Positions 1 through 64,000 of a DNA stretch of 64,000 nucleotides are shown in pieces; within the stretch, counting starts at the first letter, position 1; every line of letters begins with the position of its first letter. The stretch spans positions 17,422,001-17,486,000 of the forward strand of contig CM059432.1 of NCBI GenBank assembly GCA_030390025.1, given 5' to 3'. Under the pieces are notes generated by a model. The model had not been told where the DNA came from. It did no database searches and saw only the letters and a list, made by a program, of their open reading frames with translations. The DNA comes from Squalus acanthias. Taxonomy: Eukaryota. The translations under genes and the position numbers were made by a program.

Positions 1-38
1 CTCTAATGGGAGGCGCAAAGCAACCCAATTTTTCCCCC
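1..38 (-). mobile_element. Terminus of a PIF/Harbinger-type MITE (family A), truncated by the window edge
   Basis: Reverse complement GGGGGAAAAATTGGGTTGCTTTGCGCCTCCCATTAG matches the left ends of the MITEs at 11972, 17086 and 22652. Confidence 0.7.
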
Positions 39-183
39 CTCCATGCTCCTTGACATTTAACGCAGGCTTTCACGCAGGCTTTACACAGCTTTCTTCTGTA
101 GCCTGACCCATCAAAGTCCTCATCTGAGTCCTCTGCAACAGAACTAGTGTGTGACCACGCCCTCCAGTGATCTGGCACCTGCG

Positions 184-1231
184 CTATCCTTTCCCCCTGC
201 CTTGCTCCTGCGCACTTGTGCCCGGTGTCTCACCGCATACAGATCCCACCTCTATCCTAGCCTCTGAAATACGCGCAGTGTCAGTATCTGAGCTGGTGGC
301 TGCGACTGTGAGATCGAGTGATGGTGTCACTTCATCTTCCATTTCTTCTTTCCCTTCCTGCACTGACTGGGCAGGTTCCAATTCTTGGGTATCTGAAATG
401 AAAAAGGGACAAGGGTTGGGTTGTGGTGAGGGGAGAGGAGAAAGTAAAAAATGCGTGCTTACACCCTCTGCAGCTTCTCATTCAGAAGAGATTGACGGAT
501 GAGGGAGAAGTGGGATGAGAGAAGGAGGATTAGGTATACGGATACCCTCATCATCAATCACTTCAGCACCGCCAGTGGCCTTGGCCTCAGCGATGCCCCT
601 TCCCGTGATGGCCAACACCGTCTCCTCCATGGGGGTTAAAACATGCAGGCGTGCTTGTCCCCCTCCAGTTCTTTCCTGCTGTTGCATGTTATGTGCCGCC
701 TTCTCCTGCAACAAAGAGGGAAGTGTGTCAGTGACTGCCGTGCAATATATTTGGGTGATGTGACTGTCATGGTTGAATAGCTGCCAGTGTGTGCAAGCTG
801 TGAGTTGTGGGTGTGAAGCTTGCAACAATGCTAAGCGTGTGAGGGCAAGTTAAGGCACATAAATTTTAGGGTTGGGTCCTGATTGATAGAGATTGTTGGT
901 AGGTGAGTGATGGCGATGTAATGGATTGAGCAGTGGATGAGGCTAGCGGTGCAGTTGGTAGGATAATCCATTTGAAGATGAATTCACTGACCTTGACAAC
1001 TCATGTAAGATCATTGAACTTCTTCCTGCACTGCATCCATGTTCTTGGAGCAACACTCCTGGCATTGATCTCCGACGCTATTTCTTTCCACTGCCTCCTG
1101 AGCATGTGTCTGGAAGGTCTCCTGCTCCCCTTCAGATACAGAACATCCCTTCTCCGTTCCACCTCTTCCACCAAGACCTCCAGCGCATTATCTGCAAACC
1201 TTGGTGCTCGCTCTCTGCCATGGTCAGCCAT
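184..1231 (-). pseudogene. Harbinger transposon Myb/SANT-like DNA-binding protein gene, three exons (1231-992, 705-546, 392-~184), premature stop at 1003-1001
   Basis: Exon 1 reads RAPRFADNALEVLVEEV...QWKEIA...RTWMQCRKKFNDL (Myb/SANT-like trihelix). Exon 2 reads EKAAHN...ERTGGG...LTPMEETVL. The junctions AAG|GTCAGT, TTGCAG|GAG, G|GTATCC and TTTCAG|AT join in frame. The element probably extends to a TIR-like end near 1531. Confidence 0.8.
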
Positions 1232-2100
1232 TCTTCACTCTTTCACAGGACACTTTTGAAAAAACTCCCACCATCTTCTGCAGCCACAATGCACCTCCCC
1301 TTTAAGAGGTGCAGGCTGCCTTTAACTAGCGATAGGCACTCGTGATATCGGGCCCTCTGCTGATGTGCGCAGCCAATGAGCGGCATGGGGCTTGCTGGCT
1401 GCATGCAGCAATCATTTAAAACAGCAGGCAGCACGAATTTGACGCACTTCCTGCATCGCAATGAACAGGCGTGGGTTAATCACACATCGCGATCCCTGCA
1501 CCCGTTTTTCGGGGGTTGTCCAGTTGAACCCTCTATATATTTTAAATCCAATGTTTTTCCAAGTCAAATTTCCACTGGTGACTAACATGGCACTAATGAG
1601 GTTTTCAGAACAGATTGTACTTGGAACTAATGACTGCCTGGAAACTCCCCTGAGGCAATTAAACGCCTTATAAAGGAAATAAAAACAAAATAATGGGTTA
1701 CATAAAGCTGCAGTGGATTCAAGTGCTAGCACACTAGGGCAATAATGTGATCCCAGTGTAGCACCCCCAGGACCACTCCTCCTCGGGCCTAACACAGCGT
1801 TGTTACCCTGGCGCTCGTAGTGCAGAGTGCATGGTACGCTGGGAGTGCACTGAGGTCACAGGGGCAGATTATTGGTACCAGCAGCTCATGAAGGTCTGCT
1901 GGCTGCCATTAAATAGGTGCCTGTACATTTTGGGATCCACAATGGTGTCCAATAGAAATGGCTGAATTGTTAATTGGACGTTGGAAGCCCTGTGCCGGAG
2001 ATTCCGAAATGGTGGTCCTGCAAAGGCGAGGAAGGCCTCCCTGAAATGTCCATTGCAACCAGCAGTGAGCTCATGGGCTGCTGCTCAGGTGCCCTAACTG

Positions 2101-2156
2101 CATCCACAACCACAACTTGCCTTTATATAGTGCCGTTAACATAGTAAAACGTCCCA
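2101..2156 (-). mobile_element. L2-type LINE/SINE 3' tail
   Basis: Minus strand reads TGGGACGTTTTACTATGTTAACGGCACTATATAAAGGCAAGTTGTGGTTGTGG, resembling the GGCGCTATATAAATGCAAG tail of the SINEs in this window. Confidence 0.6.
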
Positions 2157-4740
2157 TTCCAGCATTTTCCCAATGACAGATGTTAGGCTAACTGGCCTAT
2201 AGTTTCCTGCTCTCTGTCTCAATCCTTTCTTGAATAGGGACGTTACATTTGCGGTTTTCCAAACCGCTGGGACCTTTCCAGAATCTAAGGAATTTTGGAA
2301 GATTACAACCAATGCATCCACTATCTCTGCAGCCACTTCTTTTAAGACCCTAGGATGCAGGCCATCAGGTCCAGGGGACTTGTCAACCTTTAGTCCCATT
2401 AGTTTGCCTAGCATTTTTCTCTAGTGGTAGGGATTGTTTTATGTTCCTCCTTCCCTTTTGCCCCTTGATTATCTATTATTATTGGGATGCTTTTAGTGTC
2501 TTCTAACATGAAGGCAGATACAAAATATTTGTTCAAAGTCTCTGCCATTTCCTTGTTTCCCATTATTAATTCTCCAGTCTCATCCTCCAAGGGACTAACG
2601 TTTACTTTCGCTACTCTCTTCCTTTTTATATACCTGTAGAAGCTCTTACTGTCTGTTTTTATATTTCTTGCTAGTTTACTCTCATAATCTATTTTCTCCC
2701 TCTTTATTATTTTTTTAGTCATCCTTTGCTGGTTTCTAAAAATTTTCCAATCTTCTGGCCTACCACTAATCTTCGCAACATTGTATGCCTTTTCTTTCAA
2801 TTTGATACCCTCCTTAACTTCCTTAGTTAGCCACGGATGGTTCTTCCTTCTCTTAGAGTTTTTCTTTCTCACTGGAATATATCTTTGTTGAGAGTTATGA
2901 AATAGCTCCTTAGATGTCCGCCACTGCTTATCTACCAGCTTACCTTTAAATCTACTTTCCCAGTCCACTTTAGCCAACTCTGTCTTCATACCTTTGTAAT
3001 TGCCTTTATTTAAGTTAAAGACACTAGTTTCAGACCCAAGTTTCTCACCCTCAAACTGAATGTGAAATTCTATAATGTTATGATCACTTTTCCTGAGAGG
3101 ATCCTTTACTATGAGATCATTAATTAATCCTGTCTCATTACACATTACCAGATCTAAAATAGCCTGTTCCCTGGTTGGTTCCACAACGTATTGTTCTAAG
3201 AAACCGTCCTGAATACACTCTATGAACTCGTCCTCAAGGCTACATTTGCCAATTTGATTTGTCCAATTTATATGAAGATTAAAATCATCCACGATTATTG
3301 CAGAACCTTTCTTACAAGCCTCCATTATTTCTTGATTTATACTCTGTCCTACAGTGTAGCTACTGTTAGGGGGCCTATAGACTACTCCCACCAGTGACTT
3401 CTTTCCTTACTATTTCTTATCTCCACACAAACTAATTCTACATCTTGATCTTCCGAGCCAAGATCATTTCTCACTACTGTACTGATCTCATCCTTTATTA
3501 ACAGAGCTACCCCACCTCCTTTTCCTTTCTGCCTATCCTTCCGAAATGTCAAATACCTCTGAATATTCAGTTCCCAGCCTTGGTCACCTTGCAACCACAT
3601 CTCTTTAATGGCTATCAGATCATACCAATTTATTTCTATTTGTGCCGTCAATTCATCTATCTTGTTACGAATACTGTGTGCATTCAGATAAAGAGCCTTT
3701 AATTTTGTCTTTTTACCATTTTTCCCTACTCAGACCCTATTTGATGGTGCACTCTTATGTTTGTACGCTCTGTCCCTTCCTGTCACACTGTTATCACTAC
3801 CCCAATCGCTACCCTGAATTATTGCCTTGTCCTTTCTTTTTAACTTTCTAAATTTCCCCTCATCTGAACCCTTCCCCCCACTATTTAGTTTAAAGCCCTA
3901 TCTACAGCCCTAGTCATTCGATTCGCCAGGACGCTGGTCCCAGCATGGTTCAAGTGAAGCCCGTCCCAACGGAACAGTTCTCTCTTTCCCTAGTACTGAT
4001 GCCAGTGTCCCATGAATCGAAACCCATTTCTCCCACACCAATCTTGAGCCACACATTCAACTCTCTGATCTTATTGACCCTATGCCAATTTGCTCGTGGC
4101 TGAGGTAGTAATCCAGAGATTTTTACCTTTGTGGTTCAGCTTTTTAATTTAGCCCCTAGCTGCTCATACTCCTTCAGCAGAACCTCTTTCTTAGCCTTAG
4201 CTATGTCATTGGTACCTACGTGGACCACGACAACTGGATCCCACCCTTCCCACTCCAAGTTCCTCTCCAGCCCCGAGGAGATGTCCTTAACCATGGCAAC
4301 ACAGCCTTCGGGACTCACGCTCTCGGCTGCAGAGAACTGTATCTCTCCCCCTAACTATATTGTCCCCTACCACTACTACATTTCTTTTTACTCCCCCAAC
4401 TTGAATGGCCCCCTGTACCATGGTGCTGTGGTCAGTTTGCTCATCCTCCCTGCAGTCCCTGCTCCCATCCACACAGGCTGCAAGAACCTTGTACCTGTTG
4501 GACAAGTGCAAGGGCTGAGGCTCCTCCAATGCTACCTTCTGGATCCCCATACCTGCCTCACTCGTAGTCACACCCTCCTGTCCCTGACCACGGCCCAAAT
4601 TTGAAGTATTTAACCTCAGGGGTGTGACTGCCTCCTGGAACAAAGTGTCCAGGTAACCCTCCCCCCTCCCTGATGCATCGCAGTGTCCGAAGCTCGGACT
4701 CCAGCTCGTCAACTCTGAGCTGAAATTCCGAGTATAGTTT
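2157..4740 (-). mobile_element. CR1 LINE 5' half: ORF1 (esterase) and ORF2 APE endonuclease plus linker, RT missing, frameshifted
   Basis: ORF1 fragments VDELESELRTL and PVVVVHVGTNDI (SGNH esterase). Endonuclease motifs FRKDR..GKGGGVALL, GVVYRPPN, DFN, ILDLV and SDHN. Linker KSPGPDGLHPRVLKE...NYRPVSLTS. Confidence 0.92.
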
Positions 4741-5324
4741 CATCCCCCAATGTCTTCAGGAAAAGAGGGGAGAGAATTGGGAGAATTTTTGTTTTGAAAA
4801 AGAAATAACTCACCAAGACTGTGCAAATTCCTTTTTCACAGTAGCACCATTTCATTCACAACAGTAAAATGCTACAGACAAGCTGTTCCTTTTGTTCCAA
4901 TGACTTGCCCCAGCCGAGACCCAGACGTCTTGGATATGGCTATTGGCGAGGTTTACTTTACCCAGAAAGGCGAGCAGTCATTACTGTTTATTGCTTGTTT
5001 GCAGAAGCCATTAATCACTTGCGAACAAACAATGAATGCCTTCATACAGCCCGTGAAAGAGTGGGCTTAGCAACAGGGCGGTCGTGCATAATAGATGGAT
5101 GCTGGAGTCCAAACTTTATTGGGTAAAGTGAGTATAGTCATCAATTATGGTGATTTGTACCACAGGTGCATTTCTTGACAGCGTGGGAATGTCACCTGAA
5201 GGACACTGGCAAGGGAGTGGGGAAGGTGAGTGGTTGACAAGGTTTCTCTTGTAACAGACGGATAGAGGGGAAGTGAAATGTCTGAACTCATACTCTCATG
5301 ACCTCTCATTAACTTTAATGGAAA

Positions 5325-5506
5325 ACTCCCTCTCCTCCCTCTACTGAAGTCACTGGCTCATTTTGGGCATAGTTCCAGGGGCATACGACACGCTCCAGCA
5401 CCACGCCCTAGTCACTATTACTCATGTGTGATCTTAAACACTTGAGTGTCACAGCCAAGCCTAAACCTGTCCTCCCTGACAGTCACACATCTGCACTTCT
5501 CACCAG
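5325..5506 (-). mobile_element. Old tRNA-derived SINE (AmnSINE2-like), 3' part; the head resumes at ~9890-10065 after the provirus
   Basis: Degenerate resemblance to recalled SINE motifs (CACACAT..GCACTT, CTCATGTGTGA). A reversed tRNA-like head (CCGGGGATCGAGTCTTGG) lies at ~9990. The family name is from memory. Confidence 0.45.
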
Positions 5507-6883
5507 TGTAAGCTTCGCAAAATTCCCCAGAAACTCGTATCGAACCCTAAAAGGGGCGATTTTTTAGATTTTTCCCCACGAATTTGGGATGATGGGACAT
5601 AAGTGAAGTGATTTGAGGTAAAAAAACCTCAGTTTTGGACATTTTAAAGATCAGGGAAGAAAAACCCTGAGGAATAATGACTTTTGAAAATGACTATGGG
5701 AACAAAAAAACACCTTTGCGAAGGGGTGTGGCGAGGCAGTGGACAGCTTTTGGCGTCAAGCTGTCTGGAATTTGTTTGCACTGCAATCCAGGCAGGAGGA
5801 AGAACCTCACCCAAAACCTCACAACACATCCAAAATTGAATAATTCAAGACACCTTTTGAATATCCCCAGGCCCAAACAGGATGCCAGAAGCCTGTAAAC
5901 AATAAAACATCTAGTACAGCCATTACTTCACCAAAAACCAATCAGCCAGGTATCTATAGGGACAAGATTTGGCGTGTAGATAAATGCCCTGCCTAAATGG
6001 GAGTCATCGGAAGCCATCAGGACAATTTAACACCAAGTTAAATACATCAAAACTTAACAAGCCCGCAAAACTAAGACAAAGGGTCTGAACAGTATAATTG
6101 AGGGCCTAATCCCCCAAGAAAGTCTCTCTCAGCTCTGTTCCAGTTGCAGCAAGTTCCAGCAAGACACTACCAGCCACACGACACGAGTAGGAGGAGGAGA
6201 GAAGCAGCAAGGCCACGAGGCGAGATCGGAGGCAAGGACAGACTAGGTCAGGCAAGGGCTAGAGCTGAGGCCACTGGGAGCGAGTCGGCATCGCTCAGCA
6301 CATGGTCTAGCACTAGCAGCCACTAGCCAAGGTCACTGGAGGCTAGGAGTGAGTCGGCATCACTCAACCCATGGTCCAGCCCCAGAAGGTACCGCCCCGA
6401 CAAGCCTCCAACGCAACAAAACTCGATGACCAGACCACCATCGCAGATTTCACAGACCGGTACCACGTGGGGACGGCAGGCTCCAAAGGACAAAAAGAGA
6501 GTACCTCAAAATCGCAATCAACTTACCTGGCTGGATTTCGCACTGTCAAAACCCCTGTTTGGTGAGCATTATCCCTGATCTCCTGTAACCAAAACCTAGC
6601 TAGATAGTGGGATTTTTGGGAGGGATAAAGGTTTTTGTATATTGTCATTCTTCCTCGCCTGTACCGTGTGTTCCCCAACCTGTTTAAGTGTTAAGTGTGT
6701 TTTAAGTTTGTTACCTTTTCTTTCAATAAAAGTCAAAATTCTTTCATTGGAACCTGTTGTCTACTGCATCTTTTGTTCACAACCCCCAAATAAGTCCAAG
6801 GTCCAGAACCAGGGGCGTGGGAGTGATTTGAACCGCTTGCTGAGTCAGAGGTGAGGCTGGCCCCTACCACACCACCCCCTACA
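5507..6883 (+). repeat. 5' LTR (1377 bp)
   Basis: Starts TGTAAGCTTCGC and ends CACCACCCCCTACA. Both ends align with the solo LTR at 48406-49867. CCAAT at ~5938, TATAATT at 6093, AATAAA at 6725. Confidence 0.9.
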
Positions 6884-6886
6884 TAA

Positions 6887-6904
6887 TGCCGACTGCGGCA
6901 GGAC
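6887..6904 (+). promoter_or_regulatory. Primer binding site, tRNA-Arg(UCG) type
   Basis: TGCCGACTGCGGCAGGAC, 3 nt after the LTR, matches TGGCGACCGCGGCAGGAC (complement of the recalled vertebrate tRNA-Arg-TCG 3' end plus CCA) at 16 of 18 positions. Confidence 0.75.
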
Positions 6905-6956
6905 TTGGCAAAGGGGTTGTGAAGCAGTAGACACTGATTCGGAAGAGAGAACTGTA

Positions 6957-8707
6957 ATGGAAGAAAGGATTTCAGATTATGTGTTCAGCAAGGTGAATAT
7001 GGAAAAGAAGTGGGTCACTAATCTGTTAAAGACTGGGCGCCCGTTAGATGCAACAGCTAAATGGACAGAAGGGAAGGATCATAAAAAAACCTTAGAAAAG
7101 GCAGTCTGGCTGATGTGCTTCAAGAAACAGATCCAACTTTTGGACAGACTCGTTGAAGCACAGGCAGCCGAGTTTCGGGAGTCAGCCCTGGAAGTCTAAA
7201 CAAAGGCCCTAGCAGGGGAAAAGTTACTGTTAGCATTGCAGGCGCTAAACCAGGAAAGGGTGCAGTTAGTGGGGGAGCATAAGACCCGGCAGGAATATTT
7301 ACAGTGAAGGTCACAGAGGCCAAGAATAATGAGCTGAGGTTGCGGAAAAAGAATGCCCGCCTGGCAAAACAAGTAAGAGAGCAGCAGGAGACAGTAAAAG
7401 GCTTACAGGTAGCCTATAAGGTAATGAGCGCACAGGGGTTTGAGGATGCAGACCATGGCCCCTGCCAGAAGCAGATAGAGAGTCTCAACCGTGCTCTAAG
7501 GAAGGCAAAAGGCATAGTGTGCCTCATAAGCCTGAGTGCAGCTCGGGTCGACTTTACAGGGAACCTGGGGAGAATGGTTCAGACACCACAGATAGTGCCA
7601 AGGGACGACCCGGTTGAGGAGCAGGAGGGCCCACGACCACCACCCATAGCGCCAAGCTTTAGCGAAGTCTGGCAAGAAGAGGGGGTGGAGTTAGGGGCAG
7701 AAGCTGAGGTGGAAAAACCCCCGCAAGAGAGGCTGGGACCGGGGCCAATGTGCCCGGCCCGGCAGCAAAGGTTTGGCCCACCCACTGATAACGGGGATGG
7801 GGGACCCCTCCAAAACCAGTTCGTAGTTCCCCACGGGACCCAACAGCTCAGGGCTATGGTAAGCCACCTGAGTAAACTCACCCAAAAGGGGGACCCCTCA
7901 ATCCACTTCATGGAAGTGGAACAGGCAGCAGGCATCAATGACTGTGATGATGCCGAGATGGCAAAAATGTTCCTGTTCTCACTGGATGGCAAGCTATACC
8001 AGTCCCTGTCTGCTGAGAGCAAGAGAGGACAGAATGGGTATGCTGCCATCAGAGAGGAAGTTTTAGAGGCCATGGGGATGAATGAGGGAAGTCCTTTCTC
8101 CCGGGTGGAGAAAACAGTGCAGCTCGAAGGGGAGACCCCACAGGCTTTCGCAGACAGGCTGTGGCCCGTGTACAGGGGTGCTTGTAATGGGGATCTCGAC
8201 AGGGCTCACCTAAACCGGGGCAAGCTGGCCCACTGGCTCCGAAGCCTAGTGGCAAACAGCTTGCCACGAATCAAAACCAAGGCTGAGCTTTGGTTTGACC
8301 TGAGGGACCCCCGGGGCACCGAAGAGGCAGTGGTCAGACAGCTGACCCTGGCCTACCGGAATGGTGGAGGGGCTGAAGAGGCCCCACCAAAAGGGAAAGT
8401 GCATGAAATAAAGCCCGGCCAGGGTAGGAAGGAGTGGCATCAGGAAGGGAATAACCCTTCCAGCACAAGGCTTAACTGTTACGGGTGTGGGAAGGATGGT
8501 CACTGGAGGAAGGAGTGTAAGAATCCTTGGAAAGATAACAAGGGAAAGAATTCCTCAACCCCAGCCCAAAAGGCAGAGACAAGGATCCCTCCCGCCATGG
8601 TCGAGTCATTTTTGGACGCCATGAGGACCCTATTGACTGGCCCAGGGAAGGTAGCAGCAACCACCGGTGCTCTGACCCCATCTGCCCAATACAACCCAGG
8701 CCTATGA
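6957..8707 (+). pseudogene. gag: Gag polyprotein (~580 codons; one stop at 7197-7199 and one frameshift near 7290-7305)
   Basis: ATG 53 nt after the PBS. Coiled-coil-like N-terminus, Pro-rich linker, capsid-like region (QLEGETPQAFADRLW) and zinc knuckle CYGCGKDGHWRKEC. Confidence 0.85.
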
Positions 8708-9847
8708 CTAGAACCAGCGCAGCCTGTCTACCTGTGTTCCCCGGGATACGATGGTAAGATGGGGGTGGAGAAAGTGCAGGGGAGATGTTTGGTGGACACT
8801 GCAGCTGCCAGCACGGTGGTCCATTCGGAAGATCTGACCAATTCACCCAGGTCTAACGGGGTCCCGTACAGTTTAATGGGATTCACAGGGAACAAGCAGG
8901 CTGGGGCAATGTCCAAACCTTTGGACATAGATTTAGGATCCCTCCATACCACGTGGGAGGGTAACCAAAAGTCCGGCAAGTTGGCCAAGCAGGGGGCCAG
9001 GGAAGGAGAGTTCTGGGATCCCTGTAAAGCAGGTCCGGTAGCTGCAATCCGGGACAAGGGAGGCACACAGGAGGTAGCTTTGCCCCCGAACTTAAAGCAG
9101 GTCCAAGCCCAGAATCCCGTCCTTAAGGCCGTCCTGGTAAAGAGAGAGAATGGGGAGTCCCTAGAAGGTCCGTTCAGGGCAGAGGACGAGATTTTAAAAC
9201 AGAGTCACTGGCAAGCAGCCAGTAACCTGGGGAGCCAGCACCAGAAAGATCGGCTGCTGTTAGAACCCCAGAGAACCCACGAGTGGGAGATTGACCAGTG
9301 TAAACTGTTTAAACCTAAAAGGGAACAGCCAGCAAAGGTGGACTGCCCCCAAGTTAGAAATCCTCAGCCTGCAGCATTAGGCTGCAGAGAGTTACCTGCC
9401 CCCGACACAGGTTTAGAAGAGGTACAGCCTGAGGATAGAAATCCCCAGCCAGCAGCTGTGGCAGACTCACAGACTGCAGCGGTGAGGACAGGGGCTTGTA
9501 TCACAGAAGGGTATACTCCATCGATCATGTGGGACGCAGGCACTCCCCCAGTGGCCAGAGCCCTAAGAAGGTCACCACAGCCTAAACCACCTTGGTCTCC
9601 AGTGTACCAGTTTAAAGGGTCCCACCCAAAGAGGGTTGTAACCCGTAAAGAAACGCCCAAGGTCAGGGATCAGTCTGAGGACAGGGATCCCCAGCCTACA
9701 GCCTCCTGCAGAGAGGGTCTCACAGAGGCAGCTGTGAGCCAAGAACACAAGAAGGGTCCCCAGCCTGCGATCTCAGGCTGCGAGGAACCCACAGGACAGG
9801 ACAGGGACTCAAAAGCAGCCACAGCAAAGGGGGGCAGTGTGCTGTAG
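8708..9847 (+). pseudogene. pol: Internally deleted pol, in frame with gag: protease, RNase H C-terminal remnant, integrase-flanking remnants and a repetitive tail
   Basis: CLVDTAAASTV (aspartic protease DTG-like). GNQKSGKLAKQGA (RNase H GNxxADxLAKxGA). LKQVQAQNPVL (pre-integrase). IDQCKLFKP (integrase C-terminal-like). No RT YxDD or integrase DDE core is visible. Confidence 0.75.
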
Positions 9848-10699
9848 AAGAAGGACTCTCAGGGTCCTGCGGTACAGGCCACCTTACCGGCTGCCCAATC
9901 AGTCAGGAGTGGGGCAGAGGGTTATTTTCCTTCCCTTGCGCAACGGATCCTACCAGCACTCTGACTGAGACCAGCTGGCGAAGAGAAACCGGGGATCGAG
10001 TCTTGGACACTCCTGGCCTGCACGCCTCCATTCCTGACTTGTCAGGACACTTAACATTTCAGCCATTAATGGCGAATCCCTCACAAACTCTTAAAAAGTG
10101 TTCCTTGTTATTGGAAATAAAAGTATAAGAACAACCAGTCCAAAAGTGCGGTTGGAATTTTTATTTAAAACGGTGTAAAAAGGCAGTGTCATTTGTACTA
10201 TCATTTCCTCCTGTAATTGATAATGTATAACATAAAAACAAAACTGATGTCTGAAGTCCACACTTAATAAAGTGGTGTCGTGTCATGTACTAAGGATGCA
10301 TTTACACGACAGCAGGTTTGCAGTGTAAATCCAGAGTCAGGCTCCGAGCTGACCCTTGACTGAAGTGGAGCGAGACTCCTCAGACAAACCGCTATTCACG
10401 ACGGTTACTGTTGCAGCAGAAATGGGGATTACTTAGGAGTGAGGTCAACATTAGAAATAAAGGTGAAGATTTCCCAATTTCAGGTGGATCTGGAGCAGGC
10501 AAAGGCGGAACATCAGGCAGAGAGCCATCCTGACAGCTTCCCACTGCTCCCTTTCACCTCCGGGATTTTCTGCCGGCAATGATGGTGAGTGCTGAATACG
10601 TCGGCCAAAGGGGCGTATTGAAATTGGCCAGTAACGACAGAGCGATGTCCCATTTTCCGTTGTCGTTACGACACATGGGAAAGGATCTTTATAATAAAC

Positions 10700-10873
10700 A
10701 AGCCCTCATCACATTTAAAAAGTACTTGGATATGCACTTGAAGTGCCATAACCTCCAAGGCTACGGACCAAGTGCTGGAAAGTGGGATTAGGGTGGATAG
10801 CTCTTTGTCGGCCGGCACGGACAAGATAGGCCGGATGGCCTCCTTCTGTGCTGTAAATTTCTATGATTCTATG
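10700..10873 (+). mobile_element. CR1 LINE 3' end
   Basis: TFKKYLDMHLKCHNLQGYGPSAGKWD C-terminus and a TTCTATGA tandem tail. Confidence 0.8.
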
Positions 10874-11829
10874 AAGCCCTGTAGAGGAGGGCAATGCATT
10901 GCGGAGTGTGATCGATTAGACTTCCAAACCCCACGAATGTTAGTATATTTTAGGAACTTGGCCTTCTTCGTCGTTTGCCGGTCAGCTGACCCCGCTCCGC
11001 TGCTGCTACAGCCTGAGGCCTACAGCCACCATTTTCTTCCCCCCTGAGTCAAGCTCCCCGGCACAGGTAGGAATATTACCTCAACTTTCCACCGCCTTTC
11101 CACCAAAGCGGAAAATCGAGCCTGAATTTCCTGCCTGGTGCATTATGGAAATATATCCTGGGTTCTTCGGGAGAGGAGGAGTGAATATTGGGCAAAGAAA
11201 ACAAAACCCTGCCCAGCGGCCTTTATTTGCTCGTTTAACAGCAGGGCAATTATCAACAACAGATATATCTTTGTAGTTGACAAGCTATGGAATGGCCAGT
11301 GGGAGGAAAAAGCAAACATGATTAGCATTAGCTATGTGATCTGAATACATCTTTGTGATATTCATATCAATAAGAGTTCTTTAAGATCTTATTGAACCTT
11401 ATTTCACCAACAATCCTACTCTAAAGGATTGCAATAGGGTGAAAATAAATATAGTTTGTGTTAAAGTTGGTTCACTTTCCCCTTGATAGATTTAGATTAT
11501 AGAATCCAGTGATTCCGGAGCTATTCTTTGATCCTCAAATATTAGAATACAATTTAGTATTTTTCCATGTTTTTATTTAAAGAAACTAGTGGTAACCTGC
11601 TTACCAATGATCTCATGCTGAGATGAACATAATCATTCATTTTGATATTTGTGAAGACATCTGACTCTGACATTCCACACCCCCTCCTTCCCCTTGTGTC
11701 TGCCTGACCTGAATCTGCCTCGATTCACAGCATCAGGGCATTTGCTGTGGTGTTGTCCTGGTTGTTGTCCAAAAGCAGCAACCACAAAGTCTAAAGCTGT
11801 GAGGAGCCAAAGGATTCCTGCAAAAACAG

Positions 11830-12963
11830 AAGAACATAAGAATTAGGAGCAGGAGTGGGCCATACGGGTCCTCGAGCCTGTTCCGCCATTCAATAAGATC
11901 ATGGCTGATCTTCGACCTCAACTCCACTTTCCTGACCGATCTCCGTATCCCTTGATTCCTCTAGAGTCCAAGGGGGAAAAATTCAGTTGGTTGCGCCTCC
12001 CGTTAGCGCCTTAAGAGGGCGCTAATGGGGCGCAAATCATCTAGCGCCCAGGCGCGGCGATGTTTGCGCCGCTCGCGAAATTAACTAGACATTTTGCGGC
12101 GGTGCTAAACACTACCGCCACGATCTCCTGCGCCAGCAGATCGTGACGTCAGTCGAGTGCGCAATGCCCCGGTATCGCCCTGGAGCGGATATTGAGTGGC
12201 GCCCCCTGCCTTACTGCCTGACGCTAGCAACGACAGGTTGAGGGGAGCGTTTTGCAGTCATGAAGGGATGGGGGAGCGCTATTTAAAGGCGACCGCTTCC
12301 TGCCTTTTATTGTTGGTGCCATTTTTGAACCACGCATTCTGAGAGAGAGGGAGAGAGACTTCTGGAGAGATTCAACGCTGTGTGAAGGAGTTTTGGGTAC
12401 TGAGCAGCACTTTGCAGGTTCATTTTGATTTGCCATTCCTTGTATCGATTTAGAAGAGACTGTGGGGGCTGCACTCTGAGCTCTTTCCCTGGTACTCTCC
12501 ATTGTTCTTTCCAGCAGATTTGATGTACAGGTCTCTCCAGGCCGAGATTCAAGGCTGCAATGAGCAGGATGTGGATGGAAAGCAAGATCAACCATCCCCT
12601 TTAAGAACTGGCCCGTGCCATTGTGTGTGTGTTCCATTGCTGACTGATATCACATGAGCTTCGCCCGCGCTCTGAGGTAGCGCCTCGCTCCTCAGCCTTT
12701 GCGCTTTAAGACAGGTGAGAAGCGCCTGATTTACCGCGCCAATCACCTCCAGGGGCGATAAAAGTCAAGTTTGCAGTCGGTGGCGATAATTAGCGCCAGG
12801 CGCTAATCTTTGCGCCTGGCCGATAATTGCGCCCCAAATGGGGCGATACTGAATTTCTCCCCCCAAAAATCTATCTATCTCAGCCTTGAATATACTCAAC
12901 AATTCAGCATCCACAGCCCTTTGGGGTAGAGAATTCCAAAGATTCACAACCCTCTGAGTGAAG
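11830..12963 (-). mobile_element. CR1 3' end split by the MITE at 11972-12863
   Basis: AACATAAGAATTAGGAGCAGGAGT tail; NLWNSLPQRAVDA...FKAEIDRFL continues across the MITE. Confidence 0.85.
11972..12863 (+). mobile_element. Non-autonomous PIF/Harbinger element (MITE family A)
   Basis: TIRs GGGGGAAAAATTCAGT / ACTGAATTTCTCCCCC and a 3-bp TSD (CAA). Closely similar copy at 17086-17954. Confidence 0.85.
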
Positions 12964-14127
12964 GAAAAAAAAGGGCCTCTTTGCTTTTTGAACTTTGTTT
13001 GCCTTGTTGCCTTCCCCTCTCAGGGCCAGGAACTGTGGCTTCTTCAAGCACCACAGTGTAAGATTATCATGGATTAGTTGCTTTTTAGAATACTTGCTTT
13101 ACTATCTTATAATCATCTGTACCTTATAATCATCAGTAATGGATTTATAATCATGCGTAAGAATTAAATATAAAAGTCTGTAATCATCAACTGTATGCAA
13201 TGGTAACCTGAATTATGTGTGGCATGTAACCCTTTTTCTTATGCTTAAAAGTCTGTGAGTAAGCTGTAACCAGACAACCTGGGGTGAGAAAGAGATTGCC
13301 ATGGTAGAATAGACTGCAGTTAGCCTGGGAACCAAGGTTAGCTGTAGTTACCACTGTGCTGGAATGTTATAACATCTGCAGTGAATTTAAAACAAAGGCC
13401 AAGAGCAAGGGCCGTATCTCAACCTATGGAGACATGTTCCTTTTGTATAGCCATAACTACCCCAGATATGAGTCTTGATGGTCAAAGACAGATGATGTAA
13501 CAGTATCATGGGTGATCAACCTACACTTTGCCTGTTGGATGGGCACAGCATTCCTTGGGAGAAGCCCTGGAAAACCTGGCTAATGTAAAGGAGGCACGCC
13601 GGGTCTCCATCCACTTTTCCTCTCTTCTGTACCTGGGCATGATTATTCCTCAGATGCATTGGAGCGGAAGATTGAGCCTTTGACTTTTGAAGATACATCG
13701 TTGTCTGGTGACGTGGTCGTGGCTGGTTGAAGGTATTAATAGGATCTGGTGGCTTGTTCCATTTTGGTTTTGGGAGCTTCTTGACTGCGGGGGCTTTATT
13801 CTGTCACTTGTGAGAAGTGGCTCATCCCGTGTTTCCTCTTCTGAATCACTGAAGCCCTCAGGAGTGTGTAAATCCAGGCTGGTGCCCATTCGAAGTCATG
13901 GCGATAATGTTTAGTGCTGTGGTAAGTCTTGTTTCTGACACCAATAAGCTTGCTACTCCTGGGGTTGTGGCATAATTGTAAATAGAAGAAAAAGGCGCAT
14001 GGTAAGTATATGCACATAGTTAGGCATGTACTTCCTGCAGAGACAATACATGGCATATTTGACCATGCATCAGAGTCACTGCTTAATAATAACAACAACT
14101 TGCAGGTATAACTTCAGCCACTGGACA

Positions 14128-14580
14128 AAGGACAAAGTAGCCCGCTTGATTGGCACCCCATCCACCACCTTAAACATTCACTCCCTCCACCACCAGCGTA
14201 CCGTGGCTGCAGTGTGTACCATCTACAAGATGCACTGTAGCAACTCGCCAAGGCTTCTTCGGCAGCACCTCCCAAACCCGTGATCTCTTCCACCTAGAAG
14301 GACAAGGGCAGCAGGTGCATGGGAACACCACCACCTCCAAGTTCCCCTCCAAGTCGCACGCCATCCTGACTTGGAAATATATCACCGATCCTTCATCGTC
14401 GCTGGGTCAAAATCCTGGAACTCCCTCCCTAACATCGCTGTGGGGAGTACCTTCACCGCACGGACTGCAGCGGTTCAAGAAGGCAGCTCACCACCACCAC
14501 CTTCTCAAGGGCAATTAGGAATGGGCAATAAATGCTGGCCTTGCCAGCGACACCCACATCCCATAAACGAATTAAAAAAA
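14128..14580 (+). mobile_element. 3' end of a CR1/L2-supergroup LINE (family distinct from the main CR1s)
   Basis: DKVARLIGTPSTTLNIHSLHHQRTVAAVCTIYKMHC, 3' UTR with AATAAA and an A-tail. Further copies at 16633-18190 (split), 18961-19030 and 53177-53497. Confidence 0.7.
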
Positions 14581-14582
14581 AA

Positions 14583-15120
14583 CTGGAGAGTTTCCCCCCG
14601 ATTCCCCATTGACTTCGGCCGCATCCATGCCTGGAAAATTAAGCGAAGCAAGCCCGACACCTACTCCGCTCAAATCAGGCCAATTTCCTGAGCGGCCTAA
14701 AACAGGTATTAGACCCCTCATTAGCATATGCCAGGGGCCTAACATCCACGAACTTGGCTTCAAAGGGACCTGGTGTATTCCTGGTGAGAGCATGTCTTGA
14801 TAGAGGACATGGGACCCACCTGATGGTCAAGGCTGGGATCAAGGCCTGGACCCCAAGGAAAAAGGGAGGTATTTAATTAAAACTTTTTTTTTAAGAGTGC
14901 CTCCTTGCCGAAGGGGCTGCTGGGTGCAACGTCAAGAAGGTTACTGTGTGACCCCTGACCTGGGTCCCGGAGCTGCAATTTATCTGCTGCTGTCCTAGAT
15001 GCACCTGTAGTGGTGCATGCACCCACTGGGGACATGTACATGATTAGACTTCCACCTGACCTCGCACACTCTGGTGGGGTCAGCGGCAAAGGTCACTGGC
15101 TTACTGGGCAAAATTTCCAG
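14583..15120. mobile_element. Degenerate MITE (Harbinger-like)
   Basis: Imperfect TIRs CTGGAGAGTTTCCCC / GGGCAAAATTTCCAG. Confidence 0.45.
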
Positions 15121-16013
15121 GTGTAGGCTCTTCATCATAAGTGGAAACAGTAAGCCAAGCAAGTCGCTTAATGGAGCGTGGGCAAGAGTACAAGAGATTG
15201 ACGTCAAAAAGTCAGCAATTCCGACACTTCTCCGAGACAGGAGTTAATAGGCAAATGGCCAACCTTTTTGGAAAACCTGAAAAGTGGTGAATGATATAGG
15301 AAATCATCTCAATAAGGTAATAAGATATCATTAGAAGAATAAAAGGGCCTAAATGTGGCAGGCAGGAAGTGTGCATATGCATAACCTTTTATAATATTGC
15401 GGATGTAGATACTCCCATCTCTCCTATGGTGCTTAACGCGATGAGTGAAAGGTTACACTGTTGCAAGGGGGAAGGGAGAAGGGTGCAGATCTCCAGTGAA
15501 AGAATTTGGAAAGAAGTTTACAGGAGATCTCACCAGAGACAGTGAAGTAACTGTTTTTAATTGGCTCCTGGAAAATAAATAAATAAATAAAGATATGGAA
15601 GATAAAGACCAGAATCGTCGGCAGCATTGTAATTATTGTTCTTCTGTGTGGTGTGGAGGACTGGAGGATCTGAAGGAAGTTGAGAAATGTTAATTGTTCT
15701 AAAGCAAATATATAAGGAGATTTTGACGATCCATTGGTAGCAACAAATGACTGAAGGGGAGATAAGAAGAAACAGATAATCTTCCGTAATAAGGAAAATG
15801 AGACTTTGTCAATCGACATTCTATGGCAGTGTGTTGAGAACGAATAGTAGATGTCTCTCTATACAAGCCTTGGTCTGGCAACCACAAGAAAGAAGGTGCC
15901 TACAGAGACTGAGACCAATAGATTCGGACCAATTTTGAGAAACGTAAGCAATCGTAATCACAATTAATGAAATGCCAGGAAGAGTTCAGGTCAGAAATGG
16001 ATGGTAGCCCTAT

Positions 16014-16636
16014 TGTCTATCAGAGGTTTGAGAAAGATTAAGAAAGAAAGACTTGCATTTATATAGCGCCTTTCATGACCAGCGGACATCTCAAAGCGCT
16101 TTACAGCCAATGAAGTACTATTTGAAGTGGAGTCACTGTTGTAATGTGGGAAACACAGCAGGCAATTTGCGCACAGCAAGGTCCCACAAACAGCAATGTG
16201 ATAATGACCAGATAATCTGCTTTTTTTTGTGTTATGTTGGTTGAGGGATAAATATTGGCCAGGACACCGGGGATAACTCCCCTGCTCTCCTTCGAAATAG
16301 TGCCATGGGATCTTTTACGTCCACCTGTGAGAGCAGACGGGGCCTCGGTTTAATGTCTCATCCGAAAGACAGCACCTCTGACAGTGCAGCACTCCCTCAG
16401 CACTGCACTGGAGTGTCAGCCTAGCTTTATGTGCTCAGGTCCCTGGAGTGGGACTTAGAACCCACAACCTTCTGACTCAGAGGCGAGTGTGCTACCCACT
16501 GAGCCACAGCTGACACTGGTTAATTAATTAAGTATGTTTGCTGTGCCACATATTGGTTATCATGAGTTGAAAGATAGGTCACGCAGAATAATATTTCTCA
16601 ATATCTAAAACATGTGGGTTCGTTGGGTTATTCCAA
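16014..16636 (+). repeat. Left arm of a ~620-bp inverted duplication (partner 18342-18960)
   Basis: Near-identical reverse complement, including the non-SINE flanks on both sides of the embedded SINE. Confidence 0.95.
16040..16517 (-). mobile_element. Full-length tRNA-derived Deu-domain SINE (SacSINE1-like)
   Basis: tRNA-like head (GTGGCTCAGTGGGTAGC...GGGTTCTAAGTCCC), Deu-like core (GTCTTTCGGATGAGAC..AAACCGAGG..AAAGATCCCATGGCAC) and tail GGCGCTATATAAATGCAAGTCTTTCTT. Confidence 0.85.
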
Positions 16637-16705
16637 GTCATATACCATTCTGACTTGGAGATATATCGCCATTTCTTCATTGTCAAAATCCTGGAACTCC
16701 CTACT

Positions 16706-18048
16706 TAGAACATAAGACATAAGACATAGGAGCAGGAGTAGGTCATTTGGCCCCTCGAGCCTGCTCCACCATTCAACAAGATCATGGCTGATCTGATCTT
16801 GGCCTCAACTCCACTTCCCTGCCCGCTCCCCATAACCCTTGACTCCCTTACCTTTCAAAAGTCTGTCTATCTCCACCTTAAATATATTCAATGACCCAAT
16901 CTCCACAGTTCTCTGGGGAAGAGAATTCCAAAGATTCACAACCCTCTGGAAGAAGAAATTCCTCCTCATTTCTGATTTAAATGGGTGCCCCCTTATTCTG
17001 AAATTATGCCCCCTAGTTCTAGATTCCCCCACAAGGGGAAACATCCTCTCTGCATCTACTCTGTCAAGCCCCTTCAGAATCTTACGGGGCAATAATTCGG
17101 TTGCTTTGCGTCTCTCATTAGTGCCCTAAGAGGGCGCTAATGGGGCGCAAAGCAACTAGCACCTGGGTGCGGCAATGTTTGCACCGCTCACGAAATTCAC
17201 CAAACATTTTGCGGTGGTGCTAAACACTACCGCCACAATCTCCTGCACCCGCAGATCGTGACGTCATCGAGCGTGTAACGCCCCGGAAGCGCCCCTGACC
17301 AGATATTGAGTGGCGCCTGCTGCTAGCAACGACAGGTTGAGGGGAACGTTTTGCAGTCGGGAAGGGACTGGGGGAGCGCTATTTAAAGGCGGCCGCTTCC
17401 TGCCTTTTTTTGTCGGCGACATTTTTGCACCACGCATTCTGAGAAAGAGAACGACTTCTGGAGCGATTCAACGCTGCGTGAAGGAGTTTTGGGTACTGAG
17501 CAGCACTTTGCAGGTTAATTTTGATTTGACCTTCCTTGCATCGATTTAGAAGAGACTTTGGGGGCTGCACTCTGAGCTCTTTCCCTGGGCCTCTGTTCTT
17601 TCCAGCAGAATTGATGTACAGGTCTCTCCAGGCCGAGATTCAAGGCTACAATGAGCAGGGTGTGGATGAAGAGCAAGAGCGACCCTCCCCTTTAAGAACT
17701 GGCCGGCGCCAGTCTGTCTGTATTCCATTGCTAACTGACATCACATGAGCTTCACCAGCGCTCTGAGATAGCGCCTCGCTCCTTGGCCTTAGCACCTTAA
17801 GAGAGGTGTGTAGCGCCTGATTTAGCGCTCCAATCACCTCCAGGGGTGATAGAAGCCAAGTTTGCAGTCAGAGGCAATAATTAGCGCCAGGCGCTAAACT
17901 TTGTGCCCGGCCGATAATTGTGCCCCAAACGGGGCGATACCGAATTTCTTCCCCTGTATGTTTCAATAAGATCCCCTCTCATTCTTCTAAACTCCACTGA
18001 GTATAGGCCCAACCTGCTCAACCTTTCTTCATGAGACAACCCCTTCAT
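16706..18048 (-). mobile_element. CR1 3' end split by the MITE at 17086-17954
   Basis: KILKGLDRVDAERMFPL...RTRGHN...NLWNSLPQ; ACATAAG tandem tail. Confidence 0.85.
17086..17954 (+). mobile_element. Harbinger MITE family A
   Basis: Colinear with 11972-12863; ends GGGGCAATAATTCGG / CCGAATTTCTTCCCC; degenerate 3-bp TSD. Confidence 0.85.
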
Positions 18049-18341
18049 CTTAACAGCACTGTGGGAGCACCTTCATCACACGGATTGCAACAGGTCAAGA
18101 AGAATATCCACCAGCACCTTTTCAGGGCGACTAGGAATGGGCAATAATAGCTGGCCTTGCCAGTCACGCCCACTTCCCGAGAATGAATTCCAATAAGTCT
18201 CTGGCACAATGCTATGACTGGCCACCAGGTGGTTGTAGAGGGCAGGTCTCCCTTCCTATGTAGAAGTATGAGGCCTCTACTTACACTACAGATTTGGCTT
18301 CCAAGATTGCAGTTACATCACGCTGTTGCTTTAGTTCCTTA

Positions 18342-18960
18342 TTGGAATAACCCAACGAACCCACATGTTTTAGATATTGAGAAATATTATTCTGCGTGAC
18401 CTATCTTTCAACTCATGAGAACCAATATGTGGCACAGCAAACATACTTAATTAATTAACCAGTGTCAGCTGTGGCTCAGTGGGTAGCACACTCGCCTCTG
18501 AGTCAGAAGGCTGTGGGTTCTAAGTCCCACTCCAGGGACCTGAGCACATAAAGCTAGGCTGACACTCCAGTGCAGTGCTGAGGGAGTGCTGCACTGTCAG
18601 AGGTGCTGTCTTTCGGATGAGACATTAAACCGAGGCCCCGTCTGCTCTCACGGGTGGCCGTAAAAGATCCCATGGCACTATTTTGAATAAGAACAGGGGA
18701 GTTATCCCTGGTGTCCTGGCCAATATTTATCCCTCAACCAACATAATACAAAAAAAAGCAGATTATCTGGTCATTATCACATTGCTGTTGGTGGGAGCTT
18801 GCTGTGCGCAAATTGGCTGCTGTGTTTCCCACATTACAACAGTGACTCCACTTCAAATAGTACTTCATTGGCTGTAAAGTGCTTTGAGATGTCCAGTGGT
18901 CATGAAAGGCGCTATATAAATGCAAGTCTTTCTTAATCTTTCTCAAACCTCTGATAGACA
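18342..18960 (-). repeat. Right arm of the inverted duplication (contains a Deu-SINE at 18461-18934 on +)
   Basis: Reverse complement of 16014-16636. Confidence 0.95.
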
Positions 18961-19528
18961 GAATGGTGTGTGACTTGGAGAGGAACTCGGAGGTGGTGGT
19001 GTTCCCATGCGCATGCTGCACTTGTTCTACTATATGGTGATAGCAAATCCTCAGCCTTTCCTCTTGGCCAGGGAAGGGACGTCTCAGGAAAGGGTTAAAG
19101 ACAATAAGTTACATTTAAAAAATAAAATAATCATATATTTGGTATTTAATATTAGATTCACATTGCTCATTCATTTATTCACTAAGTATGTTTAAAGGTT
19201 GATTATTTCTATTTCTACAAAGGCTTTTCCCCTCGTTAGTTTTCTCTTGAAGATGGTAACTCGTGCTGGTTTCCCCCAAGCATTTTGATCAAGTGGTCAT
19301 TCTTCAGATGTGAGCCAGGTCAGCAACCTATCCAGTCCTAGTAGGGAACGTGGCATTATATATAAGCAAGCCTGATTCTCCAGCTGAAGTGTATGCATGC
19401 ACACTTCCCAACAGGTGTTACATGATGGAGCTGATTTTTCTCCCCCTCCTTAACCTCCAGACGCTGATGTTAATTGTTCCCAGTGCATTTTCTCACAGCC
19501 TTCAGGGAGATACAAATGATATTAGAAG

Positions 19529-21240
19529 GTGTCAACCGTGGTTCAGTGGTAGCGCTTTTGCCTCTGAGTTAGTAGGTCATGGGTTCAATCCCCACTCCAG
19601 GGCGGTGTAAGGGGGTGGTGTTTTTGTGTCAGCTTTACCTCTGACTTCTGAGCGGTTCGAATCGCTCCCACTCCCTTGGTTCTAGACCCTGGACTTATTT
19701 GGGGGTTGTGATACAAAGGTGCAGCAGACAACTGAGTTTGATGAAAGAACTTCGATCTTTATTCAAGAAAATAAAACACAACACAAACACTCTTAACACT
19801 CTAAAGGTGGGGAACACTTCGGTACAAGCGAGGGAAATAACATTAGAAGAATACTTCACCCCTCCCAATCCCACTTCACTAGCTAGGTTGGACTCTGGAG
19901 AACCAGGGATAATGCTCACCAAACGAATCCTTGACAGTTGAGAGTTAGGGTTTAGAGTCTTTTGAGTAAAAAGTTTTGTAAGGCCCTTGTTGCCGCGAGG
20001 TGTCCGATGGTCACTGAGGCGGTCGCTCTGGTTTCTTCTTGCGTGTCGGCCTGCTTCTGGAGCTGTTGGCCTTCTTTGTTGAACTGTTTCTGTTGAACTC
20101 TGCCTCTGTTTAAACTGTCTTCTTCTGAGCTGTGGAACTGCCTTCTTGCAGAACTGTAACTGTCTTCTTGCAGAACAGGCTTTCAATTGAACTCCAACTG
20201 CAGAACTGCCTTCTGTTGAACTTGAACTGTTGTTACTGGAGAACTCGAACTTGTAACTGTTGTCACTGCTTGATGGGCCTTCAATTATACTAAATTGAAG
20301 TGGCCTTAATCAAAACCAAATCAAATCCCGGTCATTGTAAGACCACATTAACAGTAACGACTTTACTAGCGTGTTAACTGGTTTTGTAAATGTGTGAAGT
20401 GGTTTCAGGATAGCTCCATCCTGTCGATCTGCTGTTTAATCGGAGTTTGAATTGTCCTCATGTTTTGGGTTTCTTGACTGGGTCTAGGACTTCTATAGAA
20501 TATTTGCTTTATGCATGTCTTTAATGGGTTCTGTAAACGGTTTGATGGGGCCTGTTGTTTTGGGTGGGACTGCCTTCTCCCAGGGTCTATTGTCAAAATG
20601 TTAATGCATGCTGGGGCTTTGAGTGAGATCATTCCGGTTCCCCAGACAAGCAATTAACTGCAATACCCAAAACTGCTCTTACAGAGGTCGAACCTAATTT
20701 CCTTCACAGCCTTTTCTCCCTTTACAGGCCCAGACATGTTTTTAAAATGCCAAAACTTGGTTTTTGGTCTTAAATTCCTTATGTTAGGCCCAAATGCATT
20801 TTTATCACTCTGAGGTAGTTCCAAAGTCCTTTTTCCTTAGGTTTTGGGGATCTGCAAATTTTGGAAACCTTACAGCGGTGCATATAATCTAGACTTAGTT
20901 CTAGTATTGAAGGATTGCTGTACTGTCAAAAGTGCCGTCATTTGGGTGAGATGTTAAACAAGACCCTGTCTGCCCTCTCAGGTGGACGTTAAAGTTCCCA
21001 TGGCACTATTCAAAGCAGAGTAAGGATGTCCTGGTGTCCTGACTAAGATAAATCCCTTAAACAAAATGTTTATCTGGTCATTTCTCTCGTTGCTGTTTGT
21101 GGGAGCTGGCTGTGCGCAATTCGGCCATGCATTCCCCTACATTACAACTGTGACTACACTGCAAAAGTATTTTAATTGTCTGTGAAGCATTTTTGGATGG
21201 TCTGAGATTGTGAAAGATGCTATAAATACAATTCTTTTTG
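19529..21240 (+). mobile_element. Deu-SINE interrupted by the solo LTR at 19606-20874
   Basis: Head at 19529-19605 (GGGTTCAATCCCCACTCCAG); body and tail resume at 20875. Confidence 0.75.
19606..20874 (-). mobile_element. Solo LTR (1269 bp), same superfamily as 5507-6883
   Basis: TG...CA termini, 4-bp TSD GCGG on both sides; shares the TATA block, GTGAGC block, AATAAA and U5 with the other LTRs. Confidence 0.92.
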
Positions 21241-21875
21241 TCTGCCCACTACGGCGATGAACGTTTAAGTAACAACAGTGAGCAGGAATGTGATTCCCCT
21301 CTCGGCGGAATACACTGTTCAGGTCGGTATACAAATTTGTAACCACAAAAACAAAATGATTGATTACGCAACCAGTGAGATACATCAAACACAACTGGCA
21401 AAGCACCATAGAGCCAACAGCCCATTTTAACTATTAGCTTACCTGGTACATGATCATTTAAATTAGGCCCGAGCAGGAAAATGGCACAGGCCCCGTGCCA
21501 ACCAATGTTCCCGCTGCTGCGTAGTGGTCTGGAGGTCCCGCGCAGGTCGCTCACTGGCTTTTAAATGGAAGAAACTGCGCCGGCGCGAAAATTTGAATGG
21601 GCTGCGCAGTCACTTAAAGGGACCGCGCACGAAAAAAAACCCCAGCCAATGAAGTACTTTCTGAAGTGTAGTCACTGTTGTAATGTGGGAAACGCAGCAG
21701 CCAATTTGCGCACAGCAAGCTCCCACAAACAGCAATGAGACAATGACCAGTAAAGAGAGAAGAAAGTTGTGAAAGAAAAGACAAAAGTAATATACAAGGA
21801 CATGCAGAACAGACTCTAATTTCCTGAGTTGTTTTTAATTGTAACTAGTAAGCTGCAATACAATCCCAGATTATT

Positions 21876-23520
21876 GGGGGTAATTTTAACCCCAATACGG
21901 GTGGGGGGTTGGATGTGGGGGGGGCCGGGGGGGGGTGGTTAAAAATTAAAAAATGGGAAACCGGCCGCAACCCGCCTCCAACGTGTCCACTTCCGGTTTT
22001 AACAGGCAGGTTGGGGGGTGGGCGACTACCCTGCTCTCCGAAGGTGGGCCCCAAATTTAAATATTTTAATGAGGCTGCGTGCCTCACATTTTATATCCGT
22101 TTTAAATTTAACGCTGGCTGGCCAGGTTTCCGGGGCCATGGGAAACCCAGCAGCTGAAGGGGGGTGCGGACTGCAGCGTTGTACAGGTAAGTGCCTCTCC
22201 AACACTGCTTGTCAGCCAAGAGGAGCAGGATTGCTTCCCCCCGGCTCCCCAAGCTTTCCTGTAAACCACCCCACGATCAGACCCCTACGATCGTACCCCC
22301 TCCATGTCAGCTCCCTTCCCGATGTCCGACGCCCTCCGGATGTCCGACCCCCTCCCGATGTCCGACCCCCCTCCCGATGTCCGACTCCCCTCCCGATGTC
22401 CGACCCCCTCCCGATGTCCGACCCCCCGCTGATGTCCGCTCCCTTCCCGCTGACGGACCCCCTCCTGATGTCTGACTCTGTCCCGATGTTCGACCCCCTC
22501 TCGATGTCTGACCCTCTCCCAATGTCCGCGTCACTCCCGATGTCTGATCCCCTCCTGATGTCTGATCCCCAGCTGCAGCCTGGAACCGTTGGCCCACCCG
22601 CTCGACAGCCAACCAGCTTCTCAATCTGGATGGCTGCGGCCGGGAAACAGAGGGGGTGAAATTGGGTGCCTTTGCGCCTCCCGTTAGTGCCTCCCGGGGG
22701 GCGCTAACGGGGCGCAAATGGCTCTGCAACCGGGCGCGGCACTGACATCAACTCCCGTCATATTTGGCGGAAGTTTTGCGGCGGCGCTACGACATTGCGC
22801 CCCGATATCCTTCGCCCGGAGATCGTGACGCCACCGTCGTGTGCATCGCCCTGGTAGTGCGCCGGACCCGAAATTGACTTCCGCCCCCTGCAGCAGCGCC
22901 GGTCAAAAACACCGACAGCTGCGGGAGGCGTGCATCGGGCGGCCGGCCGCTTCGGGGGCGAGGATTAAAGGCGAGGTGGCCGAGGTAAGGGGAACCTTTC
23001 CTGTTCTAGATTTTTTCGCGGGTTCCTGCCCACGATCGATCATCCCGGCACTCTGCTTGAGTGCCGGGCTAATCACGCGGGATCGCGGCTGCTTTGGTGG
23101 TCCAGGTAGGTAATTTTTAAATTGCAGAGCCTGCAGCGATGGCTCTTCCCTTTAAGGGAGGGAAGGAGCCTTTGAACGCGGCAGCGCTGCACGGCCTAGT
23201 GTGCAGCGCTACTGAAGTCTCCGCCCTGCTCTCTGACGTTAGTGCCCTAAGAAGGAAATGGAGCGCTTAGCGCTGCACCTCCCTCTTGGGAGCGCTAAAA
23301 CTCAATTTTGCGGTCGCTTGCGCTAATTAGCGCCGGGCGCTAAAGTTAGCGCCCAGGCAGTGTTAGCGCCCTAAAATGGTCGATACTGAATTTTTACCCC
23401 AGAGACTTTAAACGAAAAATCGGGGTCGCGCCGTTAAATTCAGCAGGACCTCCAGGAAACCCGTACTTCCGGGTTTCTCGGCCGCTAAACCTCCCCCTGC
23501 TCCCTTCCTGCCTCGCAGTT
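21876..23520 (+). mobile_element. Harbinger-like MITE family B with an internal C-rich tandem repeat (~22310-22570) and a nested MITE
   Basis: Starts GGGGGTAATTTTAACCCC...CGGGTGGG, as do 31308 and (reversed) 25529; internal CCCGATGTCCGACCCCCT repeats. Confidence 0.65.
22652..23400 (+). mobile_element. Harbinger MITE (family A subtype), CpG-rich
   Basis: TIRs GGGGGTGAAATT / AATTTTTACCCC and TSD AGA; inverted copy at 37820-38513. Confidence 0.8.
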
Positions 23521-23971
23521 ATTGTCAACTTCATTAAGGAAATGGGAATGCAACTGTTTATAACTTATGATGACACCTTACCTCATAAATACTGGGCGAA
23601 GCAGATAAAAGGCAATAAAATATAATAGGAACAAGCACTTCAAACTGTGCCGTTCAAGATTTCGATGATTGATGCAGGAAAAGCACGCACATGCTCAGGA
23701 AATTAAATCTATTGAGGATAAAAAATCGCTGTAATATATTAGTGCACGTAAACAGGAGTCCTGACTAAATGCTGTCACTGCAGCCAGTAATGAGATAATG
23801 CAGCTTCACTTACACTAAATGGTACAACTGAAATACATTTTTTTGGCAGGCTATCAATGGACACAAATCAATAGCAAAGGCCCTACCTTGAATCTGCTTC
23901 GGCCTTGAGCACACGTGGCTTGGGACCGTCCAGAGAATGATTAGCAGAAGCTATGCTCGTGCCTCAACATT

Positions 23972-24222
23972 GTGAGGAGGAATTTCTTCTCTCAGAGGGT
24001 CGTAAATCTGTGGAATTCTCTGCCCCAGAGAGCCGTGGAGGCTGGGTCATTAAATACATTTAAGGTGGAGATAGACAGATTTTTGCAAGGTAAAGGAGTG
24101 AAGGGTTATGGGGAGCGAGCAGGGAAGTGGCTTTGAGCCCAAGATCAGCCATGATCTTATTGAATGGTGGAGCAGGCTTGAGGGGCCTAGTGGCATATTC
24201 CAGCTCCTATTTCTTAAGTTCT
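23972..24222 (+). mobile_element. CR1 3' end
   Basis: GAGGAGGAATTTCTTCTCTCAGAGGGT...GGAGCAGGCTTGAGGGGCC...CTCCTATTTCTTA. Confidence 0.85.
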
Positions 24223-25007
24223 TATTCAGCGACGCCTGCTGTGAAAGGGAATGTGTTGAATTTTTGGGTGAGGGCAGATGCGGCCCAGCTGCGACCCTAC
24301 GCGTGATCAAATAGTTTGGCAATTTGGGCTCAGGAACAGAATATTTAAAAACGGCCCGTTTGGTAAGGTACCAGAAGGATGCCGTAGCACCTGTGGAACT
24401 TTACTCGCAAGAGTTAACACACTCAGGAGAAAGGGGAAGAAAACGGAAAAATAAGAAGGAGCAGGAGTGGCGGCGGTTGTCAGTTTGGAGTTGAGATGCA
24501 TTGGGGAAACCGTCTGGTCTGGAAGGTGAATGCCTCCACTCGCAAATGCTTCATCCCACAGCATTCCTGCATGGCAAGACTTTACCCGAGTAGTATTCAC
24601 TTTGGGTTTTTTTTTCTTGCGATAATGGATATTCAACTTGCGATTTCCTTTTATACACAAGACAGGAGATGCGGGAGAAATTATTTAACTGGTTCATTAC
24701 TCTCCTTGCTGTGTGTTCAATCATTCGTGTACAGGAAAAGTATTGATCCCAGGTTACAGTATGTCTTTTTATGATTTAATAATCCTCTTAATTTGATGTT
24801 TTGCTCATCTCAGAGTCTCTCGCAGGTGTGCTTTCTCTCTCTCACTCTCTCCTGTTTCACCATGTTAATTCTCTATTACTCTCACTGTTTGTCTCTTTGC
24901 TGTTACTTCTTTCCCGCTGTTTCTGCTCCTTTTTGTTCGTTAAATGAATGTCCAATGCAGACAAGGAAAGGTATGAATGCAATGACTTGACTTCGCCGGA
25001 ATTCATT

Positions 25008-25529
25008 GGCCCCGGTATTTACTGGGGCAGGAGTTCCAAGCCGGCGGGAAGGAGTTCTGGTCGGGAAACCTGGAAGTCCCGATTGCGGAGGGAGGTGCGG
25101 GGGTGGCGGGGTGGGTGGGGGGGTGGGCCGATCGCGTGGAGGGGGAAGCAGGTTTGCCTTGTGGGCCGGGGGGGAAGCGTTCCTGCTCCTCCTGGCCCAC
25201 AAGCAGTGCTGGAAAAGCACTTAGCTCTTCCATGCAGCCGTCCTCGCCTCCCTTTAGCTGCCGGGTTTCCCGAGGTCCGGGAGACCCGGTCGGCCAGCCT
25301 TAAAGCTGGAAGAGAGATAAAATCTGAGGCATGCAGCCTCATTAAAATTTTTACATGAGCGACCCGCCTCCTGGGAGCGGATTGGTTGACCGCCCCCCGA
25401 CCCGCCTCGATTAACACTGGAAATATGCAGGTTCGAGGTGGCTTGGGATCATGTTTGCGCATTTTTACATTTTAACAGCCCACCCGACCCAAAGCCACTC
25501 ATTTTTGGGGGTTGGTTAAAATTATTCCC
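25008..25529 (-). mobile_element. MITE family B copy
   Basis: Reverse-complement similarity to 21876-22300 (TTTTAATGAGGCTGC, CAGCACTGCTTGTGGGCCAGGAGGAGCAGG). Confidence 0.65.
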
Positions 25530-25944
25530 ATTGTACGCTTTGGGAGGTTTCTGGCAAACGTACTGAGGCCCTAATAAGTACAAGTTCTTTCTTTCTTTCT
25601 CAGCTTCCTATTCCAGCTATGCACACTTCCTCTTAATTTTGCAATTTGCTCCCTTCCTGTTGTTTATCTAGGCCTTGTTTTGCAATATTTCTGTGCTGCG
25701 CACGTACAATTTTCCTGCATCCATAACTGAAATACTCAATGCCCTTTAATGTTGGTTATTCAGCGCAGTCACCTCTCCCTCCTGCTGTGCACATCTGCTC
25801 CCTTGTATTGTGCACCAGCTTGTCCATGCAAGAAAGAAGCGAGCAAGTTAGTGGCAGCCTAACTAAGATATTTTGGGGTTGTGCACGTCATGATTGAATA
25901 GTGTGGATGTGGTGGGAAAGGTGGCAGAGCCGCGGGAAGGAATA

Positions 25945-26628
25945 GTGAGGAGATCGGCAGGTGTGGAGTGCGTGAGGAGTGAGGAGACCAGCAGGTGTGG
26001 AGTGTGTGTGGTGAGGAGACCAGCAGGTGTGGAGTGTGTGTGGAGTGAGGAGACCAGCAGGTGTGGAGTGTGTGTGGAGTGAGGAGACCAGCAGGTGTGG
26101 AGTGTGTGAGGAGTGAGGAGACCAGCAGGTGTGGAGTGTGTGTGGTGAGGAGACCAGCAGGTGTGGAGTGTGAGGAGTGAGGAGACCAGCAGGTGTGGAG
26201 TGTGTGAGGAGTGAGGAGACCAGCAGGTGTGGAGTGTGTGTGGAGTGAGGAGACCAGCAGGTGTGGAGTGTGTGTGGTGAGGAGATCGGCAGGTGTGGAG
26301 TGTGTGTGGAGTGAGGAGACCAGCAGGTGTGGAGTGTGTGAGGAGTGAGGAGATCGGCAGGTGTGGAGTGTGTGAGGAGTGAGGAGACCAGCAGGTGTGG
26401 AGTGTGTGTGGAGTGAGGAGACCAGCAGGTGTGGAGTGTGTGTGGTGAGGAGATCGGCAGGTGTGGAGTGTGTGAGGAGTGAGGAGACCAGCAGGTGTGG
26501 AGTGTGTGAGGAGTGAGGAGATCGGCAGGTGTGGAGTGTGTGAGGAGTGAGGAGACCAGCAGGTGTGGAGTGTGTGAGGAGTGAGGAGATCGGCAGGTGT
26601 GGAGTGTGTGAGGAGTGAGGAGACCAGC
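25945..26628. repeat. Minisatellite, 28-35-bp unit GAGGAGA(CCA/TCG)GCAGGTGTGGAGTGTGT(GTG/GAGGAGT), left block
   Basis: Directly visible tandem array. Confidence 0.97.
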
Positions 26629-28332
26629 ATAGAAACATAGAAACATAGAAAAATAGGAGCAGGAGTAGGCCATTCGGCCCTTCCATCCTGCTCCACCATT
26701 CAATATGATCATGGCTGATTCTCTATCTCAATACCATATTCCCGCTCTCTCCCCATACCCCTTGATGCCTTTTGTGTCTAGAAATCTATCTATCTCCTTC
26801 TTAAATATATTCAGTGACTTGGCCTCCACAGCCTTCTGTGGCAGAGAATTCCACAGGTTCACCACCCTCTGAGTGAAGACATTTCTCCTCATCTCAGTCC
26901 TAAATGTCCTGCCCCGTATCCTGAGACTGTGACCCCTCGTTCTAGACCCCCCAGCCAGGGGAAACATCCTCCCTGCATCCTGTCTGTCTAGCCCTGTCAG
27001 AATTTTATACGTTTCAATGAGATCCCCTTTCATTCTTCTAAACTCTAGTGAATACAGGCCTAGTCGACCTAATCTCTCCTCATACGACAGTCCTGCCATC
27101 CCAGGAATCAGTCTGGTGAACCTTCGCTGCATTCCCTCTGTGGGAAGTATATCCTTTCTTGGGTAAGGAGACCAAAACTGCACACACTACTCCAGGTGTG
27201 GTCTCACCAAGGCCCTGTATAACTGTAGTAAGACATCCTTGTTCCTGTACTCAAATCCTCTTGAAATGAAGGCCAACATACCATTTGCCTTCCTAACTGC
27301 TTGCTGCACCTGCATGTTTGCTTTCAGTGACTGGTGAACAAGGATACCAGTTCCCTTTGTACATCAACATTTGCCAATCTATCACCATTTAAATAATACT
27401 CTACCTTTCTGTTTTTCCTACCGAAGTGGATAACTTCACATTTTTCCACGTTATACTGCATCTGCCATGTATTTGCCCACTCACTCAACTTGTCTAAATC
27501 ACCTTGAAGCCTCTTTACATTCTCCTCACAACTCACAATCCCACCTAGTTTCGTGTCATCAGCAAACTTGGAAATATTACATTTGATTCCCTCATCCAAA
27601 TCATTGATATATATTGTGAATAGCTGGGACCCAAGCATTGATCCCTGCGGTACCCCACTAGTCACCACCTGCCACCCTGAAAAAGACCCATTTATTCCTA
27701 CTCTCTGTTTCCTGTCTGTAAACCAATTTTCAATCCATGCCAGTATATTATCCCCAATCCCATGTGCTTTAAATTTGCACACTAACCTCTTATGTGGGAC
27801 TTTATCAAAGGCCTTCTGAAAATCCAAATACACCACATCCACTGGTTCTCCCTTATCTATTCTACCAGTTACATCCTTAAAAAATTCCAGTAGGTTTGTC
27901 AAACATGATTTCCCTTTCATAAATCCATGTTGACTTTGTCTCATCCCGTTGATATTTTCTAAGTGTCCTGTTATCACATCCTTTATAATAGACTCTAGCA
28001 TTTTCCCTACTACTGATGTTAGGCTAACCGGTCTGTAGGTCCCCATTTTCTCTCCCTCCTTTTTTAAATAGTGGGGTTACATTTGCCACCCTAGAATCTG
28101 CAGGAACTGTTCCATAATCTATAGAATTTTGGAAGATGACAACCAATGCACCCACTATTTCCATGGCTACCTCTTTTATACTCTGGGATGCAGATTATCA
28201 GTCCCATTAATTTCTCCAGCACTATTTTTTTACTAATACTAATTTCCTTTAATTCCTTCCTCTCACTAGAGCCTTGATTCCCTAGCATTTCTGGGAAGTT
28301 ATTTGTGTCCTCTTTCGTGAAGACAGAACCAA
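26629..28332 (-). mobile_element. 5'-truncated CR1 LINE (RT and 3' end) inserted in the minisatellite
   Basis: YRPVSLTS, QHGF, YLDFQKAFD, SGVPQGS, FADD; (CTATGTTT)n tail. Confidence 0.95.
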
Positions 28333-28339
28333 AGCAAGC

Positions 28340-30030
28340 TTGGAGTGTGTGAGGAATGAGGAGACCAGCAGGTGTGGAGTGTGTGTGGTGAGGAGACCAG
28401 CAGGTGTGGAGTGTGAGGAGTGAGGAGACCAGCAGGTGTGGAGTGTGTGTGGTGAGGAGACCAGCAGGTGTGGAGTGTGTGTGGTGAGGAGACCAGCAGG
28501 TGTGGAGTGTGAGGAGTGAGGAGACCAGCAGGTGTGGAGTGTGAGGAGTGAGGAGACCAGCAGGTGTGGAGTGTGTGAGGAGTGAGGAGACCAGCAGGTG
28601 TGGAGTGTGTGAGGAGTGAGGAGACCAGCAGGTGTGGAGTGTGTGAGCCGTGAGGAGACCAGCAGGTGTGGAGTGTGTGTGGTGAGGAGACCAGCAGGTG
28701 TGGAGTGTGTGAGGAGTGAGGAGACCAGCAGGTGTGGAGTGTGTTTGGTGAGGAGACCAGCAGGTGTGGAGTGTGTGAGGAGTGAGGAGACCAGCAGGTG
28801 TGGAGTGTGTGTGGTGGGGAGACCAGCAGGTGTGGAGTGTGTGAGGAGTGAGGAGACCAGCAGGTGTGGAGTGTGTGTGGTGGGGAGACCAGCAGGTGTG
28901 GAGTGTGTGAGGAGTGAGGAGACCAGCAGGTGTGGAGTGTGTGTGGTGAGACCAGCAGGTGTGGAGTGTGTGTGGTGGGGAGACCAGCAGGAGTGGAGTG
29001 TGTGAGGAGTGAGGAGACCAGCAGGTGTGGAGTGTGTGTGGTGAGACCAGCAGGTGTGGAGTGTGTGTGGTGGGGAGACCAGCAGGTGTGGAGTGTGTGA
29101 GGAGTGAGGAGACCAGCAGGTGTGGAGTGTGTGTGGTGAGACCAGCAGGTGTGGAGTGTGAGGAGTGAGGAGACCAGCAGGTGTGGAGTGTGTGTGAGGA
29201 GTGAGGAGACCAGCAGGTGTGGAGTGTGTGTGGTGAGACCAGCAGGTGTGGAGTGTGTGAGGAGTGAGGAGACCAGCAGGTGTGGAGTGTGTGTGGTGAG
29301 ACCAGCAGGTGTGGAGTGTGTGAGGAGTGAGGAGACCAGCAGGTGTGGAGTGTGAGGAGTGAGGAGACCAGCAGGTGTGGAGTGTGTGTGTGAGGAGACC
29401 AGCAGGTGTGGAGTGTGTGTGGTGAGGAGACCAGCAGGTGTGGAGTGTGTGTGGTGGGGAGACCAGCAGGTGTGGAGTGTGTGTGGTGGGGAGACCAGCA
29501 GGTGTGGAGTGTGTGTGGTGAGGAGACCAGCAGGTGTGGAGTGTGTGTGGTGGGGAGACCAGCAGGTGTGGAGTGTGTGTGGTGGGGAGACCAGCAGGTG
29601 TGGAGTGTGTGTGGTGGGGAGACCAGCAGGTGTGGAGTGTGTGTGGTGAGGAGACCAGCAGGTGTGGAGTGTGTGTGCTGAGGAGACCAGCAGGTGTGGA
29701 GTGTGTGTGGTGAGGAGACCAGCAGGTGTGGAGTGTGTGAGCCGTGAGTAGACCAGCAGGTGTGGAGTGTGTGTGGTGGGGAGACCAGCAGGTGTGGAGT
29801 GTGTGTGGTGAGGAGACCAGCAGGTGTGGAGTGTGTGTGGTGAGGAGACCAGCAGGTGTGGAGTGTGAGGAGTGAGGAGACCAGCAGGTGTGGAGTGTGT
29901 GTGGTGAGGAGACCAGCAGGTGTGGAGTGTGTGTGGTGAGGAGACCAGCAGGTGTGGAGTGTGTGTGGTGAGGAGACCAGCAGGTGTGGAGTGTGTGTGG
30001 TGGGGAGACCAGCAGGTGTGGAGTGTGTGA
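28340..30030. repeat. Minisatellite, right block
   Basis: Same unit as 25945-26628, with different variant types. Confidence 0.97.
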
Positions 30031-30932
30031 GCAGTCCCAGTAGAGTGATTGGCAGCTGAAGACGCAGGAGAGAGGAACAGGTCGTAGATCAAAAGAAAAA
30101 CACCAACAAACCTAGCAACACTTAAAAAAGACAAATAATCTAAAATGTAGATGTGGAAAAAAGTTAATAGAAGCGAGGAAGATGGAATTCGGAGAAAAAT
30201 ATGCCAATATTTGAAAAGAAATATAAGAAAATATAATAGGGGAAAAAAAGAAAATGGATAAATGCAGTACTGAGCTTATAGAGCTAAACAGGTAGGATTT
30301 AAAAACATAAAGGGTAGAAGTTGGCCCACACTGCGCCCATTTTTTGGGAGTAGAACGGGCGCAAATCATTACCAATTCAGCGGTGGGATGGCCTGTGCCC
30401 GGGCCCACGCCTAACACGGGCAATGGGCCGATGAATATGTTAACGAGAGGGGCGTGGGCTGCACCCGCCTGCAGGGGTTGGCGTGGGGCCTGTGCTGTTT
30501 TCGAGCTCGGGCCTAATCTAAATTAATTCGACGAGCTGCCGGCGCGATGCGCGTTCCCTGCTGGGCGGCTCGCTGATTGGGAAGGGCGGGCCATCCTACG
30601 GGGTGGCCACCATGTTAAAGTCCTGCAGCTGCACCTTAAAAGCGAGGTGCTTTCGATGGTGAGGGGCAGCGACCAGTGAGCTTGTGCAGCAGCCGGCAAA
30701 GTGACTTCCAACAGGGTCCCGAGGTTCTCTGACGCAGCTGTGGAGGGGCTGACTGAACAGTTAAACCAGCAATAAGGAAGTTCCCCCATCCCAACGGATG
30801 GGCGACGGGAGTCAGGACAAGTCAGTCAACATTCAAATGACCGTACAGTTGTCTGAGTGCTTTAAATGGTGCAGCAGTCATTGTGTAACTTTGTGACATG
30901 CCTACTTTGCCCATCCACTTGGTATAAGGTAG

Positions 30933-31307
30933 AAAGAAGGGAGCAAGAATTTTCATTTATATAGCGCATTTCACGGCGTCAGGACGTCCCAAAGCGCTTC
31001 ACCGCCAATGAAGTATTTTTGAAGTGGAGTCACTGGTGTAATGTAGGAAACACAGCAGCCAATTTGCGCACAGCAAGCTCCCACATGCAACAATGAGATA
31101 ATGACCATAAAATCCACCAATTGGTGATGTTGGTAGAAGGATAAATAATGCCCAGGACCCCGAGGAGTGCTCATCTACTCTTCTTTGAATAGTTTCATGG
31201 GGTGAGAGGGCAAACGGGACCTCAGTTTAACCTCTCATTTGAAAGACGGCACTTCAGTGTAGCACTCCCTCAGTGCCAGCCTAGATTATGCGCTCAAGTC
31301 GCTGGAG
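30933..31307 (-). mobile_element. Deu-SINE lacking most of its head
   Basis: Tail and core motifs as in 16040-16517. Confidence 0.8.
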
Positions 31308-33140
31308 TGGGGAATTTTAACCCCAAAAAACGGGTGGGTTGGTTTCGGGTGGAGGCTTAAAGAGTTAAAAATCAGAATCTTGACCCCAAACCCGCCTCCC
31401 ACCCTCCCACTTCTGGCTTTAGTGGAGGTGGGACGGGGGGCAGGCAGCCAACCCGTTCGCAGGAGACGGGTTGACACTTTAAATATTATAATGAGGCTGC
31501 GTGCCTCTTGGCGATCCACCATTTTAAATATAACTGTGGGCGAGCGGGTTTACCAGCTCTTCCGACGCCACCCCCCAGCCTTCCATCGCCCCTGCCCTTC
31601 TGACCTCCCCCCTCCGGCCGTCCTCCCCTCCCCTCCAGCCTTCTGACCCTCCTCTCCAGCCTTCTGACCCCCTCCTCCGGCCTTCCGACCCTCCCCTCCA
31701 GCCTTCTGACCCTCCTCTCCAGCCTTCTGACCCCCTCCTCCGGCCTTCTGATCCCCCCTCCAGCCTTCTGACCCGTCCTCCAGCCTTCCGACCCCCCTCC
31801 CAGCCTTCCGACCCCTCCTCCAGCCTTCCGACCCCCCTCCAGCCTTCCGACCCCTCCTCCAGCCTTCCGACCCCCCTCCAGCCTTCTGACCCCCTCCTCC
31901 GGCCTTCTGATCCCCCCTCCAGCCTTCTGACCCCTCCTCCAGCCTTCCGACCCCCCTCCCAGCCTTCTGACCCCTCCTCCAGCCTTCCGACCCCTCCTCC
32001 AGCCTTCCGACCCCTCCTCCAGCCATCCGACCCCCCTCCAGCCTTCTGACCCCCCCTCCAGCCTTCTGACCCCCTCCTCCGGCCTTCTGACCCCCCCTCC
32101 AGCCTTCCGACCCCCCTCCAGCCTTCTGACCCCCTCCTCCGGCCTTCTGATCCCCCCTCCAGCCTTCTGACCCCTCCTCCAGCCTTCCGACCCCCCTCCC
32201 AGCCTTCTGACCCCTCCTCCAGCCTTCCGACCCCTCCTCCAGCCTTCCGACCCCCCTCCAGTCTTCTGACCCCCCCTCCAACCTTCTGACACCCCCCTCC
32301 AGCTTTCCGACCCCCCCTCCAGCCCTCTGACCCCCCCTCCAGCCTTCTGACCCCCCCTCCAGCCTTCTGACACCCCCTCCAGCCTTCTGACCCCCCCTCC
32401 AGCCTTCTGACCCCTCCTCCAGCCTTCTGACCCCCCCTCCAGCCTTCTGACCCCCCTCCAGCCTTCTGACACCCCCTCCAGCCTTCTGACCCCCCCTCCA
32501 GCCTTCTGACACCCCCTCCAGCCTTCTGACACCCCCTCCAGCCTTCTGACACCCCCTCCAGCCTTCTGACCCCCCCTCCAGCCTTCTGACACCCCCTCCA
32601 GCCTTCTGACACCCCCTCCAGCCTTCTGACACCCCCTCCAGCCTTCCGACACCCCCTCCAGCCTTCCGACCCCCCCTCCAGCCTTCTGACCCCCCCTCCC
32701 AGCCTTCTGACCCCTCCTCCAGCCTTCTGACCCCTCCTCCAGCCTTCTGACCTCCCCCCTCCGGCCGTCCGACCCCCCCCTCCGGCCTTCTGACCTCCCC
32801 TCTCTGGCCTTCCGACCCCCCCTCCGGCCTTCTGACCTCCCCCCTCCGGCCTTCCGACCCCCCCTCCGGCCTTCCGACCCCCCCTCTGGCCTCCGATCCC
32901 TCCTCTGGCCTTCCGACCACCCCGCCGATCCCTCCCTCCCTCCTCTCTGTGACCTGGTGCCGCAGACCTACCCACTTGACAGCCGGCCTCTCCATCTGGC
33001 TGGCTGCGGGCGGGAAACAGAGATTCAAAATGTTAATCAGGCCCTGCCGTTAAATTCGGCAGGGCCTGAGGGAAACCAGTTCCACATTGCAGCCACCACT
33101 GCCCTGCTCCCTACCCGCCTCCAAATTAAAATTCCGGCCC
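31308..33140 (+). mobile_element. MITE family B with an expanded internal minisatellite
   Basis: GGGGAATTTTAACCCC ... TTAAAATTCCGGCCC termini; shares flanks of the repeat with 21876-23520. Confidence 0.7.
31570..32930. repeat. Minisatellite, ~19-23-bp unit CCAGCCTTC(T/C)GACCCCCCT
   Basis: Directly visible tandem array with a strong C/G strand skew. Confidence 0.97.
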
Positions 33141-33832
33141 TTATATCCACTTGGTATAAGGTAGCGATGGGTCACTATTTTCCGCAGTTTTGAGAGCATC
33201 TTTTAAATTTGGTGCCAGTGTCCCTGGGTGGTGAGCTCCTAATTGACACATTGCAGCAGCTCCTGCTGGGCACCGTTGACTTCTCTCCTGTGGGAACAGT
33301 GCCCTTGAGATGCCAGACTGAGCAACCTTCCTTTCTCTCACGTCTTGCCAATACAGGCAGCAGTTCCATTACATCATCAGAATATCTGGAGGCTCTGCCT
33401 GGCAGGCACTGCAGATGGAAAACAAGTCACGAAATCTTTTGCCGAAGATTTGCCTGCAATAAAATTGAACCTTGTTTAAATGGCTGCCACAGCCTTTAGG
33501 CGCAGGTGCTGCAGAGCCAGATAGTTCACCCTGGGAGCTCAATTTGAATTCGTAATTAGGTCCAACCCCAGACATTTCATTGGCATCAGATGCCGCGCAC
33601 AAAGCCTGAACCACAACGTTCCCTCGCCATCTGCGACCATTTGTGGTAAATCTATCCCCTTTCCAACTGTGAAGATTCCCTTTTCTAAGGACCTTAGGAT
33701 CCTGGGATGGGGGGGATTGTCCTATGAGGAGAGGTTGAGTAGACTAGGCCTATATTCTCTAGAGTTTAGAAGAATGAGAGGTGATCTCATTGAAACATAC
33801 AAAATTCTTACAGGGCTTGACAGGGTAGATGC

Positions 33833-33966
33833 CATGATGTGGAGATGCCGGTGTTGGACTGGGGTGGACAAATGTGAGAAGTCGCACAACACCAGGTTAT
33901 AGTCCAACAGCTTTATTTGAAATCACAAGCTTTTGGAGCGCTGCTCCTTCGTCAGGTGAAGTGAAG
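33833..33966 (-). mobile_element. Penelope-like terminal-repeat fragment with a hammerhead motif; 11-bp TSD AGGGTAGATGC
   Basis: TSD at 33822-33832 and 33967-33977; homologous to 35600-35690. Confidence 0.75.
33924..33958 (-). ncRNA. Minimal type I hammerhead ribozyme, probably inactivated (GAAA to AAAA)
   Basis: CAC-CUGACGA-A-GGAGC(AGC)GCUCC-AAAA-GC-UU-GUG. Confidence 0.6.
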
Positions 33967-34343
33967 AGGGTAGATGCGGGGAGGATGTTTCCCCAGGCTG
34001 GGGAGTCTAGAACCAGGGGTCACAGTCTCAGGATAAGGGGTTGGCCATTTAGGACTGAGATGAGGAGAAATTTCTTCACTCAGAGGGTGGCGAATCTTTG
34101 GAATTCTCTACCCCAGAGGGTTGTGGAGGCTCAGTCGTTGAGTATATTCAAGACAGAGATCGATAGATTTTGAATATTAAGGGAATCAAGGCCTATGGGG
34201 ATAGTTCAGGAAAGTGGAGATGAGGTAGAAGATCAGCCACGATCTTATTGAATGGCGGAGCAGGCTCCTATTTCTTATGTTCTTAGTCCTTCACTTAAGT
34301 TTGTTAATAAAAAAAAAAAATCACTTTGAAGCCAGGTCACGTT

Positions 34344-34560
34344 CATAGAATCATAACAGGGCAGAAGGAGGCCATTCGGCCCAATGTGCCTATGCCGGCT
34401 CTTTGAAAGAGCTGTCCAATTATCTGCCACCGCTCTTTCCCCATGGCCCTGCGTTTTTTTCCTTTTCAAACATATACTGAATTCCCTTTTGGACATTACC
34501 ATTGAATCTGCTTCCACCACTCTTCATTGCATTCCAGAACATAACTCGCTGCGTAAAAAA
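34344..34560 (-). mobile_element. CR1 3' end (another subfamily)
   Basis: CATAGAATCATAA...AGAAGGAGGCCATTCGGCCC tail signature. Confidence 0.65.
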
Positions 34561-35650
34561 TTCTCCTCAACTCCCCCATGTACGTTTGATTGTTAAGTGG
34601 AAGCTATGGTTGCTCAGGTGGCTGGCGTGGACACGATGGGCCGAAGGGCCTCTTTCTGTGCTGTATAACTCTAACTCTATGAGGTGTCACTGCTCATATT
34701 CTGGTGCCAGTGTGAAAGAGGTGTATGATTTCTGACTGCAATATATTTATAGTAAAGGTGACTCTACCTGAGTCAAAAGAGAGCGCTGATGCCAGCTTTC
34801 CTCCCTGAAGGCATGAAAATGAGTTGAACACAAAACACGCTTTGTATTTCGAAACTATGGAATAGCAGAAGGATAAATAAAACTCACCGGGGTAAATTTT
34901 CACTTTCACGGTCGGCCGGAAAACGGGCGGTCGCGGACTGGCCTTCGGTTTTACACAGCGTCCGCTTTTCGTCTCTGCTCACTTCAATGGGAATGAAAAT
35001 GGGGTGGGGTTTAAAACAGGCAGCCAATCCGTTCCCACCCGCTGGTCAAATGTGAAAATCCGCCCCCTTATAAAAGGACAAAATGCTTAAAAATCAATTG
35101 TCTCAAAATGGTCGTGGCTCACTTGCCAATGAACAGGATATTCTCAGAGAGCTTACGAGCCCAAAGGGAAAGAAAGAAGAAAGAAAGACTCGCATTTCTA
35201 TAGCGCCAATCAGCCCAACTCTGCGCCAGCAATTAGCTTTTCAATGTTGGTGCGGATGATCTGTCAAGTCGGAACTTGACAGATCGTAAGTTCGCGATTT
35301 CACGCGTTGCGCAAGTGCACGAGGTAATCCCGAACTTGCGGTCCATTTCAAAGGCGGTATGACAGCGGACTCTCAGAGCGTGTCGTCATACCCACCGCAA
35401 ATTCTGGCCCCGGTGTCTTTAAGCACTTGCGACTGTTGCTCATACGATATTCCGTCAGCTCTGTCCCTTAAATAAATGTTGTGTCCCACATGTTTTTAAC
35501 GTGTATTTTTCTTTCAGCGCCATGATTGCGGCTGAGCTGCCCGAGCTGTTGTTTCACATGCACATCATTGGAATAGGAACAAAGTCAAATTGTTTTAAAA
35601 ATGAGAAGTCGCACAACACCAGGTTATAGTCCAACAGATTTATTTAATTT

Positions 35651-35687
35651 TACAAGCTTTCGGAGCTGTTCGCTCCTTCCTCAGGTA
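35651..35687 (-). ncRNA. Minimal type I hammerhead ribozyme with an intact catalytic core, in a Penelope-type fragment (~35600-35690)
   Basis: UAC-CUGAGGA-A-GGAGC(GAACA)GCUCC-GAAA-GC-UU-GUA: CUGANGA and GAAA cores, 5-bp stem II, palindromic AGCU stem III and 3-bp stem I. Confidence 0.7.
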
Positions 35688-36639
35688 GAGTAGCTGTGAG
35701 AGAATCTCCCAGAATTCACAATATAAGCACAGAAAAAATCTATTCAAATCTTTCCCTACATCAAAGACACACTAAGAGCACAGCCAAGACAATGAGATGT
35801 GTCCCAGGGGGTCCAACGTGTCAAAACACCTGCTGGCTGCATATCCTGTCAATTTGTGTTGATTCTTGTGTTAGTCTTTGAAAAAAAAACACCTGGAAAG
35901 ACCGGCCATGATGTCAAGTCACGTTCTGTATCGTGACATTGTTTTAACTAAGTTCTGTAGTACAGGTTTGCTCCTGCAGGTGGCAGCCCAGACCTACAGT
36001 TTCAGTCCATTGGGAAACGGCTTGCGAAGGCAATGCTGCCACAGAATGGAGAAAATCGTATTTTTAAGATTGTTTTTGTTTCTCAAATTAGAAGAGCCCC
36101 CAGAGGAATGAGGATAGAGTCAGAAATTGATTCAGCCCAGACCAACTCTCAGCATCTGGCTCAAAAGCACACTGGCAGAGTTCTGGGAGCAGACCTGTCT
36201 GGAAACGTGGCCCAGGGAACTATAAAGTAACGAGTTACATAAATATAAAGGGGGTTTGGGGAGGGGAATGTGCACAGTGATGCAGGGTAATGGAGTACTG
36301 ATGTGATATCCTATGGCGTGTTGGGACATGGATTCAAGCTGGTGATTTCCCCATATGGAGATTGTCCACTTTCCGCTGTGGTGTTGAGGTGAGGCACCTA
36401 GGCGCTTCCCCACAGGAGGAGAGCGGATGCTGGAAGCCTCTAGGCTGCTCTTGTGTGCGTCCGAGGAGGCAAATCAAAAGTAGCGTCTTTGGCAGAAACA
36501 TAGCTGCAGCTTCCAGGCCATAATACTCAGTCAGGGAGGAGGGGCGAGAATCAGAGGGAAAACATGCTAAAAAAAAAACCCAAGCCACGAATGATCAGCA
36601 TCATCAAATTCTGAGACTATTTTCAGGCTTTGAAATAAT

Positions 36640-37066
36640 GATGGCTCTCACCTCTGAGTTAGGAGGTTGTGGGCTCAAGCCTCACTGCGGGGGGGGGGGG
36701 GGGGCTTCAGCACATAACCTAGGCTGACATTTCAGTGCCGCAATGAGGGAGTGCTCCATTGTCAGGGTGGCTGACTTTCAGATGAAATGTTAAACCGAGG
36801 CCCCAGCTGCCAACTCAGGTGGATGTAAAAGGTCTTGAATTACTATTTCCAAAGAAGAGCAGGAGAATTATCCTGCTCTCCTGGCCAACATTTATCCCTC
36901 AGCCAATACGGATTAATTGGTCATTTATCTCATTGCTGTTTGTGGGACCTTTCTGTGCGAAAACTGGGTGTTGCATTGCCTACAGAACCAACAGTGACTA
37001 CGCTTCACTGGCTGTAATGTGCATTGAGATTGTGAAAGATGCTGTATATATGAAAGTTCTTTCTTT
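36640..37066 (+). mobile_element. Deu-SINE (older, diverged)
   Basis: Head, AAACCGAGGCCCC core and L2-like tail. Confidence 0.7.
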
Positions 37067-37819
37067 AATACTTGTACTCATTCAGTATCATTTATGTTTA
37101 AATATCTTAAAAATTTAAATTTTCCCAATAAATTACTTTTGGAGGGGCTATAAAAATTCAAGATATTAAAATTGAAAGCATAAAGCACACTAGATTTTTC
37201 ATATGAAAATTAATGTTCTTTTAAATTGTGTTAAGAGAAATTGGAGCAAGACAATTATTGGTTTCAGATTTTCTATTACTGATTTAAATTTTTTGAAAGT
37301 GTTCTTGTCAGTTGGTATTTAATATTATTCTTGGACATTTCAAGATCGGGGAAAAATAATTTTGAAATTGGACGATTTTCTTAGTCATTTTTGGCGGCCA
37401 TTACAAAATAAATACTGTTGTGTTTCAAAATTTAACCAAATCCAAACTTTGCTTTGTCCTGTTTCACTGTCCAGGTCTATGGGTTTGGGTATTATCCTGA
37501 GTTATCTCTCATCCATTCTGCTGCAGGTGCTAATTATGTAGGTCGCCTTCCAAACGCTTCGCCATTGCTCTTTTATTATCTGACACACTGGGTCCCATTC
37601 CATGCCCCTTTCCTGGTTTGCTGTGTGTTCCTTTGACTGAGAGGCCAACATGGCTCAGAGGTTGGAGGTGTGTTCGTGGGGGTCCGTCAGAGAGTGAGGG
37701 TAAAGTTCCAGGGGACAGGTTCCTGCAGACTTTTGGAATGTGGCTAGCTCCTGGAGGACCTGCTTAATTTAGGGGTAAAAGAAAGAAGAAAAGACTTTGG
37801 CGGAAGAAATTCACTTGAA

Positions 37820-38513
37820 AAGTTAGCGCCAGGCGCTAACGATTTCAAACTTTTGAAAAATTCGCCGTTTGTGCTCCAAGAAGGAAGTGGAGCGCTAAAT
37901 CAAGTGCTCCGCTTCCTTCTTGCAGCGCAAACGGCAACAGGCGGGGCTGAGCGGAGCAGAGACTCCAGCAGCGTTGCACACTGGGCCGTGCAGCGCTGCC
38001 GCGTTCAAAGGCATCTTCCCTCCCGTAAAAGGAAGGACCATCGCTGCAGGCCGTGCAATATAAAAAGTACCTACCTGGACCACCAAGGCAGCCGCGATCC
38101 CGCGCAATCAGCCCGGCACTCAAGCAGAGTGCCAGGCTAATCGATCGCGGGCAGGAACCTGCGGAAAAAACGGGAACAGGAAAGGTAGGTTTTTTTTTTA
38201 CTTACCACTGCCTTTAATCATCGCCCCTGAAGCGGCCGACCGCCCAATGCGCGCCTCCTGCAGTTGTCAGTGTTTTCGACCGGCGCTGCTGCAGGGAGCG
38301 GAAGTCAATTTCGGGTCCGGGGCGCTACCGGGGGGCGATGCGCACGGCGATGACATCACGATCTCCGGGCGAAGGAGACCGGGGCGCAACGCCGTAGCGC
38401 CGCCGCAAAAACTCCCGCCGAAAATGACGGGAGTCGATGTCAGCGCCGCGCTCCATTTGCGCCCCGTTAGTGCCCCCTAACGGGAGGCGCAAAGGCACCC
38501 AATTTTGCCCCCT
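37820..38513 (-). mobile_element. Harbinger MITE (family A subtype)
   Basis: Reverse-complement copy of 22652-23400; ends GGCACCCAATTTTGCCCC. Confidence 0.8.
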
Positions 38514-38890
38514 TTGCATTTATATAGGAGATCCCAAAGCACTTCACAGATAATGAAATACTTTTGTAGTATAGTTCTTGTTGTAGTCTAGCGAAACGTG
38601 GAGCAAAGAGAGGAATGACCAGATGTTTTAGTGACATTGATTGAGAGGTAAAAGCCAAGTCACTGAGAGAACTACCTGTTCTTCTTCGAATAGTGCCATG
38701 GCATCTACCTGAGAGGGCAAATGGGACCCCAGTTTAACATCTCATCCAAAAGACAGCACCTCCAACAGTACAACACTCCCTCACTACTGCGCTGGAGCCT
38801 CAGCCTAGATTACATGCTCATGTCTCTGGAGTGGGCCCTCAACCCACATCCATCGAACTCTCAGGTGAGAATGCTACCGCTGAGCTAGGG
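38514..38890 (-). mobile_element. Deu-SINE (diverged)
   Basis: TTGCATTTATATAG tail and GAATAGTGCCATGG core. Confidence 0.7.
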
Positions 38891-39912
38891 TTGATACCTT
38901 GGGATGGGTTATGTTGAGTAGGGTAGAGTTTGTCTTCCAGTTGTCGGAAGGGTATAACCTAGCCTCATTCAAGGTTGGTAAGGACTTCCTCGTACCAGGC
39001 TCTGAATCCTCCAGTGATGAATGCATCTGTAAATTCCCCATTGTATCAGATTGGGAAAAGGGTCGAGGGTTTGTTTATACACTGACAGTGTTGTTATTGT
39101 GAGGTGTTTCTGGACCCCTATTGGCCTTTTCTCAGTGTCTGTGAATAGCAAGCTGTGTATTGGGAGGCCCTGGTCTCTGTGTCCAGGAGTGGCCAAATCC
39201 AAGCTAAGACTGCCTGATGTTGGGCAGCCCAATAATAGTGTCAGAGATCGGGGCTAGGATGGAGAGGGCGCCAGTTTTATTTGTACAGGCCAATGAGTTT
39301 GAGAATTAACTATTAATTCTAAACATTTGAAACCTGATTCTGACCATCCAATGGGATAGGACTTAAGGACATGGGTGGGGATATCCTGAGGGAGGGACAT
39401 GCCCTCTATTTTTATCCAGAGTGTTGCCTGAACTCCTCTTGGAATATATTGGCGATAGATGTGATGTGGTCAGTTGCACAAGGTGGGGTGTCATTTACAG
39501 GCAGCAATATTTTGTCCTCTAGTCCTCCAGCATCTACTTCATGAATGGCTGGGCTCCATGGCTACAGCAAAGTGGATAGGCAGTCAGTGATTCGTTGATG
39601 TCACAAGGGGCAATATGTAGATAAGGAAGAAGAAAGGGCCTCGGATGGATCCTAAGCACATTTCTGTGGTCATGTGGGGGGTGGGAAGAGAAGTTATTGA
39701 TTGGATAGGTAAGAGCGAAACCAAGTGAGGGCAGTCCCACTGAGCTGGACACTGGAAGGAGGATGCCTGTTTAATACTGGCACACTCAGTATTAGGTGGC
39801 AAATCAGTATCTGACTTGCAAAATTGGACGTCTGACGTCAGGACTTCATTTACAAATCATTTTTAATTTGCCCACCCAAATTTGGACAACACTTCCTCTG
39901 GCATTGTAACTT

Positions 39913-41632
39913 AACATAAGAATTAGGAGCAGGAATAGCAGGGGTAGGCCATAGAGACCTTTGAGCTTTTAGTCCCATTAGTTTCTCAAGTACTTTTTCT
40001 CTGCTGATATTAATTGCTTTAAGTTCCTCACTCTTATTAGCCCCTTGGTTCCCCACTATTTTTGGTATGCCTTTTGTGTCTTCTACTGTGAAGACAATTA
40101 CCAAATATTTGTTTAAAGTCTCTGCCATTTCCTTGTTCCCCATTAAAATTGCACCTGGCCCCAGCCTCTAAGGGACCAACGCTTACTTTTGCTACTCTCT
40201 TCCTTTTCACATACTTGTAGAAGCTCTTACAATCTGATTTTATATTTCTTGCTAGTTACTTTCATATTCTATTTTCTCCCTTTTTATCAATTTTTTGGTC
40301 ATCCTTTGCTGGTTTCGAAAGCTCTCCCGATCCTCCGGCTTACCAATATTCTTTGCAACATTATAACCTTTCAATCTAATAATATCCTCAACTTCTTTAG
40401 TTAGCCATGGATGGATCACTTTTCCTGTGGAGTTTTTATTTCTTAATGGAATGTATATTCATAGAAACATAGAAACATAGAAAAATAGGAGCAGGAGTAG
40501 GCCATTCGGCCCTTCGAGCCTGCTCCGCCATTCAATATGATCATGGCTGATCTTCTATCTCAATACCATAGTCCCGCTATCTCCCCATGCCCCATTGACT
40601 CCTTTTGCATCTAGAAATCTATCTATCTCCTTCTTAAATATATTCAGTGACTTGGCCTCCACAGCCTTCTGTGGTAGAGAATTCCACAGGTTCACCACCC
40701 TCTGAGTGAAGACATTTCTCCTCATCTCAGTCCTAAATGTCCTACCCCGTATCCAGAGACTGTGACCCCTCGTTCTAGAACCCCCAGCCAGGAGAAACAT
40801 CCTCCCTGCATCCAGTCTGTCTAGCCCTGTCAGAATTTTATTCATTTCAATGAGATCCCTTCTCATTCTTCTAAACTCTAGTGAATACAGGTCTAGTCGA
40901 CCCAATCTCTCCTCATACGACAGTCCTGCCATCCCAGGAATCAGTCTGGTGAACCTTCGCTTGCACTGCCTCTATGGCAAGTATATCTTTTCTTAGGTAA
41001 GGAGACCAAAACTGCACACACTACTCCAGGTGTGGTCTCACCAAGGCCCTGTACAACTGTAGTTAGAAATCCTTGCTCCTGTACTCAAATCCTCTTGCAA
41101 TGAAGGCCACAATACCATTTGCCTTCCTAACTGCTTGCTGCACCTGCATGTTTGCTTTCAGTGACTGGTGTACAAGGACACCCAAGTCCCTTTGTACATC
41201 AACATTTCCCAGTCTATCACCATTTAAATAATACTCTGCCTTTCTGTTATTCCTACCGAAGTGGATAACTTCACATTTGTCCACGTTATACTGCATCTGC
41301 CATGTATTTGCCCACTCACTGAACTTGTCTAAATTGCCTTGAAGCCTCTTTGCATCCTCCTCACAACTCACAATCCCACCTAGTTTCGTGTAGTCAGCAA
41401 ACTTGGAAATATTACATTTTGTTGAGAAGTTTGGAACATTTTTTTAAATGTCTACCACTGCTTATCTACCGTCATACCTTTTAATCTAATTTCCCAATCT
41501 ACCATAGCCAACTTGCCCCTCATACCTATGCAATTGGCTTCATTTAAGTTTAAGACTCTCGTTTCATATTTAGGTATTTCACTATCAAACTCAATGTGAA
41601 ATTCTATCATATTATGATCACTCTTCCCCAAT
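39913..41632 (-). mobile_element. CR1 fragment (endonuclease end and linker joined to a 3' tail) interrupted by a younger CR1
   Basis: LGKSDHNMIEF and MGNKEMAETLNKY; the tail AACATAAGAATTAGGAGCAGG sits directly adjacent, with the RT absent. Confidence 0.75.
40460..41416 (-). mobile_element. 5'-truncated CR1 3' portion
   Basis: WQMQYNVDKCEVIHFG...RDLGV...LSYEERL; (CTATGTTT)n tail. Confidence 0.92.
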
Positions 41633-42585
41633 GGAAACTTGTAAATATCATTTTGAAGGCCAGGGATCTGGCTTAACACCTCTCTATCTTATTTTTGTGC
41701 TTCTATCTGCACTGGAACAACCTGAAGTTGGGCATAAGACTCAGAAAACACAAGCTGAAGTCTAAGCACTTGGGCGATAGAGGGCCGCAACACCATACCT
41801 CAACAAGTGTCAGCATCATCTGGAGAGGAGGTAAAAAAAAGGGGGGTGGGGTGGGTGGGGGGTGAGGAGGAAATGGAAGAATTAAAAGAGACTGTTAAAT
41901 GGATTGTTTATTGGCTGTCCTCCATAGCGCAACAGCCTTCCAACACTCATGTGTGAAGAATGTCTACTTAGATAAGGTACCAGATGGTAATGAGCACTAT
42001 TGGACTCTACCTCAGAATCTTCAAATGAAAAGGGAAGAAAAACAGGAAAATATAAGTCATACTTTGGATACTCTTAAAGGCATTGGGATTTTGTGTGAAC
42101 AGCCTGCTGCCCATTATTGTAAGAACACAGGGTTAGTGGTAGAACAGAGGTCAATGAGTTGATTGAAGCGTACAGCTATGCTCTCGTTCTTCAGCCATAT
42201 CTCAGTCTGTAATTCCAACATGGAACATTTGTATTTAGACACTCTAATTGATTGATTCAAATTTAATTCTCATTGTCTAGCCAGCAGTCGGTAACGCATG
42301 ATAGACGTTTGGATTTGAAACAATCAACTTTAAACAGTGGAACAAACTCAAATTCCTAGCTGTCAGCAGAGCCTAAATGTTTGGCTTATAGAAAGGTACC
42401 AGTGGTTCATCCTGAGACATTGCTTCCAATGACTGTTGTGTGTCATTGGCGCTGTGCAATAGGGGAGAGGGAGCCCGTTATAAAATGGGACTGCTACGCA
42501 CTGGTTTCTCCGTCTCCTAAAACTCACCCCACTAACTCCCATTACTCACCTCTCTGCCTTCTGTTACTGACATCTTCGCTGAAAT

Positions 42586-42953
42586 AAAACCAGGAAATGC
42601 TGGAAATACTCAGCAGGTCAGGCAGCATCTGTGGAGAGAGAGAACTGGAAAATGTTAGAGATGTAACAGGTTTTAAGCAAGTACAGATCAGGGAAACGGG
42701 GGGGTGGGGGGGGGAAGGGGAGGAACGAACAAAAGGGAAGGTCTGTGACAGGGTGGAAGGCAGGAGAGATTAAATGACAAAAGAGATGATGGTGCATGGA
42801 AAAAGTTGACTGAGATATACTTGCTTAAAACCTGTTACATTGCTAACTTTTTCCAGTTCTGACGAAAGATCATCGACCTTTCTCCTGCTACCTGACCTGT
42901 TGAGTAATTCCAGCATATTTCAGATTTCCAGCATCCGCAGTATTTTGCTTTTG
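42586..42953. mobile_element. Penelope-like element remnant with inverted terminal segments
   Basis: AAATGCTGGAAATACTCAGCAGGTCAGGCAGCA is inverted against TGCTACCTGACCTGTTGAGTAATTCCAGCAT; broken hammerhead CTGACGAAAGATCATCGACC. Confidence 0.65.
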
Positions 42954-45073
42954 TCTTCTGTTACTGACCTCTCCACATCGTATTACTCACCCTCTTGTCT
43001 TCTTTTACCCATCCCTCCATCTGCTATTGCTCACCCCTCCATCTCCGAATACAGTCCCCACCGTTTATAAGCTTGCTGTTAACGTGATTTGCCCGCTATA
43101 CGTGGTAGACGGTAAAACAAAAACATGAAATAACCGATATATTTAAAAAAAACAAGAAGTCTCCATGCAGCAACTGCCTCTCCTAATGGTTAGCTGTTGC
43201 ATCCAGAATCCCATCACTAAAGCACTTGAGCAGGGTGCAAACAGCTGATTGAAACTGCTCGAGGGCCCGACAGTTACCTGAAATCAGCAGAGCTTTTTCA
43301 GTCGGCAAGTATAGGGTAAGTACTTATTGAACTGGTCAAAGTAGTCGGCACGCATAATATGTTAGAAGTGGCACCTTTGTAATTGACTCCTGTGGTAACG
43401 GCAAATGGTTAGTGCTATTTGCCTGACATATAGAAACATAGAAACATAGAAAAATAGGAGCAGGAGTAGGCCATTCGGCCCTTCGAGCCTGCTCTGCCAT
43501 TTAATATGATCATGGCTGATCCTCTATCTCAATACCATATTCCTGCTCTCTCCCCATACCCCTTGATGCCTTTTGTGTCTAGCAATCTATCTATCTCCTT
43601 CTTAATTATATTCAGTGACTTGGCCTCCACAGCTTTCTGGGGTAGAGAATTCCACAGGTTCACCACCCTCTGAGTGAAGAAATTTCTCCTCATCTCAGTC
43701 CTAAATGTCCTACCCCGTATCCGGAGACTGTGACCCCTCGTTCTAGACCTTCCAGCCAGGGGCAACATCCACCCTGCATCCAGTCTGTCTAGCCCTGTCA
43801 GAAATTTATACGTTTCAATGAGATCCCCTCTCATTCTTCTAAACTAGTGAATACAGGCCTAGTCGACCCAATCTCTCCTCATACGACAGTCCTGCCATCC
43901 CAGGAATTAGTCTGGTGAACCTTTGCAGCACTCCCTCTATGGCAAGTATATCCTTTCTTAGGTAAGGAGACCAAAACTGCACACAGTACTCCAGGTGTGG
44001 TCTCACCAAGGCCCTGTATAACTGTAGTAAGACATCCTTGCTCCTGTACTCAAATCCTTTTGCAATGAAGGCCAACATACCATTTGCCTTCCTAACTGCT
44101 TGCTGCACCTGCATGTTTGCTTTCAGTGACTGGTGTACAAGGACACCCAGGTCCCTTTGTACATCAACAGTTCCCAATCTATCACCATTTAAATAATACT
44201 CTACCTTTCTGTTTTTCCTACCGAAGTGGATAACTTCACACTTATTTATCCACGTTATACTGCATCTGCCATGTATTTGCCCGCTCACTCAACTTGTCTA
44301 AATCGCCTTGAAGCCTCTTTGCATCCTCCTCACAACTCACAATCCCACTTAGTTTCGTGTCGTCAGCAAACTTGGAAATATTACATTTGGTTCCCTCATC
44401 CAAATCATTGATATATATTGTGAATAGCTGGGGCCCAAGCACTGATCCCTGCGGTACCCCACTAGTCACTGCCTGCCACCCCGAAAAAGACCCATTTATT
44501 CCTACTCTCTGTTTCCTGTCTGTTAACCAATTTTCAATCCATGCCAGTATATTACCCCCAATCCCATGTGCTTTAATTTTGCACACTAACCTCTTATGTG
44601 GGACATTATCAAAGGCCTTCTGAAAATCCAAATACACCACATCCACTGGTTCTCCCTTATCTATTCTACCAGTTACATCTTCAAAAAACTCCAGTAGGTT
44701 TGTCAAACATGATTTCCCTTTCATAAATCCATGTTGACTTTGTCTAATCCTGTTGATATTTTCTAAGTGTCCTGTTATCACATCCTTTATAATAGACTCT
44801 AGCATTTTCCCTACTACTGATGTTAGGCTAACTGGTCTGTAGTTCCCTGTTTTCTCTCTCCCTCTTTTTTTAAATAGTGGGGTTACATTTGCCACCCTCC
44901 AATCTGCAGGAACTGTTCCATAATCTTGGATTTTGGAAGATGACAACCAATGCATCCACTATTTCCATGGCTACCTCTTTTAGTACTCTGGGATGCAGAT
45001 TATCAGGACCTGGGGATTTATTAGCTTTCAGTCCCATTAATTTCTCCAGCACTATTTTTTTTACTAATACTAA

Positions 45074-47655
45074 TAGAGGGAGGAGGCACTAGCGGTTTTA
45101 GCGGGCTTAAAAGTGGATAAATCCCCAGGCCCAGACGAGATGTATCCCAGGCTGCTGTGTGAGGCAAGGGAGGAGATTGCAGGGGCTCCGACACAAATTT
45201 TCAGAACCTCTCTGGCCACAGGGGAGGTGCCAGAGAACTGGAGAACAGCTAACATAGTACCATTATTCAAGAAGGGTAGTAGGGATAAACCAGGGAATTA
45301 CAGGCCAGTGAACCTAACATCAGTGGTAGGGAAATTATTGGAAAAAATTCTGTGGGACAGAATTTGTCTCCACTTGGAGAGGCAAGGATTAATCAAGGAT
45401 AGTCAGCATGGTTTTGTCAGGGGGAGATCATGTCTAACCAATTTGATTGAATTTTTCGAGGGGGTGACTAGGTGTGAGGATGAGGGTAGTGCAGTTGATG
45501 TAGTCTACATGGACTTCAGTAAGGCTTTTGACAAAGTCCTGCATGGGAGACTGGTCAAGAAGGTAAGAGCTCATGGGATCCAGGGCAATTTGGCACATTG
45601 GATCCAAAATTGGCTTAGTGGCAGGATGGTCGAAGGTTGTTTTTATGACTGGAAGCCTGTGTCCAGTGGTGTACCGCAGGGATCGGTGCTGGGTCCTTTG
45701 ATTTAAGTAGTGTACATTAATGATTTAGATATGAATGTAGGAGGTATGATCAGTAAGTTCGCAGATGACACGAAAATTGGTGGTGTGGTAAATAGCGAGG
45801 AGGGAAGCCTCAGGCTACAGGACGATATAGATGGGTTGGTTAGATGGGCAGAACAATGGGAAATGAAATTTAACCCTGAAAAGTGTGAGGTGATGCATTT
45901 TGGGAGGACTAACAAGGCAAGGGAATACACAATGAATGGTAGGACCCTAGGAAGGACAGAGGATCAGAGGGACCTTGGTGTGCATATACATAGATCCCTG
46001 AAGGCAGCAGGACAGGTAGATAAGGTGGTTAAAAAGGCATATGGGATACTTGCCTTCATTAGCCGAGGCATAGAATATAAGAGCAGGGAGGTTATGATGG
46101 AGCTGTACAAAACGCTAGTTAGGCCACAGCTGGAATACTGTGTGCAGTTCTGGTCACCACACTATAGGAAGGATGTGATTGCATTGGAGAGGGTGCAGAG
46201 GAGATTCACCAGGATGTTACCTGGGCTGGAGCGCTTCAGCTATGAAGAGAGACTGGACAGGCTGGGGTTGTTTTCCTTAGCGCAGAGAAGGCTGACGGGG
46301 GACCTGATTGAGGTGTACAAAATTATGAGGGGCATAGATAGGGTAGATAGAAAGGAACTTTTCCCCTTAGTAGAGGGGTCAATAACCAGGGGGCATAGTT
46401 TCAAGATAAACATAGAAGATAGGAGCAGGAGTAGGCCATTCGGTCCCTCGAGCCTGCTCCGCCATTCGTTGAGATCATGGCTGATCATCCAAACTCAGTA
46501 CCCTGTACCTGCCTTCTCCCCATATCCCTTGATACCTTTAGTTGTAAGAAATATATCTAACTCATTCTTGAATATATTTAATGACTTGGCCTCAACTACC
46601 TTCTGTGGTAGAGAATTCCACAGGTTCACCACTCTCTGGGTGAAGAAATTCTTCCTCATTTCTGTCCTAAATGGCTTACCCGTTATCCTTAGATTATGAC
46701 GCCTGGTTCTGGACTCTCCGACCATCGGGAACATTCTTCCTGCATCTAGTTTGTCCAGACCTGTCAGAATTTTATATGTTTCGATGAGATCCCCTCTCAT
46801 TCTTCTATACTCCAGTGAGTATAAGCCCAATCGACCCAATCTCTCCTCATATGTCATTCCTGCCATCCCAGGTATCAGCCTTGTGAATCTTCGCTGAACT
46901 CCTTCCATGGCAAGAACATCCTTCCTCAGATAAGGTGACCAAAACTGCACACAGTACTCAAGGTGTGGTCTCACCAAGGCCCTGTACAACTGCAGCAGGA
47001 CATCCCTGTTCCTATACTCAAACCCTTTCGCTATGAAGGCCAACATACCATTTGCCTTCTTCACCGCCTGCTGCACCTGCATGCTTACTTTCAGCGACTG
47101 GTGCACAAGGACACCCAGGTCTCGTTGCACTTCCCCTTCTCCCAATCTATTACCATTCAGATAATAGTCTGCCTTTCTGTTTTTGACACCAAAGTGGATA
47201 ACCTTGCATTTATCCACGTTATATTGCATCTGCCACGCTTCTGCCCACTCACCCAACCTGTCCAAATCATCCTGGAGTTTCTCGGTATCCTCCTCGCAGC
47301 ACTCACTCCCACCCAACTTTGTGTCATCTGCAAACTTGGAGATATTACATTTAGTTCCCTTATCTAGATCATTAATGGGGCAGAAGGTTTAGAGGGGATT
47401 TGAGGAAAAACGTTTTCACCCAGAGGGTGGTTGGAATCTGGAACTCACTGCCTGAAAGGGTGGTAGAGGCAGGAACCCTCACAACATCCAAGAAACATTT
47501 AGATGAGCACTTGAAACGCCATAGCATACAAGGCTACGGACCAAGTGCTGGAAAATGGGATTAGAATAGACAGGGCTTGATGGCCGGCACGGACACGATG
47601 GGTCGAAGGGCTTCTTTCTGTGCTGTATAACTCTATGACTATGACTGTCTATGAC
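45074..47655 (+). mobile_element. Second CR1 subfamily (RT to 3' end) inserted in the outer CR1, in pieces 45074-46408 and 47377-47655
   Basis: KSPGPDEMYPRLL...YMDFSKAFD...FADD...LFSL; CTATGA tail; short ACTAAT duplication at the borders. Confidence 0.92.
46409..47376 (-). mobile_element. Third CR1 subfamily 3' portion inserted in the second
   Basis: 273-aa open C-terminal ORF2 fragment (WQMQYNVDKC...GYGEKAGTGY). Confidence 0.92.
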
Positions 47656-48405
47656 TAATTTCCTTTAATTCCTCCTTCTCACTAGACCCTTGGTTCCCTA
47701 GCATTTCTGGGAAGTTATTTGTGTCCTCTTCCGTGAAGACAGAACCAAAAGTATTTGTTTAATTGCTCTGCCATTTCCTTGTTACCTATTATAAATTCTC
47801 CCGTTTCTGACTGTAAGACCTACATTTGTCTTCACTAATCTTTTTCTTTTTACATACTTGTAGAAGCTTTTACAGTCCGCTTTTATGTTCCTTGCAAGTT
47901 TACTCTCGTACTCTATTTTTCCCCTCTTAATCAATCTCCTGGTCCTTTTTTGCTGAACTATAAACTGCTCCCAGTCCTCAGGCTTGCTACTTTTTCTGGC
48001 AACTTTATATGACTGCTCTTTGGATCTAATACTATCCTTAATTTCTTTTGTTAGCCATGGTTGGGCCACTTTTCCTTTTGTGTTTTTGCACCAGAAAGGA
48101 ATGTATAACTGTTGTAATTCATGCATTCGTTCCTTAAATGTTAGCCATTGTCTATCCACTGTCAAGCCTTTTAATGAAGCTCCCCAATCTAACATAGCCA
48201 ACTCACTCCTCATACCTTCGTAGTTTCCTTTGTTTAGATTTACGACCCTAGTTTCGGATTGGACTACTTCACTTTCCATCTTAATGAAGAATTCTAACAT
48301 GTTACGGTCACTCTTCCCTAAAGGACCCCGCACAACAAGATTATTAATTAACCCCTTCTCATTGCACAATACCCAATCTAGGATAGCCTGTTCCCTAGTT
48401 GGCTC

Positions 48406-49867
48406 TGTAGGGGGTGGTGTGTGGGGGTCAGGTTCACCTCTGACTCAGTGAGCAGTTTGAATCGCTCCCACGCTCCTGGTTCTAGACCTTGGACTTATTT
48501 GGGGGCTGTGAACAAAGGTGCAGTAGACAACAGGTTTTGATGAAAGAATTTTGACTTTTATTAAAGAAAAAGGGAACAAACTTAAAACACACTTAATGCT
48601 TAAACACAGGTTGGGGAACACACGGTACAGGCGAGGGAGAATTACAATATACAAAAAAACCCTTATCCCTCCCAAATCCCACTGCCTAGCTAGGTTTGAT
48701 TCCAGAAGATCAGGGACAATGCTCACCAAATGACAGTTCTTGACAGTTGAGAGTTAGGGTTTAGAGTATTTTGAGTAAAAGGTTTCATAAGGCCCTTGTT
48801 GCCGCGAGGTGTCCGATGGTCACTGAGGCGGTCGCTCTGGTCTCTTGAACCGCTGGCCTTCTTTGTTGTACTTCTTTCTGTTGAACTCTGCCTCTGTTTA
48901 AACTGTCTTCTTCTGAGCTGTGGAACTGCCTTCTTGCAGAACTGTGGAACTCCTTGCTGCTTCTTCCTTGCTTCTCCTGAACTCTGTAACTCCAGCCCTG
49001 ACTTCTGCTGAAAACAGGCTTTTCGATTGGACTGCAGAACTGCCTTCTGTTGAACTTGAACTGTTTTACTGGAGAACTCCTTGATGGGCCTTCAATTATA
49101 CTAAATTGAAGTGGCCTTATCAAAACCAAATCAAATCCCGGTCATTGTAAGACCTCGTTAACAGTAACGACTTTACTAGCGTGTTAATTGGTTTTGTAAA
49201 TGTGTGAAGTGGTTTTCAGGATAGCTCCATCCTGTCGATCTGTTGTTTAATCGGAGTTTGAATTGTCCTCATGTTTTGGGTTTCTTGACTGGGCCTAGGA
49301 CTTCTATCTTTATGCATGTCTTTAATGGGTTCTGTAAGTGTCAAATGTTTTTTTGGGGGATGGTTTGCATCCTGTCGATCTTCTTGGCTGATTGGTTTTT
49401 GATGGGATGATGGGCTGTGAAGCTGTGTACTGGACGTTTTATTGTTAGGAATTCTGTTTGGACCTGGGGATTTCAAAAGGGTCTTGGATTATTCATTTTT
49501 GGATGTGTATATGAGGTTTTGGGTGAGGCTCTTCCTCCTTGGTTGGATTGCAGTGCAAACATCTCCCAGACAGCTTGGCTCGGTCCCAATACCCAAAAGC
49601 TGTCCACTGCCTCACCACACCCTTTCCTGCAGCCTGTGTTTCTGTGACTGCAGGTTTACCCAATGGCCCTTTTAAAAAGGTGTCTTATCATCCAAAAGTA
49701 ATTTTCCTCACGGTTTTTCTTCCCTGATCCTTAAAAATGTCCAAAACTGAGGTTTTGACCTCAAATTCCTTCATTTAGGTCCCATCATTCCAAATTCGTG
49801 TTAAGATCCAAAACTCACCCCCTTTAGGGTTGTATTCGAGTTTCTGGGGGATTTTGCGAAGCCTACA
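48406..49867 (-). mobile_element. Solo LTR (1462 bp)
   Basis: TG...CA termini and a 4-bp TSD (GCTC); splits the CR1 endonuclease coding sequence. Confidence 0.93.
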
Positions 49868-51485
49868 GCTCCTCAACGTACTGGTCTAAAAATCCATCTC
49901 ATACACACTCCAGGAATTCATCCTCCACAATATTATTGCTAATTTGGTTTGGCCAGTCTATATGTAGATTAAAGTCACCCATGATTACTGTAGTAACCTT
50001 ATTACATGCATCTCTAATTTCCTGTTTGATGCCGTCCCCTACATTGTTTGGAGGCATATAGACAACTCCCACCAATGTTTTCTGCCCCTTGGTGCTTCTT
50101 AGCTTCACCCAGACTGATTCTACATCTTGACTTTCTGAGCCAATATCCTTTCTCACTATTGCTCTGATTTCATCCTTTACTAACAATGCCACCCCACCTC
50201 CTTTTCCTTTTTGCCTGTCCTTCCTAAATATCGAATATCCTTGGATATTCAGCTCCCAGCCTTGGTCACCCTGCAGCCATGTCTGTGTAATTGCAATTAT
50301 ATCATATCCGTTTACATCTATTTGCGCTGTTAATTCTTCTATCTTATTACGAATGCTTCGTGCATTCAGATACAGTGCCTTCAGATTTGTCTTTTTAACA
50401 TTTTTAGACATCTTAACATTTTTTTGTACTATGGCCCTATTTGCCTTATTATCATTTTTTCTTACCCAGACCCTATTTGTTAGTGCACTCTTTTGTTTGC
50501 AGGCTCTGTCCCTTCCTGACACAATATACTTATCCTTACCCCAATCACTTTCCTGCACTGCTTCCTTGTCTTTTCTCTTTAGCATTCTAGATTTCTCTCC
50601 ACCGGGACCCTCCCCTCCACCCCTTATTTAGTTTAAAGTCCTATCTACCTCCCTAGTTATTCGATTCGCTAGAACTCTGGTCCCAGCATGGTTCAGGTGT
50701 AGTCCGTCCCAACGGAACAGCTCTCTCTTTCCCCAGTACTGGTGCCAGTGCCCCACGAATCGAAACCCACTTCTTTCACACCAATCTTTGAGCCACGCAT
50801 TCATCTCCCTGATCCTATTGACCCTATGCCAATTTGCTCGTGGTTCAGGTAATAATCCAGAGATTATCACCCTTGTGGTTCTGCTCTTTAATTTAGTCCC
50901 TAGCTGCTCAAACTCTCTCAGCAGAACCTTTTTCTTAATCCTACCTATGTCTTTGGTACCTATGTGGACCACGACAATTGGATCCTCCCCCTCCCACTCC
51001 AAGTTCTTCTCCAGCCCGGAGGAGATTTCCTTTACCCTGGCCACGGGAAGGCAACATAGCCTTCGGGATTCATGCTCCTAGCTGCAGAGAACAGTGTCTA
51101 TCCTCTGAACTATACTGTCGCCTACTACAACCACCTTCCTTTTAGGCGGCTGTTCGTGATAAGTGTGGATGGTGTAAGTGCTGGGGACTGTACTCACCTT
51201 TCTGGCATCTATTACTTAGCCTCCTTTCATTTATTACTGATCCCTCCATTTCCTATTATTCACCTCTCCATTTCCTATTACTCAATCCTCTGTCTCCTTG
51301 CCCATCTCTTATTACACATCCCTTTGACTCGTATTACACACCCCTTTGTCTCCTATTGCATGACTCTCCGTCTTCTCTATTACTCACTCTCCAATTGCTC
51401 ATTCCGCTGCCTCCCATTATAGACCTCTCCATCTCCTATTACTGAGCCAATCCTGTGTTTTAGTTTTGACTTTGCAGTTTATATA

Positions 51486-52046
51486 GGCCCATATTTTGCT
51501 GGGGACTTGCACCATTGCAATGACGCAACTACGGTGTAGGGAGCCTTAACTGGCGCAAAACAAAGAGGAAATTATGGAGCAAGTGACTTATCACCATTAA
51601 TTCTGCAACTCCAAATTTCCCTTGGACTTCTGTGCCATTCCGCCGTTACCCTCACCGAAAACTGTTAGAAGGTAATTATTATATCTCCTGGTGCTTCACA
51701 AGTTTGTTTAGCTAAATGGTCCATCAAGAATAAATAAATACCTAAAAAAGACAATGCAATAATTGTGTTTCGATATATGTACAAATGTTTAATTCCTGAC
51801 AGGCAAAACCAAGCTATCGGCAGGACGGTTTAAAATGACTGGGTCAGGAATCGTTTATGGAGTGACAGAAAGTACAATGGCCAGTGGCTGAGCCCCTCCT
51901 GATTTGTCGCTACGCTTGCTGCGGTGAATTCTAATTAGAAATGCAGGAAAATATGGAGTAAGCTATCAATGGCGAGATTGGCGCGGTAGATGGCGAAATC
52001 TAGGACGTATGTCGCTGATCTCACCGTTGCAGGAAAATCTGGGCCT
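51486..52046. mobile_element. Harbinger-like MITE
   Basis: TIRs GGCCCATATTTTGCTG / CAGGAAAATCTGGGCC. Confidence 0.55.
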
Positions 52047-53176
52047 ACATCTTTATTTATACTTGGCCACTAAGCTTGTTTTTCTTCATGTGCCATTCCT
52101 CTTTTTTATGATGGACTCAAAAATACATTTTCACACTTGTGGTTTCCCTATTGTACATAAATATCTCCAGCTGAGAGAGTGAGCAGGCAACCTACATCCA
52201 CCAGTGTCACCCTATCATCTAATACCCAAGAACAGCCAATTCCTGTGTGAAACCAGCTATTCTTTGGCACCATAGTCGAGACTGGAAACTCACTGCATGT
52301 CCAAATCCATGCCCAACCATTCAATGGCTCAGGATGGTCAGTGCCTCAATGTGCTGTATCCTCATTTCTTCACAAGAGTCAGATTTTCTTACAATTCCTG
52401 TACCTTACCGGCAGAAATCTCTATTTTGCTCCATTTCTTGCTTTCTAGGATCTTGCTTTGTTCTTAGTTTCTCCAGTTTAATTCAGTACCCAGAGTCAAT
52501 ACCAACATAGTGGCGGAAAAGGATGGCGTGACAGGAGAGAGGGGCAGGCAGCAAAGAAGAGACAATGAGACAGGGACAGGGCTTGGGAGATCAAGTAGGC
52601 AGGCAAGAGATAGGGCGAGGAAAAATACATTATAGGAGAGTGAAGAACCTAAGTGAAGAACAATAAATACAAAGGCAGAGAATGCTGTAAGGAACCAATT
52701 TTTGTAACTGGCCAATAGATAACCAACAGTGCTTTAAATCTGTTTAAATTAAGGTTTATTTGTGTAACTGATGTGAAAAATAATTCCAGTTATTGTTGTG
52801 GTTATAATCAATACTTGCAAACAGATTCTAACCATCAATGACATGAACTGAATTAAAAATCAATAATTACTGCTGACTTCCATGCTTTTCATTTGTGATA
52901 TTTTCTCCCTCCAGCTCCCTCCCCATCTCTCCTGAAGGTGCTGACTCCTCCAGTTCATCGCTGAATTGTCCATTCTTCATGTGTAAGCTTAGGCACTGAG
53001 TATTGAAAGCACAGATTTAACTGATTGTTAAGGACAGGTCACATTTGAATTAATCAAACTATTGTTTTTTCCCTTGTGTGGATGTGATTTTTTCTGTGCT
53101 CTGCACTCAGGCAATCTAATTTGCCCAGGCACGAACAGGTGAATCTGTGCATTAAAATTGAGTGATGGATTATGTA

Positions 53177-53497
53177 GGTTTCTTCGGCAGCAACCCCCGC
53201 GCCCCCCCAAACCCGCGACCTCCACCACCTTGAAGGACAAGGGCAGCAGGCGCATGGGAACACCGCCACCTCCAAGCTCCCCTCCAAGTCACACACCATC
53301 CCGACTTGAACGTATATCGCCGTTCCTTCATCGGCGCTGGGTCAAAATCCTGGGATTCTGTACCTAACAGCAGTGTGGGAGCACCTTCACCACACGGACT
53401 GCAGCGGTTCAAGTAGAAGGCTCGCCATCACTTTCACAGGGGAACTGAGGATGGGTAATAAATGCTGGCCTTGACACTGATGCCCATATCCCGAGAA
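53177..53497 (+). mobile_element. LINE 3' UTR, same family as 14128-14580
   Basis: GGACAAGGGCAGCAGGCGCATGGGAACACC...AATAAATGCTGGCCTTG. Confidence 0.75.
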
Positions 53498-55661
53498 TTT
53501 ATGATGCAATAAAAAGTGTTGTTTTCTTAATTTTCCGGCAAACAAAATGTGTCATTGAGTCATTGTGTAAACAGGTCAGGGTATTGTATTAACAGGCGGC
53601 TTGAAACTTGTGGGGTTTTTTTTTTCACTTTAGTCCCAGGACCCTGCAGCACTGTAGATAGCCATCGTTTGTTGATCACTTCCATGCTACTGTAAGTCAG
53701 ACAACCTGCAATAGTCAGTACAACCTTCAATCTCCTGCAGCAAAGTTCTCAAAAACAGAGATTTTCAAGGAAAATGGTCTTCGTTGTCCCATCAGAAACT
53801 TTCACCCAAATATTCTATTCCTCTCCCTTCCACTTTGGCTCAACAAACCACTTGGCCCACACTGGCTTCCGTACACATGCATGTGAATGTTTGTACCCCT
53901 TGTTTTTAAAGTGGGATAATTTACCATCAGATTGTAGTCTATTGATCATGGTGCATGTATTAAAGATATTTAAAAAATGGAAGACAGGGAGATATAAAGC
54001 TTGTGACCAGAAGGTGTTATTACCTGACACTCGAGGGGGGCAGGAAAAATACCCGATTACTGCTTGTAAAAATATAAATGATAAAAGAGAGTCTTTTCTG
54101 TCAATATTGGGAAACGGTTATGCTGGAAACTGAGACTATGAACTATGAGCAGTTAGTGTGACTGCATGCCAATCCAAAATATCCCTCCTTCATAGCTCAG
54201 TATTGGTTAGTGCCCGAGCCACTTGGTCTATCTGAATGTCAACCTGACTCAGTGACTGCAGGTGACTGTTGTCTTGCATTGGTGCATATACCATGCAACT
54301 GCCCATCAGATGTTTTTAAATCAAATTCCAAAATACTCTTGAAAGAAATGGTAACATAAATATAACTTTATTAATTCAACTGTAAGTTAGCCATGTGTAT
54401 ACATCACACTAGCAATAGCATAGCTTCTCCTCAATATATACATGACATATTTTACATCAATGGTTGTTTCCTGTTGCAGTGTTTGTTGAAGAACTAGTGA
54501 AGTATGTATGGAGTTCTACTGACAAGTAATAATTCAGGAGCATTTGTTGGGTAATTCAGAAACTTACATTACTTATGCTTTGACAATATATATTTCTTTA
54601 ACACTTGTACGGAAGAGAATTTGTTGCATTTTCAATGGTGGTGGAATGTTGGCAAGGACATTGCATCAAGAGAACTTGCTGTTCTTTTTCAAATAATGCC
54701 ATGGGATCTTTAACATCCACTTGAATCGCAGGGGCTCGGCATTGATTTAGTGTCTCAACTGAAGTTCAGCCCCTGTGGGGTGAGACTTGAATCTATGACC
54801 TTTAGACTTGGAGATAAGAATGTTACCAAAAAAGCCAAGCTGGGGGCTTTCAATGCCAGTAGTGAATGCTTCAATATATTCCAGTAGAGTTTGCCAACAC
54901 CACCTTGATATTTTGATCATTCCCACACCTCCTATGTATCATACCATAAAAAATTTGGGGAGAATATTGAAAAGTTAATCTTGACATACGTCGATAAAAC
55001 ATTGGCACACATAAATGGGCAAAAAAGGTAACTAGTACTTAAACTTCAAGCGCGTTGGTATTAGCATTGATACCAAGCAATATCCTTTAAATGCCGCATG
55101 GCTTAACAGCCACAGAAGAGGGTCAATGCTCTTCGATTTGCAGTGAAAGATAGAAAGACTTGTATTTATATAGTGTCTTTCATGACCACCGGACGTCCAA
55201 AAGCGCTTCACAGCCAATGAGGTACTTTTGGAGTGTAGGCACTGTCATAATGTGGGAACGTTGTACACACAAACTGCAGAGCACAGATGGTAGCCTACAT
55301 TGATTACATTGTAGGCCAACTTGTAAATGCTACAGCACGATAATTGATGTATTACAAACTTAAACATTTCTAGTAGATACAATTCTTTGAAAGTTTAGAC
55401 ATCTTGTTGCCAACTCAATAATTAATCATTACTTTTCTACATTTATGTTTCCTGTGATTTCACGTCAAACGGTTCACACGCGTATTTTACAGACTGTACA
55501 AAAGTCAACAAATATAAACCTTATAAGCTTAAGATTATTAAACATTGTTATATTCATTTACAACATATGAATCCCGTTACAATATATTCGATGTCAAATT
55601 TGCCCCGTATGAATGTTGTCTTGGAGAATATGTTCATGGCACTACTCAACACATTTATATT

Positions 55662-55780
55662 GTTCTGATGAAGGGTCCACACCCATAACCTTAACCTGCC
55701 TTCTCTTTATAGATGCTACCAGACCTTCATAGGATTTGCTGTTTTTATTTCAGATTTCTAGCACTTGCAGTTATTCCTTC
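55662..55780 (+). mobile_element. Penelope-like remnant with a decayed hammerhead
   Basis: TTCTGATGAAGGGTCCACACCCATAAC...AGATGCTACCAGACC...TTTCAGATTTCTAGCA, similar to 42855-42950. Confidence 0.5.
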
Positions 55781-56208
55781 TTTAAAACATTTTAATCGCT
55801 TATACTATAGTATTTGAACGGAGTGTTTGATATTCTCAGCCAATGAGTAGCACGGTAATGAAAGCAGGATGGCAATTACCTTCTCACCGTAAGGTCTCAG
55901 CTTCAGATGTCACGAGCTGCCTGGAACATGTAAACCTCATTTAATCTCACTGCGAGATCGGTGATTGTGAAACCGTCTATTTAGATTCGCACACTTAACG
56001 TTCCAGGAATCCAGTAATGGATTGAGGAACTCAGACTGGTGAAAATGTTGATGCATTAACTCTTAGACAGCTGGAAATGTTTCCGTCCAATCAAAAGTCC
56101 AGATTCTAAAGGTTACTAGGGCTGTATCATAGATATACATCCTAACCCTTGCTGCCCATGAGTAAATTTGTTCAAAGCACCCTGCAGCCAGACAACACCT
56201 GAACCGGT

Positions 56209-56481
56209 AAGCCATTAATTGGTCCAGGCAGCGGGCGGTCGAGGGGGTCGTTTGGCCCGATTGCCTGCCTCTCTTCCGCGGCCATGTTCGCGCCCGGGTG
56301 GCCCTGGAGATGGAGCACGCGGTGTCCGCCGGCACGCTTGAGTTTTTCCGCGACCGGTGGGCGCCGCGGGGGCTGGAGTGCATCGTCACCCCGGACTTCC
56401 AAATTTTGATTTGATTTATTAAGTTTCATTTAAAGTTTTAATTGATTTACAGTAAATTTTGATTTGTCCAACCAAAAAGAG
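56209..56481 (+). mobile_element. 5'-truncated Tx1-clade LINE with a 16-bp TSD
   Basis: TSD CAACACCTGAACCGGT at 56193-56208 and 56482-56497. Frame 56211-56414 reads AINWSRQRAVEGVVWPDCLPLFRGHVRARVALEMEHAVSAGTLEFFRDRWAPRGLECIV, resembling a Tx1 ORF2 C-terminus. AT-rich 3' UTR. Confidence 0.78.
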
Positions 56482-57254
56482 CAACACCTGAACCGGTGAA
56501 GTCATCCATTTGGGGGGGGGGCAAAGGTTAATATTGTTTTGTCTCTAGATATATTTAGCGTGGTTTCTAAATGTAATTTCACACATTGATTGCTGACGGC
56601 ATCGGGTGGCAGAACATCAATAGTGCACTGACCTGTATTTTTATTGTATTAACGGGCTGTCCACTCTGGACACTTGCTTAATAAAGCAAGGTCTAACCTT
56701 GTTTTGTCAGCTTTCAGATAGGCCATTGAATGGATCACTGATTAATTAACAAGTGCCCAGAATGGCAGGAGCGCGATGCAGGTAAAACTAACATCTTGAA
56801 TTATTTGAATGGCGCCTCCTGGATTGTGAGCGGCTGCAGAAATGTTTGCAGCTCTGATTGGCTGCACTGTTGGCGGGAGAGAGATACATCAGGCCAAGGC
56901 TCGACAGGAGGAGGAAAGGGGGAGGCAAATACTTTCATCTCATACATTCTCCAGCATTGCTAATGTAACACTGTGTTACATATAATGGATAACTCTTTTT
57001 ACCATCGGCTTGGTTTGATGCATCACCAATATCTGCATGCATTCTGACTGCAACTGGGAGGCCGTGGTCTCGGCAAGGGTGAAATCAACTGAGCGGGTAG
57101 GTCCGTGGGTCATGGATTTACCGGTAATTTAAAATCCTGATTTAAGAGTTTGGGAAACAAAATGGACAACATCAGAAGTCCAGTGACAGTGCCACGGTAC
57201 TAGAAACAGAGAACTGAAAACCTTGTATATCACTGCTACTAAATGACTTCACTA

Positions 57255-57425
57255 TCTAGGGCAATTGGAGCTTTCAAGACTGAGATAGATTTTTGTTTTA
57301 AGGGTATCAAGGGTTATGGAGAAAGGCGGGTAAATGGAATTGCGGTGCAGATCAGCAGTGATCTCATTGAATGGCGGAGCAGGCTCGAGGGGCTGAATGG
57401 CCTACTCCTGTTCCTATGTTCTTAT
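57255..57425 (+). mobile_element. CR1 3' end
   Basis: FKTEID...KGIKGYGE; GAATGGCGGAGCAGGCTCGAGGGGCTGAATGGCC. Confidence 0.85.
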
Positions 57426-57639
57426 CTGTGAGACCTGCATTAGTAATACTTTAACCTCGTCAGTCGTGTGATACATTGCTTCAGTAAATTAGCTGTATTA
57501 CATTGGTGGGTGAACTGCTGTTGCATCTAGACTGCAGAAGGATAGCGATAAACATCAGAAACCGCACACTAGTACTTCACCAGTGACCAGCAGTATGGTT
57601 GGATGCTCAGCTCAGGGTCATATAGGACACCGAGGTTGA

Positions 57640-58030
57640 CCCTGAGACAGTGGATGGACTCAGTGGCGAGGGAATGGGGTTTATGGCTGGGGGCTGAAAG
57701 CAATAACTTTGGACTTCCCAATGTTTAATTGTAGAAAATTGAGGCTCATCCAGGGCTAGATGTCGGGCAAGTAGGCTGACAACTCAGAGGCAGTGGGGTG
57801 GTTGAGAGAGGTGGTGGTGAGGTAGGGCTGGGTGTCATTGGTGTACATCTGGGACCTAACGTCATGCCTTTGGATGGTGTCGTCGAGGGGCAGCATGTCG
57901 ATGAGAAATAGGAGCGGGCCAAGGATAGGTCCTTGGGGGACTCCATAGAAAATGGTGCTGGGGCGGGAAGAGAAGCCATTGCAAGAGATTCTCTGGTTAT
58001 GACAGGATAGGAAAGAGTAGAACCAGGACA
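57640..58030 (-). mobile_element. L2 LINE RT fragment
   Basis: WFYSFLS...GVPQGPILGPLLFLIDMLPL...MYTNDTQPYL (YADDTQLY-like). Confidence 0.8.
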
Positions 58031-58419
58031 CCAGGGCTGGAGGGTGCTTGATGTAGTCTAGGCAGATCTGGCAATGAATGGCTAAACGAGTTGTGCACCA
58101 TATTCATTCAAGTCTGTACCCCTTGGACTTAAGGGAGTAAAAATAGGGGCTGTACCAGGGGGAACAACCAGGGTGGTAGAGAGTAATAGCTTTACATGGG
58201 CACCAAATGTGGAGGTGAGGGAGTGATTGAGCAGATCGACAGTTGCAGAAGTTAGGTTCAAAACTTATCATGGCTTTTTCCTGAGACCATATTTGAGGCC
58301 ACTTCCTGGGTTCTTAGGTACCCGTTTAACTCAATCAAACTCAGTATACCACTTACATGATTGGCATCAAAGCTTTTTTTTGAAAATGGGGCAGAATATT
58401 TGAATTATAATCACGTTAG

Positions 58420-58850
58420 CATTACTTACAAACCAAAATGACGGGCAGGAAAAGACCACACTCATGATGGTTGGAGCATTATGACTGGACACTTCCTACC
58501 TCCCAGCCACCATGTAATGTCCTGGGAGAAGCAAAAAACTAGAAAAAGAAACCCAGGGGCAAAAAGAGAAAAATAATCTGGAAAATTCCTCTCCCACCCC
58601 CTCAGGCAGTCGAAACCAGTCCAGGAGACCACATTGACCATTAACTGTTAAATCACTTACCTTTTATAAGATGTGATCTCTGCCCCAGCCAGGAACCGGT
58701 CCTGCTCCCTTTTGAAGGCGTGTCGAGATTCAACATACACCGCACATGTATTCCAGAACTTCACCACTCCAGGAAAAGAAGAACTGCCTAACATCTAGCT
58801 TATTCCTACTCTTTAAGTGACTGACCCCTGGTTCTCCCCAATTTGTCAAA
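58420..58850 (-). mobile_element. Old CR1-like 3' fragment
   Basis: Degenerate CTGACCCCTGGTTCTCCC and GAAGAAGAAC motifs typical of CR1 3' ends. Confidence 0.45.
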
Positions 58851-59547
58851 CTATCGATAGGTATGCAATTCAATCTTTTACTTATTTTACATATCTAAAA
58901 CACTCAGCCAGATGAAGGGGGATTCCCAGAAAATGCAAGTCTGAATGTGCTAAAGTCATCATCCCGTCTACCCAAAGACAACTCCAGTGGCCATTTTATA
59001 TCTACACAGCTTTATAAAATTTTAGGTACATGTTTGAAGTTAATAAGTTAGAGTAAGTTTCACAAAATACATTCAACATTTTTCAGGCAAGCCACACACA
59101 CGCACACACACATCACCTGAGGTGAAGTTGTAAGAATGGAAAGATAGAGTAGACAGGCCTGTAAACACTACTGAAGTCACTGAAAACCACATTTCTGTTT
59201 TTACAAGGAAAACAAAGATTTTCTGCTGTATTTGGTTGAGGGCCAAGGGTTTGTGTCCTATATTATAAACCAATGAACCAAACATCAAGACTTTGTTTCT
59301 CTTTCCTTTGGTTGCCAACACCATATTGTCTTACAACTAATGGAACATAACCTAAACAAAAAAAAACCAGGCCTGCCATTCTTTTCTGGTAAAGGAGACC
59401 ATGAGTAAATTTCACCTTAACTGTATAAAATGACGTATTATGAAGATCAAGGCACAAAATGTAACACAAAGCAAAGTTAAGACAAAATTTTGAGACATGA
59501 AAGGCCTCATCTTCGTATTTGAACAGCAAAGATGTTCCATGTTCTGT

Positions 59548-60606
59548 TTATTGTTCGCTGTCCAGTGCAGGGCCATTCATCATCATGCTTGCGACTACCG
59601 ACTTTGCTGTGGATACTTTGGAGCTCTTCTGCATGCTGATTACATCGCCGCTGTTTTTTTCAGGCTCAGCCTTGACAAAGATGTTCTTCACGGTGGACTG
59701 GAAGTTGTTAGTGACAAAGCAGTAGACGATAGGGTCCAAGCAGCTGTTGAGGCTACTCAGGGTCACTGTGACGTGGTACACGATCAGGCTGATGTGAAGG
59801 GGCAGGTCTGGGTTGGCGTAGACCACAACCTGACGGACATGAAAGGGCGTGAAACAGATCATGAAGATAACCAGGACAGTGACCAGAAGCTGGACAGCTC
59901 GCATGCGCCTTTCCCTGCTCTGCTGCATCAGGTTTGGCTTGGCCAGGGCGCACATGATCCTAATGGTGAAGACTGTGATGATCACTAAAGGCAAAAAGTA
60001 CTCAAACACTGTCAGAGCGAAGAGCTTAGACAGACAACAAGAGGCGTACTTGATTGCTGTGGTGAGTATAGAGTAGGTGACAATAATGGCGAAGAGCCAG
60101 ATGAAAACGCAGATCCCTTTGGCATAGTGGGGGTTCCTCCACTTGCGTGACGCTTCCACTTGGACTATTGCCAGGTACCGGTCCACACAGATGCAGGTTA
60201 GGAACAGAATGCTGCAGTACATGTTCACAAAGTAGCTGAAAATGTGCACAAAAGAGCACGTCAGACATTCCCCACCACTGTAATACATTATTATCCTGGT
60301 TGGTAAGGAGAAACCCACCATCAAATCCGTGATTACCAGGTTTATAGTGTAGATGACAGACGTTGTTTTAGTCTTGGTACGAAAACAGAATACATACAAT
60401 GCAACACTGTTGAGTACGATGCCAACTACAAATATGAAGACGTTAATTATCATCAGGGCTAGCCACAGGCTGTAGTAATCATTGTACAGAGCTTCATCGA
60501 GGTGCGCTAGTTTATGCAGGTAGGGCTCCTTGTGGGAGTGAGTCCCGTTGGCACGGCTAGCCGTGGTCACATTGGCAAGATTTGGTTCAACTGTTGCAGT
60601 CTGCAT
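59548..60606 (-). CDS. GPR20: G protein-coupled receptor 20 (class A orphan GPCR), 352 aa, single coding exon
   Basis: Seven hydrophobic segments with VDRY, CFTP and DPIVY motifs. Strings SVIYTINL, SILFLTCICVDRYLAIV, RIMCAL, CFTPFH and VYHV.VTLSSLNSC.DPIVYCFVT match the recalled human GPR20 sequence. Confidence 0.95.
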   Translation of the reverse strand: MQTATVEPNLANVTTASRANGTHSHKEPYLHKLAHLDEALYNDYYSLWLALMIINVFIFVVGIVLNSVALYVFCFRTKTKTTSVIYTINLVITDLMVGFSLPTRIIMYYSGGECLTCSFVHIFSYFVNMYCSILFLTCICVDRYLAIVQVEASRKWRNPHYAKGICVFIWLFAIIVTYSILTTAIKYASCCLSKLFALTVFEYFLPLVIITVFTIRIMCALAKPNLMQQSRERRMRAVQLLVTVLVIFMICFTPFHVRQVVVYANPDLPLHISLIVYHVTVTLSSLNSCLDPIVYCFVTNNFQSTVKNIFVKAEPEKNSGDVISMQKSSKVSTAKSVVASMMMNGPALDSEQ

Positions 60607-60626
60607 GGCTGAACTATCGGGGCGAC

Positions 60627-60650
60627 CTGCAACAAGACAAAAAAATAATT
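60627..60650 (-). promoter_or_regulatory. Splice acceptor of the GPR20 5' UTR intron
   Basis: TTTTTTTGTCTTGTTGCAG|GTCGCCCCGATAGTTCAGCCATG, 20 nt upstream of the ATG. Confidence 0.8.
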
Positions 60651-61259
60651 TGAGTGCAACTAGTCAGTAATGGAATACACAGCTACGATCAGGAAGGCAG
60701 TGCCATCAACCCAGTAACCAGCACTCAGGGGCTCATTCTGACCATCGCCACCTGCGCAGTTAGTCCGCCCATTGTAGAACCGGCCTGATTTTCATTCCAT
60801 TGAGTGAGTTGGGTGGGCTCTCCAATGGGAAGGTGATGTGCTCCACCAGGTTACCACCCAGGTGGCAAATTTCAAAAATGACCCCCAATGTCCTCTTAAT
60901 GCATTTCCATTGTTCGGTATTAACTATCTAAACATCAAACTTTATCACAAACTTCAGAAAATTTCACACTAAAAATGAAACAGCATAAAACCTATAGACC
61001 CCTTTAACAGCATGAAATTCTATTTTCACACCATCACTGGAACCTCGTTGACAACTTGCCATCTAGTGCCAAATTATATGTTTAGTATCAGGCCCATTAG
61101 GAATTGGATTGCACCTGGCCAAATTTATTTTATGTAGTACGGCAACAGACAGAGAAAACCTTCATCCTATAAATCTGGGATGGATTCAAATCCATTCCCA
61201 GAGATAATGGGTAAGTGTACTTGTTGTCCCATAATGACATAAGTGTGGGATCGGTTTTC

Positions 61260-63305
61260 ATATTTCTACTGACAATAGCCATCTTTATCTCTCACCATCA
61301 ACCTTGCTTCCACAAATGTCACTGTGCTATCTGACTGTCTGTCCAACATCATGTCTCGGTGAGCCGAAGCTTGTAGTTCAACACTGGCCATCCTTTCTTG
61401 GTCTTCTCTAGAAACTCTGCATCTTAGCCTCTGACCCTACCTTCCTTACTCACGCCTGCTCAACATCACAGTGCGCAACCTTGCTGTCCTGCTCGACCCT
61501 GAGCTGAGCTTCAAATCTGGAAGTGATGAACGAGGGTTTCAGCTAGAATAGTAAAGTTGAGATAGGGACAGAAATGTTCAGTAGCTTGGAGGTGGAAGTA
61601 GGCGGCCTGGATAATGGACCAGGACCTCAGTCCATCCCAGAATGATGCACATCCAGTCCATCACCAAGCCTGCTTACTTTCACCATTGAAATATTGTTCT
61701 CTCTGTCTCCATGCTGAAACTTTCATTCATCGCTACGCCACTTCCAGGTTCAGCTTTTCCTCCACCCTCCCTGCTGACTTTCCAAGCTCCACTCCGCATT
61801 AATTTCAGCTTATCAGAACCCCACAGTCCATATCCTTTCCCACACAAAGTCCTGCTCACCTATCGTTCCTATGTTTGCTGACCTCCACTGGCTTATCATT
61901 ACTTCAGACTTCAGAATTCTCGTCCAAAAACCCCTTCGTAGCCTCGCTCTACCTACATCTCCAAGACCCTGCAGCCCCACTTACCCTGCTCGCTCCCTCC
62001 GCTTTTGGAACTCCTATTCTAGTCCGTTCCCTCCTCCCTTCATTGTATCATTAGGAGACAGTGAGTAGGGATAATGGGTATGTACTCAAATTGGCAGGAT
62101 GTGACTCATGGTGTCCACCAGGGATCTGTACTGGAGCCGCAGCTTTACACTGTATTTATAAATGACTTGTATGAAGGAATAGAGAGCCGAATATCTCAGT
62201 TTGTCGCCAGCACTAAGTTAGGTGGTGCAGTAAATAGTGTAGATAGAAGCAGAAGGTTGAAAAGGGAAATTGATAGATTAAGTGAGTGGGCAAAACTGCG
62301 GTAGAGGGAGTTCAATGTGAGAAAGTGTGAGGTCATACACTTTGGATCTAAGAAAGATAGGTCAGTGAAAAAGAAACCCAGGGGAGTTCCTAACTCAGAG
62401 AAGCTAGGAATGGTGGATGAGCAGAGAGATTTAGGGGCCCAAGTACATAAATCACAAAAAATTATTTAAAAGGCTAATGGAATGTTGGCCTTTATCTCAA
62501 GGGATCTGGAATACCAAGGGGGTGGAAGTTATGTTACAGCTGTACAGAGCTCTGGTGAGACCCCATCTGAGTACTGCGTTCAGTTCTGGGCATGGCACCT
62601 CAGGAAGGTGGCCTTGGAGGTGGGTACAGCGCAGATTCACCAGAATGATACCGGGGCTAAAAGTGTTAAATTATGAGGACAGGTTGCCCAGACTAGGCTT
62701 GTACTCCCTTGAATACAGAAGATTAAGGGGCGATCTAATTGTTTAGGACGATTAAAGGATTTGATAGGGTAGATAGAGAGAAACTATTTCCTCTGGTGGG
62801 AGAGTCCAGAACAAAAGGGCATAACCTTAAAATCAGAGCTAGTCCATTCAGGGATGATGTCAGGAAGCACATCTTCACACAAAGGGTACTGGAAATCTGG
62901 AACTCTCTCCCAAAAAGCTGTTGAGGCTGGGCCAATAGAAAATTTCAAAACTGAGATTGATAGATTTTTGTTAGGCAAGGATATTAAGGGTCACGGAACC
63001 CAGGCGAGTAAATGGAGTTAAGATACAGATCAGACATGATCTAATTGAATGGCAGAACAGGCTCGAGGGGCTGAATGGCCTCCTCCTGTTCCTATGTTCC
63101 TTCCTATGTTCCACTAAATCCCTCTGCCTTTTGACATCTTTCCCCACCTTCAAAAATCTCCGTAAAGTCTACCTCGTTGACTGTGTCTTTAGCCATCTCC
63201 CTTAATTGCCTTCCTACTTCTTGCTCAGATCTGACTCCCGACTGTGTAGTGCCTTCATATATCTTACTTATTATGTTAAAGGCTTGACATGGATACAAGT
63301 TTCTG
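61260..63305 (+). mobile_element. Old L2 LINE 3' region interrupted by the CR1 at 62055-63106
   Basis: GTGCGCAACCTTG..CTCGACCCTGAGCTGAGCTTC, GCTGACCTCCACTGGCT and a decayed TATGTTAAAGGC tail. Confidence 0.6.
62055..63106 (+). mobile_element. 5'-truncated CR1 (degenerate RT to 3' end)
   Basis: GVHQGSVLEPQL, QLYRALVRPHL, LYSLEYRRLRGDLI, RTKGHNLKI; TTCCTATG tail. Confidence 0.9.
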
Positions 63306-64000
63306 TTTTTGTAACTCACTCTGCCAGTCTCCTCAATGTAATGTCACAGTGCCCTATTGACCAGTGCTTGTGGCAGCTGGAAAAAAACCGTCTGTGCTCT
63401 GCAGCAGTTCATCCACAGGAATGATATAAGAGGACCGGAGGTTAGTGTCGGGACAGGATAAACAGAGGGGAGGGAACTGGAGAAAAATAACAATAATGAA
63501 TATTATGGTGTGTGAAGGAAAATAAAAATATAAGGATTGTTCCAAATCTTAAGGAATAATAACGGCGAGTTCACGCCGCCCGCCATTATTAATGAACAAT
63601 TCGGCCACTATCTTCAAGGGAAGAAGAGTTATGCCGTGAGTTGCAAATCTCCATAACTTTCTGGTCGATTTGCCATTTGCCTCGCATAAACAACAGCTCA
63701 CCCTCAGCCTGCCTGTTCTATTTAAGATTTGCACATTAATTTAAAATTGAAAATGTAATTTTTTTCTTGCTTTTCCTTTCTGTCTCTTTGTTTTCTCATT
63801 CTCTTAATCCAATCTTTCTTTCCCTCTCTTTATTTCTCTTTCTGTAATTCAGTAATTCTCTAATTCGCCTTCCTTCCCTGTCGTTCCTCGGTTTCTTTCG
63901 CTCTCCTTAAATCTAATTGGTTAAGGAGATCAACCAACATCACTAAAACTGATTATCCAGTCATTATCACATTGCTGTTTGCGGGAGCTTGCTGCGCACA

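What the first reader, a model, noticed from the sequence alone, without database searches (positions are those of the whole stretch)
6884..8830. Retrovirus-like LTR element with gag and pol joined by a UGA-CUAG readthrough signal
Seen: gag ends ...GGC CTA TGA CTA GAA... (TGA at 8705-8707), and the protease (CLVDTAAAST) follows in the same frame with no other stop. The element has a tRNA-Arg(UCG)-type PBS, ~1.3-1.5 kb LTRs, 4-bp TSDs on the solo LTRs, and an RNase H remnant (GNQKSGKLAKQGA) of the cellular/retroviral GNxxADxLAK type. Established: UGA-CUAG is a strong stop-readthrough context; gamma- and epsilonretroviruses read through UAG, whereas many Gypsy elements use frameshifts or a single ORF. 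Inference: this is a chondrichthyan retrovirus-related lineage (possibly Loki-like) that makes Gag-Pol by UGA suppression and may be uncharacterised.
Basis: partly seen in the sequence, partly recalled or inferred. Interest (0 to 1): 0.72.

Follow-up and report, generated by a model that had tools for sequence, protein, structure and literature searches.

The report
Shark retrovirus with leaky UGA stop
This is a broken, polymerase-deleted copy from a large family of endogenous retroviruses, most likely in a shark, whose gag and pol genes sit in one frame on either side of a conserved UGA-CUA(G) stop that ribosomes likely read through, a signal type described for alphaviruses that my literature searches did not find reported for retroviruses.

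Summary
TGA-CTAG lies at 8705-8711 with protease in frame behind it, and it is a family trait, not damage: TGA in 58 of 58 fetched copies (40 CTA, 18 CTG) and in 96 of 100 and 98 of 100 listed genome-wide matches. The window copy is defective: gag is broken, RT and the integrase core are deleted in frame, and env and the 3' LTR are missing. Close relatives carry PR-RT-tether-RNase H-IN and an env-like gene behind the same stop. RT trees place them inside Retroviridae (99-100% support); a clade with Loki-type RTs is rejected (p=0.0002), and Gypsy is excluded. Snakehead retrovirus is the closest named reference by RT identity (45%), but a sister position is unresolved. More distant families in the genome use UGA-CGG plus a predicted GC stem starting at +12, as in VEEV and coltivirus. 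Readthrough is inferred, not measured. UGA at gag-pol junctions is already reported for four fish or frog retroviruses, and class III ERVs in cartilaginous fish are known; the type II contexts (UGA-CUA, UGA-CGG) were not found in print for retroviruses. Verdict: new variant of a known kind, interest 0.52.

The parts
5507..6883 (+). 5' LTR, 1377 bp, TGTA..TACA
   Evidence: matches 5' ends of other copies
6887..6904 (+). primer-binding site for tRNA-Arg(TCG), 16 of 18 matches; an ATG at 6886-6888 overlaps it
6886..8704 (+). gag, broken near 6900 (frame), 7197 (stop) and 7307 (frame); one CCHC knuckle at 8477-8518
   Evidence: homologs P0001 61%, P0002 42%
8705..8711 (+). UGA-CUAG stop context (type II readthrough motif)
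   Evidence: motif class from PMC13517186
8708..8956 (+). N-terminal part of protease, in frame with gag; catalytic motif degenerate in this copy; 18 nt shorter than in pol-bearing copies
8957..9140 (+). C-terminal end of RNase H and start of the integrase region, joined in frame after loss of about 2052 nt (rest of PR, RT, tether, most of RNase H)
9197..9376 (+). two short pieces of the integrase C-terminal region, joined in frame (core and SH3-like part lost)
   Evidence: match to P0014
9377..9847 (+). low-complexity C-terminal tail of Pol with an ALRRSP motif (9560-9577); the frame ends at 9845-9847
19606..20874 (-). solo LTR of a related subfamily, TSD GCGG
48406..49867 (-). solo LTR of a related subfamily, TSD GCTC

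Best explanation
This is a defective, pol-deleted copy from a large endogenous retrovirus family whose gag and pro-pol share one frame split by a conserved UGA-CUR stop, which ribosomes likely read through at a low rate to make Gag-Pol. Shown: frame, conservation of the stop and its context, domain order in pol-bearing relatives, retroviral placement of RT. Inferred: a near-cognate tRNA (Arg, Cys or Trp by precedent) decodes the UGA in a few percent of passes; CUA(G) alone would supply the leak in families A-E, while the UGA-CGG sister families would add a GC-rich stem starting at +12. The pol-less subfamily of the window was likely copied with enzymes from pol-bearing relatives, and it inherited the signal.
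For: TGA in 30 of 30 family-A loci, 12 of 12 family-B and 16 of 16 further loci that held the junction (one more fetched stretch, L091, did not hold it): 40 CTA, 18 CTG, no other codon. Genome-wide patterns with a free codon: 96 of the 100 listed (282 found) family-A matches are TGA; with a free hexamer 94 of 100 listed (205 found) family-B matches are TGACTA and 98 are TGA; 39 of 42 family-F matches are TGA, none CGA or CAA, although the CGG next to it shows heavy CpG decay. Pol-bearing copies have open frames of 600-670 codons before and 1000-1500 after the stop. The Pfam protease match begins at residue 17, before the first Met at residue 24; in families F, G and H the first Met lies just before the catalytic motif, so separate initiation would give a cut protease. 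Families F and G use UGA-CGG, the other type II hexamer, and F, G and H share a 7-bp stem from +12 (stop = +1 to +3), 83 nt long, 98.9% of cells paired against 30-66% when slid, the same start as VEEV and CTFV. Contigs of public runs from two other coded organisms (A, B) span the site; of their contigs one low-depth one has TGT and two have CTG. Precedent for gag-pol readthrough in SnRV and XtERV-S.
Against: No direct evidence of readthrough (no ribosome profiling, peptides or reporter). No stable local fold in families A-E (z -0.8 to +1.9 in 10 sequences; covariation term -1.42; a 6-bp candidate helix pairs in 89% of cells) and no rise in synonymous conservation after the stop (5 of 16 codons against 238 of 713 overall). 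CTR after the stop is weak evidence on its own: 21 of 84 shared Leu columns are CTR in all four families. The +12 stem has only one compensatory pair, shared by one family, and was picked from these same sequences. Family H has UGA-AGG, not a type II hexamer.
Confidence: 0.85

Rival explanations
1. Pol is made from its own spliced mRNA and start codon, as in foamy viruses, and the UGA is simply the end of gag.
For: The family branches near the base of retroviruses, unresolved with foamy virus and SnRV. Foamy use of a separate pol start is described in PMC8278194.
Against: No Met before the conserved start of the protease; gag and pol stay in one frame in all families examined; no contig joint skipping the stop with GT..AG ends was listed in four runs (contigs show presence only).
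Confidence: 0.06
2. The UGA is recoded in the RNA (A-to-I editing to a Trp codon) or read as selenocysteine.
For: UGA can be turned into a Trp codon by editing or decoded as Sec (established knowledge); one of 42 family-F copies has TGG.
Against: No A>G difference at 8707 in the contigs laid; no SECIS or other Rfam match near threshold in six loci; both type II hexamers appear, which fits plain readthrough.
Confidence: 0.04
3. The stop is a post-insertion mutation, or an accident fixed in one founder copy.
For: The window copy carries several private lesions.
Against: TGA is the state of nearly all copies in families whose RTs differ by about 50%; sense codons are scattered singletons one base from TGA; young pol-bearing copies with LTRs 98.6-99% alike carry it.
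Confidence: 0.01
4. In the pol-less subfamilies readthrough is still selected, either to attach the Pol C-terminal tail to Gag or to keep ribosomes moving along the RNA and so avoid nonsense-mediated decay. This adds to the best explanation and does not replace it.
For: All five large indels between the window remnant and a pol-bearing copy keep the frame (18, 2052, 831 and 141 nt lost, 81 gained, from block ends; about 0.4% by chance if independent); a second pol-less subfamily (L062 type) also ends in the tail in frame; SnRV Pol has an RRSPR motif in its tail too.
Against: dN/dS of the remnant between pol-less subfamilies is 0.6-0.8, against 0.26-0.48 for gag, so selection on the protein is weak; single copies were compared, which adds neutral change.
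Confidence: 0.4

Closest known systems
Snakehead retrovirus (SnRV) and SnRV-related class III ERVs (clade Huo of Xu et al. 2018; CmiERV lineage I of Han 2015)
   Same: Highest RT identity among named references (44.6% against 32-38% for Loki-type, 36.9% foamy-type, 37-38% WDSV-like, 37% gamma-like); gag-pol readthrough; RRSPR motif in the Pol tail; an arginine PBS and a Gag coiled coil (recalled for SnRV; the paper was not held).
   Different: SnRV has UAG-GGC. It is not recovered as sister (unresolved; AU p=0.11), and over RT plus tether its identity (37%) is no higher than that of the Loki-type rows. No accessory ORFs were examined.
Lokiretroviruses (Wang and Han, PMC7947760)
   Same: Tether plus second RNase H; env with weak likeness to Mononegavirales F proteins (PF00523 E 0.019; atlas score 0.75); one Loki-type integrase falls inside this clade with weak support.
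   Different: RT lies inside Retroviridae, apart from Loki (AU p=0.0002); no Gag similarity to a Loki-type protein (best E 0.18); the Loki paper's main text has no mention of readthrough or stop codons.
XtERV-S, SSSV, ZFERV, cane toad ERV
   Same: UGA between in-frame gag and pol.
   Different: Reported hexamers are UGAAGA, UGACGA and UGAAGU, not UGACUA or UGACGG; the XtERV-S context was not visible in the passages read; XtERV-S has a Ser PBS, dUTPase and a class I env.
Type II readthrough sites of alphaviruses and coltiviruses (SINV, ONNV, VEEV, CTFV) and cellular UGACUAG genes
   Same: Same hexamers; stem from +12 predicted in the CGG families, none clear in the CUA families, matching the reported dependence on structure.
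   Different: Unrelated viruses, so the likeness is convergent; measured there, only predicted here.
Gamma- and epsilonretroviruses (MoMLV, WDSV)
   Same: In-frame gag-pol with stop suppression.
   Different: UAG with type III context and, in gammaretroviruses, a pseudoknot; a separate RT clade.

Membership tests
Retroviridae | RT groups with retroviruses, apart from Metaviridae | tested here: met
   99/98 and 100/99, using pol-bearing relatives; the window copy has no RT
Retroviridae | PR-RT-tether-RNase H-IN order with two RNase H-type domains | tested here: met
   Pfam on L061 and L068 frames
Retroviridae | env gene with signal peptide, furin site and membrane anchor after pol | tested here: met
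   790-codon frame with RQRR and hydrophobic ends in relatives, read by eye; absent from the window copy
Retroviridae | TG..CA LTRs, tRNA PBS, short TSD | tested here: met
Lokiretrovirus | RT in the Loki clade, sister to sampled retroviruses | tested here: not met
   AU p=0.0002 for family plus four Loki-type rows; rows identified by short motifs of the published alignment
Lokiretrovirus | Env related to Mononegavirales F proteins | tested here: inconclusive
   PF00523 E 0.019-0.09; atlas lead 0.75; model unusable, pLDDT 36.5
Lokiretrovirus | Integrase related to CGIN1/NYNRIN | tested here: inconclusive
   relatives are annotated NYNRIN-like; quick IN tree has weak support; CGIN1 itself was not in the tree
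Metaviridae (Ty3/Gypsy) | RT within a Gypsy clade; single active Gypsy-type RNase H | tested here: not met
   Gypsy rows were labelled from their Pfam content
SnRV-like clade (class III, clade Huo) | Pol groups with SnRV | tested here: inconclusive
   best RT identity but unresolved placement; monophyly not rejected, p=0.11
SnRV-like clade (class III, clade Huo) | Arginine-tRNA PBS (recalled for SnRV) | tested here: met
   for the element; the SnRV side is recalled, paper not held
Type II readthrough site | UGA-CUA or UGA-CGG hexamer between two in-frame ORFs | tested here: met
   definition
Type II readthrough site | measurable readthrough | not testable with these tools
   needs a reporter, ribosome profiling or peptides

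The most novel reading that the evidence does not exclude
These families mark an undescribed early branch of retroviruses, shared by sharks, frogs and coelacanth, that pairs an F-type envelope with alphavirus-style type II readthrough in both forms (structure-light UGA-CUA; UGA-CGG with a +12 stem), starts Gag at an AUG inside the primer-binding site, and keeps readthrough even in pol-less derivatives. That would point to UGA readthrough as an old way of expressing retroviral Pol.
Probability: 0.3. Interest if true: 0.72.

Novelty: new variant of a known kind. Interest (0 to 1): 0.52.

Why it matters
Retroviral readthrough has been measured only in gammaretroviruses (UAG plus pseudoknot); a 2026 review says the cis-elements of fish and unclassified retroviruses are unclear. 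Here hundreds of young copies show a retroviral lineage using the two alphavirus-type contexts, with a predicted stem only where the context is known to need one. That gives a ready natural series for reporter tests of context against structure, and adds a character for sorting the poorly resolved base of the retrovirus tree. The window copy itself is an ordinary dead insertion.

Tried and rejected
PDB search with Gag gave only zinc knuckles. The pol remnant found no longer homolog. An RNase H family search found other ERV families, not the partner. Two viral-contig scans found no relative. My first guess that 'LEGPF' was an integrase GPY/F motif was wrong: it maps before the integrase zinc finger. 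The Env model had pLDDT 36.5, so no fold search was run; PDB sequence search with Env gave nothing. No RNA holder is listed for the stretch; the runs laid are contigs of guessed type and say nothing on expression. Rfam gave one sub-threshold match judged chance. A search of the CmiERV supplement for junction words did not locate a junction, so the stop of published elephant-shark ERVs remains unchecked. Earlier findings of this scan: none. The first tree was only the quick version; searches used LG+G4 without the mixture model, and 12 of 40 rows were dropped. In one search, 16 of 20 distant loci showed TGA 34-37 codons before the protease motif (9 CGG, 3 CAG, 2 TGG, 2 AGG); the other four were frameshifted, rearranged or lacked the motif. 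The frog and coelacanth junctions could not be read (proteins only). Literature searches behind the 'not found in print' statement; subscription journals and Repbase are not covered.

Full report
1. Observation. The window is G000:C8:17422001-17486000 of a 3.7-Gb genome. TGA lies at 8705-8707, followed by CTAG; the frame is open for 474 codons upstream and 379 downstream. The upstream frame has a CCHC knuckle and matches a skate protein at 42%. The LTR (5507-6883), the tRNA-Arg(TCG) PBS (16 of 18), the two solo LTRs with 4-bp TSDs and the RNase H remnant are all as described. The 7-mer alone occurs 7 times in the window, so the case rests on other copies.

2. The window copy. It is defective. 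gag is broken near 6900, 7197 and 7307. Behind the stop the frame is a patchwork of Pol pieces: the first 83 codons of protease, the end of RNase H and start of integrase, two pieces of the integrase C-terminus, and the low-complexity Pol tail. RT and the integrase core are absent, similarity to other copies ends at 9897, and no env or 3' LTR follows. Other copies of this subfamily are collinear across the PR-RNase H joint, so the deletion is a trait of a non-autonomous family (A). Its gag is 87-89% alike in DNA to pol-bearing family C, while the 3' pieces map best to family D; I infer recombination between co-packaged RNAs.

3. Conservation of the stop. TGA was found in 30 of 30 family-A loci and in 28 of 28 further loci of families B-E that held the junction (L091 did not hold it; L073-L080 repeat loci and are not counted twice): 40 CTA, 18 CTG. 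Patterns with free bases gave 96 TGA, 1 TAA and 3 single sense codons among the 100 listed of 282 family-A matches (this pattern fixed CTR), 94 TGACTA among the 100 listed of 205 family-B matches, and 39 TGA, 2 TAA and 1 TGG among all 42 family-F matches. In family F the next codon is CGG in 15, and CAG, TGG or TAG, the products expected from CpG decay, in 23 of the 39; no CGA or CAA occurs at the stop position, which argues against the stop being a decayed CGA. Contigs from two other coded organisms span the site, and a loose end in a third holds the same heptamer.

4. Pol-bearing relatives. A search with the skate Gag found family B. Its copies carry PR, RT, tether, RNase H, and integrase behind TGA-CTA, an env-like frame of about 790 codons with a furin site, LTRs of about 1.7 kb that are 98.6-99% alike, and 4-bp TSDs. 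At least 137 RT copies are 98-100% alike. Families C, D and E share the junction 34 codons before the protease motif. More distant families F and G use UGA-CGG and H uses UGA-AGG. Other ERV families in the genome also have UGA there (UGA-CGC in an epsilon-like family, UGA-CAG in family I), so UGA is common among this host's ERVs.

5. Placement. The representative search returned SnRV Pol (5 of 5 motifs of the published row), Loki-type, foamy-type, WDSV-like and gamma-like proteins, which I labelled by short motifs from Dataset S2 of PMC7947760; except for SnRV these labels are by motif, not by name. RT and RT-plus-tether trees put the family inside retroviruses (99/98 and 100/99), apart from Loki and Gypsy rows. 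Joining it with Loki is rejected (p-AU 0.0002). It groups with shark families F-H and frog and coelacanth proteins annotated NYNRIN-like (96/93 and 89/93). SnRV has the best RT identity (44.6%) but is unresolved (p-AU 0.11). The env shows only weak F-protein likeness and its model failed.

6. Mechanism. Shown: one frame, a conserved stop, conserved protease sequence between the stop and the first Met. Inferred: readthrough. UGACUA and UGACGG are the two type II hexamers; UGACUAG gives at least about 1.3% readthrough in human genes; VEEV and CTFV (CGG) need a stem-loop that starts at +12, whereas CUA needs structure only conditionally (PMC13517186). The shark families follow this split: F, G and H have a predicted 7-bp GC stem from +12 spanning 83 nt across three different amino-acid sequences (98.9% paired, one compensatory pair), while A-E show no stable fold and no extra synonymous conservation. 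The CTR codon alone is weak evidence (21 of 84 shared Leu columns are all-CTR). Splicing, editing and selenocysteine have no support but are not excluded by contig data. In pol-less copies all five large indels keep the frame, yet dN/dS is 0.6-0.8; the reason is open.

7. What is known. PMC13517186 (passages) lists UGA junctions in SSSV, ZFERV and a toad ERV with other hexamers, UAGGGC in SnRV, and experimental proof only for gammaretroviruses among retroviruses. PMC8278194 (passages) reports TGA in XtERV-S. PMC4422223 (first half of text; supplement searched) reports SnRV-related ERVs in elephant shark; PMC6001957 (passages) defines clade Huo; PMC11089739 (passages) finds most cartilaginous-fish ERV RTs in clade III. 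PMC7947760 (parts 1-2 of 4, term search, supplement parts 1, 68, 69 and searches; the file is cut at 300 of 318 pages) lists no chondrichthyan Loki hosts and does not mention readthrough. Also seen: PMC12193657 (summary, introduction, passages), PMC3835772, PMC13524379 and bioRxiv 2024.03.25.586437 (passages; its supplements were not seen), PMC12440569 (part 1 of 5), PMC9040795 (term search, no hits). The original SnRV paper was not held; its Arg PBS and Gag coiled coil are recalled. My searches found no report of UGA-CUA or UGA-CGG in a retrovirus; Repbase and subscription journals were not searched.

8. Verdict. A real, conserved, likely functional readthrough signal in an endogenous retrovirus lineage that is neither Loki nor Gypsy. 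The mechanism class and the ERV class are known; the context type and its pairing with a +12 stem appear new for retroviruses. New variant of a known kind; interest 0.52.

Noticed in passing
window 6886-6904; L061-L103 just after the 5' LTR: The gag frame's first ATG is formed by the last base of the LTR-PBS spacer plus the first two bases of the PBS, so the PBS encodes M-A-T-x-x-x. The spacer varies from 2 to 5 nt but ends in A in 28 of 29 copies listed, and the frame runs on into Gag in most; the skate protein model P0002 starts the same way. Gag may start inside the PBS.
   Followed up: partly
L081:867-3236: The env-like frame has a weak Ig-like match at its N-terminus (Ig_3 E 0.098) and a weak F-protein match after the furin site; frog protein P0005 also ends in an Ig-like piece after Pol.
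   Followed up: partly
L062, L064-L066, L069-L071: A second pol-less subfamily keeps UGA-CUG, then a duplicated piece of gag coiled coil joined in frame to the Pol tail, and retains env sequence.
   Followed up: partly
window 9560-9577; Pol tails of families B-E; P0098 residue 1345: An RRSPR-type motif is kept in the otherwise variable Pol tail and in SnRV Pol; it resembles nucleosome-binding arginine motifs (recalled, untested).
   Followed up: no
G000:C26, about 39.0-42.2 Mb; L127-L129: Tandem arrays of tRNA-Arg(TCG) genes at about 1.6-kb spacing; 422 matches genome-wide to a 22-nt 3'-end pattern.
   Followed up: no
L031-L060, L104-L106: At least four other young ERV families with retroviral RNase H, one epsilon-like with many near-identical 1190-codon pol frames and a UGA-CGC junction.
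   Followed up: partly
L102, L103 (G000:C1 near 125.5 Mb): Family-B copies with unusually long frames after the stop (2007 and 1650 codons), about 39 kb apart; cause not examined.
   Followed up: no
window 16044-18934; 25861-30155; 31562-32892; 40460-47376: A 593-nt inverted repeat at 97% (16044-16636 and 18342-18934), 32-34-nt and 20-21-nt minisatellites, and about 3-kb tandem blocks of LINE-like sequence.
   Followed up: no
window 2408-3729 (- strand): Endonuclease-bearing LINE-like frames (CR1-type by recall) upstream of the element.
   Followed up: no
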